Source of the DNA: an uncultured Myxococcales bacterium
GTDB taxonomy: Bacteria; Myxococcota_A; UBA9042; CAIXZC01
Direction: 5' to 3'
Length of the DNA stretch: 38,322 nucleotides
Assembly: GCA_964565265.1 (NCBI GenBank)
Contig: CAZMEC010000006.1
Coordinates: forward strand, 1-38,322
Notes under the pieces: model-generated
Told to the model about the DNA's origin: nothing
The model's database searches: none
What the model saw: the letters and a program-made list of their open reading frames with translations, nothing else
Position numbers and translations under genes: made by a program
In this document: in pieces, positions 1 through 38,322 of the stretch
Layout of the letters: every line of letters begins with the position of its first letter
How positions within the stretch are numbered: position 1 is the first letter of the stretch

Positions 1-65
1 ATCCGGCACCCTCATCCGGCACCCTCATCCGGCCCTTCGGGCCACCTTCCCCCACAGGGGGAAGG
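1..65. repeat. 13-bp tandem repeat followed by a double-hairpin REP-like element
   Basis: ATCCGGCACCCTC at 1-13 and 14-26, plus a partial third copy; then hairpins GGCCC-TTC-GGGCC (31-43) and CCTTCCCCC-ACA-GGGGGAAGG (45-65). Confidence 0.8.
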
Positions 66-148
66 GTATTTGGTAGGGGACATTTGGCACCCCGGAGGTA
101 GGTTACGGCTTGCGGTGGGGTGCGACGGGGCGGCAGGTGACGCCGGCT

Positions 149-312
149 GGGCCGGGGCGAGGGGTGGCGCTTCGGAGGCAGCCTCCGCACGCCGCCTTCC
201 TCTGAAAAGGGGGGTGTGTGCGGCGTGCGGCGGCTAGGCTCAAGAGGGGGGAACAATCCCCCCGGCCGCCGGCTCTCCGGGGCGCTACCCCCGGCCCGGC
301 CCCTGGGAAAAG
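149..312 (+). repeat. 164-bp structured dispersed repeat, copy 1
   Basis: Collinear with 20282-20445. Nested inverted repeats: 161-177/275-291, 185-195/220-230, 246-252/257-263. Confidence 0.9.
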
Positions 313-359
313 TGTGGGCACCGGTTCTTGAGCGCGTTAGGAACCGACCCCACTGCGCC

Positions 360-1277
360 CTAGGCGTTCAGCACCAGCGTTGCCCCTGCCGCCACCAGGG
401 CCCGGCGCACTGCTGGCAGGCGCTCTGGGGGCGCCATCACCACCACTGAGCCGCCGATACCGCCGCCCGTCAGTTTGGCCCCCCAGGCCCCCGCCGCCAA
501 CGCCGCCAGCCGCAGCCGCTCCACCTCGGTACTTGAAAGCCCCAGGCCGGCCAACAGCACATGATTGTCGTTGAACAGCATCCCGGCCTCCCGCCAGGCC
601 CCGGAGCGCAGCGCACTGGCACCCTGGAGGGCCACCGTCTGGGCCGTGTTGGTGAAGGCCGCCAACATCTTCCGGCCCCGCTCCGTGGAGGCCGTGTCCC
701 GGACCATCTTCACCGCCGCCCCCGTGTCCCCCTTGACGCCCGTGCAGGCCACCAGCATGGGCAGGCCAGCGGGGATGTCGAGGAACCCGGCCCGGGGCTC
801 GGGCTCGAGGTCATTGAACACGGAAGCCCCTTGCAGATAGACCGGTTGGCCAAAACCAATGGTCGAGGCGTCAATTCCGCTGGGCGTCCCGTGGAACAGC
901 TTCTCCAGTTCGTTGGCCCCCTGGACCACCTCATCCTCGTCCTCCGGCGCCCCCAGGTAGGCCCCCACCAGCCGCACCAGGGCCACGCACAAAGCGGCGC
1001 TGCCACCCAGCCCCTCCCCGGGAGGGAAGTCCGCCTCACAGGCCACCCGGAAGCCCTCCGGCACCTTGCGTTTGCCAAACAACCTGAAGGCCCTGGTCAA
1101 CAACTTCTGGGCCCGCTCGGGCTCCAGCACCTCCAGGCCCGTCTCCCCCTCCGTGAGGGTCAGCCGCAGCTTGACACCGGGCAGGGGCAACGCCACCGCC
1201 AGGCCTCCCCAAAGCACGAAGTGCTCCCCGAAGGCAATTACCTTGGCACAGGCCTCTGACTGGATTCTTCCGTTCAT
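360..1277 (-). CDS. mvk: Mevalonate kinase (GHMP kinase family)
   Basis: KVIAFGEHFV, PPGEGLGGSAA, GTPSGIDA and GAKLTGGGIGG motifs; 4-bp overlap with the HMG-CoA reductase gene. Confidence 0.85.
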   Translation of the reverse strand: MNGRIQSEACAKVIAFGEHFVLWGGLAVALPLPGVKLRLTLTEGETGLEVLEPERAQKLLTRAFRLFGKRKVPEGFRVACEADFPPGEGLGGSAALCVALVRLVGAYLGAPEDEDEVVQGANELEKLFHGTPSGIDASTIGFGQPVYLQGASVFNDLEPEPRAGFLDIPAGLPMLVACTGVKGDTGAAVKMVRDTASTERGRKMLAAFTNTAQTVALQGASALRSGAWREAGMLFNDNHVLLAGLGLSSTEVERLRLAALAAGAWGAKLTGGGIGGSVVVMAPPERLPAVRRALVAAGATLVLNA

Positions 1278-2431
1278 GATTCGCCCTGACCCCTTCCACG
1301 CCGGGCATGAAGCTCGCCGTGTCCCTTCACGATTCCCTCAGTCACCAGGGTCTGCAAAGCCGCCAGGTTCTGGGCCAGACCCACAGCCACGACCAGCTCT
1401 TCCAGATCCGAGGCCTTCACGACCCCCGCCAGCCGGGCCAGAATCGACCCGGGCGGCGCTTCCAGGCCAACCCCCACGACGCCCACCGCAAGAGGCATGG
1501 CCAGTTGGCCCACCAATTCCCCGTCCTGCACCCGCCAGCGGGGCAGCAGGGCCGGGGCTTCGACCTGGGCCGTCGAGAGCAACGCCGCAGCCACAGCCCG
1601 GTCGTCCTGACCAAAGGCCCGCAGCACAGCAAAGGCTCCGTTCAGCGCCCCCTTGAGGTGGGTGGGCCACCTGCTGGCGTCCCCGAGGGCCCAGCCGCAA
1701 AGTGTCTCGATGTCCGCTCCAACCTGGGCCCCCTCCCGCCCACAGCGGCCCAGAAGTTCCAGGGACACCCTGGCCTCGGCCCTGGCCGACCGACCCAAGG
1801 GGCGATTGCTGACAATGCTGGTAACAGGCCTGCCAGGCAGGAACCGAAGCAACTCCCCGGCCAACTCGGCGGCCAGCCGATCCAGGAGATGGGCCCCCAT
1901 GGCGTCCCCCGTGTGGGCCACCAGGTCCAGGACCTGAAGCCCCGCCTCCGGGCCCGCCCGCCAGCAGAAGGACCGGAGTCCTCCCCCGGCCCCCACCAAG
2001 GAGGGATGAAGCCCGTTCAGGCGTTCGAGAAGCTCCCCCTGTCTGGGTTCGGTAAGCGCTGCAAGGTCCTGCCAGGACCCCTGCCAGGCCCACAACACCT
2101 GGCCCCCAAGCAGGCGCTCCCCGGCGGTTGCCCTCAGACCCTCGCCGCTCCGTAGCAGCACCGCGATTCTGGACGCCCCCGCCACCACCGAGGCCTCCTC
2201 GGTGACCATGGGCACCACCCGATCCCGGCCATTGATGCGGAAGTTGGGGGCAAGGGAGAGCCCCAGGGGTAGCAGCGTGCAGAGGTTCTCCAGGCGGGGT
2301 AGTGGGCCACCGCCCGTCGGGGCCAAGACCAGGCGCTCTTCCCTGGTAATAAACCCAGCCGTTTCAATGGCTTGTAGGCGCATGTCTAACGACATGCTTC
2401 CAAATCCGGGCAGTCTTGAGTTCAACGGCAT
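1274..2431 (-). CDS. mvaA: Class II HMG-CoA reductase, divergent
   Basis: SRLPGF N-terminus, VPMVTEEASVVAGAS, TGDAMGAH, THLKG, GLAQNLAAL..EGIVKGHGELHAR. Confidence 0.85.
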   Translation of the reverse strand: MPLNSRLPGFGSMSLDMRLQAIETAGFITREERLVLAPTGGGPLPRLENLCTLLPLGLSLAPNFRINGRDRVVPMVTEEASVVAGASRIAVLLRSGEGLRATAGERLLGGQVLWAWQGSWQDLAALTEPRQGELLERLNGLHPSLVGAGGGLRSFCWRAGPEAGLQVLDLVAHTGDAMGAHLLDRLAAELAGELLRFLPGRPVTSIVSNRPLGRSARAEARVSLELLGRCGREGAQVGADIETLCGWALGDASRWPTHLKGALNGAFAVLRAFGQDDRAVAAALLSTAQVEAPALLPRWRVQDGELVGQLAMPLAVGVVGVGLEAPPGSILARLAGVVKASDLEELVVAVGLAQNLAALQTLVTEGIVKGHGELHARRGRGQGES

Positions 2432-2465
2432 CGTGGGGGCTTACTCCGCCAGTTCGACCGGGGGC

Positions 2466-2493
2466 AGTATAGCGGCGGGCCGAACCTTGGCAA
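2466..2493 (-). promoter_or_regulatory. Putative sigma70 promoter for mvaA-mvk
   Basis: Minus strand TTGCCA (2493-2488), 16-nt spacer, TATACT (2471-2466), 34 nt upstream of the ATG. Confidence 0.5.
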
Positions 2494-2597
2494 AAACCGG
2501 GCTCGCCCCTAAACAAGGGCTTTATCCATGGCCCCTGGTGTGTTACCTTAGGCGCTAAGATTCTACTGGGGTGGCTCCGGGGGAGGTTGCGAGATAC

Positions 2598-4619
2598 ATG
2601 CGCGTTTTCCTCATCATTCTGGCCTTGCTGCTTGGTTCGCCGGCTTGGTCGGCCCAAGCCCCCGTCCCCACTGCCCCCGTGGAGGACGCCGCCGCCGCTT
2701 TGAGCGACTACCAGCGCCCCTCCCTGGACCAGCCCGTGTTCCTCCGACAGATCTCGGCCAAGTGGGTTGATTGCGTCCACAATTTCCGCTCCAAGAAGTA
2801 CGACGACATGTTGGTGGACCTTGGGGCCATTCGCAGCCTCAAGGCCTCCGCTGGCCTGCCCAACATGCCCCATGTGTCCAACGCCGTGGTTCGCATGGCC
2901 TTTCACATCCTCGACGGGACTGCCCAGAACCAGGCTGTGGTTCGGGATATGCTGACCGAGGCAGCTTTGATTTCCCCGGCTCACCCCGAAAGCCAGATAG
3001 CCCTCGGGCGCCTGGCCACCATCGGAGAGTTCTCCCCTGGGCTGATGATCTCTGCCTACTCGGAAAGCCTCGGCGCCACGATGTCCAACTTCCAGGGGCT
3101 TCGGGGCCTGCTGCTGAAGCACAGTTGGAACTTCATCCTGGTCTCCCTCCTAATTGCCCTGGTCTTCTGCATCACCCTGTTCGTTCGTTATGGCCGCTTC
3201 ATCGCTCATGACCTGGGGCACCTCCTGCCCAGGGGCGTGTCGGCTGGCCAAAAGTTGGCGCTGCTCGGGCTGTTGCTGGTGGTGCCCCTGATCCTGGACC
3301 TGGGCGTGCTGGTCTTTCTGCTCATCGTCATCTCCCTGTTCTGGATCTTCGCCGGCACCAACGAACGGGGCGTGGCCCTGCTGATCATCTGCAGCCTCCT
3401 TATCTGGCCCCTCGCGGTGAAGTTTGGCCGGGCAGGCCTGGCGCCCCCGGACAACCTCCAGGCGGTGCTGGCCCGCTGCAACCATGACCTGTGCTCGGAG
3501 GCCGATCAGAACCACCTTGAGAAGCAACGACTGGTCCCCGACCACTCCCTGGCGGTGGACTTCACGCTGGGCCTGACCTCCTATCGGAAGGGCGCCTTCG
3601 ATTCCATGGAAATGGACCGGGCCCAGGCCTTTCTCGCCGGCTTCCAGTCCCAGGGAGACCGGCGCCTGCGGGCCAAGGCCATGGTGCTGCTGGGCAATGT
3701 GCAGTTCTCCCAAGGCGTGGAACGCTGCACCCGTGGCGGCGAGCTTTCCTCCGGCCTGGAGTACTTCAACGACGCCAAGCGCTACTACGCCGAGGCCGCC
3801 AAGCAGGACGCCACCCTGGTCCAGCCCACCTACAACCTGGGTCGGCTCCAGGCCTACCTTGGGGATTTCAACCAAAGCGAGGACCTTTTGGGCAAGGCCA
3901 AGTCCTCGGCCCCAGCCATGGTCCAGGCCCTGGAAGAGTTCAGCCAGTTTGCTGGCCAGAAGGAATTTCTCTGCAGCAGCAAGTTCAACCACAATCGGGA
4001 ACTGCTGACCCCGGTCCTGTCCAATCGAGACCTCTACATGAGCCTCGTCAGGGAGCAGCCCCACAAGCATCTCCCCTTCCTCCATCGCCTGATCCTGGGC
4101 CCCCTGTCCGTGCCCCAGGTGGCGCTGCTGGTGCCGCCGTTGGTGTTGCTGTTGTTCGTGGCCCTCATCCCCCTGCGCCGCTTCCGCATGGCCCGCCCCT
4201 GCCTGAAGTGCGGGGCCGTGAGTTGTGCCCGCTGCAAGCCCGAGATGGGCCTCACTGGCCTCTGCCCGGACTGCCTGATCAACCGAATCCGGGGCAGCAT
4301 CGTGGACCCCCGGGACCTCTGGCAGCGCGAGCAACGAATCGAGGCCGGCAAGAAGCGCATCCGCAGCTTCAAGCGGGGCCTCACCTTCGCACTGCCCGGG
4401 GCGGGTCACTTCCTTTACGGCAAGCCGATCCACGGACTGTTCTTCATGGCCGCCTTCATCTACCCGCTGGCCATCCTGTTCCTGGACGATCCCCTGATGG
4501 TCCCCATTCCCGATCTGGGCCGGTCTTTGGGCATGCCGCTGCTGCACACCGTCAGCCTGGGGCTGGTGGCCTGCGTGGCATACCTGGTGGCCCTCATTGA
4601 CATCTACTCCAGGGATTGA
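2598..4619 (+). CDS. Membrane protein with TPR-like region, Cys-rich putative zinc-binding motif and C-terminal TM helices
   Basis: Signal peptide from ATG 2598 (GGAGG upstream); several hydrophobic helices; TPR-like YNLGRLQAYLGD; CLKCGAVSCARC..LCPDC; LPGAGHFLYGK. Confidence 0.75.
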   Translation: MRVFLIILALLLGSPAWSAQAPVPTAPVEDAAAALSDYQRPSLDQPVFLRQISAKWVDCVHNFRSKKYDDMLVDLGAIRSLKASAGLPNMPHVSNAVVRMAFHILDGTAQNQAVVRDMLTEAALISPAHPESQIALGRLATIGEFSPGLMISAYSESLGATMSNFQGLRGLLLKHSWNFILVSLLIALVFCITLFVRYGRFIAHDLGHLLPRGVSAGQKLALLGLLLVVPLILDLGVLVFLLIVISLFWIFAGTNERGVALLIICSLLIWPLAVKFGRAGLAPPDNLQAVLARCNHDLCSEADQNHLEKQRLVPDHSLAVDFTLGLTSYRKGAFDSMEMDRAQAFLAGFQSQGDRRLRAKAMVLLGNVQFSQGVERCTRGGELSSGLEYFNDAKRYYAEAAKQDATLVQPTYNLGRLQAYLGDFNQSEDLLGKAKSSAPAMVQALEEFSQFAGQKEFLCSSKFNHNRELLTPVLSNRDLYMSLVREQPHKHLPFLHRLILGPLSVPQVALLVPPLVLLLFVALIPLRRFRMARPCLKCGAVSCARCKPEMGLTGLCPDCLINRIRGSIVDPRDLWQREQRIEAGKKRIRSFKRGLTFALPGAGHFLYGKPIHGLFFMAAFIYPLAILFLDDPLMVPIPDLGRSLGMPLLHTVSLGLVACVAYLVALIDIYSRD

Positions 4620-4627
4620 GGGGGACC

Positions 4628-5743
4628 ATGCCGGACAACAGCCAGACCAGCTTCGGAGCCATCCTCAAGAAGATGTTCAGTGAATGTCGGACGGGCCGGC
4701 TCCTCATCGAAAGCTCCGAGGGCAAGGTCGTGGTCCATGTGGACCAGGGCAAGGTGGTGCGCGTCGAGGGTGGGTCTGAGGGCGAGTGGCTGGCCGGCGA
4801 GTACCTTGTGGGCACGGGGATCCTGTCCGCCGCCCGGATGCGCAAGGCCCTCAAGATTGGCCGGGCAAGGGGCATTGCCCCCGAACTGGTGGTCCTGTCC
4901 CGGGGCTGGGTCTCCAAAGAAACCCTCTCCCGTTGGATTGAGTCCCAGGCCCGCCAGACCATCCTCCCTCTGTTCTCCCAGGTGGGCATCATGGTGCGCT
5001 TCCTCACCCAGGAGCCCAACCCCAACCCCCTCATGCCTCCCATTCCCATTCCCATGCTGCTTCGTGATGGCGTGAAGCGTGTGGCGGAGTGGCCGGCGAT
5101 CCTCAAGCGCATCAGCAACTTCAACATGGTCTATGCCCGGGATGAAGCCGCCAACTCAGCCTTCCCCAGCCAGGACGATCAGGGCCTCAAGGACAGCGAC
5201 AGCGGGCTTGGTCCCAACGAGCGCATCGTCCACTACTTCATTGACGGCCATCGCAATGTGAAGGATCTGGCCAGGATCTCCGGGCTTGACCTCTTCTTCG
5301 TGGCCCGGGCGCTGTTCCGCCTGGAGGCCCGCTTCATGATCAAGGCGGTGGGCAAGAAGGACTCCCTGGCCATCAACGAGTTGACCGTGGTGCCCTACAT
5401 TTTCCGGGCCCTCATCGGCGCCTGCATCCTGGTGGCCATCGCGGCCATTGCCATCTACGAGCCCGGCCCCGTGAAGCTCTTGACCGGCAAGGACACCATC
5501 AACCTCAACACCTTCACCCGGGCCCGCGCCAAGGCCACCAAGGCCGTATTACAGGAGTGCATTGAAGATGACTACCTGCTGCGAGGCCAGGTCCCCCTGT
5601 CTTTGACTGATCTTTCCTGCATGCGAGACAGGGATCCCAGGCTGCTGGCCCCCTTCGAGTTCTCGGTCCTCCCCGAGCAGGGCTTCAGACTGGAGCTCAA
5701 GGCCCCCGTGGGCATCCCGGGGTCACCCAAGAAAAGGCTGTGA
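4628..5743 (+). CDS. DUF4388-like domain membrane protein
   Basis: ILKKMFSECRTGRLLIES..VVVHVDQGKVVRV, LAGEYLVGTGILS, winged-helix-like IDGHRNVKDLARISGL, one TM helix. Confidence 0.7.
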   Translation: MPDNSQTSFGAILKKMFSECRTGRLLIESSEGKVVVHVDQGKVVRVEGGSEGEWLAGEYLVGTGILSAARMRKALKIGRARGIAPELVVLSRGWVSKETLSRWIESQARQTILPLFSQVGIMVRFLTQEPNPNPLMPPIPIPMLLRDGVKRVAEWPAILKRISNFNMVYARDEAANSAFPSQDDQGLKDSDSGLGPNERIVHYFIDGHRNVKDLARISGLDLFFVARALFRLEARFMIKAVGKKDSLAINELTVVPYIFRALIGACILVAIAAIAIYEPGPVKLLTGKDTINLNTFTRARAKATKAVLQECIEDDYLLRGQVPLSLTDLSCMRDRDPRLLAPFEFSVLPEQGFRLELKAPVGIPGSPKKRL

Positions 5744-6721
5744 ATGGACGAGTGCCGCCGTACCATCAGCTTCGACGATCCCTTTTTGCTGAACCAGCTT
5801 GCGGGGCCCTCCGAGGAATACTTCAAGGAACTTGAACGGCTCACCACCACCAGCATCTTTTCCAAGGGCAATGAGGTCCAGATAAGTGGCCTGGACCACG
5901 ATGTCTCCCTGGCCTTCCGAACCCTGGCCGGGCTCTACGAGGTCCTGGGCCGGGGCCTCCCCATGGGCCTGGAGGATCTGCGCCGGGCTGTGGACATTCT
6001 GGCCGCTGACGAGACCCTGGCCCTGGGCGAGGTGCTGTTGGATCAGGTCCAGATTCTCTCCACCAAGCGCACCATCTCCCCCAAGAGCCTGAACCAGAAG
6101 CGCTACCTGGACGCCATCCGCGAGCACGCCGTCGTCTTTGGCATCGGCCCCGCCGGCACGGGCAAGACCTACCTTGCCATGGCCATGGCCGTAAGCTGGC
6201 TGCTGGCCAAGAAGTGCAAGCGCATCGTGCTGGCCCGCCCCGCCGTGGAGGCCGGCGAAAAGCTTGGCTTCCTGCCCGGGGACATCGCCGAGAAGGTCAA
6301 CCCCTACCTGCGCCCCCTCTACGATGCCCTGAACGACATGTTGGACTTCGACAAGTCCCGCCGCCTCATGGAGCAGGGCACCATTGAGATTGCCCCCCTG
6401 GCCTTCATGCGGGGTCGCACCCTGAACGACAGCTTCGTCATCCTGGACGAGGCCCAGAACACCACTCCCCAACAGATGAAGATGTTCCTGACGCGCCTTG
6501 GATTCCGCTCCAAGGCGGTCATCACCGGCGATGTCACCCAGGTGGATCTAGCCCACGGAATGGTCAGCGGCCTTGTTCACGCCGAGACCATCCTGGCCTC
6601 AACCCCTGGCCTCTCCTTTTGTCGTTTTTCGAAGGACGATGTGGTGCGGCATCCCATCGTGGCCCGAATCATCGAGGCCTACGAGAAGGACGCTCTGTCC
6701 GGGAACCGTGAGGGTCACTGA
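5744..6721 (+). CDS. phoH: PhoH/YbeZ family ATPase
   Basis: GPAGTGKT Walker [44 protein letters not shown]. Confidence 0.95.
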
Positions 6722-6769
6722 CGGTCGGTGACCTGGCGGAGCCGCGCCCTTTTCATAGGGAGGCGTGCT

Positions 6770-7456
6770 ATGGTGCATCAGTTCCTGATTCTCGGACAGA
6801 GTTCCATGATGGATCCGGTGGACCGCCTGATGAAGTTCAGCGAGGTCTACGGCGCCAACCTGCTGGCCACGGTGGCCCTGCTGCTGGTGGGCTGGATCCT
6901 GGCCCGGGTGGGCAAGGTCCTGGTCGAGCGGCTGCTCCGGCTCATCAAGCTTGATTGGCTCTCCGAAAAATCCGGCGTCGAGAAGGTCCTCAAGACTGGC
7001 GTGCGGCACGGCATCGTGGAGATTATCGGCCACCTGACTTACTGGATTGTCCTCATCCTCATGGTGGTGGGCATCCTCAACATCTGGGACATTGAACTGG
7101 GCCTCTCCGCCCAACTGCTGCCCCTGCTGCCCAAGATCATCCTGGCCCTGGTGGTCCTCATTGGCGGCCTCTACCTGGCCTCCCTGGTGGGGAACATCGT
7201 GGCCTCAGCAGCGGCCCGCAGCAAGCTTCTGGGCACCCCCGTGTTGGGCTCCGTGGTTCGTTGGATCCTGATCGTCTTTGTAGCCCTGGCAGCCCTCAAT
7301 ATCCTGGGCGTCGAGGCCGCCGTGGTCAGCAACACCTTCCTCATCATCCTGGCTTCCGTGGGCCTGACCGCTGCCCTGGCCATTGGCCTGGGCCTGCGCC
7401 CCATCGTGGAGGAGCGCCTCCGGGCCTACCTCAAGTCCCTGGACCAGAAGGACTGA
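6770..7456 (+). CDS. CmpX-like / MscS-associated conserved TM-helix protein
   Basis: Two NLLATVALLLVGWILA / PKIILALVVLIGGLYLA units and C-terminal LTAALAIGLG; RBS GGGAGG at 6758-6763. Confidence 0.7.
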   Translation: MVHQFLILGQSSMMDPVDRLMKFSEVYGANLLATVALLLVGWILARVGKVLVERLLRLIKLDWLSEKSGVEKVLKTGVRHGIVEIIGHLTYWIVLILMVVGILNIWDIELGLSAQLLPLLPKIILALVVLIGGLYLASLVGNIVASAAARSKLLGTPVLGSVVRWILIVFVALAALNILGVEAAVVSNTFLIILASVGLTAALAIGLGLRPIVEERLRAYLKSLDQKD

Positions 7457-7486
7457 TACGCCCTCCCCCGCGCCCCCCACCCAAGC

Positions 7487-9829
7487 CTACAGTTCCCACT
7501 TCCAGTCCCGGATCTCGGGAAGGTCCTCCCCCATCTCCTCGATGAAGGCCTTGTGCTGCAACAACAGGGCCTTGAGCCGGTGCCGCAGATGGGCTGTGGT
7601 GGCGGCCAGCCCCTCCACCCGGTCCAGCACATCAATGGCCAGATGGTAGCGGTCGTTGTCGTTCAGGACGCACATATCGAAGGGCGTGGTGATGGTGCCC
7701 TCTTCCTTGTAGCCCCGCACATGAATGCGCTGGTTGGCCCGGCGGTAGACCAGCCGGTGAATCAGCCAGGGATAGCCATGGAAGGAGAAGATGACCGGCC
7801 GGTTGGTGGTGAACATGGCATCAAAATCCCGGTCCGAGAGGCCGTGGGGGTGCTCGGTCGGGGGCTGGAGGGTCATGAGGTTCACCACATTGACCACGCG
7901 AATCTTGAGGTCCGGCAGTTCCCGCCGCAGGAACTGCACTGCCGCCAGGGTCTCCACCGTGGGGATGTCGCCGCAGCAGGCCATGACCACATCCGGCTCC
8001 CCGCCCTGATCATTGCAGGCAAAGGGCCAGATTCCGGCCCCAGCGGCGCAGTGGCGGACCGCCTCGTCCATGGGCAACCACTGCACCTCGTTGTGCTTTC
8101 CAGCAACGATGACATTCACATAGTGGCGGCTTCGCAGACAGTGATCCGCCACGGATAAAAGCGTGTTGGCGTCCGGCGGCAGGTAGACCCGCACAACCTC
8201 TGCCTTCTTGTTCACCACATGGTCCAGGAAGCCCGGATCCTGATGGGAGAAGCCGTTGTGATCCTGCCGCCAGACATGGGAGCTGAGCAGGTAATTCAGG
8301 GACGCGATGGGCCGCCGCCAGGGGATGTGGCGGGTGGTCTTGAGCCACTTGGCGTGTTGATTGAACATGGAGTCCACGATGTGAATGAATGCCTCGTAGG
8401 AGGAGAAGAAACCGTGCCTGCCGGTCAGCAGGTATCCCTCCAGCCAACCCTGGCAGAGGTGTTCGGACAGGACCTCCAGAACCCGCCCATCGGGCCCCAC
8501 GCTCTCGTCGTCAGCCTCAATCCGGCCGTTGAAGCGTCGGTCCGTGACCTCGAACAGGTCGCCCAGCCGATTGGAGGCCGTCTCGTCTGGCCCGAAGACC
8601 CGGAAGTTGGCACCCAGCAGGTTGGCCCTCATCACCTCGCGCAGGAAGGTCCCCAGCACCCGGGTACACTCGGCCCGCACCTGCCCACGCTGCTCGACCT
8701 TCACGGCGAACTGTCGGAAGTCGGGCATCTTGAGGTCCCTCAGCAGCACCCCGCCGTTGGTGTGAGGGTTGGCCCCCATTCGACGCTCCCCCTTGGGCGA
8801 CAGGGCCGCTAACTCCGGGCGAAGGTCGCCGGACTGCGTGAACAGCTCCTCGGGGCGATAGCTGCGCATCCAGGCCTCAAGCTGGGCCAGGTGGGCAGGG
8901 TTTTCGCGAACCCCCGCCAGGGGCACCTGGTGGCTTCGGAAGCTGCCCTCAACCTTCTTGCCGTCCACCACCGCGGGCCCCGTCCAGCCCTTGGGGGTGC
9001 GAAGAATCAGCATGGGCCAGCGGGCCCGGCCCTGGAGGGTGCCCTGCCGCGCGGAGGCCTTGATCTGCTGAATAATCTCCAGGGCCTGGTCCATGGCCGC
9101 CGCCATCTTGCGGTGCATGTCCATGGGCTCCTTGCCCTCCACCAGAATCGGCTGGTGCCCGTAGCCCCGCATCAGGTCCTGCAGCTCGCCGGGTTCCAGG
9201 CGATCCAGCACCGTGGGGTTGGCAATCTTGAACCCGTTGAGGTGCAGCACCGGCAGCACCACCCCATCCGTCACCGGATTGATGAACTTGTTGGAGTGCC
9301 AACTGGCAGCCAGAGGTCCCGTCTCTGCCTCCCCATCGCCCACCACGCAACAGACCAGCAGGTCCGGGTTGTCAAAGGCCGCCCCATAGGCGTGCAGCAG
9401 GGAATAGCCAAGCTCGCCACCCTCATGGATGCTCCCGGGGGTTTCGGGGGCCACATGACTGGGTATGCCCCCGGGGAAGGAGAACTGCCGAAACAGCGCC
9501 TTCATGCCGGCCTCGTCCCTGGAGATGTTGGGGTACAACTCACTGTAACGCCCCTCCAGCCAGGTCTGGGCCACGGGGGAGGGCCCACCATGCCCCGGCC
9601 CGGCAATGAAGATGGCGTCCAGATCGTGGCGCAGGATCAGCCGGTTCATGTGGGTGTAGATGAAGTTCAGGCCCGGCGTGGTGCCCCAGTGGCCAAGGAG
9701 CCGGGACTTCACATCCTCCTTCGCCAGGGGCCTGCGCAGCAGAGGATTGTCGCAAAGATAGATTTGACCAACGGAGAGGTAGTTGGACGCACGAAACCAG
9801 GCATCCAGCAGATCGAAGTTCTCAGTCAT
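7487..9829 (-). CDS. xfp: Phosphoketolase (xylulose-5-P/fructose-6-P)
   Basis: [26 protein letters not shown] motif [33 protein letters not shown]. Confidence 0.97.
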
Positions 9830-9883
9830 GGGGCCTCCAGAGAATACGCACCTCTGAACACTTGGCCCACATCGGGGCCGCTG

Positions 9884-11527
9884 TCAAGGTGCCTGAAGTT
9901 CCCACTTGACGGCGTCGAAGGCTACGGCGCACTTGGAGGGGGAGGCGTTGTAATCCTTGAGGGTCACCTCGCCTACCGTGTTCTGGAAGGAATAGCTGCC
10001 CAGGAGGTTCCAGCCGGGGGAGGCCTGGGAGGCCGTAACCCCCAGGCCATCGCCGGACTGATTGCTCATGGTCTTGACCCAGTATTTGACGCTGGAGCAA
10101 CGAATCCACGACTTGACCGAGTACAAACCAAGGTAGGGGTCATAGGAGTCGGGGTCGGGCACATGGTAGTACAGCTTGTAGACCCCGGTGAGGGCCTGGC
10201 TTGTCCTCCAGCGCCCAAAGGTGCCGTCCCCGCCAAAGTTTGGGGTGTAGCGGATGTTCTTGTTGTAGCCCTTGGTGTTGAACCAGCCGTCGGGGCTGCC
10301 GTCGGTGTGGTCGGAGGCCTTGAAGATGGAGTCGCTGGGCGAGCCCATGGACCAGCCCGAGGCGTCGTGGCTGTCGATGATGACCGAACTGGGGCCACAT
10401 TTGCATTGGGCGCTCGCGCAGGAACACAGCCCGCAGTCCTTCACGGTGTCGTTGGAGACCCCCTTGCAGTCGAACCACATCACGGTGTTGAAGATGCAGT
10501 CCTGGTAGTCATGCTTGGTGCAGGACACGCAGTCTCCCCCGTCACATATCTGAGTGCTGGAGCAGGAGGCGTACACGATATCTCTGCAGGAGTCGCCGTC
10601 GTCGGCATCACCGCAATACCAGCGGGTCTCGTCGTCGTCACAGTCCTGCTCGCCCTGACTGCACTCGTCGTTGCAGGTCTCCAGACACTGACCGCCGCTG
10701 CACTCCAGGCCCCAGTCGCAGCCCTCGTAGATGCGGTCCCGGCAGGGGTCGCCGTCACCCGCATCACCGCAATACCAGCGGGTCTCGTCGTCGTCACAGC
10801 CAAGGTTTCCCAGGTTGCACTCGTGGGTGCAGGTGATCTTGCACTGGCCGGCCTGGCAGGCCGTGCCCCCCTCACAGGTCTCGTAGAGTTTGTCCCGGCA
10901 GGGGTCCCCGTCATCGGCCAGCCCGCAATACCAGCGTTGCAGATCCCCGTTGCAGCCCGTTTGGTTGACGGCGCACTCGTCGACGCAGACCTCGGCACAC
11001 AGGTCGTCGGCACAGACGCCGGGGCACAACTCCTTGACCTCCTCCGCCGTGCCGCAGCTGTCGAACCACCACAGGTCTCCCTCCCAGCAGCCCCAGGTGT
11101 GGTGGCTTTCGGGAAGGCAGCCCTGGTCGGCGTCAAGGCCGCTGTCAGTTCCCAGGAGGCTGTCCTTGCCTTCACTGATCTCCACCGGGGTTTCCGTGTC
11201 CGGCTGGGGCTGAACCTCCATCAGCCCAAGGTCCTGGCCTCCGTCCCCTGGTTGGCCTCCCGAGTCTGGCTCAGTGGCGAGTTCGCCCAGGGCCCCGGCC
11301 TCGGAGAGGCTATCGTCCTCCAGGCCAGCCACATCCCACTTCCAGTGCTGGCCACAGACCCCCGCCTCGCAGGTCAGCCCGTCACTGCAGACCGCGCCCT
11401 GCAGACAGGGGCCGCCCGCTTCCCCCGGAGGAATGCTCTCGAAGGCGGCGGTGCTGTTTCCCCCGCAGCCCCCAACCGCCACCCCAAGCAGCAGCAACAG
11501 CCACATCAGTCTGGTCTTGGTACCCAT
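9884..11527 (-). CDS. Cys-rich repeat lipoprotein with C-terminal beta-sandwich (golvesin/CBM-like) domain
   Basis: Lipobox-like VAVGGC; acidic linker; three 52-aa 8-Cys repeats; C-terminal GVYKLYYHVP..GWNLLGSYSF..VAFDAVKW. Confidence 0.7.
   Translation of the reverse strand: MGTKTRLMWLLLLLGVAVGGCGGNSTAAFESIPPGEAGGPCLQGAVCSDGLTCEAGVCGQHWKWDVAGLEDDSLSEAGALGELATEPDSGGQPGDGGQDLGLMEVQPQPDTETPVEISEGKDSLLGTDSGLDADQGCLPESHHTWGCWEGDLWWFDSCGTAEEVKELCPGVCADDLCAEVCVDECAVNQTGCNGDLQRWYCGLADDGDPCRDKLYETCEGGTACQAGQCKITCTHECNLGNLGCDDDETRWYCGDAGDGDPCRDRIYEGCDWGLECSGGQCLETCNDECSQGEQDCDDDETRWYCGDADDGDSCRDIVYASCSSTQICDGGDCVSCTKHDYQDCIFNTVMWFDCKGVSNDTVKDCGLCSCASAQCKCGPSSVIIDSHDASGWSMGSPSDSIFKASDHTDGSPDGWFNTKGYNKNIRYTPNFGGDGTFGRWRTSQALTGVYKLYYHVPDPDSYDPYLGLYSVKSWIRCSSVKYWVKTMSNQSGDGLGVTASQASPGWNLLGSYSFQNTVGEVTLKDYNASPSKCAVAFDAVKWELQAP
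10523..10987 (-). repeat. Intragenic 156-bp (52-aa) tandem repeat, 3 copies
   Basis: Identical 39-mer at 10605-10643 and 10761-10799; CCGCAATACCAGCG recurs at 10923-10936; period 156 bp. Confidence 0.9.
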
Positions 11528-11566
11528 GGTGCCCCCCGGGTCAGGTCCACTCTCTGCCCGGCGTGT

Positions 11567-11643
11567 ACGCTAGCACCCCCGCACCTTTGCAGTCAAAGGA
11601 TCAGGGCTGACTTATTTGACCGACCCCAACCCCTTGATATAAA
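11567..11643. promoter_or_regulatory. Divergent sigma70-like promoters with an inverted repeat
   Basis: Plus strand: TTGACC (11616-21), 16 nt, TATAAA (11638-43) with TGn extension. Minus strand: TTGACT (11596-91), 18 nt, TAGCGT (11572-67). Palindrome CCTTTG-CAGT-CAAAGG at 11584-11599. Confidence 0.55.
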
Positions 11644-11664
11644 GGCCGCCGGAGGAATGTCGCC

Positions 11665-11892
11665 ATGTCAAACGAAATTCTGTTGGACTGTCAGGGAATG
11701 AAATGCCCCCGCCCCATCATCGAACTGGCCAAGGCTGCCCGCCGAAATGGTCCGGGCACCATGCTTCGGGTCATCTCCGACGACCTGGCCTTTGAGAGCG
11801 ATGTGAACGCCTGGTGCGACACGGGCAAGGGCAAGCTGCTGTCCCTGGAGAAGCAGAGTCAGGTCGCCATCGCCGTGATTGAGTTGCTTTAG
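11665..11892 (+). CDS. tusA: TusA family sulfur carrier
   Basis: 75 aa; LDCQGMKCPRP, LRVISDD, DVNAWC; RBS GGAGG. Confidence 0.9.
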   Translation: MSNEILLDCQGMKCPRPIIELAKAARRNGPGTMLRVISDDLAFESDVNAWCDTGKGKLLSLEKQSQVAIAVIELL

Positions 11893-11905
11893 CGAAGGAG
11901 CCCCC

Positions 11906-12484
11906 ATGGAAGCCAGCAATCAACAGGATCTCATGACCCGCTTCGATGCCCTGGAGGCCCAGGTTGCGCAGCTCAAGCGGCAGGTCGCCGAGGGCCTGCC
12001 CAAGGACCAGGTCAGCATCATCTGCTTCAGCGGCGATTGGGACCGCCTGTTCGCGGCCCTCACCCTGGCCAGCGGCGCTTTGGCCATGGGCCAGGAGGTC
12101 CACCTCTTCTTCACCTTCTGGGGTGTGCCCGCGCTGCGGAAAGGCGCCAAGGCCGGCCCCTGCCCCCCAAAGGATCTCTCCCAGGCCATGATGTCCGGCA
12201 TGCTGCCCTGTGGGCCCTGCAACGCCAAGCTGTCCAAGATGAACTTCCTGGGCCTGGGCAAGATGATGTTGCGCCGCCTCATGAAGAAGCAGGGCGTGGA
12301 CGACATTGATGTGCTGATGCGGGAGGTGCGGGAGCTGGGCGCCCATATTCACCTGTGCGAGACCTCCGCCGCGCTCTTTGGCCTGTCCAAGGGCGAGTTG
12401 GCTGACAATGAGGAGATCAACCAGTGCGGAGTCGCAACCTTCATGGGGCACGCCATGAAGAGTCGATTTGTCCTGTTCATCTGA
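11906..12484 (+). CDS. DsrE2/YrkE-type (DsrE/DsrF/DsrH-like) sulfurtransferase
   Basis: SIICFSGDWDR, VHLFFTFWG, LSKMNFLGLG, HIHLCETS, GVATFM; N-terminal coiled coil; RBS AAGGAG. Confidence 0.88.
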   Translation: MEASNQQDLMTRFDALEAQVAQLKRQVAEGLPKDQVSIICFSGDWDRLFAALTLASGALAMGQEVHLFFTFWGVPALRKGAKAGPCPPKDLSQAMMSGMLPCGPCNAKLSKMNFLGLGKMMLRRLMKKQGVDDIDVLMREVRELGAHIHLCETSAALFGLSKGELADNEEINQCGVATFMGHAMKSRFVLFI

Positions 12485-12515
12485 CGGCCACGGGCTGGAG
12501 CAAAAGGAGCGCTCA

Positions 12516-12902
12516 ATGAGCAAAGAACTTGGAACCATGATTGTGCTGACGACGGGCAAGCAGGACCGCGGCACCCGGGCAACCCTGGCCTTCTCCTGGG
12601 GCTGCGCGGCCCTGGCCATGGGGCAGACCGTGGCTGTCTACCTGACCATGGATGGCACCGTGTGGGCCAGCAAGGGCGCCGCCGACAATGTATCCGTGGC
12701 GGGCTTTGAGACCCTGGACTGCTACATTGAGCAATTCCTGGCCCTGGGCGGCGAAATCCTCGTCTGCGCGCCGTGCAGTGAATACTACTGCTCGTTCACG
12801 CCGGCCAGCGGCCATAGCGCGCTCTTGCCCGAGGCCCAGCTTGTGGGCCTGGCGACCATTGTGTCCCGGACTGGCCAGGGGACCAAGATCATCACCTTCT
12901 AG
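12516..12902 (+). CDS. DsrE family protein
   Basis: RATLAF..AALAMG, VAVYLTMDG, GGEILVCAPC; RBS AAGGAG. Confidence 0.82.
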   Translation: MSKELGTMIVLTTGKQDRGTRATLAFSWGCAALAMGQTVAVYLTMDGTVWASKGAADNVSVAGFETLDCYIEQFLALGGEILVCAPCSEYYCSFTPASGHSALLPEAQLVGLATIVSRTGQGTKIITF

Positions 12903-12914
12903 GAGAGGTAGCCC

Positions 12915-13970
12915 ATGGGATCCACCTTGAACCCTGGCCACAACCCGAACGATGGAGATGTGGCCTTGAACCCAGCCGAGGCCTCCCGTTGGCGAATCGC
13001 CCAACTGGAGTCACTGCTGCGCCGCTCCCGGGATGAGCAGGCCCGTCTGGAGGCCCATGCCGCAGACTTCCGCCTGCAACTGGAGAACAGGGACGCCCAG
13101 TGGGCTGACATCCAGAAGATCAACCTCAGGCTGGCGAGAGCCAACGCCGAAAGCGCCGAACTCATGGCCGAACTTGAGGAGCGAAACCGCAGCCTCAAGG
13201 AGGCCAACCTCGCCCTGGCCCGGGCCAACGCCCACGGGGCCGAGCTCATGGCCACCATCCAGATCAAGGAAGACGAGATCCAGCGCCTCAACCGGTCCCT
13301 GTCCGGGGCCAACGCCACGGCCGCCGAACTGGTGGCCGAGCGGGAGCTGCAGTTGGAGGAGATGGATCGGCTGAACAAGAACCTTCGCAAGGAGGTCCTG
13401 GAGAGAAAGAAAGCCGAGGAGAGCGCCGCCGACCTGGCCCTCCAGCTTGCCCGGGCCAACCAGAACCTGGACCGGCTGGCGACCATTGACGCCCTCACCG
13501 AGGTCCTGAATCGTCGCGGCATTGACCGCCAGCTCACCGCCGAACTCAGCCGAGCCGCCCGCGGGGGCCACGCCATCGGGGTCATCTTCGTGGACTTCGA
13601 TGACTTCAAGTCCGTCAATGAACGCTTTGGTCATGTGGGCGGAGATGTGGCCCTGCAGGACATTGCGAGGCGGCTGATGCGCTCCCTCAGAAACACCGAC
13701 TGCCTGGGGCGCATCGGTGGCGACGAGTTCATGGCAGTGATCCCCGATGTGGCCCGGCCCGAACTGGCCATCATGGCCGAGCGCTTCCGGGCTGCCGCCG
13801 CCGACACCCCCATGACCATTGCTGGCCAGGAGGTGACCGTGACCTTGAGCCTGGCCGCTGCGGTCCTGTCCCCAGACACCTCGTCCCTGGACGAGATCCT
13901 CTCCCAGGTCAAGGACGGCCTGGCCACCAGCAAGAAGCTCGGCAAGAACCGCGTGACCATGGTGGGCTAA
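12915..13970 (+). CDS. Diguanylate cyclase with repetitive coiled-coil N-terminus
   Basis: DALTEVLNRR, DFDDFKSVNERFGHVGGD, I-site RNTD, intact GGDEF, GKNRV; no TM, REC, PAS or GAF domain seen. Confidence 0.93.
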   Translation: MGSTLNPGHNPNDGDVALNPAEASRWRIAQLESLLRRSRDEQARLEAHAADFRLQLENRDAQWADIQKINLRLARANAESAELMAELEERNRSLKEANLALARANAHGAELMATIQIKEDEIQRLNRSLSGANATAAELVAERELQLEEMDRLNKNLRKEVLERKKAEESAADLALQLARANQNLDRLATIDALTEVLNRRGIDRQLTAELSRAARGGHAIGVIFVDFDDFKSVNERFGHVGGDVALQDIARRLMRSLRNTDCLGRIGGDEFMAVIPDVARPELAIMAERFRAAAADTPMTIAGQEVTVTLSLAAAVLSPDTSSLDEILSQVKDGLATSKKLGKNRVTMVG

Positions 13971-13983
13971 GGTCCCCCGGGGT

Positions 13984-14538
13984 TCAGCCCAGGTGCTCCA
14001 CAAGAATCTTCACGCCAATGGAAATCAGGATGGCCCCTGCCACGAGGCCCATGCGTTTGCCGAAGCGCCGCCCGGCCCCTCGGCCCAGGAAGAAGCCCCC
14101 GTAGGTCATGGCAAAGGCCACCACCCCAATCACCACTGAGGGCCACAGGACTGCCAGACCCACCGTGGCAAAGGAGAACCCGACGGCGAAGGCGTCGATG
14201 CTGGTGGCCACCGCCAGCAACAGCAGCGCCACGCCCTTGCTGGCATCCGGGGACGGAGCCTCCGGGTCGCCCAGGGCCTCCCAGCCATTCTTCAGGCCCA
14301 CCACCAACAGCAGCCCGAAGGCCAACCAGTGATCCCAGGCCCGCACCAGAGCCTCCGCCGCTGCGCCGGCGCCAAAGCCAAGCAGGGTCATCCCGGTTTG
14401 GAACACGCCGAAGGCTGTGGCCATGCGAATTGCGGGAACAAGGCAGCTTCTTCGGGGGCAGATGCCGGCGCTGACGGCCACCGCGAAGGCATCCATCCCA
14501 AGGGCCACTGCCACCAGCAGTATCTCGATCCAGCTCAT
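13984..14538 (-). CDS. mntP: Manganese efflux pump MntP family
   Basis: ALGMDAFAVA and ATSIDAFAVG repeats, WDHWLAFGLL, GAILISIGVKILVEHL. Confidence 0.9.
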   Translation of the reverse strand: MSWIEILLVAVALGMDAFAVAVSAGICPRRSCLVPAIRMATAFGVFQTGMTLLGFGAGAAAEALVRAWDHWLAFGLLLVVGLKNGWEALGDPEAPSPDASKGVALLLLAVATSIDAFAVGFSFATVGLAVLWPSVVIGVVAFAMTYGGFFLGRGAGRRFGKRMGLVAGAILISIGVKILVEHLG

Positions 14539-14545
14539 ATCCGCG

Positions 14546-16567
14546 TCACTCCACCTGATCCTGGGCCAGCATTCCATAGCGTTTGTCCAGGACCGCCTTG
14601 CGGGTCTGGATTTCCTTCTCCAGGGTCTCCCACTGCTGCATCAGGTCCTCCAGCAGGCAGTTCAGCTCCCCGTGGCGATGGGACAGCAGGAGGATGCCCT
14701 CGGCGTCGTGCTGTTCGGGGGAATCCATGGCCGTCTCCAACTGCTCCAACTCGACTTCCGCGGTGGAGATGCTCTGCTCCACCACGGTCAGCTTCTTCTT
14801 CAGGTCCGCGGTGTCCCGGTGGAGGGCCTGACGGTATTCGGCCTCCTGGCGCTTCCGGTCCCGGTCCGCCTTGCGGCTGGCCTCGGTCTGTCCCTGCTCG
14901 GGACGGCCTGCCTGGGCTTCCGGTTCCTTGGGCGTCGGCGTGGCCGCGGGCGTGACCTGGGCCTTCTCCCCCTGCTTCTTCTTCCAGGCGTAGTAAGAGA
15001 AGTTCCCCGGGTAACTCTCCAGGACCCCGTTCTCCATCTCCAGCACCCGCCCCGCCACCGCATCGATGAAACGCCGGTCATGGGAGGTGAACAGGATGGC
15101 CCCCTGGTACTGGCGCAGCGCCTCCTCCAGGATTTCCCGGGACTCAATGTCCAGGTGGTTGGTGGGCTCGTCCATCATCAACAGGTTGGAGGGCCGCACC
15201 AGCAGCTTGGCCAGGGCCAGCCGGCTCTTCTCGCCGCCGGACAGGTACCCCACCTTCTTGTCGATGTCGGTGCCGGTGAACTTGAAGGCCCCCAGCAGAT
15301 TCCGAATCTTCGACACCTGCAAGCCCACGGAGACCCCGAGCATCTCGTTCCACACTGTGTTGGCCGAGTTGAGCTCTTCAAGGTGATGCTGGGCGAAGTA
15401 GGCGGGCACCACATTGTAGCCCAGTTCCAACTCGCCGCCGCTGGCTTCCAGGCGCTGGGAGAGGATCTTCATCAGCGTGGACTTGCCCGCACCGTTCACC
15501 CCCACCAGGGCGCACTTCTCGTTCTGGTAGATGTCCAGGGACAGGTTGCGGAAGACCTCCTTGGTCCCATAGGACTTGGCCAAGCCGCGAATCTTCACGA
15601 CCAGCTTCCCAGGGCGAGGGGCTTCGGGGAACTCAAAGGTGATATGGCCCTCCTCTCGGGGAGCCTCCACCCGTTCGATGGCATCCAACTTCTTCATCCG
15701 GCTTTGGGCCTGGCGCGCGCGATCCTTGCGGACCCGGTTTCGGGAGATGAAGTCCTCAAGCTCGCGGATCTGGGCCTGCTGGTCCTGAAACCGCTTCACC
15801 GCAAGCCGCTCGTCCTCGGCCTTGAGCCGCTTGTAGTTGTCGTAGTCCCCGGGGTACTGGCGGACCTTGCCCTGGTCGACCTCGATGATGCGCTTTACGG
15901 TCCGGTTCAAAAACTCGCGGTCGTGGGCCACCAGGACCAGGGCCCCGGTGAAGCTCTGCAGGTAGTTTTCGAACCACATCATGGACTCCATGTCCAGGTG
16001 GTTCGTGGGCTCGTCCAGCAACAGCGCCTCGGGAGAGGACAGCAACATGCGAGCCAACTCGGCGCGCATCTTCCAGCCCCCCGACAGCTTGGCCCAGTCG
16101 TCGTTCTGGAGCCGCGCATCAAAGCCAAGCCCCGACAGGATCTCCTTGGCCCGGGGCACCAGCGCATCCCCGCCCATCATCTCGTAGCGGGTCTGCAGAT
16201 CCGTGAGGCGGGCCAGCACGGGTCGGCCGAGTTCGGCGTCCTTCAGCAAAGGATCGTGGGTGAGTTCCTCAATCAGGTGCCGAGTGGAGTGAAAGCCCTC
16301 CACCCCGTCCAGCACATTGAACAGCACGGGGCCCTGGCGGTCCTGGGAAATCTCCTGCCGCAGATAGCCGATCTTCGCACCCTTGGCCCGCCCCACCTCG
16401 CCGGTATCGGCGCTGAGTTCCCCGGCAATGACCCGAAAGAGCGTGGTCTTGCCGCTGCCATTCTTCCCCACCAGGCCCACCCGGTCGTCCCGGGCAATCC
16501 GAAGGTTCACGCCCTCAAACAGCGGACGCTCGCCAAATGATTTTCCAACATCGCAAAGGTGTATCAT
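14546..16567 (-). CDS. ABC-F family ATPase (YheS/Uup-like)
   Basis: Two NBDs (GKNGSGKT, LSGGW, LDEPTNHLD; GVNGAGKST, LSGGE, MDEPTNHLD), no TM segments, C-terminal coiled coil. Confidence 0.93.
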   Translation of the reverse strand: MIHLCDVGKSFGERPLFEGVNLRIARDDRVGLVGKNGSGKTTLFRVIAGELSADTGEVGRAKGAKIGYLRQEISQDRQGPVLFNVLDGVEGFHSTRHLIEELTHDPLLKDAELGRPVLARLTDLQTRYEMMGGDALVPRAKEILSGLGFDARLQNDDWAKLSGGWKMRAELARMLLSSPEALLLDEPTNHLDMESMMWFENYLQSFTGALVLVAHDREFLNRTVKRIIEVDQGKVRQYPGDYDNYKRLKAEDERLAVKRFQDQQAQIRELEDFISRNRVRKDRARQAQSRMKKLDAIERVEAPREEGHITFEFPEAPRPGKLVVKIRGLAKSYGTKEVFRNLSLDIYQNEKCALVGVNGAGKSTLMKILSQRLEASGGELELGYNVVPAYFAQHHLEELNSANTVWNEMLGVSVGLQVSKIRNLLGAFKFTGTDIDKKVGYLSGGEKSRLALAKLLVRPSNLLMMDEPTNHLDIESREILEEALRQYQGAILFTSHDRRFIDAVAGRVLEMENGVLESYPGNFSYYAWKKKQGEKAQVTPAATPTPKEPEAQAGRPEQGQTEASRKADRDRKRQEAEYRQALHRDTADLKKKLTVVEQSISTAEVELEQLETAMDSPEQHDAEGILLLSHRHGELNCLLEDLMQQWETLEKEIQTRKAVLDKRYGMLAQDQVE

Positions 16568-16617
16568 GGTTCTTCCTCAAGGGGCTGGCCAAGCAAGCCA
16601 AGCCGACCGCGGCGCGC

Positions 16618-16645
16618 AGTATAGTCGCGGTTCGAGGCCAAGCAA
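16618..16645 (-). promoter_or_regulatory. Putative sigma70 promoter for ABC-F/mntP
   Basis: Minus strand TTGCTT, 16 nt, TATACT; same CTATACTGC context as the mvaA promoter. Confidence 0.45.
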
Positions 16646-16718
16646 AGCGCGAAAGTGTGGAGTCTCTCCGTCCTTGCCCTAACCATGCCCTTTGCGTTAT
16701 TAAAAGGCCTTCCGGGCC

Positions 16719-18776
16719 TTGGCCCCTGCAGGGAGCACAAGCTTGCGCGCTAGAGCTGCACTTTTTCCTCTATCTTGGCTGGTCCTGGTCTTCTTCCTTG
16801 GGGGCCTGCTGGTGGCCCTGGGCAAGGGCCTGGACGGGGCCCTGCTGGCCCTGCCCTTCTTCTGGACCCTGCTGACCTTTCCCTTGGGGCTGCTGGCCTT
16901 TGCCGGGGCCTGGCTGCTGGGGCTGGGGCGACGCCCCCCCCGCTCCCCCGCATCACCCGCTGCCCCTTGGGCTCCTCGACCACTCCGCCCTTCCCTGGCC
17001 CTGGGGTTCATGCTGTTCGTCTTTCCGGTGGTCTATCCGGCCATCCCGGCTTTGTTCGAACGGATCACCTCTCCGGCCCTGGCAAGCCTGCTTCAAGGGG
17101 TGGCGACGCTGGCCCTGTTTGCTGCGCTTGGGCTGGTCTTCCTGGCCGTGGCCCTCCTGCTTCCAGCGGGTCCCGTCAGGCGCCCTGGGGCTGCCAGCCT
17201 CCTGACCTGGGCCCTGGGTACCACGGGCCTTCCGGTGGCCTTCTGGGCGCTGGTCATCTATCTCAAGCATGGGGCTGCCCTGGGCATGGTCTCCTTGGGC
17301 CTGTTGGTGTTGGTGATGCTTGGGCTGGCGCTGGTTGGGGCCCTGCTGGGGCGGCACTGTCCCTGGCGCCTGGCCCTCCCAGTCCACGGGGCTGGGGCCT
17401 TGCTCCTGCTGGCCTCCCTGGTGGGGGCCCTGACCCTGCAGCCTTCCCGGACGAGGGCCGCGGTGGAGAACGACCCGGCCTCTGCTCTGGTGTCCCAGGC
17501 CCTGCGCGGCCTGGGCCTTCAGGCCAAGGAGAGGTCCCCCCGGGGCAGCAGCAAGAAGCCCGCGACGGCGTCCAAGACAGCCAAGGATGAGGCCCAGCTT
17601 TTTCCCGGCGCCGAGCCCTACCCCTGGGACGGCCCTCCCCAACCCAATGTGGTGGTCATTCTGGCGGACGCCCTGCGGGCGGACCGGGTCCACTTCCTGG
17701 GATACCGCCGGGAGAACACCCCCAACCTGGACGCGCTGCTGCCCGAGGCCCTGGCCTTTCGGGCCGCCTTCAGCCAAAGCGCCTGCTCCCGCAAGAGCAT
17801 CCCCAGCAGCCAGACGGGCGTCTATCCCCAGAACATGGAGTGGGACCAGCGGCCCAAGTTCTGGGGCGTGGGCCCCCAGAACCTGACCCTGGCCGAGATC
17901 CTGAAGAATGAAGGCTACGACACCTACGCCGTCATCAACCCCTGGATCCAAAACAATGTGAAGGGCTTCGGGCAGGGCTTCTCCAAGGTGGTCACCAACT
18001 ACGCCACCAAAGATTGGAAGAAGGCCTCGGCCAGTTCCAGCCCCAAGGCGGTATTCAAGGCCCTGGAACTGCTAGAGAAGCGCCGCTCCAAGAAGCCCTT
18101 CTACCTCTTCCTCTACCTGGAGGACGCCCACCACCCCTATGTCAATCACGGCCCCCCTGGGCTGACCTTCGGGAAGACCTCCAAGGACCGCTACGACTCC
18201 GAGATTGCCTTTGTGGACGCCTGGGCCGGCTTCTTCATCCAGTACCTCAAGGAGCGCAGCCTTTGGAACAACACGGTGCTGTTGTTGCACTCGGATCACG
18301 GCGAGGAGTTCAAAGAGCATGGCGCCACCCAGCACTGCAAGCAACTCTTCTCCGAGTCGGTGCGGGTGCCCCTCCTGCTGCGGGCTCCGGGCCTCAAGGG
18401 GCGCAAAGTAACGGCGCCGGTGGCTTTGGTGGATCTGGTGCCCACAATCCTCGATCTCACCGGCGCCCAGCACCCCGACCGTGGTGTTCTTGAGGGACGC
18501 AGCCTCCTTTGGCATCTGCTGCCCCCCAGCGTCCGTAAGGAAGCCCCCCGGCCCCTTTTCTCCTTCGTGAGGAATGCCGAGACCAGGGCCCGGAGGCACG
18601 GCCTTGTGTTGTGGCCCTGGCACCTCCTGGCGGGCTCCGAAGGGGAGGACCCCGAACTGTTCAACCTGGAAAAGGACCCGGGGGAGAAGAAAGACCTGGC
18701 AGCCACCGAGGAGGCCCGCACGGAGACCCTGACGGACCTGCTGCTGCGCTTCCTGGACCGGGCTCGCGTGCGTTAG
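16719..18776 (+). CDS. Membrane-anchored sulfatase-like (alkaline phosphatase superfamily) hydrolase/transferase; start uncertain
   Basis: Multi-TM N-terminus; PNVVVILADALRAD, TPNLD, DAHHPY, YDSEIAFVD, SDHGEE, ELFNLEKDPGE. Confidence 0.8.
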   Translation: MAPAGSTSLRARAALFPLSWLVLVFFLGGLLVALGKGLDGALLALPFFWTLLTFPLGLLAFAGAWLLGLGRRPPRSPASPAAPWAPRPLRPSLALGFMLFVFPVVYPAIPALFERITSPALASLLQGVATLALFAALGLVFLAVALLLPAGPVRRPGAASLLTWALGTTGLPVAFWALVIYLKHGAALGMVSLGLLVLVMLGLALVGALLGRHCPWRLALPVHGAGALLLLASLVGALTLQPSRTRAAVENDPASALVSQALRGLGLQAKERSPRGSSKKPATASKTAKDEAQLFPGAEPYPWDGPPQPNVVVILADALRADRVHFLGYRRENTPNLDALLPEALAFRAAFSQSACSRKSIPSSQTGVYPQNMEWDQRPKFWGVGPQNLTLAEILKNEGYDTYAVINPWIQNNVKGFGQGFSKVVTNYATKDWKKASASSSPKAVFKALELLEKRRSKKPFYLFLYLEDAHHPYVNHGPPGLTFGKTSKDRYDSEIAFVDAWAGFFIQYLKERSLWNNTVLLLHSDHGEEFKEHGATQHCKQLFSESVRVPLLLRAPGLKGRKVTAPVALVDLVPTILDLTGAQHPDRGVLEGRSLLWHLLPPSVRKEAPRPLFSFVRNAETRARRHGLVLWPWHLLAGSEGEDPELFNLEKDPGEKKDLAATEEARTETLTDLLLRFLDRARVR

Positions 18777-18833
18777 GCCCCCGCCCATTCTGTGCACCTT
18801 GCTTTTGGCACAGGGCCGCGCGACACTTGGGCC

Positions 18834-20162
18834 ATGTTGCTTCGCCGCCTTCCATTTCTGCTGCTGCTTATCTGGCTTCTGGCCTGGTCCCTTCGGCTGG
18901 CCCTCACGGCGGACCTCAACCACGACGATCTCGAACACCTCCACAGTGCCTGGCTGATGGATCAGGGGTTGATGCCCTATCTGGATTTCTTCCAGAAGCA
19001 GGGGCCGCTGCTTTGGGGGGGACTGGGGGGGCTGTTCGCGCTGCCCATGGCCAGCGCCGGGGGCGTGCTGCTGCTGGCCCGGGTGGCCACCTGGTTGATG
19101 CTGCTGGCCTCCTGCCTGGCGCTCTACAGGATCGGGCTGGACGCCACCCACTCGCGCCGCCTGGCCTTCCTGGCTCCGGCGCTGCTGCTGGCCTCCTCCA
19201 AGCTGGTCTACAACCTGGTGGTCCTGCGGCCCGACTCCTTCATGCTGCCTCTGTGGCTCTGGTCCCTGTACTTTGGCCTGTTGGCCTTGAAGGCCCCCCG
19301 GCGGCGCCTGTTGCTGGCCTCCGGGTTTTTGGGGGGGCTGGCAGGGGTGGTGCTGATCAAGGCCCTGCCCTTCGTCCTCCTGTGCGGCCTGGCCCTGATG
19401 GTCGTCCCTGGATCCACCTGGTGCCGCCTGCGCCGCGGTCTCTTCTTCGGGGGCGCGGCCCTGGTGCCCCTGCTGGCCTTCGCCGCCTTTCTGGCCTCCC
19501 GGGGCCTGTTGGCTGGCTTCTGGTTCACCAACCTGGAGTTCAACAGCTTCCTGTATACCTCGGCCACGCCCTTTGACCCGCCGCCCCTCGAGACCCTCAC
19601 AGCCATCCTCACAGGGCTCCTGGAATCCGAGCCCTGGGTGCCCGGGCTGCTGCTGGCAGCCCCCCTGCTGGTCTGGCTTCGAGGTCCCAAACGAACCCAC
19701 CGGGGCGAGTGGCTGCTCCTTGCCCAGGCGGCCCTGGGCCTGTTGCTGCTGATCCCTAACCGGCTTCCGTTCTACACCTATCTTCTACCCAGCCTCCTGG
19801 CCCTGCTGGCCATCCTGCCGTGCTTCCTGCAGGAACTTGGCAAACGCCTGGAGCCCTACCGGCTGACCCTGCAAGGGCCCCGGCTGAACCGCAAACTGGC
19901 CCTGGCCCACCTGCTGGCCCTGGCCCTGGCCCTTCCCGTGCTGCACCTGGCCTACCAGTCAAGCCTCGACTTCCCCAACAACCAGGCCCAACTCCAAGCC
20001 CTCCTTCAGACCCCCCTCTCCCCCGCGCCGCCCCTCCCCGCAAGCCCCTTTCTACCCCAGGCCAGCGGTTACCTCTGGGACAACCAGGACCGCTACCTCC
20101 ACGCCCTCAAAGAACTGGACGCCAAGAACCAACTGCCCCAGTGGTTGAAGGAAAAGTTCTAG
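18834..20162 (+). CDS. GT-C fold (ArnT/PMT-like) membrane glycosyltransferase
   Basis: First loop HDDLEHLHSAW..GLMPYLDFFQKQGPL, LRPD, many TM helices. Confidence 0.65.
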   Translation: MLLRRLPFLLLLIWLLAWSLRLALTADLNHDDLEHLHSAWLMDQGLMPYLDFFQKQGPLLWGGLGGLFALPMASAGGVLLLARVATWLMLLASCLALYRIGLDATHSRRLAFLAPALLLASSKLVYNLVVLRPDSFMLPLWLWSLYFGLLALKAPRRRLLLASGFLGGLAGVVLIKALPFVLLCGLALMVVPGSTWCRLRRGLFFGGAALVPLLAFAAFLASRGLLAGFWFTNLEFNSFLYTSATPFDPPPLETLTAILTGLLESEPWVPGLLLAAPLLVWLRGPKRTHRGEWLLLAQAALGLLLLIPNRLPFYTYLLPSLLALLAILPCFLQELGKRLEPYRLTLQGPRLNRKLALAHLLALALALPVLHLAYQSSLDFPNNQAQLQALLQTPLSPAPPLPASPFLPQASGYLWDNQDRYLHALKELDAKNQLPQWLKEKF

Positions 20163-20574
20163 GAACACCACTCCGCTTACTTCGTGCGCGGCTGGGAAGA
20201 ACAACCCCCTCCCTGGCGGTCGGGGTTCGGACAGGCTGAGTGTAATGTGTAAGGTCCTGACCCCAAGGTCACCAAGGCGGCGGGCCGGGGCGAGGGGTGG
20301 CGCTTCGAAGGCAGCCTCCGCACGCCGCTTACCTCTCAAAAGGGGGGCGTGGAGCGGCGTGCGGCGGCTAGGCGGATAGGGGGGAACAATCCCCCCGGCC
20401 GCCGGCTCTCCGAGGCGCCACCCCCGCCACGGCCCCTGGGAAAAGCGGGGGACAACGGCGGCGGCAAGGGCCCGGTTGCCCCAGTGGTTGAAGGAAAAGT
20501 TGTAGGAACACCACTCCGCTTACTTCGTGCGCGGCTGGGAAGGACAACCCCCTCCCTGGCGGTCGGGGTTCGGA
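20134..20574 (+). repeat. 98-bp direct duplication (20134-20231 and 20477-20574) bracketing a 245-bp insert
   Basis: 96/98 identical; includes the last codons and stop of the upstream gene. Confidence 0.92.
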
Positions 20575-20609
20575 AACGACAACCCCCTCTTTGGCGGTCG
20601 GGGTTCGGA
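20202..20609 (+). repeat. 30-bp REP-like element, three copies (20202-20231, 20545-20574, 20580-20609)
   Basis: CAACCCCCTC(CC/TT)TGGCGGTCGGGGTTCGGA; imperfect hairpin closed by AACCCC/GGGGTT. Confidence 0.85.
20282..20445 (+). repeat. 164-bp structured dispersed repeat, copy 2
   Basis: Same length and orientation as 149-312, with the stems conserved. Confidence 0.9.
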
Positions 20610-20619
20610 TTGGTGGGAT

Positions 20620-20874
20620 TTACTTGAAGACTTGGTCCTTGGAGGATTCCATGAGGGCGGGCATGAAGCTCTTCTTGAGGCTGAGGAGCCGGTCGAACTT
20701 CACCTTCTGGCGTGCGTCGGTGTAGAGGGCAGTGGGCTTCTTGATTTCACCGTCGATGAGCATCTCACCGAAGTCGTAGAACTTGGACTTCACCTTGTCG
20801 GCCGCCTGGGCAGAACCAGCGCCAATCCCAAGACCAAAGGCCAAGAGCACAGCCGCGAATACCAGTCTCTTCAT
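20620..20874 (-). CDS. gltF: GltF/CglF-like small exported protein
   Basis: 84 aa, signal peptide, YDFGEMLIDGEIKKP..ARQKVKFDRLLSLKKSF resembling CglF; RBS GGAGGTG; directly follows the GltE-like gene. Confidence 0.7.
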   Translation of the reverse strand: MKRLVFAAVLLAFGLGIGAGSAQAADKVKSKFYDFGEMLIDGEIKKPTALYTDARQKVKFDRLLSLKKSFMPALMESSKDQVFK

Positions 20875-20947
20875 CTGACACCTCCTGCAACCAACCGCAG
20901 GTAACCTGCGGCAGATATTGCTACAAACCCCCGGGGGTTACAAGTCT

Positions 20948-22915
20948 TCACTTCACCTCGGCCGCAGCGGCGGGCTCGGCCTTCTTCTCTTCGGCCTTGG
21001 GGGCCGCAGGCTCGGCCTTCTTCTCTTCGGCCTTGGGCTCGGCGGCGGGCTCGGCCTTCTTCTCTTCGGCCTTGGGCTCGGCGACGGGCTCGGCCTTCTT
21101 CTCTTCGGCCTTGGGCGCGGCGACGGGCTCGGCCTTCTTCTCTTCGGCCTTGGGCTCGGCGGCAGCCGCAGGGGCTTCGGCGCCTTCGGTCTTCTGGACC
21201 TTTTCAATCTTCAGGGCCGCGCCCGCCTCGTCAATGGCAGGGTTCACGGTCTCAAAGAGCTTCTTGGCCAAGGCCTCGGCGTCTTCCATCATGTCCATCT
21301 GGATGTTCTCGCGGATCTCGCGCATGGCGGGGTCCACCACGGACAACTTCTTGAGCAACTCGTCGGCCTTCTTCACAAAGGCCCGGTCTTCAGCGGTGGC
21401 CTTCTTGTTGGCCTTGATGGCATCCTTCTTCTCCTGCAGCAGGCGCGTGTACTGACCGGCCTTGGACTCCAGGGTCTTGAAGTTGCTTTCCATTTCCTTG
21501 ATGCGGACCGCCTGCTCTTCCATGGCCTTCTTGGCGGCGGCTTCTTCCACCTTCATCTGCTCTTCCATCTTGCGCATCTGCTCTTGCATCTTGCGCGTCT
21601 GCTCAATGGACTTCTGGGCCTCAGTCACATCCAGGCCCAGGCCCGTGGCGACCTTGACATACTCCTCGTAGGCCTCCACGGCCTTGTCGAAGTCCGACAG
21701 CCGAAGCTGGTAGGTGCGCCCGATGCGCAGCAGCAGTTCGACATTCTCGGGGGAGACCGCCACGGCCTTGCGGTAGAACTTGAAGCCCTCTTCGTAGTCC
21801 TGCAGGCCGATGGAGGCGCTGCCGATGCCGATGGTAGCTTCCACATTACCGGGGCGGGCGTTCAGGACATACTCGTACTGAGCCCGGGAGGCCTCGTAGT
21901 TGAGGTATTCCAGGTAGATGGCCGCCAGATTCATGCGGGCCGTCAGGTTGTCCTGGTTCAGCTTCAAGGCCACATTGAAGTGGAACACGGCCTTGGGGGT
22001 GTCGCCCAACTTCAGGTAGGCCAGGCCCAGGTTGTTGTGGGCCTCGGTGGAGGCGGCATCCAGCTTCAGCACCTTGTTCTCAAAGATCCACCGGGCCAGG
22101 CTGGCCTCGCCCCGGGCCAGGTAGATGAGGCCGCGGGTGTTGAGGGCGATGACATTGGTGGGCTGGAGCGTGAGCACATTCTTGATGAACTCCTCGCCGC
22201 GGTTCAGGTATTCCTGGTGCTTGGCCTCATCCTTCTCGCGCTCGGCCTTCAGCAGCCAATAGAGGGCCACGGCGTTGTTGGCCTCCACATTGTCGGTGTC
22301 CTTCATCAGGACCAGATCCAGCAGAGACTTGGCGTCGGCCATCAGCTTGGCGCCTTCGTCCTCGCTGCCCAACTCAAAGGCCTCCTTGGCCTTGGCCAGG
22401 TACACCTTGCCGATGTAGGACTTGGCGGCCCCGGAGTCGGGGTTGGCCGCAAGGGCACTCTGGTAGACCTTGATGGCCTCTTCCCGCTGGCCCGTGCGCT
22501 CGTAGATCATGCCCAGGTTGAAGTAGGCCTCCAGGAAGTTCTTGTCCAGGACGATGGCCTGCTCAAAGGACTGTCTGGCCAGCTCGTAGTCCATGGTGGA
22601 GTAGAGCGCGATGACGCCATCCCGGAACTTCTTCTGGGCCTCAACCTCAACACCAGGCACGAACTCGAGTTCCTGCACCACGACCTCGCGCTTTTGCAGG
22701 GAGCGAGCCAGATCATCTTTCAGCATCTGCTCTTTCTCGTCCTGCTTGCGCTGCTGCTCCAGGCGGGCCATCTCCTCAGGGGAGGGTCCCATGGGCTTCT
22801 TTTCCTGAACCGTGGCGGAGGGCCCGCAGGCCCCGAGGCCCAAGGAGAGGGCCACCACGGAGGCGATTACTGAACTATTTTTGGTGATATTGGCAAACAC
22901 GGCAGTCCCCCTCAC
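20948..22915 (-). CDS. gltE: GltE/AglT-like TPR lipoprotein with C-terminal extension
   Basis: Lipobox LGAC, many TPRs (EAYFNLGMIYE, EAHNNLGLAYL), GTGA overlap with the upstream gene. Confidence 0.7.
   Translation of the reverse strand: MRGTAVFANITKNSSVIASVVALSLGLGACGPSATVQEKKPMGPSPEEMARLEQQRKQDEKEQMLKDDLARSLQKREVVVQELEFVPGVEVEAQKKFRDGVIALYSTMDYELARQSFEQAIVLDKNFLEAYFNLGMIYERTGQREEAIKVYQSALAANPDSGAAKSYIGKVYLAKAKEAFELGSEDEGAKLMADAKSLLDLVLMKDTDNVEANNAVALYWLLKAEREKDEAKHQEYLNRGEEFIKNVLTLQPTNVIALNTRGLIYLARGEASLARWIFENKVLKLDAASTEAHNNLGLAYLKLGDTPKAVFHFNVALKLNQDNLTARMNLAAIYLEYLNYEASRAQYEYVLNARPGNVEATIGIGSASIGLQDYEEGFKFYRKAVAVSPENVELLLRIGRTYQLRLSDFDKAVEAYEEYVKVATGLGLDVTEAQKSIEQTRKMQEQMRKMEEQMKVEEAAAKKAMEEQAVRIKEMESNFKTLESKAGQYTRLLQEKKDAIKANKKATAEDRAFVKKADELLKKLSVVDPAMREIRENIQMDMMEDAEALAKKLFETVNPAIDEAGAALKIEKVQKTEGAEAPAAAAEPKAEEKKAEPVAAPKAEEKKAEPVAEPKAEEKKAEPAAEPKAEEKKAEPAAPKAEEKKAEPAAAAEVK
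20967..21163 (-). repeat. Intragenic 39-bp tandem repeat (PKAEEKKAEPxAx), about 5 copies
   Basis: GGCTCGGCCTTCTTCTCTTCGGCCTTGG recurs five times. Confidence 0.92.
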
Positions 22916-25900
22916 TTGCTTTCCTTGGTTTCGGCCTTGGTCTCGGTGGCCTCGGCGTCGTCGCTTTGTTCCTTGAGCTCGTCGGTCTCGGCGGGCTTGG
23001 CCTCTTCCTTGCCCTTGCTGCCGGCGAAGGAGACGAAGTCAACCTCGGTGTCGCCGCGGCGCAGGCTGCGGATGAAGCTGGTGCTGGTGAGGGTGTCCCG
23101 GATCTTGTCCGCGTGAACCAGGGGCTCTTCGGAGACCGGGAAGTCCTGCGGCGTCACCTTGGCGGCCATGGTGCCAGACTTCCGTGACCATTCGCTGTAC
23201 ACGCCCATCTTGTGGGCCATCTGAATGGCTTCTTTGAAGTTCGCCCGGGCCTTCTCTTCCACGGGCGCGGCGAAGTCTTCGAGGGAGGTCTTGTATTCGT
23301 CAATCTCGTCCTCGCTGAGGCCCTCGGGCAGCGGCACCGCGTACAAGGTCTCGGCGAACTCGTAGTACAGCAGACCAATCTTGTAGTAGGCCGCGGCGGC
23401 CCAGGTCCGGGACTTGTAGTTGATCACCATGGCGAAGGAGGCCTCGGCCTTCTGGTGCCGCTTGGCCTTGCCTTCCAGGGAGTCCGACAGAGCGTAGAGG
23501 TTCCGGGTGTCAAGCTTGAAGGCCACATAGTCGGCGTAGTCGTACTCGGCCTGGTAGAAGGCGGCCTGGGCGGCAAAGACCCTGGTGGGGGCCTTGCGGC
23601 TGGTGTCGCCGGACTTGTCGTAGACCGTCAGGATGGTCTTGCAGTGGGCCAGGACCTTGGTGCGGTTCACATCCCTGTCCTTGGTGAACAGCACCTCGGC
23701 GGCGCGGGCATTGGCCTCCATGACCACATTGCCGTTCTTGGAGAACTTCTTGGCTGTGTCCGTGTACTGGGCGTAGGCCGCATCCAGATCGCCCTTGTCC
23801 TGCTGCAGCCGGCCAATCTTCAAGAGGGCCGAGGACACGCGGGTGTCGTTGGGGAAGCTCTTGTTGAAGGTCTTGAGGGCGTCAATGGCCTTGTCGTGAT
23901 CCTTCAGGGCCTCGTACAGCGTGGCGGCGTTGATGATGGCGCCGGCGACCCGGGGTTCGCCCTTGAACTTGTTCATGGCCATGAAGGCCTCAGCGGCCTT
24001 TTCAAACTGGGTCTGGGACTCGTAGATCTGGCCAATCACATACTGGGCCTCCACGGCCTTGGGGCTCTTGGGGTACTTCTTGATGAGGTCTTCGTAGTTC
24101 TCGATGGCCTTCCGCAGTTCCTTGTTCTTCGCGTAGAGGTAGGCCATGGTGTAGGTCGTGTACGCCATGATCTCTTTGTTCTTCGCGAACTCGCGGCGCA
24201 GCTTGCTCAGGGTCTCCAGGGAGGCCGTGGTCTTGCCCTCGGTCTCCTGGTCCTGGGCCTTGCGGGTCATGGCCGTGGCGACGATGAGTTCCAGGTCGGC
24301 CTTGCTCTTGAAGAGGAAGTTCTTGGTGGCGATGAGGGTCCGGGCCCACTCTTCCACCTTGTCCCAGTTACCCACGCGGTAGTAGCAGTCCATGATCATC
24401 GTCGCGGCGATGGCGGCGAAGCGGTGCTTCTCGTCATAGCGGAAGATGTTCTGGAAGCGCTCGACGGCCTCCTGGAACATGCCGTGCTTGTAGAAGGTCT
24501 CGGCGGCGATGTACATGATGTTGGGGATCATCTCGCCCTTGGCCGGGTACTTCTTGACGAAGTCCGGGTCCTCGCGGGCCTTCAGCAGCAACTGGGTGTA
24601 CTTGTCGGCGGCGCTGATGAAGTCCTGCTCCAGGGGGTGCAGGTCGGTGCGCTGGATCTCCATGGCCTCCTCGCGCATATCCTCGGCCTTCACCTGCTTG
24701 ACCTGGACCTCGCCCTTGTCGGCGCGGCTTCGCAGGCCTTCGACCACCATCAACTGCTCGTTGCAGTAGATGACGCCCAGGGCCGCGTCCTCCAGGAACT
24801 TGCCCTTGAGATCCTTCTGGATCACGAGCTTGTACTGTTCGGCTGCCTTCTTGAAATCCTTGAGGTTGAAGTAAAGGATTTCTGCGTACCAGAAGCTGAC
24901 CTCGTAGGAGCGGTTGCTGTTGGGGAAGCGCTCCAGGTAGATGGCGTAGTACTTGGCAGCGTTGACATACAGAGGCCCGGCCACCTCGGTCTTGCCGGCC
25001 TTCTCCTGCTTGTCACCCTCCACATGGTAGTAGTTGGCGACGAAGAAGATGGCCTCTTCCGTCATGTTGGCGGCGGTGTCCAGGATCTCCGGGTCGTTCT
25101 TGTTGGCGTTGGCCCAGTTCGACCCTTCGATGAAGAAGGCCATGATCTCGTTGACCACGCGCTCGGTCTCGTCCCAGTTGGGGGACTTCTGGGAGATGTC
25201 CAGGATGACCTGGTAGTACTCCGTGACGCGGCGGGACAGGGGGAAGGTCTCGATGAGGTGGTAGTACACCGCCAAGGCTTCTTCCTGCTTGTCCTGGCCC
25301 ACATAGAGTTCGGCCATCTTGTGCAGCTTCACATAGGCGCCGTCCTTGCCGATCTCCTTGGTGAAGTACTCGAGGGCCAGCTTCCAGCCGTCGTCCACTT
25401 CGGTGTAGACCAGCACCAGGTCGTTCAGAGCCTGGTCACGGAAGGACATCTTGGCCTGCTCGGAGGACTCGGACTTGATGGCCTCGATGACCTTGTGGAA
25501 GGTGTCCACGGACTTCTCGAACTCGGACAGGTTGTAGTACACCCACGCCAACTTGTAGAGGGCGTAGTTGTACATGCTGGCCGTGGGATAGTTGTTGATG
25601 ATGGTCTCGTACTTCGTCTTGGCGTAGTACAGGGACCGGTTCTCGAAGTAGTACTCGGCCTGATGCAGCAGGGACTGGGGAATGAGCCGACTGCTGGGAT
25701 AGCCCTGGATCAGGTTGTCGAAGTGCTTGATGCCCTCGCGCTGAAGCTGGATATCCTTGTTGGTGCGACCCACCTCGAGGGCGCCGCGGCCCAGGAAGTA
25801 CAACACTTCGTCAATGCGCTGGTAGTCGGGGTATTCGCGGAGGATCTTCCGGTAGTACTCCAGGGAGGTGCCGTAGTCGCCCACGGGCTCGCGGGGGCGC

Positions 25901-26367
25901 TCGGTCAGGAGGCCGGCGTCGAACTTGTCCAGGGCGTCCAGCCAGGTCTTGCGGGCGTTCAGGTACTGGAAGTGGTTCTCTTCCCAGTAGGATTCGGCCA
26001 GCCGGAAGTACACATCGGCCTTGCGATCGTACCGCGGATTGGTGGCCAGCAGGTCCTCCATCTGGCGGATGTTCTGCTTGCGGAGGTCAGACTTGCGGGC
26101 CTGCATCTCCTCGAACTTCTTGTCAATGGCCGCCACTTCGAAGTCCGACAGGGTCATGGCTGCCTTGACGCAGATGCCCTTCACGGAGTCGCAGATCTGA
26201 CCCTGGGGACAGTCCCCATCGGCCTCGCACTTGATGTCCTTGGATTCGACATCCTTCGTCTTGATCTTGGTGATCTCACGCTTGGCGCGGGACCGCTCGC
26301 CCATTCCCTGGGCAAAGGCCGGCGCCGAAAGCAGAACCATCAACAACGCAAGCAGGGCATTCCTCAT
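22912..26367 (-). CDS. gltD: GltD/AgmU-like large TPR periplasmic protein
   Basis: Signal peptide from ATG 26367 (ATGA overlap with the upstream stop); ADVYFRLAESYWEE, YALYKLAWVYYN, PLPEGLSEDEIDEYK..PVEEKA, YSEWS. Confidence 0.75.
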   Translation of the reverse strand: MRNALLALLMVLLSAPAFAQGMGERSRAKREITKIKTKDVESKDIKCEADGDCPQGQICDSVKGICVKAAMTLSDFEVAAIDKKFEEMQARKSDLRKQNIRQMEDLLATNPRYDRKADVYFRLAESYWEENHFQYLNARKTWLDALDKFDAGLLTERPREPVGDYGTSLEYYRKILREYPDYQRIDEVLYFLGRGALEVGRTNKDIQLQREGIKHFDNLIQGYPSSRLIPQSLLHQAEYYFENRSLYYAKTKYETIINNYPTASMYNYALYKLAWVYYNLSEFEKSVDTFHKVIEAIKSESSEQAKMSFRDQALNDLVLVYTEVDDGWKLALEYFTKEIGKDGAYVKLHKMAELYVGQDKQEEALAVYYHLIETFPLSRRVTEYYQVILDISQKSPNWDETERVVNEIMAFFIEGSNWANANKNDPEILDTAANMTEEAIFFVANYYHVEGDKQEKAGKTEVAGPLYVNAAKYYAIYLERFPNSNRSYEVSFWYAEILYFNLKDFKKAAEQYKLVIQKDLKGKFLEDAALGVIYCNEQLMVVEGLRSRADKGEVQVKQVKAEDMREEAMEIQRTDLHPLEQDFISAADKYTQLLLKAREDPDFVKKYPAKGEMIPNIMYIAAETFYKHGMFQEAVERFQNIFRYDEKHRFAAIAATMIMDCYYRVGNWDKVEEWARTLIATKNFLFKSKADLELIVATAMTRKAQDQETEGKTTASLETLSKLRREFAKNKEIMAYTTYTMAYLYAKNKELRKAIENYEDLIKKYPKSPKAVEAQYVIGQIYESQTQFEKAAEAFMAMNKFKGEPRVAGAIINAATLYEALKDHDKAIDALKTFNKSFPNDTRVSSALLKIGRLQQDKGDLDAAYAQYTDTAKKFSKNGNVVMEANARAAEVLFTKDRDVNRTKVLAHCKTILTVYDKSGDTSRKAPTRVFAAQAAFYQAEYDYADYVAFKLDTRNLYALSDSLEGKAKRHQKAEASFAMVINYKSRTWAAAAYYKIGLLYYEFAETLYAVPLPEGLSEDEIDEYKTSLEDFAAPVEEKARANFKEAIQMAHKMGVYSEWSRKSGTMAAKVTPQDFPVSEEPLVHADKIRDTLTSTSFIRSLRRGDTEVDFVSFAGSKGKEEAKPAETDELKEQSDDAEATETKAETKESK

Positions 26368-28430
26368 TTGCATTCCTCTTTCACGAAACTGCGGTAACCC
26401 CAGATTTCGTCTTCCCAGTAGTCGCCCTCGAAGGGCCATTCCAGAGAGTCACTACCCACGATGGTGGTGCTGCCACCGACATTCTCTTCGCCCGCCACGA
26501 CCTCTTCGATGGCGTCAATCACCTTGCCGGAGATCTTGGCCTTGCGCAGGGCGTTGAAGTGCTTGACCTTGAACAGCCTGAAGATGGGGTCGGAGCCCAC
26601 GAACTTGATGAGGTCCGCCTCGCCGCGGCCGGCTTCCTGCATGCGCACCAGGCCATTGACGGCGTCGGTGAGCTGCTGCTCGGCCAGCAGTTCCTTGGTG
26701 GACTCTTCGATCTTCTCCATCTCGACCTGGTTCAGGTCCAGTTCGATTTCGGTGACCTTCACCTGGTAGTCACGCAGATCCTTCTGGATGTTGCGGAAGG
26801 CCATCTGGATCTTGATGCCGATCTCGTTGATGCGGCTGATCTTCTGGTTCTCCAACATGGAGATGGTCTCTTCGCCCCAGGAGCCCAGCTTGCCACGCAC
26901 GCCGCTGAGGGACTTCAGTTCCTTCTCCACCTGGGTGATGGTCCGGTACAGCCGGTAGATATCGGCGTTCGCCATCACGGGGTACATGAGTTCCATGGGC
27001 AGGTTGTAGGCGCCTCCCTGGCCGTTGCCGATGCGCACGAAGGCCATGTAGTACTCGGCCTGGGTCCGCATGTTGCGGATGAACTGGTCCAGGGGGATGG
27101 CCTTGGTGGAGATGTGCCGCTTGAACATCTCCAGGGTGAGGCGGGCGCGCTCGTACTGGCAGATGTTCATGTAGATGGTGGACTCAAGGATCCAGAGCTC
27201 GGGGTAGAAGTAATGATCGAAGAAGGGGCTGTGGAGGGCGTGGAAGGTACCCACGGCGCGGCTGTAGTCGCCCTTCATGAAATAGGTCCAGCCCATTTCG
27301 TAGAACGCGTCGGGCAGCCGGGGGCTGTTCTTGGGGATCTTGCGGTAGTAGTAAATGGCGCCGTCGTAGTTGCCGGTCTCGTAGGCGATTCGGGCCAGGG
27401 CCAGATAGGCCATGTCCGCCACGCGGGCCTCGGACTTGTTGCGATTCTGGCTTTCCACCGCCTCCTGGAAGGACTGCACGGCGGACTTGTACATCTGGTT
27501 GGCCACCTGCACCAGGCCGGTGAGGTAGCGGGCCTTGGCGTGAAGCTGGCTGTCCGAGGAGACCTCGCCGAAGTACTTCAGGGCCATGCTGTAGTTGCTG
27601 CCCTCGTAGAAGAACTCGCCCAGGAAGTAGTTGTACTTGTCCTGGAAGCCACGGCTGAAGTTGCCCACGAAGAACTGGGTGAGCTGCTCCAGGTCGGGGG
27701 GGCTGTAGGCCACGCGCTTGCGCATCTCGACGAGGTTGTCGAAGGCGGCCTGGAAGAAGGTCTTGTCGGGGCCCTGGAGGACAATCTCCAGCAGCATGCT
27801 GGCAGCGCTTTCGTACAGGCCAGCCTTCACCAGAGCAAGGGCCATGCCGTAACGGGCGTTGTAGTACTCGTCCGTGGTGGGGCCGTAATTGTTCTTCTGA
27901 ATGAAAGCCTGGAACAGGCGGATGGCTTCCACATACTCGCCCTTCTCAGCCAGTTCCATACCGGTCTTGAGCTGACCCTTGGCATAGGCCTTCTTCTGGG
28001 CGTCCATGGCGCGCTCTTGTTCCTGCTTGAGGCGCAGGGCCTCGGACTTGGCCCGCTCGGCTTCGGCGCGGATCTCCTCCGGGGTCTTCTCCACCACGGC
28101 CTGCTGCATGCCGGGCATGGGGGCCGCGGCCACGGGGGCCACGGGGGCCTGCACCGCGCCGTACATCTGGGGCGTGGCCAGCATGTGGCGGATGACCTTC
28201 TCAGGCACGCCCGCGTTCTTCAGTTCAAGGATCTCGTTGATGTTCAGATTGAAGATCGTCCGATCCTTGTCAATGGCCTGGATTATCTCGTCCTCGCTGA
28301 TGCCGAGCTTCGCCAAGGTGATCACTTCACTCTTGCTGATGGCGAAGGCGACTGAGGGTAGCGCAAGCACCCCCAGCAGCACCGCAAGGGTCAGGACCGT
28401 GTTCAGTCTGGATCTGAGGTTCATGGTCAT
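26364..28430 (-). CDS. gltC: GltC/NfsC-like TPR protein
   Basis: AYLALARIAYE, AFYEMGWTYF, ALHSPFFDHYFYPE, C-terminal WPFEGDYWEDEIWGY..C. Confidence 0.75.
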   Translation of the reverse strand: MTMNLRSRLNTVLTLAVLLGVLALPSVAFAISKSEVITLAKLGISEDEIIQAIDKDRTIFNLNINEILELKNAGVPEKVIRHMLATPQMYGAVQAPVAPVAAAPMPGMQQAVVEKTPEEIRAEAERAKSEALRLKQEQERAMDAQKKAYAKGQLKTGMELAEKGEYVEAIRLFQAFIQKNNYGPTTDEYYNARYGMALALVKAGLYESAASMLLEIVLQGPDKTFFQAAFDNLVEMRKRVAYSPPDLEQLTQFFVGNFSRGFQDKYNYFLGEFFYEGSNYSMALKYFGEVSSDSQLHAKARYLTGLVQVANQMYKSAVQSFQEAVESQNRNKSEARVADMAYLALARIAYETGNYDGAIYYYRKIPKNSPRLPDAFYEMGWTYFMKGDYSRAVGTFHALHSPFFDHYFYPELWILESTIYMNICQYERARLTLEMFKRHISTKAIPLDQFIRNMRTQAEYYMAFVRIGNGQGGAYNLPMELMYPVMANADIYRLYRTITQVEKELKSLSGVRGKLGSWGEETISMLENQKISRINEIGIKIQMAFRNIQKDLRDYQVKVTEIELDLNQVEMEKIEESTKELLAEQQLTDAVNGLVRMQEAGRGEADLIKFVGSDPIFRLFKVKHFNALRKAKISGKVIDAIEEVVAGEENVGGSTTIVGSDSLEWPFEGDYWEDEIWGYRSFVKEECK

Positions 28431-28479
28431 GTCCTTACCCCCCCTATTCCTTTCAGGGAATCACTATGCCTGGTCCTGC

Positions 28480-29187
28480 TCAGTTGACGAAGAACGAGAA
28501 GCCAAAGGTGACTTCTGCGGGGGTGGAGACACCGCCCAACCGTTCCATGGCCGCGAAGAAGAAGTGGCGGTAATCCACGGCGATGGCTGCCCAGTCGGTG
28601 ACGAACACGCGCCCACCCAGGCCCACGCTGCCGGCCACATCGGTGCGGCTTTGCTTGTCCGCGCCCTTGTTGTCGGACACCTCGGTGCCCAGGGCCCCGA
28701 CGCCGAAGGACAGGTGCATGTCAAAGTGGAAGAGCTTCCAGGCGAAGAGGCCCATCTTGCCGTGAATGGGACTCCAGAGGCCCTGGATGCCGGCGTTCCA
28801 CTTCAGCACCTGGGGGAACTCCGTCTGGACGCGGAAGCCGTCGTCGCTGCGGAGGAACCCGGCGAGGTCGGACTCGCTGCCCAGGATGTAGCTGCCGGTG
28901 AGCTCAACGCCGAGGTCCTCGGAGAAGTAGTAGCCGACCTTGGCCCCAAGGGGGTAGTAGGTGTAGAAGTCGTCATTCGGGATGACGCCAAAATACGGGG
29001 TGACATTGATCCGGCCTTCCTTCTGGAAGAGGCGCTTCTGGATCACCTTGACGCTGCGGGTCTCGCCCCAGTATTTGTCCAGATAGGTGTCCAGCTTGGA
29101 CTCCTCCGCCGCGAGGGCGGGGGTAGCCGCCGAAACCAGCAGCACAGCAACCAGAGTCCCGACGATGCTTCTAAAAGATCCCTTCAT
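28480..29187 (-). CDS. GltA/GltB-like outer-membrane beta-barrel protein
   Basis: Signal peptide; VIQKRLFQKEGR..PNDDFY..GYYFSEDLGVE; WSPIHGK..FHFD; amphipathic strands ending GFSFFVN. Confidence 0.78.
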   Translation of the reverse strand: MKGSFRSIVGTLVAVLLVSAATPALAAEESKLDTYLDKYWGETRSVKVIQKRLFQKEGRINVTPYFGVIPNDDFYTYYPLGAKVGYYFSEDLGVELTGSYILGSESDLAGFLRSDDGFRVQTEFPQVLKWNAGIQGLWSPIHGKMGLFAWKLFHFDMHLSFGVGALGTEVSDNKGADKQSRTDVAGSVGLGGRVFVTDWAAIAVDYRHFFFAAMERLGGVSTPAEVTFGFSFFVN

Positions 29188-29250
29188 GTTTCTTCTCCGA
29201 AATGCGGTTCTAAGTCCTTGAAATAGGAACTATTAATCTACCTAATAAAC

Positions 29251-31317
29251 CTATGGATGGAAGCAGTTCTCCGTGTCCTCGCAGCTCCAGTCGTCGGGCC
29301 AGTCCAGGCCACCCGGGTTGCTGTAGGCCATCTGATCGGCGGCGTCCGCAGCGGTGTGGGTGGTGCACCCGGACTTGTTCACATAGTAGACGGCCCAGAA
29401 GTACCAGATGGAGGGATCCTTGTCGTCGGGCTTCCAGCCCTGCTCCTCGTAGCACTTGCCCCCGATGGTGCTGTCCGCGTACTCGGCAGGCATGACGGGG
29501 GGCTTGGGGGGCACGCAGCCACCGCTGCAACACACGGTGGGTATGGAGGCGCCAAGCTGCTTGGTAATGGTGTCTCCAGCGGAGGAACTGTTGGTGTTCT
29601 TGGGCTGCAGCTTGAGGTAGGCCTTCACAGGCTTGCACTCGCCCTGGCCCGTGCCGTTGTCGGTCCAGGCGTCGAAGAACTTGCAGGCCCCGGCGGCGGT
29701 GTCGCAGAACCAGGTGCGGGTGGCGCAGGTGCCCATGGTCTCGGCCTCGTCGCAGTCCTCGTTGGTGGTGCAGTTCTTGTGAATGGCGGGGCGCCCATCC
29801 AGGTAGGTGCTGGTGTCGATGTTGAAGGGATAGGGCTTCTCGCTGCCATCGGCGATGAACATGGGCTCGGAGACAGACAGCTTGCCTTCCACGGCGTAGG
29901 CCCAGCCCTGGGGCATGTCATTGTTGTTCTTGATGGCGTCCAGTTTGACCACCATTTCCCAGTAGCCACCAAAGGTGTAGCGCACCCGTTTGGCGGCATC
30001 CTTGAGGTGGTTGGCCAGTTCGGTGGTGGTGAAGTCCTGGGCGTTCAGGAACACATAGTTGCCACCGGTCTCGCAGGCGGTCTGCATCTGGCGAGAGTCC
30101 CGGTCCGGGTAACCCTTGGCCGCGAACTGCACGAAGTGCACCGGGATGCGGTCCTTGTATTCGTCCGCCCGGATGCGGGTCATGGCCTGCTCGTAGGTGG
30201 TCTGGTAGGAGAGGCAGGACTTGCGGCAGCGGTTCAACTCGGGGCAATCGGAGCAGGTATCGGGGCCATCGGAGATGACCAGGATGTGCTTGTACTTGAG
30301 GTTCTTGGCGGCAGCGTGGTTGGCCATGTAATCATAGGCCATGTCCACGGCGCTCCACAGGGGGGTGCGGCCCAGGCTGTCGTTGCGGATGCCCTCCAGC
30401 GGGGAGAAACTGCCCGCATCACCCAGAACCAGGGTCTTGTTGGAGGAGAAGCAGGCCTCTTTCTTCTCTTCGAAGGAAGCATTGGCCTTGTCGGGGTGAT
30501 TGCAGACGATGTCAATCTTGTTCTCATTGAAGGAGAACACCACGACCTTGTCGCCGGCGTTGAGCGTCTCGATGACCTCCTTGACGGCGGCCAGGCGGGT
30601 GCCGCCGGGGTCCGAGCCGTTCTGCAGGAAGGTGGCGCCCTCGGGAATGGAGGCGGTGGCATCGCCCATGGTGTCTTCGTAGTAGGGCGGGTAGTAGTGG
30701 ACCAGGCCACTGTTGCTGCCGCTCATGTCCACCAGGATGGCCACACCCACAGAGGTCCCGCGGGCAGGCGTGATGGGCTTGAAGCCAATCTTGGTGAGGG
30801 CCACGCTGTCGCTCTTGATCTGGCTGTAGCAGTAGGGGACGGAGACACCATCCTCAATGCAGTAGCCCTTGATGCGGTCGCCACAGGTCTGGTCAGCCTC
30901 ACAGTCGCCCGAGTTCACGCACTTGCGATCCTGCAGCAGGACCTGCTCGATGCAGTCGAAGCTGAGGCGGAAGTTGCTGGTATTGATCTGGTCTTCGTCA
31001 ACAAAGCGACGGTCCAGATTGTCCCCGGGCCGGATGGAGAGGTCCAGGTCAGCCACGACCTCGTCCTTCACCTCCGAGCCGTAGAACAGGGATTTCAAGA
31101 TGAGGCCATCAACATCAGCGTTGGCGCCGTCACAGACGGGCACATAGGTCTCGCTGCTGCCGCTGCCCTCAATCTTCATGGGCACAGCGCCCAGCACGAA
31201 GATTTCTCTGAAGGAGCGCTCACTTGTGGAAAGCAGGGCGTTGGAATCGCACCCCACCGACAGTCCGGCCCCAAACAGCAGGCCAGCCGCCCCCAGCGCT
31301 AGAATTCTCTTCTTCAT
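29251..31317 (-). CDS. Cys-rich VWA-domain lipoprotein (CglB-like adhesin candidate)
   Basis: Lipobox LSVGC; MIDAS DMSGS (30715-30729), TPLWSAV, ILVISDGPDTC; Cys-rich regions on both sides. Confidence 0.75.
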   Translation of the reverse strand: MKKRILALGAAGLLFGAGLSVGCDSNALLSTSERSFREIFVLGAVPMKIEGSGSSETYVPVCDGANADVDGLILKSLFYGSEVKDEVVADLDLSIRPGDNLDRRFVDEDQINTSNFRLSFDCIEQVLLQDRKCVNSGDCEADQTCGDRIKGYCIEDGVSVPYCYSQIKSDSVALTKIGFKPITPARGTSVGVAILVDMSGSNSGLVHYYPPYYEDTMGDATASIPEGATFLQNGSDPGGTRLAAVKEVIETLNAGDKVVVFSFNENKIDIVCNHPDKANASFEEKKEACFSSNKTLVLGDAGSFSPLEGIRNDSLGRTPLWSAVDMAYDYMANHAAAKNLKYKHILVISDGPDTCSDCPELNRCRKSCLSYQTTYEQAMTRIRADEYKDRIPVHFVQFAAKGYPDRDSRQMQTACETGGNYVFLNAQDFTTTELANHLKDAAKRVRYTFGGYWEMVVKLDAIKNNNDMPQGWAYAVEGKLSVSEPMFIADGSEKPYPFNIDTSTYLDGRPAIHKNCTTNEDCDEAETMGTCATRTWFCDTAAGACKFFDAWTDNGTGQGECKPVKAYLKLQPKNTNSSSAGDTITKQLGASIPTVCCSGGCVPPKPPVMPAEYADSTIGGKCYEEQGWKPDDKDPSIWYFWAVYYVNKSGCTTHTAADAADQMAYSNPGGLDWPDDWSCEDTENCFHP

Positions 31318-31397
31318 TTCCTCTCCACCTCACCCGCAGTTGGATCCACAAAGCAGCGTTCACCGCAGGCCCCGGTCGGGGTCAGGCGGCTCCCGAA

Positions 31398-31439
31398 GTT
31401 ATAACAGGGTTATTCTTGCCGGGGACCGGTCAAAGTCAA
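31398..31439 (-). promoter_or_regulatory. Putative promoter region for the VWA/glt cluster
   Basis: Minus strand TTGACT (31439-34), TTGACC (31433-28) and extended -10-like TGTTATAAC (31406-31398); exact -35/-10 pairing is ambiguous. Confidence 0.35.
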
Positions 31440-31467
31440 TCGGTTTTTTGGGTTTGGGTCCGGGGGG

Positions 31468-32367
31468 CTACGCGGGTGAGCTCAGGCGGCCTGAAAGCGC
31501 GTCGAGAGAGGCCAGGGCAAGCTGCTGAAAAGGCATATTTTCCGGGCCATGACCGATGGGCAGACCGGCCACCATCGGGATTCCTCTTTTTTCTGCCTGG
31601 GCAAGCAGCAGGGTCTTCAGGTCCGCGGACAGGGGCACCCCCAGATCCCCCAGGAGGAGCCCCGCGATCCCCTGGGCCTCCCTATGGTGGAGGAGCTGCC
31701 AGAAGAGGCGGTCCAGCCTGTAGGGCGCCTCGTTGGTGTCTTCCAGGGCAAGCAGCACGCCCTCCAGGGGGGGGGCCAGGGGGGTACCCAGGATCGACAG
31801 CAGCACGGACAGGTTCAGGATCAGCAGCGGGCCCTGGGCCTGCCCCGGAGCCAGGGGCTGCAGGCCGGCCAGGGTGGGCACGGGGGGCCTTTGGCCCAAC
31901 AGGAGGTCGAGGAAGGCCTGTTGGGAGGCAGAGTCGAGCTGGGTCAGGGTGCAGACATTGGGGCCATGCCAGCACTCCCAGCCGCAGGCCCCGGCGAGGT
32001 GGGGAAAGAGGGCGCTCACATCGGAGAAGCCCAGGAGGCGGGAGGCGGGGGCACAGAATCCCCCATCCACCAGGGCCCGGGCGGCACCGTAGCCACCTCG
32101 GATGGCCATTACCAGTCCCTCCCCGCGCCCCTCCCTGGCCCAGCAGGCGGCGTCAACCAGACAGCGGGCCCGGTCAGCGTCGCTACCCGCCAGGTACTCC
32201 CGGGCGGTGCTGGGCATGAACACCTGCACCTCCAGGCCCGCTGCCTTCAGGAAGGCCACGCCCTGGTCCAGGCGCTCTTGGGGGACCCGGCCACTGAAGG
32301 CGGCGCAGGCAACGCGCCGGACGGGGCTGGGGGCGGGCGGGGCCTTGGGTTTTTTGTGGGAATCCAT
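31468..32367 (-). CDS. ldcA: LD-carboxypeptidase (peptidase S66)
   Basis: IRGGYGA, GFSD (Ser), HGP, LEDTNEAPYRLDR (Glu), IGHG (His); start placed at ATG 32367 to avoid overlap with the divergent gene. Confidence 0.87.
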   Translation of the reverse strand: MDSHKKPKAPPAPSPVRRVACAAFSGRVPQERLDQGVAFLKAAGLEVQVFMPSTAREYLAGSDADRARCLVDAACWAREGRGEGLVMAIRGGYGAARALVDGGFCAPASRLLGFSDVSALFPHLAGACGWECWHGPNVCTLTQLDSASQQAFLDLLLGQRPPVPTLAGLQPLAPGQAQGPLLILNLSVLLSILGTPLAPPLEGVLLALEDTNEAPYRLDRLFWQLLHHREAQGIAGLLLGDLGVPLSADLKTLLLAQAEKRGIPMVAGLPIGHGPENMPFQQLALASLDALSGRLSSPA

Positions 32368-32382
32368 GGTGGGCTTTATACT
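32354..32382 (+). promoter_or_regulatory. Putative sigma70 promoter for the patatin gene
   Basis: TTGTGG, 17 nt, TATACT, 34 nt before ATG 32417. Confidence 0.4.
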
Positions 32383-32416
32383 CCTGCCGGTGCCTGCCAA
32401 CTGAGCGGAGTTAGTC

Positions 32417-33763
32417 ATGGCGGTTTCGATTGTCCAGAAAAGCACGGGACAGGCAAGGGGCAAATCCAAGGTCGCCCTGGTGCTCTCCGGCGGGGCCGTC
32501 TCCGGTGGGGCCTTCAAGGCCGGCGGTTTGCTGGCCCTGGACCATCTGCTGAGTTCCTGTCGGGTGACGGATTTCGATATCTATGTGGGCATCAGCGCGG
32601 GCTCCATGCTGGCCGCACCCCTGGCCGGTGGCATCCGCCCCCAGGAACTGGTCACGGGGTTCGCTGGGGGGCAATCGGACCTGCCCAGCTTCGGAGCCCT
32701 GGACTTCTACAGGCCCAACTTCCGAGAGACCCTGTCCAAGAGCGTGAAGGCGGTCAAGGATCTGGCGACCCTCTGGCCCGAAGTGGGGCGTAGCTCGCTG
32801 CGCGTCATGGGGCGCCAGAAGGGGCAGGTGAAGCGGTCCCTGTCGAACCTGATGAAGCACCCTGGCACGGGCGCCGTGTCCGAACTGCTGGCCCCCTTCC
32901 TGGCCGAGCTTCGGGCCTCCTCGGACCTGCCCTACCCTTCGTCCTACATACCCTCGGGGCTGTTCTCCAATACCAGCATCGAGAAGTGGATCAGGAAGAC
33001 CTTTGACTCCCGGCGCATCCCCAACAACTTCCGGCTGCTGAAGCTGGAGCGGGGGGTCTCGCTGTATGTGGAGGCTGCGGACCTGGACACCAGCGAGGAG
33101 GTGGTCTTCGGCCCCGACGAGGACCAATCCGTCAGCATCTCCGAGGCCATCATGGCGTCCACGGCGCTGCCGGGGTTCTATCGCCCGGTGAAGATCCGGG
33201 ACCGCTACTTCGTTGATGGGAGTGTCCGCCACACGGCGCCCATGGAGATTGCCCGCCGCAAGGGGGCGGACCTCATCATTATATATAACCCCTTCCGGCC
33301 CTTCCGGCAGGTGCCCACCCGTAAACTGGTCCCCAACTTTGAGTCCATTGGCGAGATGGGCCTCATCACGGCCCTCAACCAGTCCATCCGGACCATGATT
33401 CACAGCCGCCTCCATCTGGGCATCGAGGAGCTGCGCAAGGACCCGGGCTTCAAGGGTGATGTGATTCTGTTCGAGCCCTCCGAGGACGATGCGGACTACT
33501 TCGCCATGAACCCCCTGGCCTTCTGGCAGCGCGCGGAGGCCGCCAAGAAGGGGTACCGGTCGGCTCGCCAGGACATCGAGCGGAACTTCCCAGGACTGCG
33601 GCGCGTGCTGAATCGCCATGGGCTGGACTGCAAGCTCTCAACCCTCCAGCAGGTGGACGATCTCCTGGTGCAATGCGGCAGCGACGAGGGCGAGATCATT
33701 CGCACCCTGGGCCGGGAGTACCCCAAGGACAAGGGCAACCTGCGCCTGGTCCACAGCGCGTAG
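32417..33763 (+). CDS. Patatin-like phospholipase
   Basis: ALVLSGGAVSGG, GISAG nucleophile elbow, ASTALPG, FVDGS. Confidence 0.9.
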   Translation: MAVSIVQKSTGQARGKSKVALVLSGGAVSGGAFKAGGLLALDHLLSSCRVTDFDIYVGISAGSMLAAPLAGGIRPQELVTGFAGGQSDLPSFGALDFYRPNFRETLSKSVKAVKDLATLWPEVGRSSLRVMGRQKGQVKRSLSNLMKHPGTGAVSELLAPFLAELRASSDLPYPSSYIPSGLFSNTSIEKWIRKTFDSRRIPNNFRLLKLERGVSLYVEAADLDTSEEVVFGPDEDQSVSISEAIMASTALPGFYRPVKIRDRYFVDGSVRHTAPMEIARRKGADLIIIYNPFRPFRQVPTRKLVPNFESIGEMGLITALNQSIRTMIHSRLHLGIEELRKDPGFKGDVILFEPSEDDADYFAMNPLAFWQRAEAAKKGYRSARQDIERNFPGLRRVLNRHGLDCKLSTLQQVDDLLVQCGSDEGEIIRTLGREYPKDKGNLRLVHSA

Positions 33764-33775
33764 ACGACCTGTCCG

Positions 33776-33805
33776 TCCGAACCCCGACCGCCAGGGAGGG
33801 GGTTG
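33776..33805 (-). repeat. 30-bp REP-like element, fourth copy (inverted)
   Basis: Exact reverse complement of 20202-20231, 12 nt after the patatin stop. Confidence 0.9.
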
Positions 33806-33890
33806 CCTGCTGTTCCTTCAGGTCCTGCTTGCATCTCTTCCCACAACGAACGATATTTCAGCCCTTGGAGGTTTTTTGGGAGGCCCGCCC

Positions 33891-34886
33891 GTGACCCGAT
33901 CCATGCCTGGCTTGTTTTTGTTGCTTGCCGTTCTGGTGGGCTGCGCCGACGAGGATCCCGTCCTGGTTTCGCTCCCGGCTGATCCGGGCGTGCTTTTCCG
34001 AGGCGAGGACGGCCCGGTGCTGGCCCAGATTGGTGATTGGAAGATCACCACCAGGGACCTGGAGACCGTCCACCCCATCAGGGAGGGCGCCTCCGCCAAG
34101 GAGAGCCTCCAACACCTTGTTGATGGCGTTCTGGTGGTGAAGGCGGGGGTGGAGCAGGGGCACGAAGGTCGCTTTCCCGTACTGCTGGAGTGGCGCCGCG
34201 CCCTGGCCCGGGAATGGGCCCTCCAGAACTTTGGCGAAGGGTTCTCAGCAGAGTCGGTGCCGGACTCCCTGTGGCAGGAGATCTACAGCAGCGTCCGGGC
34301 CCGCTTCGACCACAAGGAGACCTTCTTCGTGCTGGATGTGCAGTACCTGTGCTGCATGGGGCACCCCGATGGCTGCGACGCCAAGGATGTGGCCCGCTGC
34401 CAGGATCAGAACCTCCCCATGATGAGCAACATTCAAGAGTTCCTGGCCCAGTCCGGGGTGAAGACCAAGGAGCAACTGGACCGCAAACTGGAAGAATATC
34501 GGGCCACCTACGGCGGCGAGTTCGGCGTGGCGGACTACGCCTTCCAGTACGACTTCAGCAAGGGGCCCGACCAGCAGGGCCGCTACGACCGCGTCAACGA
34601 GAATGTCGCCCGGGGGGCCAAGGCAACCAAGGTGGGCGAGTTTTCGCCGGTGGTGGCCTCCAGAAACGGCCTGCACATTCTGCTGCTGACCCAGTATCTC
34701 CCCGAGACCCACCGGAAGTTCGGAGACCCGGGCGTGAAGGAAGAGCTGATCCAATCCTTCCTGCCCATCCTGCGCGAAAAGGAAGTGGCCGACGCCTTCG
34801 CCATCCTGGTCAAGCGCCAGCAGATCAAGCTGCACCCCGAGAACCTGGGCCAGGTGGACTGGACCAAGGCCACGGGCCTGAAGTAG
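33891..34886 (+). CDS. Parvulin/PrsA/SurA-like foldase lipoprotein
   Basis: GGAGG then GTG 33891 (alternative ATG 33903); lipobox LVGC; VLAQIGDWKIT; KVGEFSPVVASRNGLHIL. Confidence 0.65.
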   Translation: MTRSMPGLFLLLAVLVGCADEDPVLVSLPADPGVLFRGEDGPVLAQIGDWKITTRDLETVHPIREGASAKESLQHLVDGVLVVKAGVEQGHEGRFPVLLEWRRALAREWALQNFGEGFSAESVPDSLWQEIYSSVRARFDHKETFFVLDVQYLCCMGHPDGCDAKDVARCQDQNLPMMSNIQEFLAQSGVKTKEQLDRKLEEYRATYGGEFGVADYAFQYDFSKGPDQQGRYDRVNENVARGAKATKVGEFSPVVASRNGLHILLLTQYLPETHRKFGDPGVKEELIQSFLPILREKEVADAFAILVKRQQIKLHPENLGQVDWTKATGLK

Positions 34887-35013
34887 CCTCCCCCGAGACG
34901 GCAAGTCAACTACCTCTGCGGGCCGAGAGCTTCGTTGGGGTCTGCCTGCCCCCCAGCGCTTGACTTTCCCCCTACCCTGGGGCCCACTGACGCTGTGCGT
35001 TTGGAGGTGCCCC

Positions 35014-38000
35014 ATGAAGCGTACATCCCTGCTTTTGTCCCTGCTGCTGACCTTCGTGACCCTTGGCCTGGGTGCCTGCGCCGCTGGCGGTGATGGCCCT
35101 GGGCAGGTGGCCGATGGCGCTGAACAGGCGGACGGTGTCACCCAACTGGACGGCTACCACCCGGACGGCGGCTCCGATACCAGCCCCGGCGATGGAACCC
35201 CCGGCGAGGACGGCAAGGTGCCCGACGGTGAGGGCCAGCCCGACGCTGGTCCCGTGGGCGCCAGCATCCATGGCCGCCTTGCCGCCCCCGCAGCCCCCGA
35301 CCAACGCAACTTCACCTTTGGGGACAAGCCCGCCCCCTCCCCACAGGTGCCCAAGTCCTTGAGCCTCGTCTCCGTGGACCTGCTGCGGGCCGACCAGGGT
35401 ACCCCGCCCGCCAACTGGACGGTGGAGAAGAACGCCCTGCCCGACCAGGACGGCGCCTTCGCCTTTGAGGGGCTGACCGAAGGCAACTACGCCCTGCGGG
35501 TGAACCAGCCGGAGTTTGCGGCCCTGGCCTACAGCGTGGACTCCACGGAGTTCCATCTGGGCGCCGACCAGAGCGTCAGTCTGGTGCTGCCCCTGCTGAC
35601 CACCATCACTCACGGCCTGACGGACCCTCGGCTGCGCCAGTCCCAAAACGGTCCCCCGCCCATTCTGGCCACCCTGGACCACAGCACCGGCGAGGTCATC
35701 ATGCTGTCGACCCTGGGGCTGGGGCTGGTGAACCCCGACACGGGCACCCTGGACCTGCTGTTCAGCCGCAACTTCTTCCCCGGCAACGCCGTCCTGGCCG
35801 TGGCCCCCAACACCGGCGTCATCTGGCTGCTGTACCCCAACCGCATCGTGCGCGTGGACCGCAGCGTCTTTCAGGACGCCGGGGCCAGCGAGATCCTGAA
35901 CCTGGATGACCCCGCCACGCGGCTGGCCGTGGGGGACAAGGTGCGCTTCAAGATGCTGTCCGCGCCGGCGGGGTTCGGGGGCTGGTACTTTGAGGGTCGT
36001 AGCTATTTTTCGCCGGACGAGCTGACCCTGTTTGCCTCGACCCAGAGCTCCGGCGTCACGGTCATTGACCTGCAGACGCTAAGCATCGGGCGGGTAATCC
36101 TGGGGCGCGTCATCGGCTACAATCCGGTGTCCAACCACCTGTTCTTCACGAATGGTCAGGGTCAGAGGATGGGCGGCACCGAGGTGCTGGTGGTGGATGC
36201 CTCCACCAAGCTGGAGGTCAGCGTGGTGCCCTTCGAGAATGTCCTGGGCGTGGCCCCCATGCCCCAGCAGGCGCTGACCGTGATGGTGGGGGGCAAGCTG
36301 TCATCCGGGGACCTGCAGGTGCCGTTCATAAAGGTAGTGGATGGCAGCGGCGAGGTTGTCGTGGACCAGCGGGCCAGGGACTACCTGGGACTGGCCAACG
36401 ACCCGAAGGCGGGGGCGCCCTCGTTTGATGTCAGCGGACAGTATTTCATCCTGGGGTCGGCGGCCTTCAAGCTGCTGCCCGAGGGCGGCTTCGAGGCGGT
36501 GCCCACGGGGATCGCCCCGGGCCAGTTCTTCAGCCAGCGCATGCAGCAGAACCAACAGCGGGCGCTGGACCCGGCCCACCTGTACGAACTGTGGTACGGC
36601 GACTGGCAGCCCAATGCCAGCGTGGGGCTGCTGTCCCTGAACGGCAGCAACCTGCCCGTGGCGGTGCGCCCCGGCGTGCCCGTCACCCAACTGCTGCTGG
36701 ACCAGACCCGGGGGCGGGCCATCTTCTGGAACGCTGACAAGCTGGTGCTGATTCACTACGCGGACCCCAACGGCGCGGCCCTGCCCGAGACCCTGGACCT
36801 GGCGCCCCTGGTGGCGGCCCTGGTGCCCGAGGGCGCCCCCTGCAGCGCGGACAACCCCTGCACCGGGACCGACCTGTGCGCCGGCGCCACGGACACCTCC
36901 TTCAGCGGCCACTGCACCGCCAACCCGCGCCTGCCCTTCCTGCCCTTCTGTGGCGGCTTCACAGGGGCCACCTGCGACGAGGACTACACCTGCAAGACCG
37001 TGAACCCCACCAACCCCAACGCCACGGGCCAGTGCCTGGGGCTGCCCAGCCGGGACTACGCCGCCCACGGCCCCGCCTGCACCGAGGCCCTGCCCTGCCC
37101 CGCGGGGATGGCCTGCAACGCCAACGGTCACTGCCAGCCCAAGACCTGCCTTCGGGACGCCGACTGCGACGCCCTGTCCGGCGAAATCTGCGGCCTGGTC
37201 CAGAACCTGGGGCGCGTGTGCCTGACCCCCGGAAGCCTCCCCGACGACAGCCCCTGCCTGTCCTCCAGCGAGTGTCTGCACGGCGCCTGCATTCCCATTG
37301 AGGGCGCCTACGCCATGGCCAGCAACGGCACCATGAACGACATCCTCTCCGGCACCCTGGGCCTGCAGGTCTGCACCACGCCATGCTTTGAGGGCGACGA
37401 CTGCCCGGGCGGCCAGCCCTGCGTCTACCAGCAGTCCTACGGGGCCCCCAACTACCTGGGCGCCGAGACCGTCTGGAGGACCCACCGGGTCCAGCTTGCC
37501 CCCTTCTGCTGGCCCTCCGTCCAGCCCCCCGTGGAGGGCTGCACCGACAAGTGCCTCCCCTCCCAGCTTTGCAGCCTGGGCTACTACGACGGCACCTGCC
37601 GCGTGGGCTACGAGCCGGTGGCCTGGGTGAAGAACGGCGAGGGCAGCTCCACCTTCTGCCTGCCCCCCGCCGAGGCCAACGGAGGCTGCCGCTTCCCCTG
37701 CCTGCGCTCCGGCGACTGCCCCTTCACCACCAACTGCGACGGCGGCTTCTGCAGCGCTGGCTCGCCCTTCAGTTCGCCCTGCAAGCAGCTTTGTGGCCCG
37801 GAGGAGAGTTGCGCCTACCTGTCCGGTACCGTGGCCGCCGATCCCTTCGCCTTCTGCGTGGCCAGCGACTCCTGCGCCAGCGACGCCGACTGCGGGGGCA
37901 CCATGGGCGCCTGCCACGGGGCCTGCCTCCAGGCCTGCACCACCAACGCCGACTGCCCCGGCGGCGAGTGCGCCGTCACCGTCCCCATGATCTTCTCCAG

Positions 38001-38322
38001 CCGCTACTGCGTGCCCACCACCTGCAACTGCACCGGCCCCCACGCCGCGGATATGGTCTGTGACCTGCCCACCAGCAAGTGCGTCATTCAGGGTGCCTGC
38101 ACCGATGTGCCCTGCGACGGCTCGGTCCTGGCCCAGTGCGGCCTCTCCGTCCCCGACCCCCTGCCCATCTTCTGCCAGTGCCCCGCCTGCCCCTGGAACG
38201 CCACCCAGTGCGGCGGCCCCGCCTCCCTCTGCCCCGAGGGCTTCACCTGCACCGCCGGCTCCGCCCCCCTGGGAGGCGACCACCGCGGCCAGACCTGCAC
38301 CTGCACCTCCGCCGAGTGCCAG
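35014..38322 (+). CDS. Large Cys-rich lipoprotein, 3'-truncated by the window edge (at least 1103 aa)
   Basis: RBS GGAGGTG then ATG 35014, MKRTSLLLSLLLTFVTLGLGAC lipobox; I saw no stop in this frame up to the window end; carboxypeptidase-regulatory-like DGAFAFEGLTEGNYALRV, beta-rich middle region, Cys repeats from about 36840. Confidence 0.85.
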   Translation, partial: MKRTSLLLSLLLTFVTLGLGACAAGGDGPGQVADGAEQADGVTQLDGYHPDGGSDTSPGDGTPGEDGKVPDGEGQPDAGPVGASIHGRLAAPAAPDQRNFTFGDKPAPSPQVPKSLSLVSVDLLRADQGTPPANWTVEKNALPDQDGAFAFEGLTEGNYALRVNQPEFAALAYSVDSTEFHLGADQSVSLVLPLLTTITHGLTDPRLRQSQNGPPPILATLDHSTGEVIMLSTLGLGLVNPDTGTLDLLFSRNFFPGNAVLAVAPNTGVIWLLYPNRIVRVDRSVFQDAGASEILNLDDPATRLAVGDKVRFKMLSAPAGFGGWYFEGRSYFSPDELTLFASTQSSGVTVIDLQTLSIGRVILGRVIGYNPVSNHLFFTNGQGQRMGGTEVLVVDASTKLEVSVVPFENVLGVAPMPQQALTVMVGGKLSSGDLQVPFIKVVDGSGEVVVDQRARDYLGLANDPKAGAPSFDVSGQYFILGSAAFKLLPEGGFEAVPTGIAPGQFFSQRMQQNQQRALDPAHLYELWYGDWQPNASVGLLSLNGSNLPVAVRPGVPVTQLLLDQTRGRAIFWNADKLVLIHYADPNGAALPETLDLAPLVAALVPEGAPCSADNPCTGTDLCAGATDTSFSGHCTANPRLPFLPFCGGFTGATCDEDYTCKTVNPTNPNATGQCLGLPSRDYAAHGPACTEALPCPAGMACNANGHCQPKTCLRDADCDALSGEICGLVQNLGRVCLTPGSLPDDSPCLSSSECLHGACIPIEGAYAMASNGTMNDILSGTLGLQVCTTPCFEGDDCPGGQPCVYQQSYGAPNYLGAETVWRTHRVQLAPFCWPSVQPPVEGCTDKCLPSQLCSLGYYDGTCRVGYEPVAWVKNGEGSSTFCLPPAEANGGCRFPCLRSGDCPFTTNCDGGFCSAGSPFSSPCKQLCGPEESCAYLSGTVAADPFAFCVASDSCASDADCGGTMGACHGACLQACTTNADCPGGECAVTVPMIFSSRYCVPTTCNCTGPHAADMVCDLPTSKCVIQGACTDVPCDGSVLAQCGLSVPDPLPIFCQCPACPWNATQCGGPASLCPEGFTCTAGSAPLGGDHRGQTCTCTSAECQ

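Follow-up and report, generated by a model that had tools for sequence, protein, structure and literature searches.

The window, the whole 38,322-nt stretch of DNA analysed here, carries four co-oriented genes (Table 1). A tusA gene is followed by a dsrE2-like gene, a divergent dsrE-family gene, and the gene for a coiled-coil GGDEF cyclase, with intergenic gaps of 13, 31, and 12 nt. Shine-Dalgarno-like strings (GGAGG, AAGGAG, or GGAGAGG) lie 6–8 nt 5′ of each start codon. The four genes are probably co-transcribed, judging from the 12–31 nt gaps. The downstream mntP-like gene (13984–14577) is convergent with the cassette, and the upstream gene (9884–11527) is divergent from it. This layout had been read from the sequence in an earlier analysis (the original prediction), and the gene order, gaps, ribosome-binding sites, and convergent neighbor all agree with the coordinates found here. 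The promoter-like element that it placed upstream is less secure. TTGACC and TATAAA can be read by eye, but a sigma-70 promoter scan of 11300–14300 lists no site, and the element fails the rule of that scan, which asks for T as the sixth base of the −10. Five terminator-like matches were set aside, since one runs across the start of dsrE and the remaining four fall within coding sequence.

The scanned ORFs of the 38-kb window include no rhodanese, persulfide dioxygenase, Dsr, or Hdr gene, in line with the predicted absence of the usual sulfur-relay partners. No integrase or phage gene flanks the window’s cassette. The gene junctions are bridged by independent contigs from four other lake-water runs, none of which differs from the window.

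Table 1. Positions in the window of the cassette genes, their features, and the contigs that bridge the gene junctions
Feature	Position	Strand	Remarks
tusA	11665–11892	+	75 aa; TusA family
dsrE2-like gene	11906–12484	+	192 aa; ATG at 11906; PF13686
dsrE-family gene, divergent	12516–12902	+	128 aa; ATG at 12516
Coiled-coil GGDEF cyclase gene	12915–13970	+	351 aa
Three 28-residue repeats	13119–13370	+	aa 69–96, 97–124, 125–152; from motif spacing
Helical linker, last repeat to GGDEF domain	13371–13478	+	fixed heptad phase
GGDEF catalytic domain	13479–13952	+	Pfam and motif reading
I-site RNTD	13689–13700	+	motif read in sequence
GGDEF motif	13716–13730	+	motif read in sequence
Promoter-like element TTGACC-16 nt-TATAAA	11616–11643	+	5′ of tusA; TTGACC 11616–11621, TATAAA 11638–11643; read by eye, putative
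Bridging contig X3 record 10	11645–12800		0 differences
Bridging contig X4 record 19	12361–13744		0 differences
Bridging contig X5 record 26	12290–13097		0 differences
Bridging contig X2 record 5	12585–13211		0 differences

Three carrier-family proteins and a repeat-bearing cyclase

The tusA product matches the TusA family (PF01206) at 53.1 bits against a curated cut-off of 28.6. Its cysteine, Cys14, lies in a KCPRP motif, the CPxP of the original prediction, and 37 of the 38 TusA sequences from cassettes retain it. The E. coli-type TusA equivalog, NF001423, gives 35.7 bits, below its cut-off of 78. The protein is best classed as a member of the TusA family and not as the tRNA-thiolation orthologue.

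The DsrE2-like protein has two parts. Residues 33–191 match DrsE_2 (PF13686) at 112.4 bits (cut-off 25), and PDB 3PNX aligns over residues 31–192 only (E 2e-19). Residues 1–32 form a leucine-zipper-like helix, on which the original prediction was silent; the zipper pattern is found in 38 of 38 cassette DsrE2 sequences. Cys151, in the HLCETS motif, aligns with a cysteine of 3PNX, and all 38 cassette members retain both Cys151 and Cys174. The Allochromatium-type sulfur carrier DsrE2 equivalog, NF047629, scores 55.4 bits (cut-off 210), and the 30-residue N-terminal helix falls outside its model.

The third protein belongs to the DsrE/DsrF-like family (PF02635; 36.0 bits, cut-off 22.7). Cysteines 30, 84, 87, and 92 are near-invariant, occurring in 40, 41, 42, and 42 of 42 sequences. 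Its motif, VCAPCSEYYC, includes a C84-x-x-C87 pair absent from canonical DsrE proteins. In an alignment with the DsrE2-like protein, Cys84 falls on Cys151 (hhalign probability 94%), and Cys84 and Cys92 align with cysteines of PDB 3MC3 (E 0.003), Cys84 at its VC. Both DsrE proteins keep their cysteines as predicted, HLCETS and VCAPCSEYYC being read directly. None of the NCBIfam families for named DsrE, TusD, or DsrE3 equivalogs matches this protein at E ≤ 0.01. Its profile finds only 10 representatives at E ≤ 1e-30 among 1.84 billion proteins, and two of these are long repeat-artefact matches; the subfamily is therefore small and separate. A homologue search limited to longer proteins gave no fused forms, which is a weak indication, and in an exhaustive profile search every single-stretch full-length match was 63–180 aa long. 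Long matches to the profile were rejected as low-complexity artefacts, made up of 6–32 short stretches of about 25–60 model residues each. An Atlas search with this DsrE returned generic DsrE clusters only, at scores of 0.90 or below.

The fourth gene encodes a protein whose only assigned domain is GGDEF (PF00990; 128.7 bits, cut-off 23.8), confined to residues 189–346; TIGR00254 scores 134.2 bits. The GGDEF motif is intact and is preceded, at a distance of five residues, by an RxxD I-site; by domain, the protein is a predicted diguanylate cyclase. No Pfam family covers residues 1–188, and the original description of an intact cyclase with no recognisable sensor domain holds. The 28-residue repeats lie in this region. 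Their consensus is LNxxLAxANAxxAELxAELExKxEEL, with motif positions 76, 104, and 132, that is, 28 apart. The strict repeat array had gone unremarked in the original prediction, which spoke of a coiled coil.

No Pfam family matches the repeats at E ≤ 0.01. A known Pfam domain for the coiled coil was considered and set aside, as E ≤ 0.1 gives sub-threshold generic coiled-coil families only, for example the crescentin rod and PUMA_CC, which at 28.2 bits stays below its cut-off of 30.1. An Atlas search with residues 62–185 returned generic long-helix proteins only, which fits one continuous helix and nothing beyond. Two to five repeats spaced exactly 28 residues apart occur in 118 of 120 relatives among those listed. 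In 17 of 17 GGDEF-type relatives, the DxLT motif of the GGDEF domain follows the last repeat at a distance of 60 or 39 residues, both equal to 4 mod 7. For the kinases, the spacing between the last repeat and the H-box equals 6 mod 7 in 41 of 49 cases. The repeats keep their heptad phase with the catalytic domain. In the family logo, the most conserved repeat positions include the non-core N2, A6, N9, A10, A13, E14, A17, and E20, and 109 of 118 repeat arrays are free of cysteine. None of the listed family members, the window cyclase (P0061) included, has a hydrophobic window near the N-terminus; seven have one within the catalytic domain. We propose the repeats as a candidate docking surface for the carriers.

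Recurrence of the gene set with a changing output

At least nine phyla, Thermoplasmatota archaea among them, have the same four-gene set in their MAGs or metagenome contigs. The searches used three seeds: DsrE, the coiled coil, and DsrE2. Among genome loci found with DsrE, 22 of 23 have the coiled-coil gene. When the coiled coil is the seed, the carriers are adjacent in 14 of 15 genome loci and in 20 of 21 metagenome loci, the 21st contig being too short upstream to tell. Subfamily-level DsrE2 matches (≥250 bits) come with dsrE, tusA, and the coiled coil at 13 of 14 loci. Where the DsrE2 match starts at or after model position 14, so that most or all of the zipper helix is missing, the coiled coil is present in 0 of 56 loci. 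Across 107 genomes of the window’s class, a strong DsrE and the coiled coil occur in the identical seven, adjacent in each; the other 100 have neither, and four of them have weak or divergent DsrE-family matches. Linkage is thus near-obligate, and these reciprocal searches rule out chance or hitch-hiking, the set recurring in dozens of unrelated contigs. The original prediction had named uniqueness to this genome as the test of its GGDEF linkage; in neighborhood searches the linkage recurs across phyla.

Flanking genes are not conserved. Around 21 loci, 85 flank ORFs include no rhodanese, Dsr, Hdr, or YedE gene. An HMA metal-binding gene sits beside one locus (L028) and is not conserved across loci. 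No cultured host was seen among the cassette records with listed titles, which are MAGs or metagenome contigs.

The set also occurs in incomplete forms. One coiled-coil kinase is an orphan without adjacent carriers (L047), one carrier set lacks the coiled coil and has GAF-PAS-SpoIIE neighbors (L033), and one cassette has no dsrE2 (L024). Elsewhere a DsrE-like gene stands alone with a short-stalk GGDEF (G035), or the carriers are paired with a GGDEF protein (L089) or a PAS-GGDEF-EAL protein (L118). Minimal and divergent forms retain DsrE beside a signalling enzyme.

In all, 157 coiled-coil proteins were found. The outputs fused to the repeats are histidine kinases, hybrid kinases, PAS-kinases, GGDEF domains, and adenylate/guanylate cyclases of PF00211. 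Most are histidine kinases, GGDEF is a minority, and the PF00211 cyclase is rare, with two forms. That GGDEF is the minority output was not noted in the original prediction. A tree of concatenated carriers from 36 loci requires nine output changes, and GGDEF arose at least twice. In many of these signalling proteins, the window cyclase included, there are repeats only, with no other sensor domain and no N-terminal membrane helix. PAS domains are present in some coiled-coil relatives, and the repeats therefore need not be the sole input.

Mirror-tree comparison shows that all four proteins co-vary (r 0.60–0.74). Partial correlations with the coiled coil are 0.39 for DsrE2, 0.25 for DsrE, and 0.12 for TusA, the pairs being non-independent. 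The analysis singles out no one carrier as docking partner.

Carriers as a candidate input to the repeat stalk

Carriers and coiled coil travel together while the output domain changes, as would be expected if they made up an input module. The original prediction had given the carriers this role. Their co-travel with the coiled coil across phyla and the variable output argue for it; the sulfur signal that it attached to the role we infer from the known functions of the families. Our preferred reading, at a probability of about 0.55, is that the carriers serve as an input for sulfane sulfur or thiol state and dock on the repeats in the manner of SiaC on SiaD.

The four genes would then work as a single sensory unit in the cytoplasm. 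Its three carriers, TusA, the DsrE2-like protein, and the divergent DsrE, would act as a short thiol-based relay, which accepts sulfane sulfur (as persulfide, polysulfide, or thiosulfonate) or in some other way alters the state of the conserved cysteines. The end point would most likely be DsrE, with its four cysteines and C-x-x-C, and DsrE2 may assist, with its N-terminal zipper helix as the docking element. The last carrier of the relay would bind the 28-residue repeats of the stalk non-covalently. Binding or release would shift the dimer geometry or register of the continuous helix and so switch the C-terminal enzyme. That enzyme is a GGDEF cyclase in this genome, and the output would therefore be c-di-GMP; in most relatives the enzyme is a histidine kinase.

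Binding to the coiled coil, one of two modes originally put forward, is consistent with the surface-conserved repeats, the heptad phase, and the SiaC–SiaD precedent. In Pseudomonas aeruginosa, the SiaD stalk has two conserved motifs that are bound by the small protein SiaC, and SiaC phosphorylation blocks binding, as described in the available part of the report (PMC8457831). As that part presents it, SiaD joins a GGDEF domain to a long helical stalk that has repeated motifs and no ligand-binding domain, and its motifs are bound by a small, separately encoded partner (PMC8457831). The window cyclase shares the GGDEF domain, the long stalk with repeated motifs, and the lack of a ligand-binding domain. 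There a covalent change to the partner, phosphorylation, decides binding (PMC8457831, same part); the proposed counterpart here would be the sulfur or thiol state of the carrier.

The window cyclase matches the SiaD model and PDB 7E6G at sub-threshold level over part of the stalk. Its score against the SiaD equivalog NF038266 is 123.1 bits, with a cut-off of 290. Its partners are sulfur carriers and not SiaC/DUF1987, and the window has no SiaA-, SiaB-, or SiaC-like gene. The repeats differ as well, being 28 residues long, present in two to five copies, and of other sequence, and the stalk of this family is also fused to histidine kinases and PF00211 cyclases. The window cyclase is not a SiaD member, yet it may work in a SiaD-like way. 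One difficulty for docking would be fit, since DsrE-family proteins are usually trimers, according to the part of the source consulted (PMC11094781), and the stalk is read as a dimeric rod.

The other mode originally offered was modification of the cyclase itself, the relay persulfidating Cys263 in RNTDCLGRIGGDEF, just after RNTD and between the I-site and the GGDEF motif. The window protein does have this cysteine near its active site. Only 3 of 21 coiled-coil GGDEF relatives share it, however, and these are the window’s own protein or 85%-identical sequences, L011 being of the same genus; the remaining relatives carry H, V, I, L, S, P, or W at this position. The cyclase alignment contains no conserved cysteine column, the repeat arrays are Cys-free in 109 of 118 cases, and kinase-type relatives lack the site altogether. 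This mode is disfavoured and most improbable. A different signal acting through the same architecture and docking is a stronger competitor, though still unlikely. It would be general thiol/disulfide redox, an oxidant, or a thiophilic metal, perceived by the Cys-rich DsrE with TusA and DsrE2 as redox partners. The four near-invariant DsrE cysteines, with a C-x-x-C missing from canonical DsrE, would suit it. So would the lack of a dedicated sulfur donor in cassette or flanks, and the hosts, which by record titles include groups that we take to be largely anaerobic. The HMA gene at L028 and the mntP-like gene in the window are weak hints in the same direction, but such neighbors are not conserved across loci. 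A plain disulfide switch needs no three-member relay, and each carrier keeps its canonical sulfur-binding cysteine. Tested members of all three families carry persulfide or thiosulfonate sulfur, in the portions of the sources consulted (PMC11094781; PMC4175335).

It is rather unlikely, too, that the carriers are metabolic. They would then deliver sulfur to a target encoded elsewhere, with the coiled-coil enzyme as a co-expressed regulator or scaffold whose catalytic output answers to something else. TusA and DsrE2 domains do occur in enzymes, among them an 826-aa fusion on contig C69 of this genome, and distant zipper-bearing DsrE2 genes (L084, L087, and L093) adjoin rhodanese or Hdr-like genes. 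The PAS domains of some coiled-coil kinases could also be the real sensors. Yet the 85 flank ORFs of 21 loci include no conserved metabolic partner, and three independent seeds give near-obligate linkage to one repeat module. The repeats are the only element ahead of the catalytic domain in most of the signalling proteins, and they are in helical phase with it, as in signalling helices.

A broader form of the docking reading is possible, and we advance it tentatively. The cassettes would represent a widespread, hitherto unrecognised class of cytoplasmic sensor in Bacteria and Archaea, in which a persulfide mark on the last member of the relay is read by an interchangeable repeat receiver. TusA, the zipper DsrE2, and the four-Cys DsrE would be signal transducers in a persulfide-based partner switch, with the receiver fused to a histidine kinase in some cases and to a diguanylate or adenylate cyclase in others. 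For the lake Myxococcota studied here, such a switch would tie reactive sulfur directly to c-di-GMP.

Recurrence with differing outputs points to an undescribed form of microbial sensing of reactive sulfur. Most known sensors of sulfide and sulfane sulfur are transcription factors with a reactive cysteine or cluster of their own. If the docking reading is correct, two-component and c-di-GMP signalling would gain an additional input class, in which a relay of separate carriers signals to a helical receiver that is free of cysteine and can be attached to one enzyme or another. TusA- and DsrE-type proteins would have a signalling role beside their metabolic one, and a new repeat module, outside every Pfam model, would be defined. 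The way in which uncultured anaerobes and bacteria of lakes or sediments link choices of biofilm and lifestyle to the sulfur cycle would become testable. The cassette parts are small and soluble, so in vitro rebuilding or use as a biosensor may be possible.

Relation to known sulfur sensors and relays

CstR, SqrR, BigR, and FisR are known sensors of sulfide and sulfane sulfur. Together with the NreB kinase, they share the proposed signal of the cassette. Their cysteine or cluster lies within the regulator, and SqrR acts through transcription, whereas the cassette, as proposed, would have a separate three-protein relay act on a Cys-free stalk and control the output enzyme directly. NreB carries a [2Fe-2S] cluster, as given in the available part of the source (PMC13478379). 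SqrR control of c-di-GMP indicates that persulfide status can feed c-di-GMP levels, in the section of the report consulted (PMC9143464).

The Rhd-TusA-DsrE2 and TusA/DsrE3 relays of the sulfur oxidisers Allochromatium, Metallosphaera, and Hyphomicrobium (sHdr) use the same families and the same conserved cysteines. Their tusA and dsrE-type genes are likewise clustered, and sulfur is handed from cysteine to cysteine (PMC11094781 and PMC4175335, in the parts consulted). Unlike these relays, the window cassette has no rhodanese, sHdr, Dsr, or lipoate-binding partner nearby. Its DsrE2 has the extra N-terminal zipper helix, its DsrE is of the divergent C-x-x-C subfamily without a named NCBIfam model, and its neighbor is a signalling enzyme. 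It is not an Rhd-TusA-DsrE2 cluster, as neither the window nor the 85 flank ORFs of the 21 loci contain a rhodanese; the rhodanese domains of this genome sit on other contigs.

[quoted passage not shown] It resembles the cassette as a tusA and dsrE-type cluster in anaerobes without rhodanese, but in that text it includes no coiled-coil signalling gene (PMC12998232). The window and flanks give no Sulf_transp/YedE match, which sets the cassette apart from YTD; the chp genes have no library model. A search of the main text of openly accessible papers found no description of a cassette that joins the carrier trio to a signalling enzyme.

The protein on contig C69 is a fusion of CoA-disulfide-reductase-like, rhodanese, TusA, and DsrE2 parts. 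It is like the cassette in that TusA and DsrE2 modules act together. It differs in being an enzyme, with flavoprotein reductase and rhodanese in one chain and no signalling domain.

The cassette and its surroundings in the window

The original prediction described a self-contained unit of four co-oriented genes, tusA-dsrE2-dsrE and a GGDEF cyclase gene, as a candidate sulfur relay feeding c-di-GMP synthesis. The ORFs of the window bear out this layout. The gaps are 13, 31 and 12 nt, a Shine-Dalgarno-like string precedes each start, and the quoted motifs (KCPRP, HLCETS, VCAPCSEYYC and RNTD...GGDEF) are all found. A divergent gene on one side and a convergent mntP-like gene on the other bound the unit. 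The promoter-like element proposed upstream, TTGACC-16-TATAAA, is visible by eye only; a sigma-70 scan with its built-in rule found no promoter. The cyclase does lack a recognisable sensor domain, with Pfam families covering only residues 189-346. The usual sulfur partners were said to be absent, and no sulfur enzyme occurs among the remaining window ORFs scanned, all of 180 aa or longer. These encode mevalonate-pathway enzymes, PhoH, phosphoketolase, an ABC-F protein, a sulfatase, TPR proteins, LD-carboxypeptidase and patatin.

Every cassette junction is bridged without a difference by contigs from four other lake-water runs, so the gene arrangement is not an assembly artefact. At least half the words of window positions 11600-14000 were found in seven lake or freshwater metagenome DNA runs from five studies, indicating that the organism recurs in lakes; no RNA run was among the matches listed.

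Coordinates of features in the window and in loci (L) returned by the searches; all four cassette genes match the named Pfam family above its curated cut-off, and cysteine counts refer to cassette sequences
Feature	Position	Strand	Remarks
tusA	window 11665-11892		Pfam TusA; Cys14 kept in 37/38
dsrE2-like	window 11906-12484		Pfam DrsE_2; Cys151 38/38, Cys174 38/38, Cys40 33/38
dsrE	window 12516-12902		Pfam DsrE; Cys30 40/42, Cys84 41/42, Cys87 42/42, Cys92 42/42
GGDEF cyclase gene	window 12915-13970		Pfam GGDEF
Promoter-like element	window 11616-11643
Divergent gene	window 9884-11527	-	547-aa Cys-rich secreted protein, hydrophobic N-terminal leader; three Cys-rich repeats of ~48 residues each (C...DDDETRWYCGDAGDGDPCRD...); only match a sub-threshold C-terminal Golvesin_C
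mntP-like gene	window 13984-14577
Mevalonate-pathway genes	window 360-2431		GHMP kinase, HMG-CoA reductase
Large TPR-repeat proteins	window 20948-28430	-	three in a row; 655, 1175, 688 aa
Carriers without coiled coil	L033:2633-4330		tusA-dsrE2-dsrE-dsrE
Orphan histidine kinase	L047:3818-4909	+	two-repeat coiled coil, no adjacent carriers
Locus with truncated dsrE	L075:3944-5306		cassette-type DsrE2; dsrE model positions 2-48 only; HicB-like antitoxin gene
REC-PAS-HD-GYP protein	L015:1268-4000	+	Myxococcota genome G019
Divergent cassette	L118:1706-5800		Planctomycetaceae; tusA-like, dsrE-like, dsrE2, then directly PAS-GGDEF-EAL protein
Divergent cassette	L089:3971-6405		Victivallales; dsrE2, dsrE-like gene, then GGDEF protein with degenerate A-x-A-N-x-x-A repeats at its N-terminus
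Reductase-rhodanese-carrier fusion	L069:7-2487	-	contig C69 of the window's genome; 826 aa; DrsE_2 206 bits

Linkage of carriers and coiled coil across genomes

Restriction of the linkage to this genome had been named as a refuting outcome; neighbourhood searches showed that the cassette is not unique. The cyclase has full-length relatives at 85% identity in a genome of its own genus, at 56% in a different genus of the family and at 53% in a different family of the class. Each is directly preceded by tusA, dsrE2 and dsrE, and the flanks differ.

Three separate seeds were used: a DsrE alignment, a 58-residue alignment of the coiled coil that opens the fourth protein, and DsrE2. The DsrE seed, searched against one genome per species (185,579 species), returned 23 genome loci. 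By record title their hosts are Myxococcota, Bacteroidota, Kiritimatiellota, Victivallales, Verrucomicrobiales, Chloroflexi, Gemmatimonadetes, Thermodesulfobacteriota and Thermoplasmatales archaea. With local profiles, a nearby gene that starts with the same coiled coil was found in 22 of these 23 loci; it follows dsrE directly in 21 of them, and in L022 it lies upstream of tusA. One locus (L024) has no dsrE2 and another (L023) is cut by a contig end. L033 is the only one of the 23 without a coiled-coil gene; its carriers are flanked by a GAF protein and a GAF-PAS-SpoIIE phosphatase, with a Crp-family regulator alongside.

The coiled-coil seed gave 15 genome loci, comprising 13 already known, one new cassette (L040) and one orphan kinase (L047). 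The orphan lies ~15 kb from a full cassette of the same genome, on the same contig as L016; one carrier set might serve two receivers there. The same seed gave 21 metagenome loci. dsrE is adjacent in 20, with dsrE2 and tusA too wherever the contig reaches, and the remaining locus (L053) has only ~50 nt upstream of the coiled-coil gene.

The DsrE2 seed returned a large general family (>560 loci, 80 kept). Of 14 new loci among these 80 scoring at least 250 bits with the cassette profile, 13 show the standard gene order, with dsrE, tusA and the coiled coil all present, and the other (L075) looks like a decayed cassette. The coiled coil was found in none of the 56 kept loci whose DsrE2 match starts at or beyond model position 14, meaning that most or all of the N-terminal helix is missing. 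It is also absent from eight helix-keeping loci below 250 bits (L087, L088, L090-L093, L135 and L138). Within the window's class, 7 of 107 genomes searched, which are related and not independent, carry the coiled coil. These are exactly the 7 with a strong DsrE match, and the two are adjacent on the same contig in each.

The cassette flanks hold no conserved genes, and no rhodanese, Dsr, Hdr or YedE was found among 85 flank ORFs scanned at 21 loci. Stand-alone receiver genes flank a few loci. The REC-PAS-HD-GYP protein just upstream of the L015 cassette is likely a c-di-GMP phosphodiesterase, which would put cyclase and phosphodiesterase side by side.

The repeat array and its changing outputs

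The module common to the fourth proteins consists of exact 28-residue (four-heptad) repeats, outside all Pfam families; the window protein has three, at residues 69-152. The coiled coil is matched by 157 clusters of the protein collection (E<=1e-5). Among the 120 listed, 17 are GGDEF proteins, 2 are PF00211 adenylate/guanylate cyclases and the rest are mostly kinases. Of these 120, 118 carry two or more repeats with a period of exactly 28 residues (two in 26, three in 68, four in 23, five in 1). Cysteine is absent from 109 of the 118 arrays, and no listed repeat-bearing protein has a hydrophobic segment near its N-terminus. The two PF00211 proteins, P0086 and P0118, fuse the module to an adenylate/guanylate cyclase domain of class III; the latter has an additional weak PilZ match.

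Measured from the last repeat, the kinase H-box lies at a distance of 6 mod 7 in 41 of 49 cases with a pattern-detected H-box. The DxLT motif at the start of the GGDEF domain lies 39 or 60 residues away, each 4 mod 7 (17/17). Hence the helix enters the catalytic domain in fixed phase, as with signalling helices. Some of the most conserved repeat positions (N2, A6, N9, A10, A13, E14, A17, E20) fall outside the a/d core of our heptad assignment; the search pattern partly fixed positions 8-15, and not 2, 5, 6, 17, 18, 20, 22 or 26. Such a conserved outer stripe of Asn-flanked Ala would be expected of a repeated docking surface.

The enzyme behind the array varies. Outputs are GGDEF in 4 and histidine-kinase types in 18 DsrE-seeded loci; 17 kinase-type genes run against Pfam include 8 with receiver domains (one also Hpt) and 5 with PAS. 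The metagenome set has 4 GGDEF, 17 kinase-type and one fragment, and six further cassettes have 5 kinase-type and one short protein. On a tree of concatenated carriers from 36 loci, starred branches force two changes to GGDEF. One concerns six Myxococcota loci, the window's among them, that form a clade; the other is L066, nested in a Thermodesulfobacteriota hybrid-kinase group. Counted over all output types, the tree requires nine changes. Cassettes from archaea fall among those of bacteria, so the cassette moves horizontally. The theme recurs with other c-di-GMP enzymes in divergent cassettes (L089, L118).

Carrier proteins and a proposed mechanism

Soluble PDB chains 3PNX and 2QS7 resemble DsrE2 from residue 31 on. 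The first ~30 residues form a leucine-zipper-like helix in all 38 cassette DsrE2 sequences, and this helix is missing from 3PNX and the NCBIfam DsrE2 model. DsrE matches no NCBIfam model, and only 10 representatives among 1.84 billion proteins are related at E<=1e-30, two of them long repeat artefacts. Cassette DsrE is a small separate subfamily. Its Cys84 aligns with DsrE2 Cys151 and with a Cys of 3MC3, and forms C-x-x-C with Cys87. Among the four proteins, conservation is highest for DsrE (mean pairwise distance 0.405; TusA 0.442, coiled coil 0.465, DsrE2 0.527), and a mirror-tree analysis singles out no partner of the coiled coil. A cysteine of the cyclase had been proposed as relay target, an idea disfavoured by its occurrence in only 3 of 21 relatives.

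Small proteins and an N-terminal module that stay fixed as the outputs change, the lack of any other sensor in many members, and a helical phase carried into the enzyme are together characteristic of an input device. Among partner-controlled stalks, SiaC-SiaD is the nearest characterised parallel. Passages of PMC8457831 describe two conserved stalk motifs in SiaD, each bound by the small protein SiaC, and loss of this binding on SiaC phosphorylation. By analogy, the state of the relay cysteines would decide whether the terminal carrier sits on the repeats. That state would most plausibly be persulfide or polysulfide loading, handed on from TusA as in the sHdr and Dsr relays, where sulfur passes from TusA onward (passages of PMC11094781).

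The leading candidate for the state-bearing partner is DsrE, since dsrE always adjoins the coiled-coil gene, is retained where dsrE2 is missing (L024), and appears as a lone DsrE-like gene before a short-stalk GGDEF in genome G035. For a helix-on-helix anchor the leading candidate is the DsrE2 zipper, and PAS domains of some relatives may add or replace inputs. DsrE proteins are usually trimeric according to the same passages of PMC11094781, which is not obviously compatible with a rod-shaped dimer.

All cassette parts are known families, and partner-controlled stalks are already known. In full-text literature, subscription journals and supplements excluded, we found no TusA or DsrE beside or acting on such histidine kinases or diguanylate cyclases. 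A bolder and tentative reading, with a probability of roughly 0.4, takes the repeat array for a new receiver module that reads persulfide and serves both Bacteria and Archaea.

No gene of the cassette encodes the sulfur donor. Elsewhere in the window's genome, the contig C69 protein joins a pyridine-nucleotide-disulfide reductase, rhodanese, TusA and DsrE2. It shows these carrier families in an enzyme-type setting and is a possible sulfur donor or sink in trans. A ThiF-rhodanese protein is also encoded elsewhere in this genome.

Follow-up and report, generated by a model that had tools for sequence, protein, structure and literature searches.

A conserved operon of Glt/Nfs-family genes headed by a VWA lipoprotein gene in uncultured Myxococcota

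The means by which the Glt outer-membrane platform takes up its adhesin and displays it are a question in the gliding field. In Myxococcus xanthus, the Agl-Glt genes are divided between gltKBAC and gltD-J, and the adhesin gene, cglB, is unlinked and was discovered by genetics. The paralogous Nfs system of Myxococcus borrows AglRQS, a motor encoded elsewhere. The barrels GltA and GltB of M. xanthus are mutually dependent (PMC11761067, in excerpt). Disruption of two further M. xanthus gene sets, G4 (MXAN_1919-1923) and G5 (MXAN_1327-1331), is described as having no motility effect (PMC3169522, in excerpt). Two MIDAS proteins, CglD and Bdellovibrio Bd0875, are linked, in excerpts of the published accounts, to traction or to contact with prey in predatory bacteria of the delta type.

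The window, meaning the whole 38,322-nucleotide stretch analysed here, comes from a metagenome-assembled genome (MAG) of an uncultured Myxococcales bacterium (86.6% complete, 389 contigs). Open reading frames define six co-oriented minus-strand genes from 31317 to 20620, encoding a VWA lipoprotein, a barrel, and C-, D-, E- and F-like proteins. The head gene (29251..31317) encodes a 688-aa Cys-rich VWA/MIDAS lipoprotein and is followed by a GltA/GltB/NfsA/NfsB-type outer-membrane beta-barrel gene (28480..29187; 235 aa, signal peptide). A GltC/NfsC-like TPR protein (26364..28430; 688 aa, signal peptide) precedes a large GltD/NfsD-like TPR protein (22912..26367; 1151 aa from the ATGA start, signal peptide). 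The unit is completed by a GltE/NfsE-like TPR lipoprotein (20948..22915; 655 aa, lipobox LGLGA-C) and a small secreted GltF/CglF-like protein (20620..20874; 84 aa). The C/D junction, TGCAAATGAGG, is an ATGA 4-bp overlap, or a 10-bp overlap if the upstream ATG at 26373 is the start, and the D/E junction, AAGTGAGG, is a GTGA 4-bp overlap. Both 4-bp overlaps were read directly, as the first-pass annotation had described them, and through them C/D and D/E are translationally coupled. The remaining intergenic gaps are 63, 49 and 73 nt. A sigma-70-like promoter match, TTGACT-16-AAGAAT, lies on the minus strand at 31412..31439, about 95 nt upstream of the head gene; it is a consensus match only, the one promoter-like site in 19900-31700, where shuffled sequence gives a mean of 2.0. 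All six products carry a signal peptide or lipobox, by reading of the sequence alone, and since none has a portion in the inner membrane or cytoplasm, force or energy has to be supplied in trans.

The unit stops after F at a repeat hotspot, as had been noted at first reading. REP-like intergenic repeats (20134..20609) close it, between F and a convergent glycosyltransferase gene; they include a 98-nt direct repeat in two copies (20134-20231 and 20477-20574) and three copies of a 38-nt unit beyond F. A hotspot peculiar to the operon is ruled out by the genome-wide dispersal of the repeat unit, which is REP-like and returns 640 blastn-short hit lines. Pfam searches of the 18 flanking ORFs find unrelated genes, with no sporulation or coat-polymer genes nearby.

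Profile searches bear out the proposed Glt/Nfs-family homologues in Nfs-like order, at uneven levels of stringency. The barrel passes the cut-off of 60 for TIGR04565 (OMP_myx_plus) with 101.3 bits, and it is the one barrel of the unit. C matches GltC NF033756 (E 2.9e-53, 181.6 bits, cut-off 450) over profile positions 70-573 of 622, E matches GltE NF033758 (E 1.1e-25, 90.5 bits, cut-off 225), and F matches CglF NF033764 (E 2.9e-9, 36.8 bits, cut-off 90). C, E and F are thus significant but miss the NCBI equivalog cut-offs, of which the GltC one is cleared by the C protein of a positive-control locus, L077, with 479.9 bits, so none of the three is an orthologue of the gliding proteins. In Pfam and NCBIfam profile searches D matches no dedicated model, only TPR, YbgF and BamD-like ones; its paralogues adjoin GltC/E/G-like genes on contigs C80 and C62. 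The E protein ends in a C-terminal K/E/P/A-rich repeat tail. The GltC, E and F homologues adjoin a GltD-type TPR protein of more than 1000 aa and are accompanied by an OMP_myx_plus barrel, the make-up of a Glt/Nfs-type cluster. Sequence comparison thus indicates that five of the six genes are homologous to GltA/B, C, E, F and D-type proteins.

The head protein contains 28 Cys, and its VWA domain, which bears a MIDAS motif, lies between an N-terminal beta domain and a beta-rich C-terminal one. Its lipobox is LSVG-C23, with C23 at least 90% conserved in a 36-sequence family alignment (A1). Across the same 36 sequences D197-x-S199-x-S201 and D350 are invariant, and T318 is the consensus residue, though less than 90% conserved. 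The protein therefore matches the MIDAS residue pattern D-x-S-x-S ... T ... D, which marks a putative metal site. Pfam and NCBIfam return no match, and Pfam VWA fails at E 0.01. Despite this, the VWA (Rossmann-like) fold is confirmed at the level of the predicted structure: the AF2 model has a pLDDT of 85.3 and a pTM of 0.84, Foldseek ranks VWA adhesins and integrin I domains at the top of its PDB matches (of the best 500, 262 have E<=0.001), and its ESM Atlas neighbours are VWA clusters. The invariant motif, model, Foldseek matches and lipobox agree with the original call of a VWA lipoprotein at the head of the unit. Integrin I domain 1JLM ranks 43rd in the Foldseek search with a TM by target of 0.68; Islam et al. 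aligned this domain to CglB (PMC9946355, in excerpt).

The first-pass annotation had further called the head gene adhesin-like in the manner of CglB, of which the VWA lipoprotein architecture stands and the family relation does not. CglB model NF033757 finds no match in the genome and none on the head protein even at E<=10, in a test whose sample held no true-CglB positive control (0 of 401 phylum genomes reached the NF033757 cut-off). Alignment of A1 to two CglB-like proteins with hhalign gives 3.1% and 1.6%. On these two results CglB orthology of the head gene is rejected, and its likeness to CglB is one of architecture, not of detectable family. A complex prediction for VWA lipoprotein residues 24-688 with barrel residues 27-235, run without controls, returned a score of 0.00 (mark 0.32), which weighs neither for nor against a contact. 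Solo VWA paralogues have no conserved neighbour in the 11 examined of 14 with at least 2.9 kb downstream. In E. coli, Asp after the lipidated Cys retains a lipoprotein in the inner membrane, and lipoprotein sorting rules in Myxococcota differ from those of E. coli. The residue after the lipid-modified Cys of the head protein is Asp (family consensus GCD), which by the E. coli rule would count against surface exposure; with the differing rules, exposure is putative.

The arrangement was taken at first for a variant in this lineage. It is distinct, but far from being a local peculiarity it is the norm across an entire clade of Myxococcota MAGs: of 59 related loci, 40 have a VWA gene followed by colinear barrel-C-D-E-F (22 complete, 18 cut by the end of the DNA). 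A literature search found no published description of the VWA-headed arrangement, although supplementary figures may show more arrangements. The arrangement is conserved but undescribed, in uncultured relatives of myxobacteria. F is kept after E in 22 of the 59 loci. Two barrels occur in 9 of the 40 colinear loci and also in sister clusters; the single barrel of the window is a derived state. The 59 loci give no tblastn match to G, TolQ, TolR, ExbB or ExbD, and the 17 with about 0.8-2 kb of DNA past F hold only unrelated ORFs there. A G or motor gene after F in better-assembled relatives is accordingly ruled out within that distance in those 17 loci.

A tree of D proteins (50 rows) places the 33 VWA-headed rows in one clade (SH-aLRT 100), separate from the clade with the cluster whose GltC passes the NCBI cut-off; the tree holds no named Myxococcus or Bdellovibrio sequences and so does not place the relation to M. 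xanthus Glt, Nfs, G4 or G5. GltC exceeds its cut-off in only one of 401 phylum-sample genomes (G003), the sole genome of its order and class in the sample. None of the 33 homologues of the D protein on C80 is named for a cultured myxobacterium. Three classes of cluster, labelled types I to III in the present analysis, have a C-D-E(-F) core in common. In type I clusters (C62, L078, L080, L083, L085) a TolQ-like gene follows the core, as does one for a TonB-tail protein. Type II clusters (C80, L077, L081, L082, L084 and others) contain GltG and give the best scores with the GltC, E and G models. Type III, the class of the window, has a VWA head gene, and its 36 rows in the D tree form one clade (SH-aLRT 100). 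Three type III clusters in other families were found through D. The head protein of L073 matches Pfam VWA (31.7 bits) and A1 (hhalign 97.6%), that of L074 matches A1 at 98.3% over 400 columns, and that of L075 is not significant at 5%; on the strength of the L073 and L074 matches the VWA head gene is ancestral to the type III class. In family f23, sister clusters carry after F a GltJ-like gene encoding Zn-ribbon, GYF and TonB_C domains (GltJ 157.8 and 150 bits), so that the ancestral design includes a TonB-like partner.

Profile and Pfam searches agree with the early observation that no TonB-like gltG or aglRQS motor gene lies in the window, where neither MotA/ExbB nor the AgmX/PglI tail has a match. 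GltG/GltJ with AglRQS was found in cis neither in the window nor in the 59 related loci. A search of the rest of the genome, as had been suggested, locates such genes: a GltG-like gene on C80 (164.4 bits), proteins with the AgmX/PglI (GltG/J) tail also on C157 and C242, TolQ/ExbB-type genes on C278 and C196, and, where C62 ends, the N-terminus of a TolQ-like protein. Candidates for energising the window cluster thus exist elsewhere in the genome, and their pairing with it is putative. Five of five relatives with a VWA-headed cluster have five to eight GltG-like matches elsewhere. The MAG contains at least three paralogous Glt-like clusters: the window, the one on C80 with the GltG-like gene, and the one on C62 that is followed by the TolQ-like gene. 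The only OMP_myx_plus barrels in the genome are that of the window and an unlinked tandem pair on C254. All three classes coexist in two further genomes, G013 and G176. The early reading of a variant Agl-Glt machine therefore stands as to Glt/Nfs-family homology, but the window is one of at least three such clusters and not the organism's only system.

The favoured interpretation, given a probability of roughly 55%, is a Glt/Nfs-type trans-envelope machine whose outer-membrane and periplasmic half is encoded by this operon, along with a MIDAS adhesin of its own. Power would come in trans, and the operon would represent a distinct paralogue class. Roles are assigned by analogy with Glt parts as described in excerpts of PMC11761067 and PMC9946355. 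The outer-membrane platform would consist of the single GltA/B-type barrel and the GltC-like protein. In the periplasm the GltD-like protein would act as a pillar to which the GltE-like protein might bind, and the GltF-like protein would link C with a TonB-like partner. The platform would hold the Cys-rich VWA/MIDAS lipoprotein and display it as the adhesin. The likely power source would be a GltG/J-type TonB-like protein with a TolQR/ExbBD/Agl-type channel, encoded elsewhere in the genome. The role might be surface adhesion, gliding-type traction, or attachment to prey or particles.

The absence of a TonB-like or motor gene in cis from all 40 related clusters could also be read as the mark of an unpowered envelope scaffold, in which the barrel and TPR proteins anchor the outer membrane in the periplasm or on peptidoglycan, in the manner of Tol-Pal/YbgF/BamD, and the VWA lipoprotein is a periplasmic, metal-dependent binding or assembly factor. 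The scores of D and C on YbgF and BamD/YfiO TPR models and the Asp after the lipobox Cys of the head protein fit such a scaffold. It is nevertheless unlikely, as in sister clusters F is still followed directly by a GltJ-like TonB_C protein, and the head protein finds its best structural matches among surface adhesins. The whole family, moreover, descends from motor-coupled systems (PMC3169522, in excerpt), and the F-like protein is kept, whose Agl-Glt counterpart bridges C to the TonB-like domain (PMC11761067, in excerpt).

A surface-polymer conveyor of the Nfs kind would explain the gene order, which is that of nfsA-F (locus tags for nfsA-H are in supplementary file 1 of PMC3169522). Coat or polysaccharide would be moved round the cell during sporulation or cyst-type differentiation, with the VWA protein binding polymer and not an external surface, and Nfs is a precedent for a Glt paralogue in a non-motility role (PMC3169522, in excerpt). 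This conveyor is quite unlikely: the operon has no G or H gene, its neighbourhood lacks sporulation and coat-polymer genes, and the D tree sets the cluster outside the canonical-GltC clade, whereas Nfs is the closest homologue of Glt according to Luciano et al. (PMC3169522, in excerpt). It is very unlikely that the GltG-bearing cluster on C80 draws its adhesin and outer-membrane platform from the window, the two loci being one Agl-Glt apparatus split unlike that of Myxococcus. The C80 cluster has no adjoining barrel or adhesin gene and the window has no G, as such a division would entail, but each has a full C-D-E-F set from a different deep clade, the C80 cluster could use the tandem barrel pair on C254, and the same classes recur together in G013 and G176.

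With an adhesin-bearing, trans-energised half-machine as the favoured interpretation, the locus bears on several problems. A different VWA/MIDAS lipoprotein family fixed to Glt-like barrel-C-D-E-F in 40 loci offers an independent natural test of the rule of a VWA adhesin plus Glt platform, and suggests a possible role for one of the function-unknown paralogous Glt-like clusters. A compact six-gene unit with one barrel and no K or H suits co-expression and structure work. Glt-like clusters in MAGs need sorting into paralogue classes before gliding is called present or absent. A broader and doubtful proposal is that VWA-headed clusters are a third functional class of Agl/Glt-type surface machines with the adhesin gene hard-wired in the operon. 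The cis arrangement VWA lipoprotein-two barrels-C-D-E-F-GltJ-like would then be the ancestral adhesin-platform coupling, and Myxococcus, with its unlinked CglB, would show a later solution, either independent or diverged; in small-genome uncultured Myxococcota the machine might drive motor-dependent particle or prey attachment rather than classical gliding.

Several described systems resemble the window cluster in part. CglD, a beta-integrin-like VWA lipoprotein, and the MIDAS adhesin Bd0875 are, like the head protein, MIDAS VWA proteins, of the surface or outer membrane; CglD is 1130 aa long with a COMP-like Ca-binding half, and excerpts of the published accounts report neither protein at the head of a Glt-like operon. 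G4 and G5 are extra Glt-like paralogue sets whose function is not known, and suggest that such clusters can be specialised. Excerpts of PMC3169522 give G5 as D, C, barrel, FHA/G-like and F, and G4 as five genes including a G-like one; compared with the window by listing and not by sequence, each includes a G-type gene, and neither listing shows a VWA gene.

M. xanthus Nfs shares with the window the single-locus order barrel(s)-C-D-E-F. It begins with two barrels and extends to NfsG and NfsH, and its listing shows no VWA gene (PMC3169522, in excerpt), whereas the unit in the window is headed by a VWA gene, has a single barrel and ends with F, short of the A-H set. Relative to Agl-Glt with CglB, the window gathers all its parts in one operon instead of gltKBAC, gltD-J and an unlinked cglB, lacks GltG, GltJ and AglRQS in cis, and has no gene assigned as GltH, I or K, judged from its six genes alone. 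Its one barrel, set against the interdependent GltA/GltB pair, counts against the favoured interpretation. Its D protein falls in a clade separate from the cluster with a canonical GltC, and its 688-aa VWA protein belongs to its own 36-member family with no detectable relation to CglB. What the window and Agl-Glt have in common is a GltA/B-type barrel, C-, D-, E- and F-like proteins, and a Cys-rich, outer-membrane-type VWA/MIDAS lipoprotein that is the likely partner of the platform (PMC9946355, PMC11761067, in excerpt).

The region from 31317 to 20620 of the window is filled by six minus-strand ORFs that form a conserved variant of the Glt/Nfs family (labelled type III here), with a VWA lipoprotein at its head and neither a coupler nor a motor gene in cis. 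The variant is apparently undescribed so far, and the first-pass annotation, which had proposed such an operon, picked out a real feature and described it largely correctly. The head protein (688 aa) begins with a signal peptide and lipobox (LSVG-C23), contains 28 cysteines and matches no Pfam or NCBIfam profile, even at E≤10. Database search recovered 36 relatives, all metagenomic and all unnamed or "hypothetical"; a precomputed Pfam domain is present in none of the 36. In the family alignment, D197, S199, S201 and D350 are invariant, T318 (the MIDAS threonine) is the consensus residue, and some two dozen cysteines vary little or not at all. An AlphaFold2 model on this alignment is confident (pLDDT 85.3, pTM 0.84). 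Its top PDB matches are the VWA-bearing pilus-tip adhesins PitA, SpaC and RrgA, integrin I domains, TRAP and similar proteins; of the 500 best matches, 262 reach E≤0.001. The ESM Atlas neighbours are likewise VWA clusters. Because MIDAS residues, model fold, PDB neighbours and ESM Atlas neighbours agree, the head protein is, as modelled, the VWA lipoprotein that had been proposed, borne out by fold and MIDAS without support from any sequence profile. C23 is followed directly by D24 (window 31249-31246 region), and the family consensus is GCD. In E. coli, Asp after the lipid-modified Cys leads to inner-membrane retention, so the residue is relevant to where the head protein resides.

Profiles and junctions uphold the remainder of the proposed unit, a co-oriented Glt/Nfs-like barrel, C, D, E and F with 4-bp overlaps at C/D (ATGA) and D/E (GTGA). 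The barrel gene product scores 101.3 bits against TIGR04565 (OMP_myx_plus, the GltA/B/NfsA/B barrel family), above the curated cut-off of 60. Good E-values link the C-, E- and F-like proteins to the GltC, GltE and CglF(GltF) models, but their bit scores fall far short of the equivalog cut-offs (181.6 versus 450, 90.5 versus 225 and 36.8 versus 90 bits, respectively). The D-like TPR protein between C and E (1151 aa) has no dedicated model and is a paralogue of large TPR genes found between GltC-like and GltE-like genes elsewhere. All six operon products start with a signal peptide or lipobox. The E-like lipoprotein carries a tail of tandem K/E/P/A-rich peptide repeats (AEPKAEEKK-like; window 20948-21200), and the canonical GltE model stops short of it.

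The window spans an entire contig of a 3.44-Mb MAG (389 contigs, 66% G+C, completeness 86.55%, contamination 4.6%). Pfam matches identify the flanking genes as encoding an LD-carboxypeptidase, a patatin-like lipase, a PMT_2 glycosyltransferase and a sulfatase-family protein, alongside further unrelated genes. Profile searches find neither a MotA/ExbB match nor a GltG/J-type tail inside the window, in agreement with the claim that it holds no TonB-like gltG or motor gene. The repeats said to end the unit are present as two 98-nt direct repeats at the operon terminus, although the 38-nt unit composing them is a REP-like element scattered genome-wide. G+C-rich REP-like repeats of ~30-60 nt occur at window positions 20134-20609 and 33776-33805 and on many contigs, often in tandem at contig ends, and probably add to assembly fragmentation. 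Elsewhere in the window, genes for a GHMP-kinase and an HMG-CoA reductase (360-2431) suggest a mevalonate pathway. A DUF4388-domain protein (4616-6721) lies immediately upstream of a PhoH-like ATPase and is unlinked to the operon; a DsrE-family gene (11879-12484) and a GGDEF protein (12915-13970) are not tied to it either. Four large ORFs, 2571-4619 (+), 9884-11527 (-), 33618-34886 (+) and 34960-38322 (+), show a good coding signal and lack any Pfam match at E≤1e-5; the fourth (>1121 aa) extends past the contig end.

The operon was described as a single one, which is true of the window, although paralogous clusters lie on contigs C80 and C62. A tblastn search with the window proteins locates further C-D-E sets on C80, C62 and C2, the last with a D-like protein of about 699-706 aa. 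The C80 cluster (L064:1759-11978) is ordered C-D-E-F-GltG-like-DegP and scores 289.1 bits for GltC (the genome's best), 38.8 for CglF and 164.4 for GltG; its GltG-like protein carries an FHA domain plus a tail of the AgmX/PglI type. Taken with two tandem OMP_myx_plus barrels at an unlinked site beside ftsY on C254 (L090:878-2031), this cluster looks like the organism's closest counterpart of the canonical Glt set. The C62 cluster (L065:3335-15583) encodes two lipoproteins (the first with a CarboxypepD_reg domain, the second with HEAT repeats), a 237-aa barrel-like protein that matches no profile, C-D-E-F and a TolQ-like N-terminus cut by the contig end. Other genomes carry, at the same position, a gene with 68-77% identity to this TolQ-like fragment, and the layout recurs, extended by a TonB-tail protein farther along, in genomes G003, G146, G176 and G013. 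Two more AgmX/PglI-tail proteins are found on C157 and C242, and C278 and C196 carry TolQ-TolR-like and ExbB-ExbD-like pairs. The gltG-type and motor-type genes absent from the window are therefore present elsewhere in the genome, in paralogous clusters or alone. Counting the window operon, the organism has three Glt-like systems.

A search with the head-protein alignment, run on a single genome for each GTDB species, yields 59 loci, all from MAGs, whose gene order was read by tblastn with the six window proteins and is colinear in every locus. The complete VWA-barrel-C-D-E-F order is found in 22 of the 59, and 18 more keep it as far as the available DNA (to E in 10, D in 1, C in 5 and the barrel in 2). 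In 17 of these 18 the DNA ends ≤511 nt past the last match; the other, L017, has 1687 nt downstream of E with no F match. Nine of these 40 loci have two tandem barrels. The VWA gene stands alone in 19 loci, five of them cut off after ≤644 nt; the other 14 (L012, L013, L018, L022, L025, L034, L036, L041, L044, L045, L053, L059, L062 and L063) are solo paralogues, since at least 2.9 kb of downstream DNA is present. These have no Glt-like neighbours and, in the 11 loci inspected, no conserved neighbour; VWA gene copies reach up to three per genome. None of the 59 loci contains a GltG-, TolQ-, TolR-, ExbB- or ExbD-like match, and the DNA beyond F (17 loci) is variable and unrelated in content. In L021, L028, L031, L035 and L042, a large same-strand ORF just after F shares an N-terminal sequence common to all five. 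All five relatives' genomes searched have GltG-like matches elsewhere (5-8 each).

In five more genomes from the phylum, D matches number 2-6 apiece and lie in three kinds of neighbourhood. Type I is barrel-C-D-E followed by a TolQ-like and a TonB-tail protein, type II is (barrel-)C-D-E-F-GltG, and type III has the window's proteins as best match. A type II locus in G003 (L077) exceeds the GltC equivalog cut-off (479.9-482.8 bits). In G013, type II outscores type III for GltC (341.8 versus 212.1) and GltE (154 versus 110.1); its type II cluster includes a GltG-like gene (413 bits), and its type III cluster a GltJ-like gene after F (Zn-ribbon, GYF, TonB_C; 157.8 bits). Fifty D proteins were placed on a maximum-likelihood tree (IQ-TREE quick search, LG+G4, 1178 columns; SH-aLRT as the only support, midpoint root for drawing). 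It leaves out the C2 protein of about 699-706 aa and D matches with <300 aligned residues, carries no named Myxococcus or Bdellovibrio sequence, and has long branches on several type I and II rows. Its 33 VWA-headed rows form one clade (SH-aLRT 100) and, joined by L073, L074 and L075, a 36-row type III clade (100) separate from types I and II; because the 33 came through the VWA gene, VWA-less type III rows could enter only via the five reference genomes.

L073, L074 and L075, type III loci found through D, each have a gene ahead of the barrels. The L073 product (421 aa) matches Pfam VWA at 31.7 bits and the head family at 97.6% probability (E 3.6e-12). The L074 lipoprotein (530 aa) matches the head family at 98.3% (E 2.6e-14) over 400 columns from the lipobox on and has a degenerate MIDAS motif, ENSGS. 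Similarity of the L075 protein (605 aa) to the head family is not significant (5%), with Pfam VWA at E 0.0064. In the head proteins of these two-barrel sister clusters (L074:13287-14879 and L075:1541-3358), MIDAS reads ENSGS or ENSGG versus DxSxS, and metal binding may perhaps have been lost. Ancestrally, the cluster likely began with a VWA lipoprotein and two barrels, continued through C-D-E-F and ended in a GltJ-like protein; one barrel and the TonB-like gene in cis were then likely lost in the window's lineage.

The AlphaFold-based Agl-Glt model, as outlined in PMC11761067, has the barrels and GltC as an outer-membrane platform holding CglB, GltD as a periplasmic pillar whose C-terminal part is bound by GltE, and GltF as a bridge between GltC and the TonB-like domain of GltG; the AglRQS channel is reached via GltG and GltJ. 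Because the operon comprises exactly the extracytoplasmic components of this model, with an adhesin-like lipoprotein added, it is best read as the outer half of a Glt-type machine together with its cargo. The TonB-like coupler and proton channel would then be supplied from genes elsewhere. Evidence against this outer-half reading comes from the Asp that follows the lipid-modified Cys, from the presence of one barrel alone and from profile scores that stay below threshold. By analogy, we infer the contacts, exposure, energisation and biological role of the operon products, and with them the putative function of the operon.

The CglB model NF033757 has no match in the source genome or among the head proteins. 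Comparing the head-family profile to L070 and L071, two of the phylum's best CglB-like proteins (97.5 and 97 bits against NF033757), yields a null result (3.1% and 1.6%), a comparison without a true CglB as control because none of 401 sampled genomes reaches the CglB cut-off. A full-text literature search, mostly judged from abstracts, found no description of a VWA gene heading a Glt-like operon. The head protein resembles CglB, as described in PMC9946355, in architecture: a VWA and MIDAS lipoprotein with an extra beta domain and many cysteines. In the survey of Luciano et al. 2011 (PMC3169522), M. xanthus has Glt (G1, G2, M1), Nfs (G3) and the uncharacterised G4, G5 and M2, and Bdellovibrio has four Glt-like sets. 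Unlike the window operon, none of the sets listed there has a VWA gene, whereas both G4 and G5 of M. xanthus include the G-type gene that the window operon lacks.
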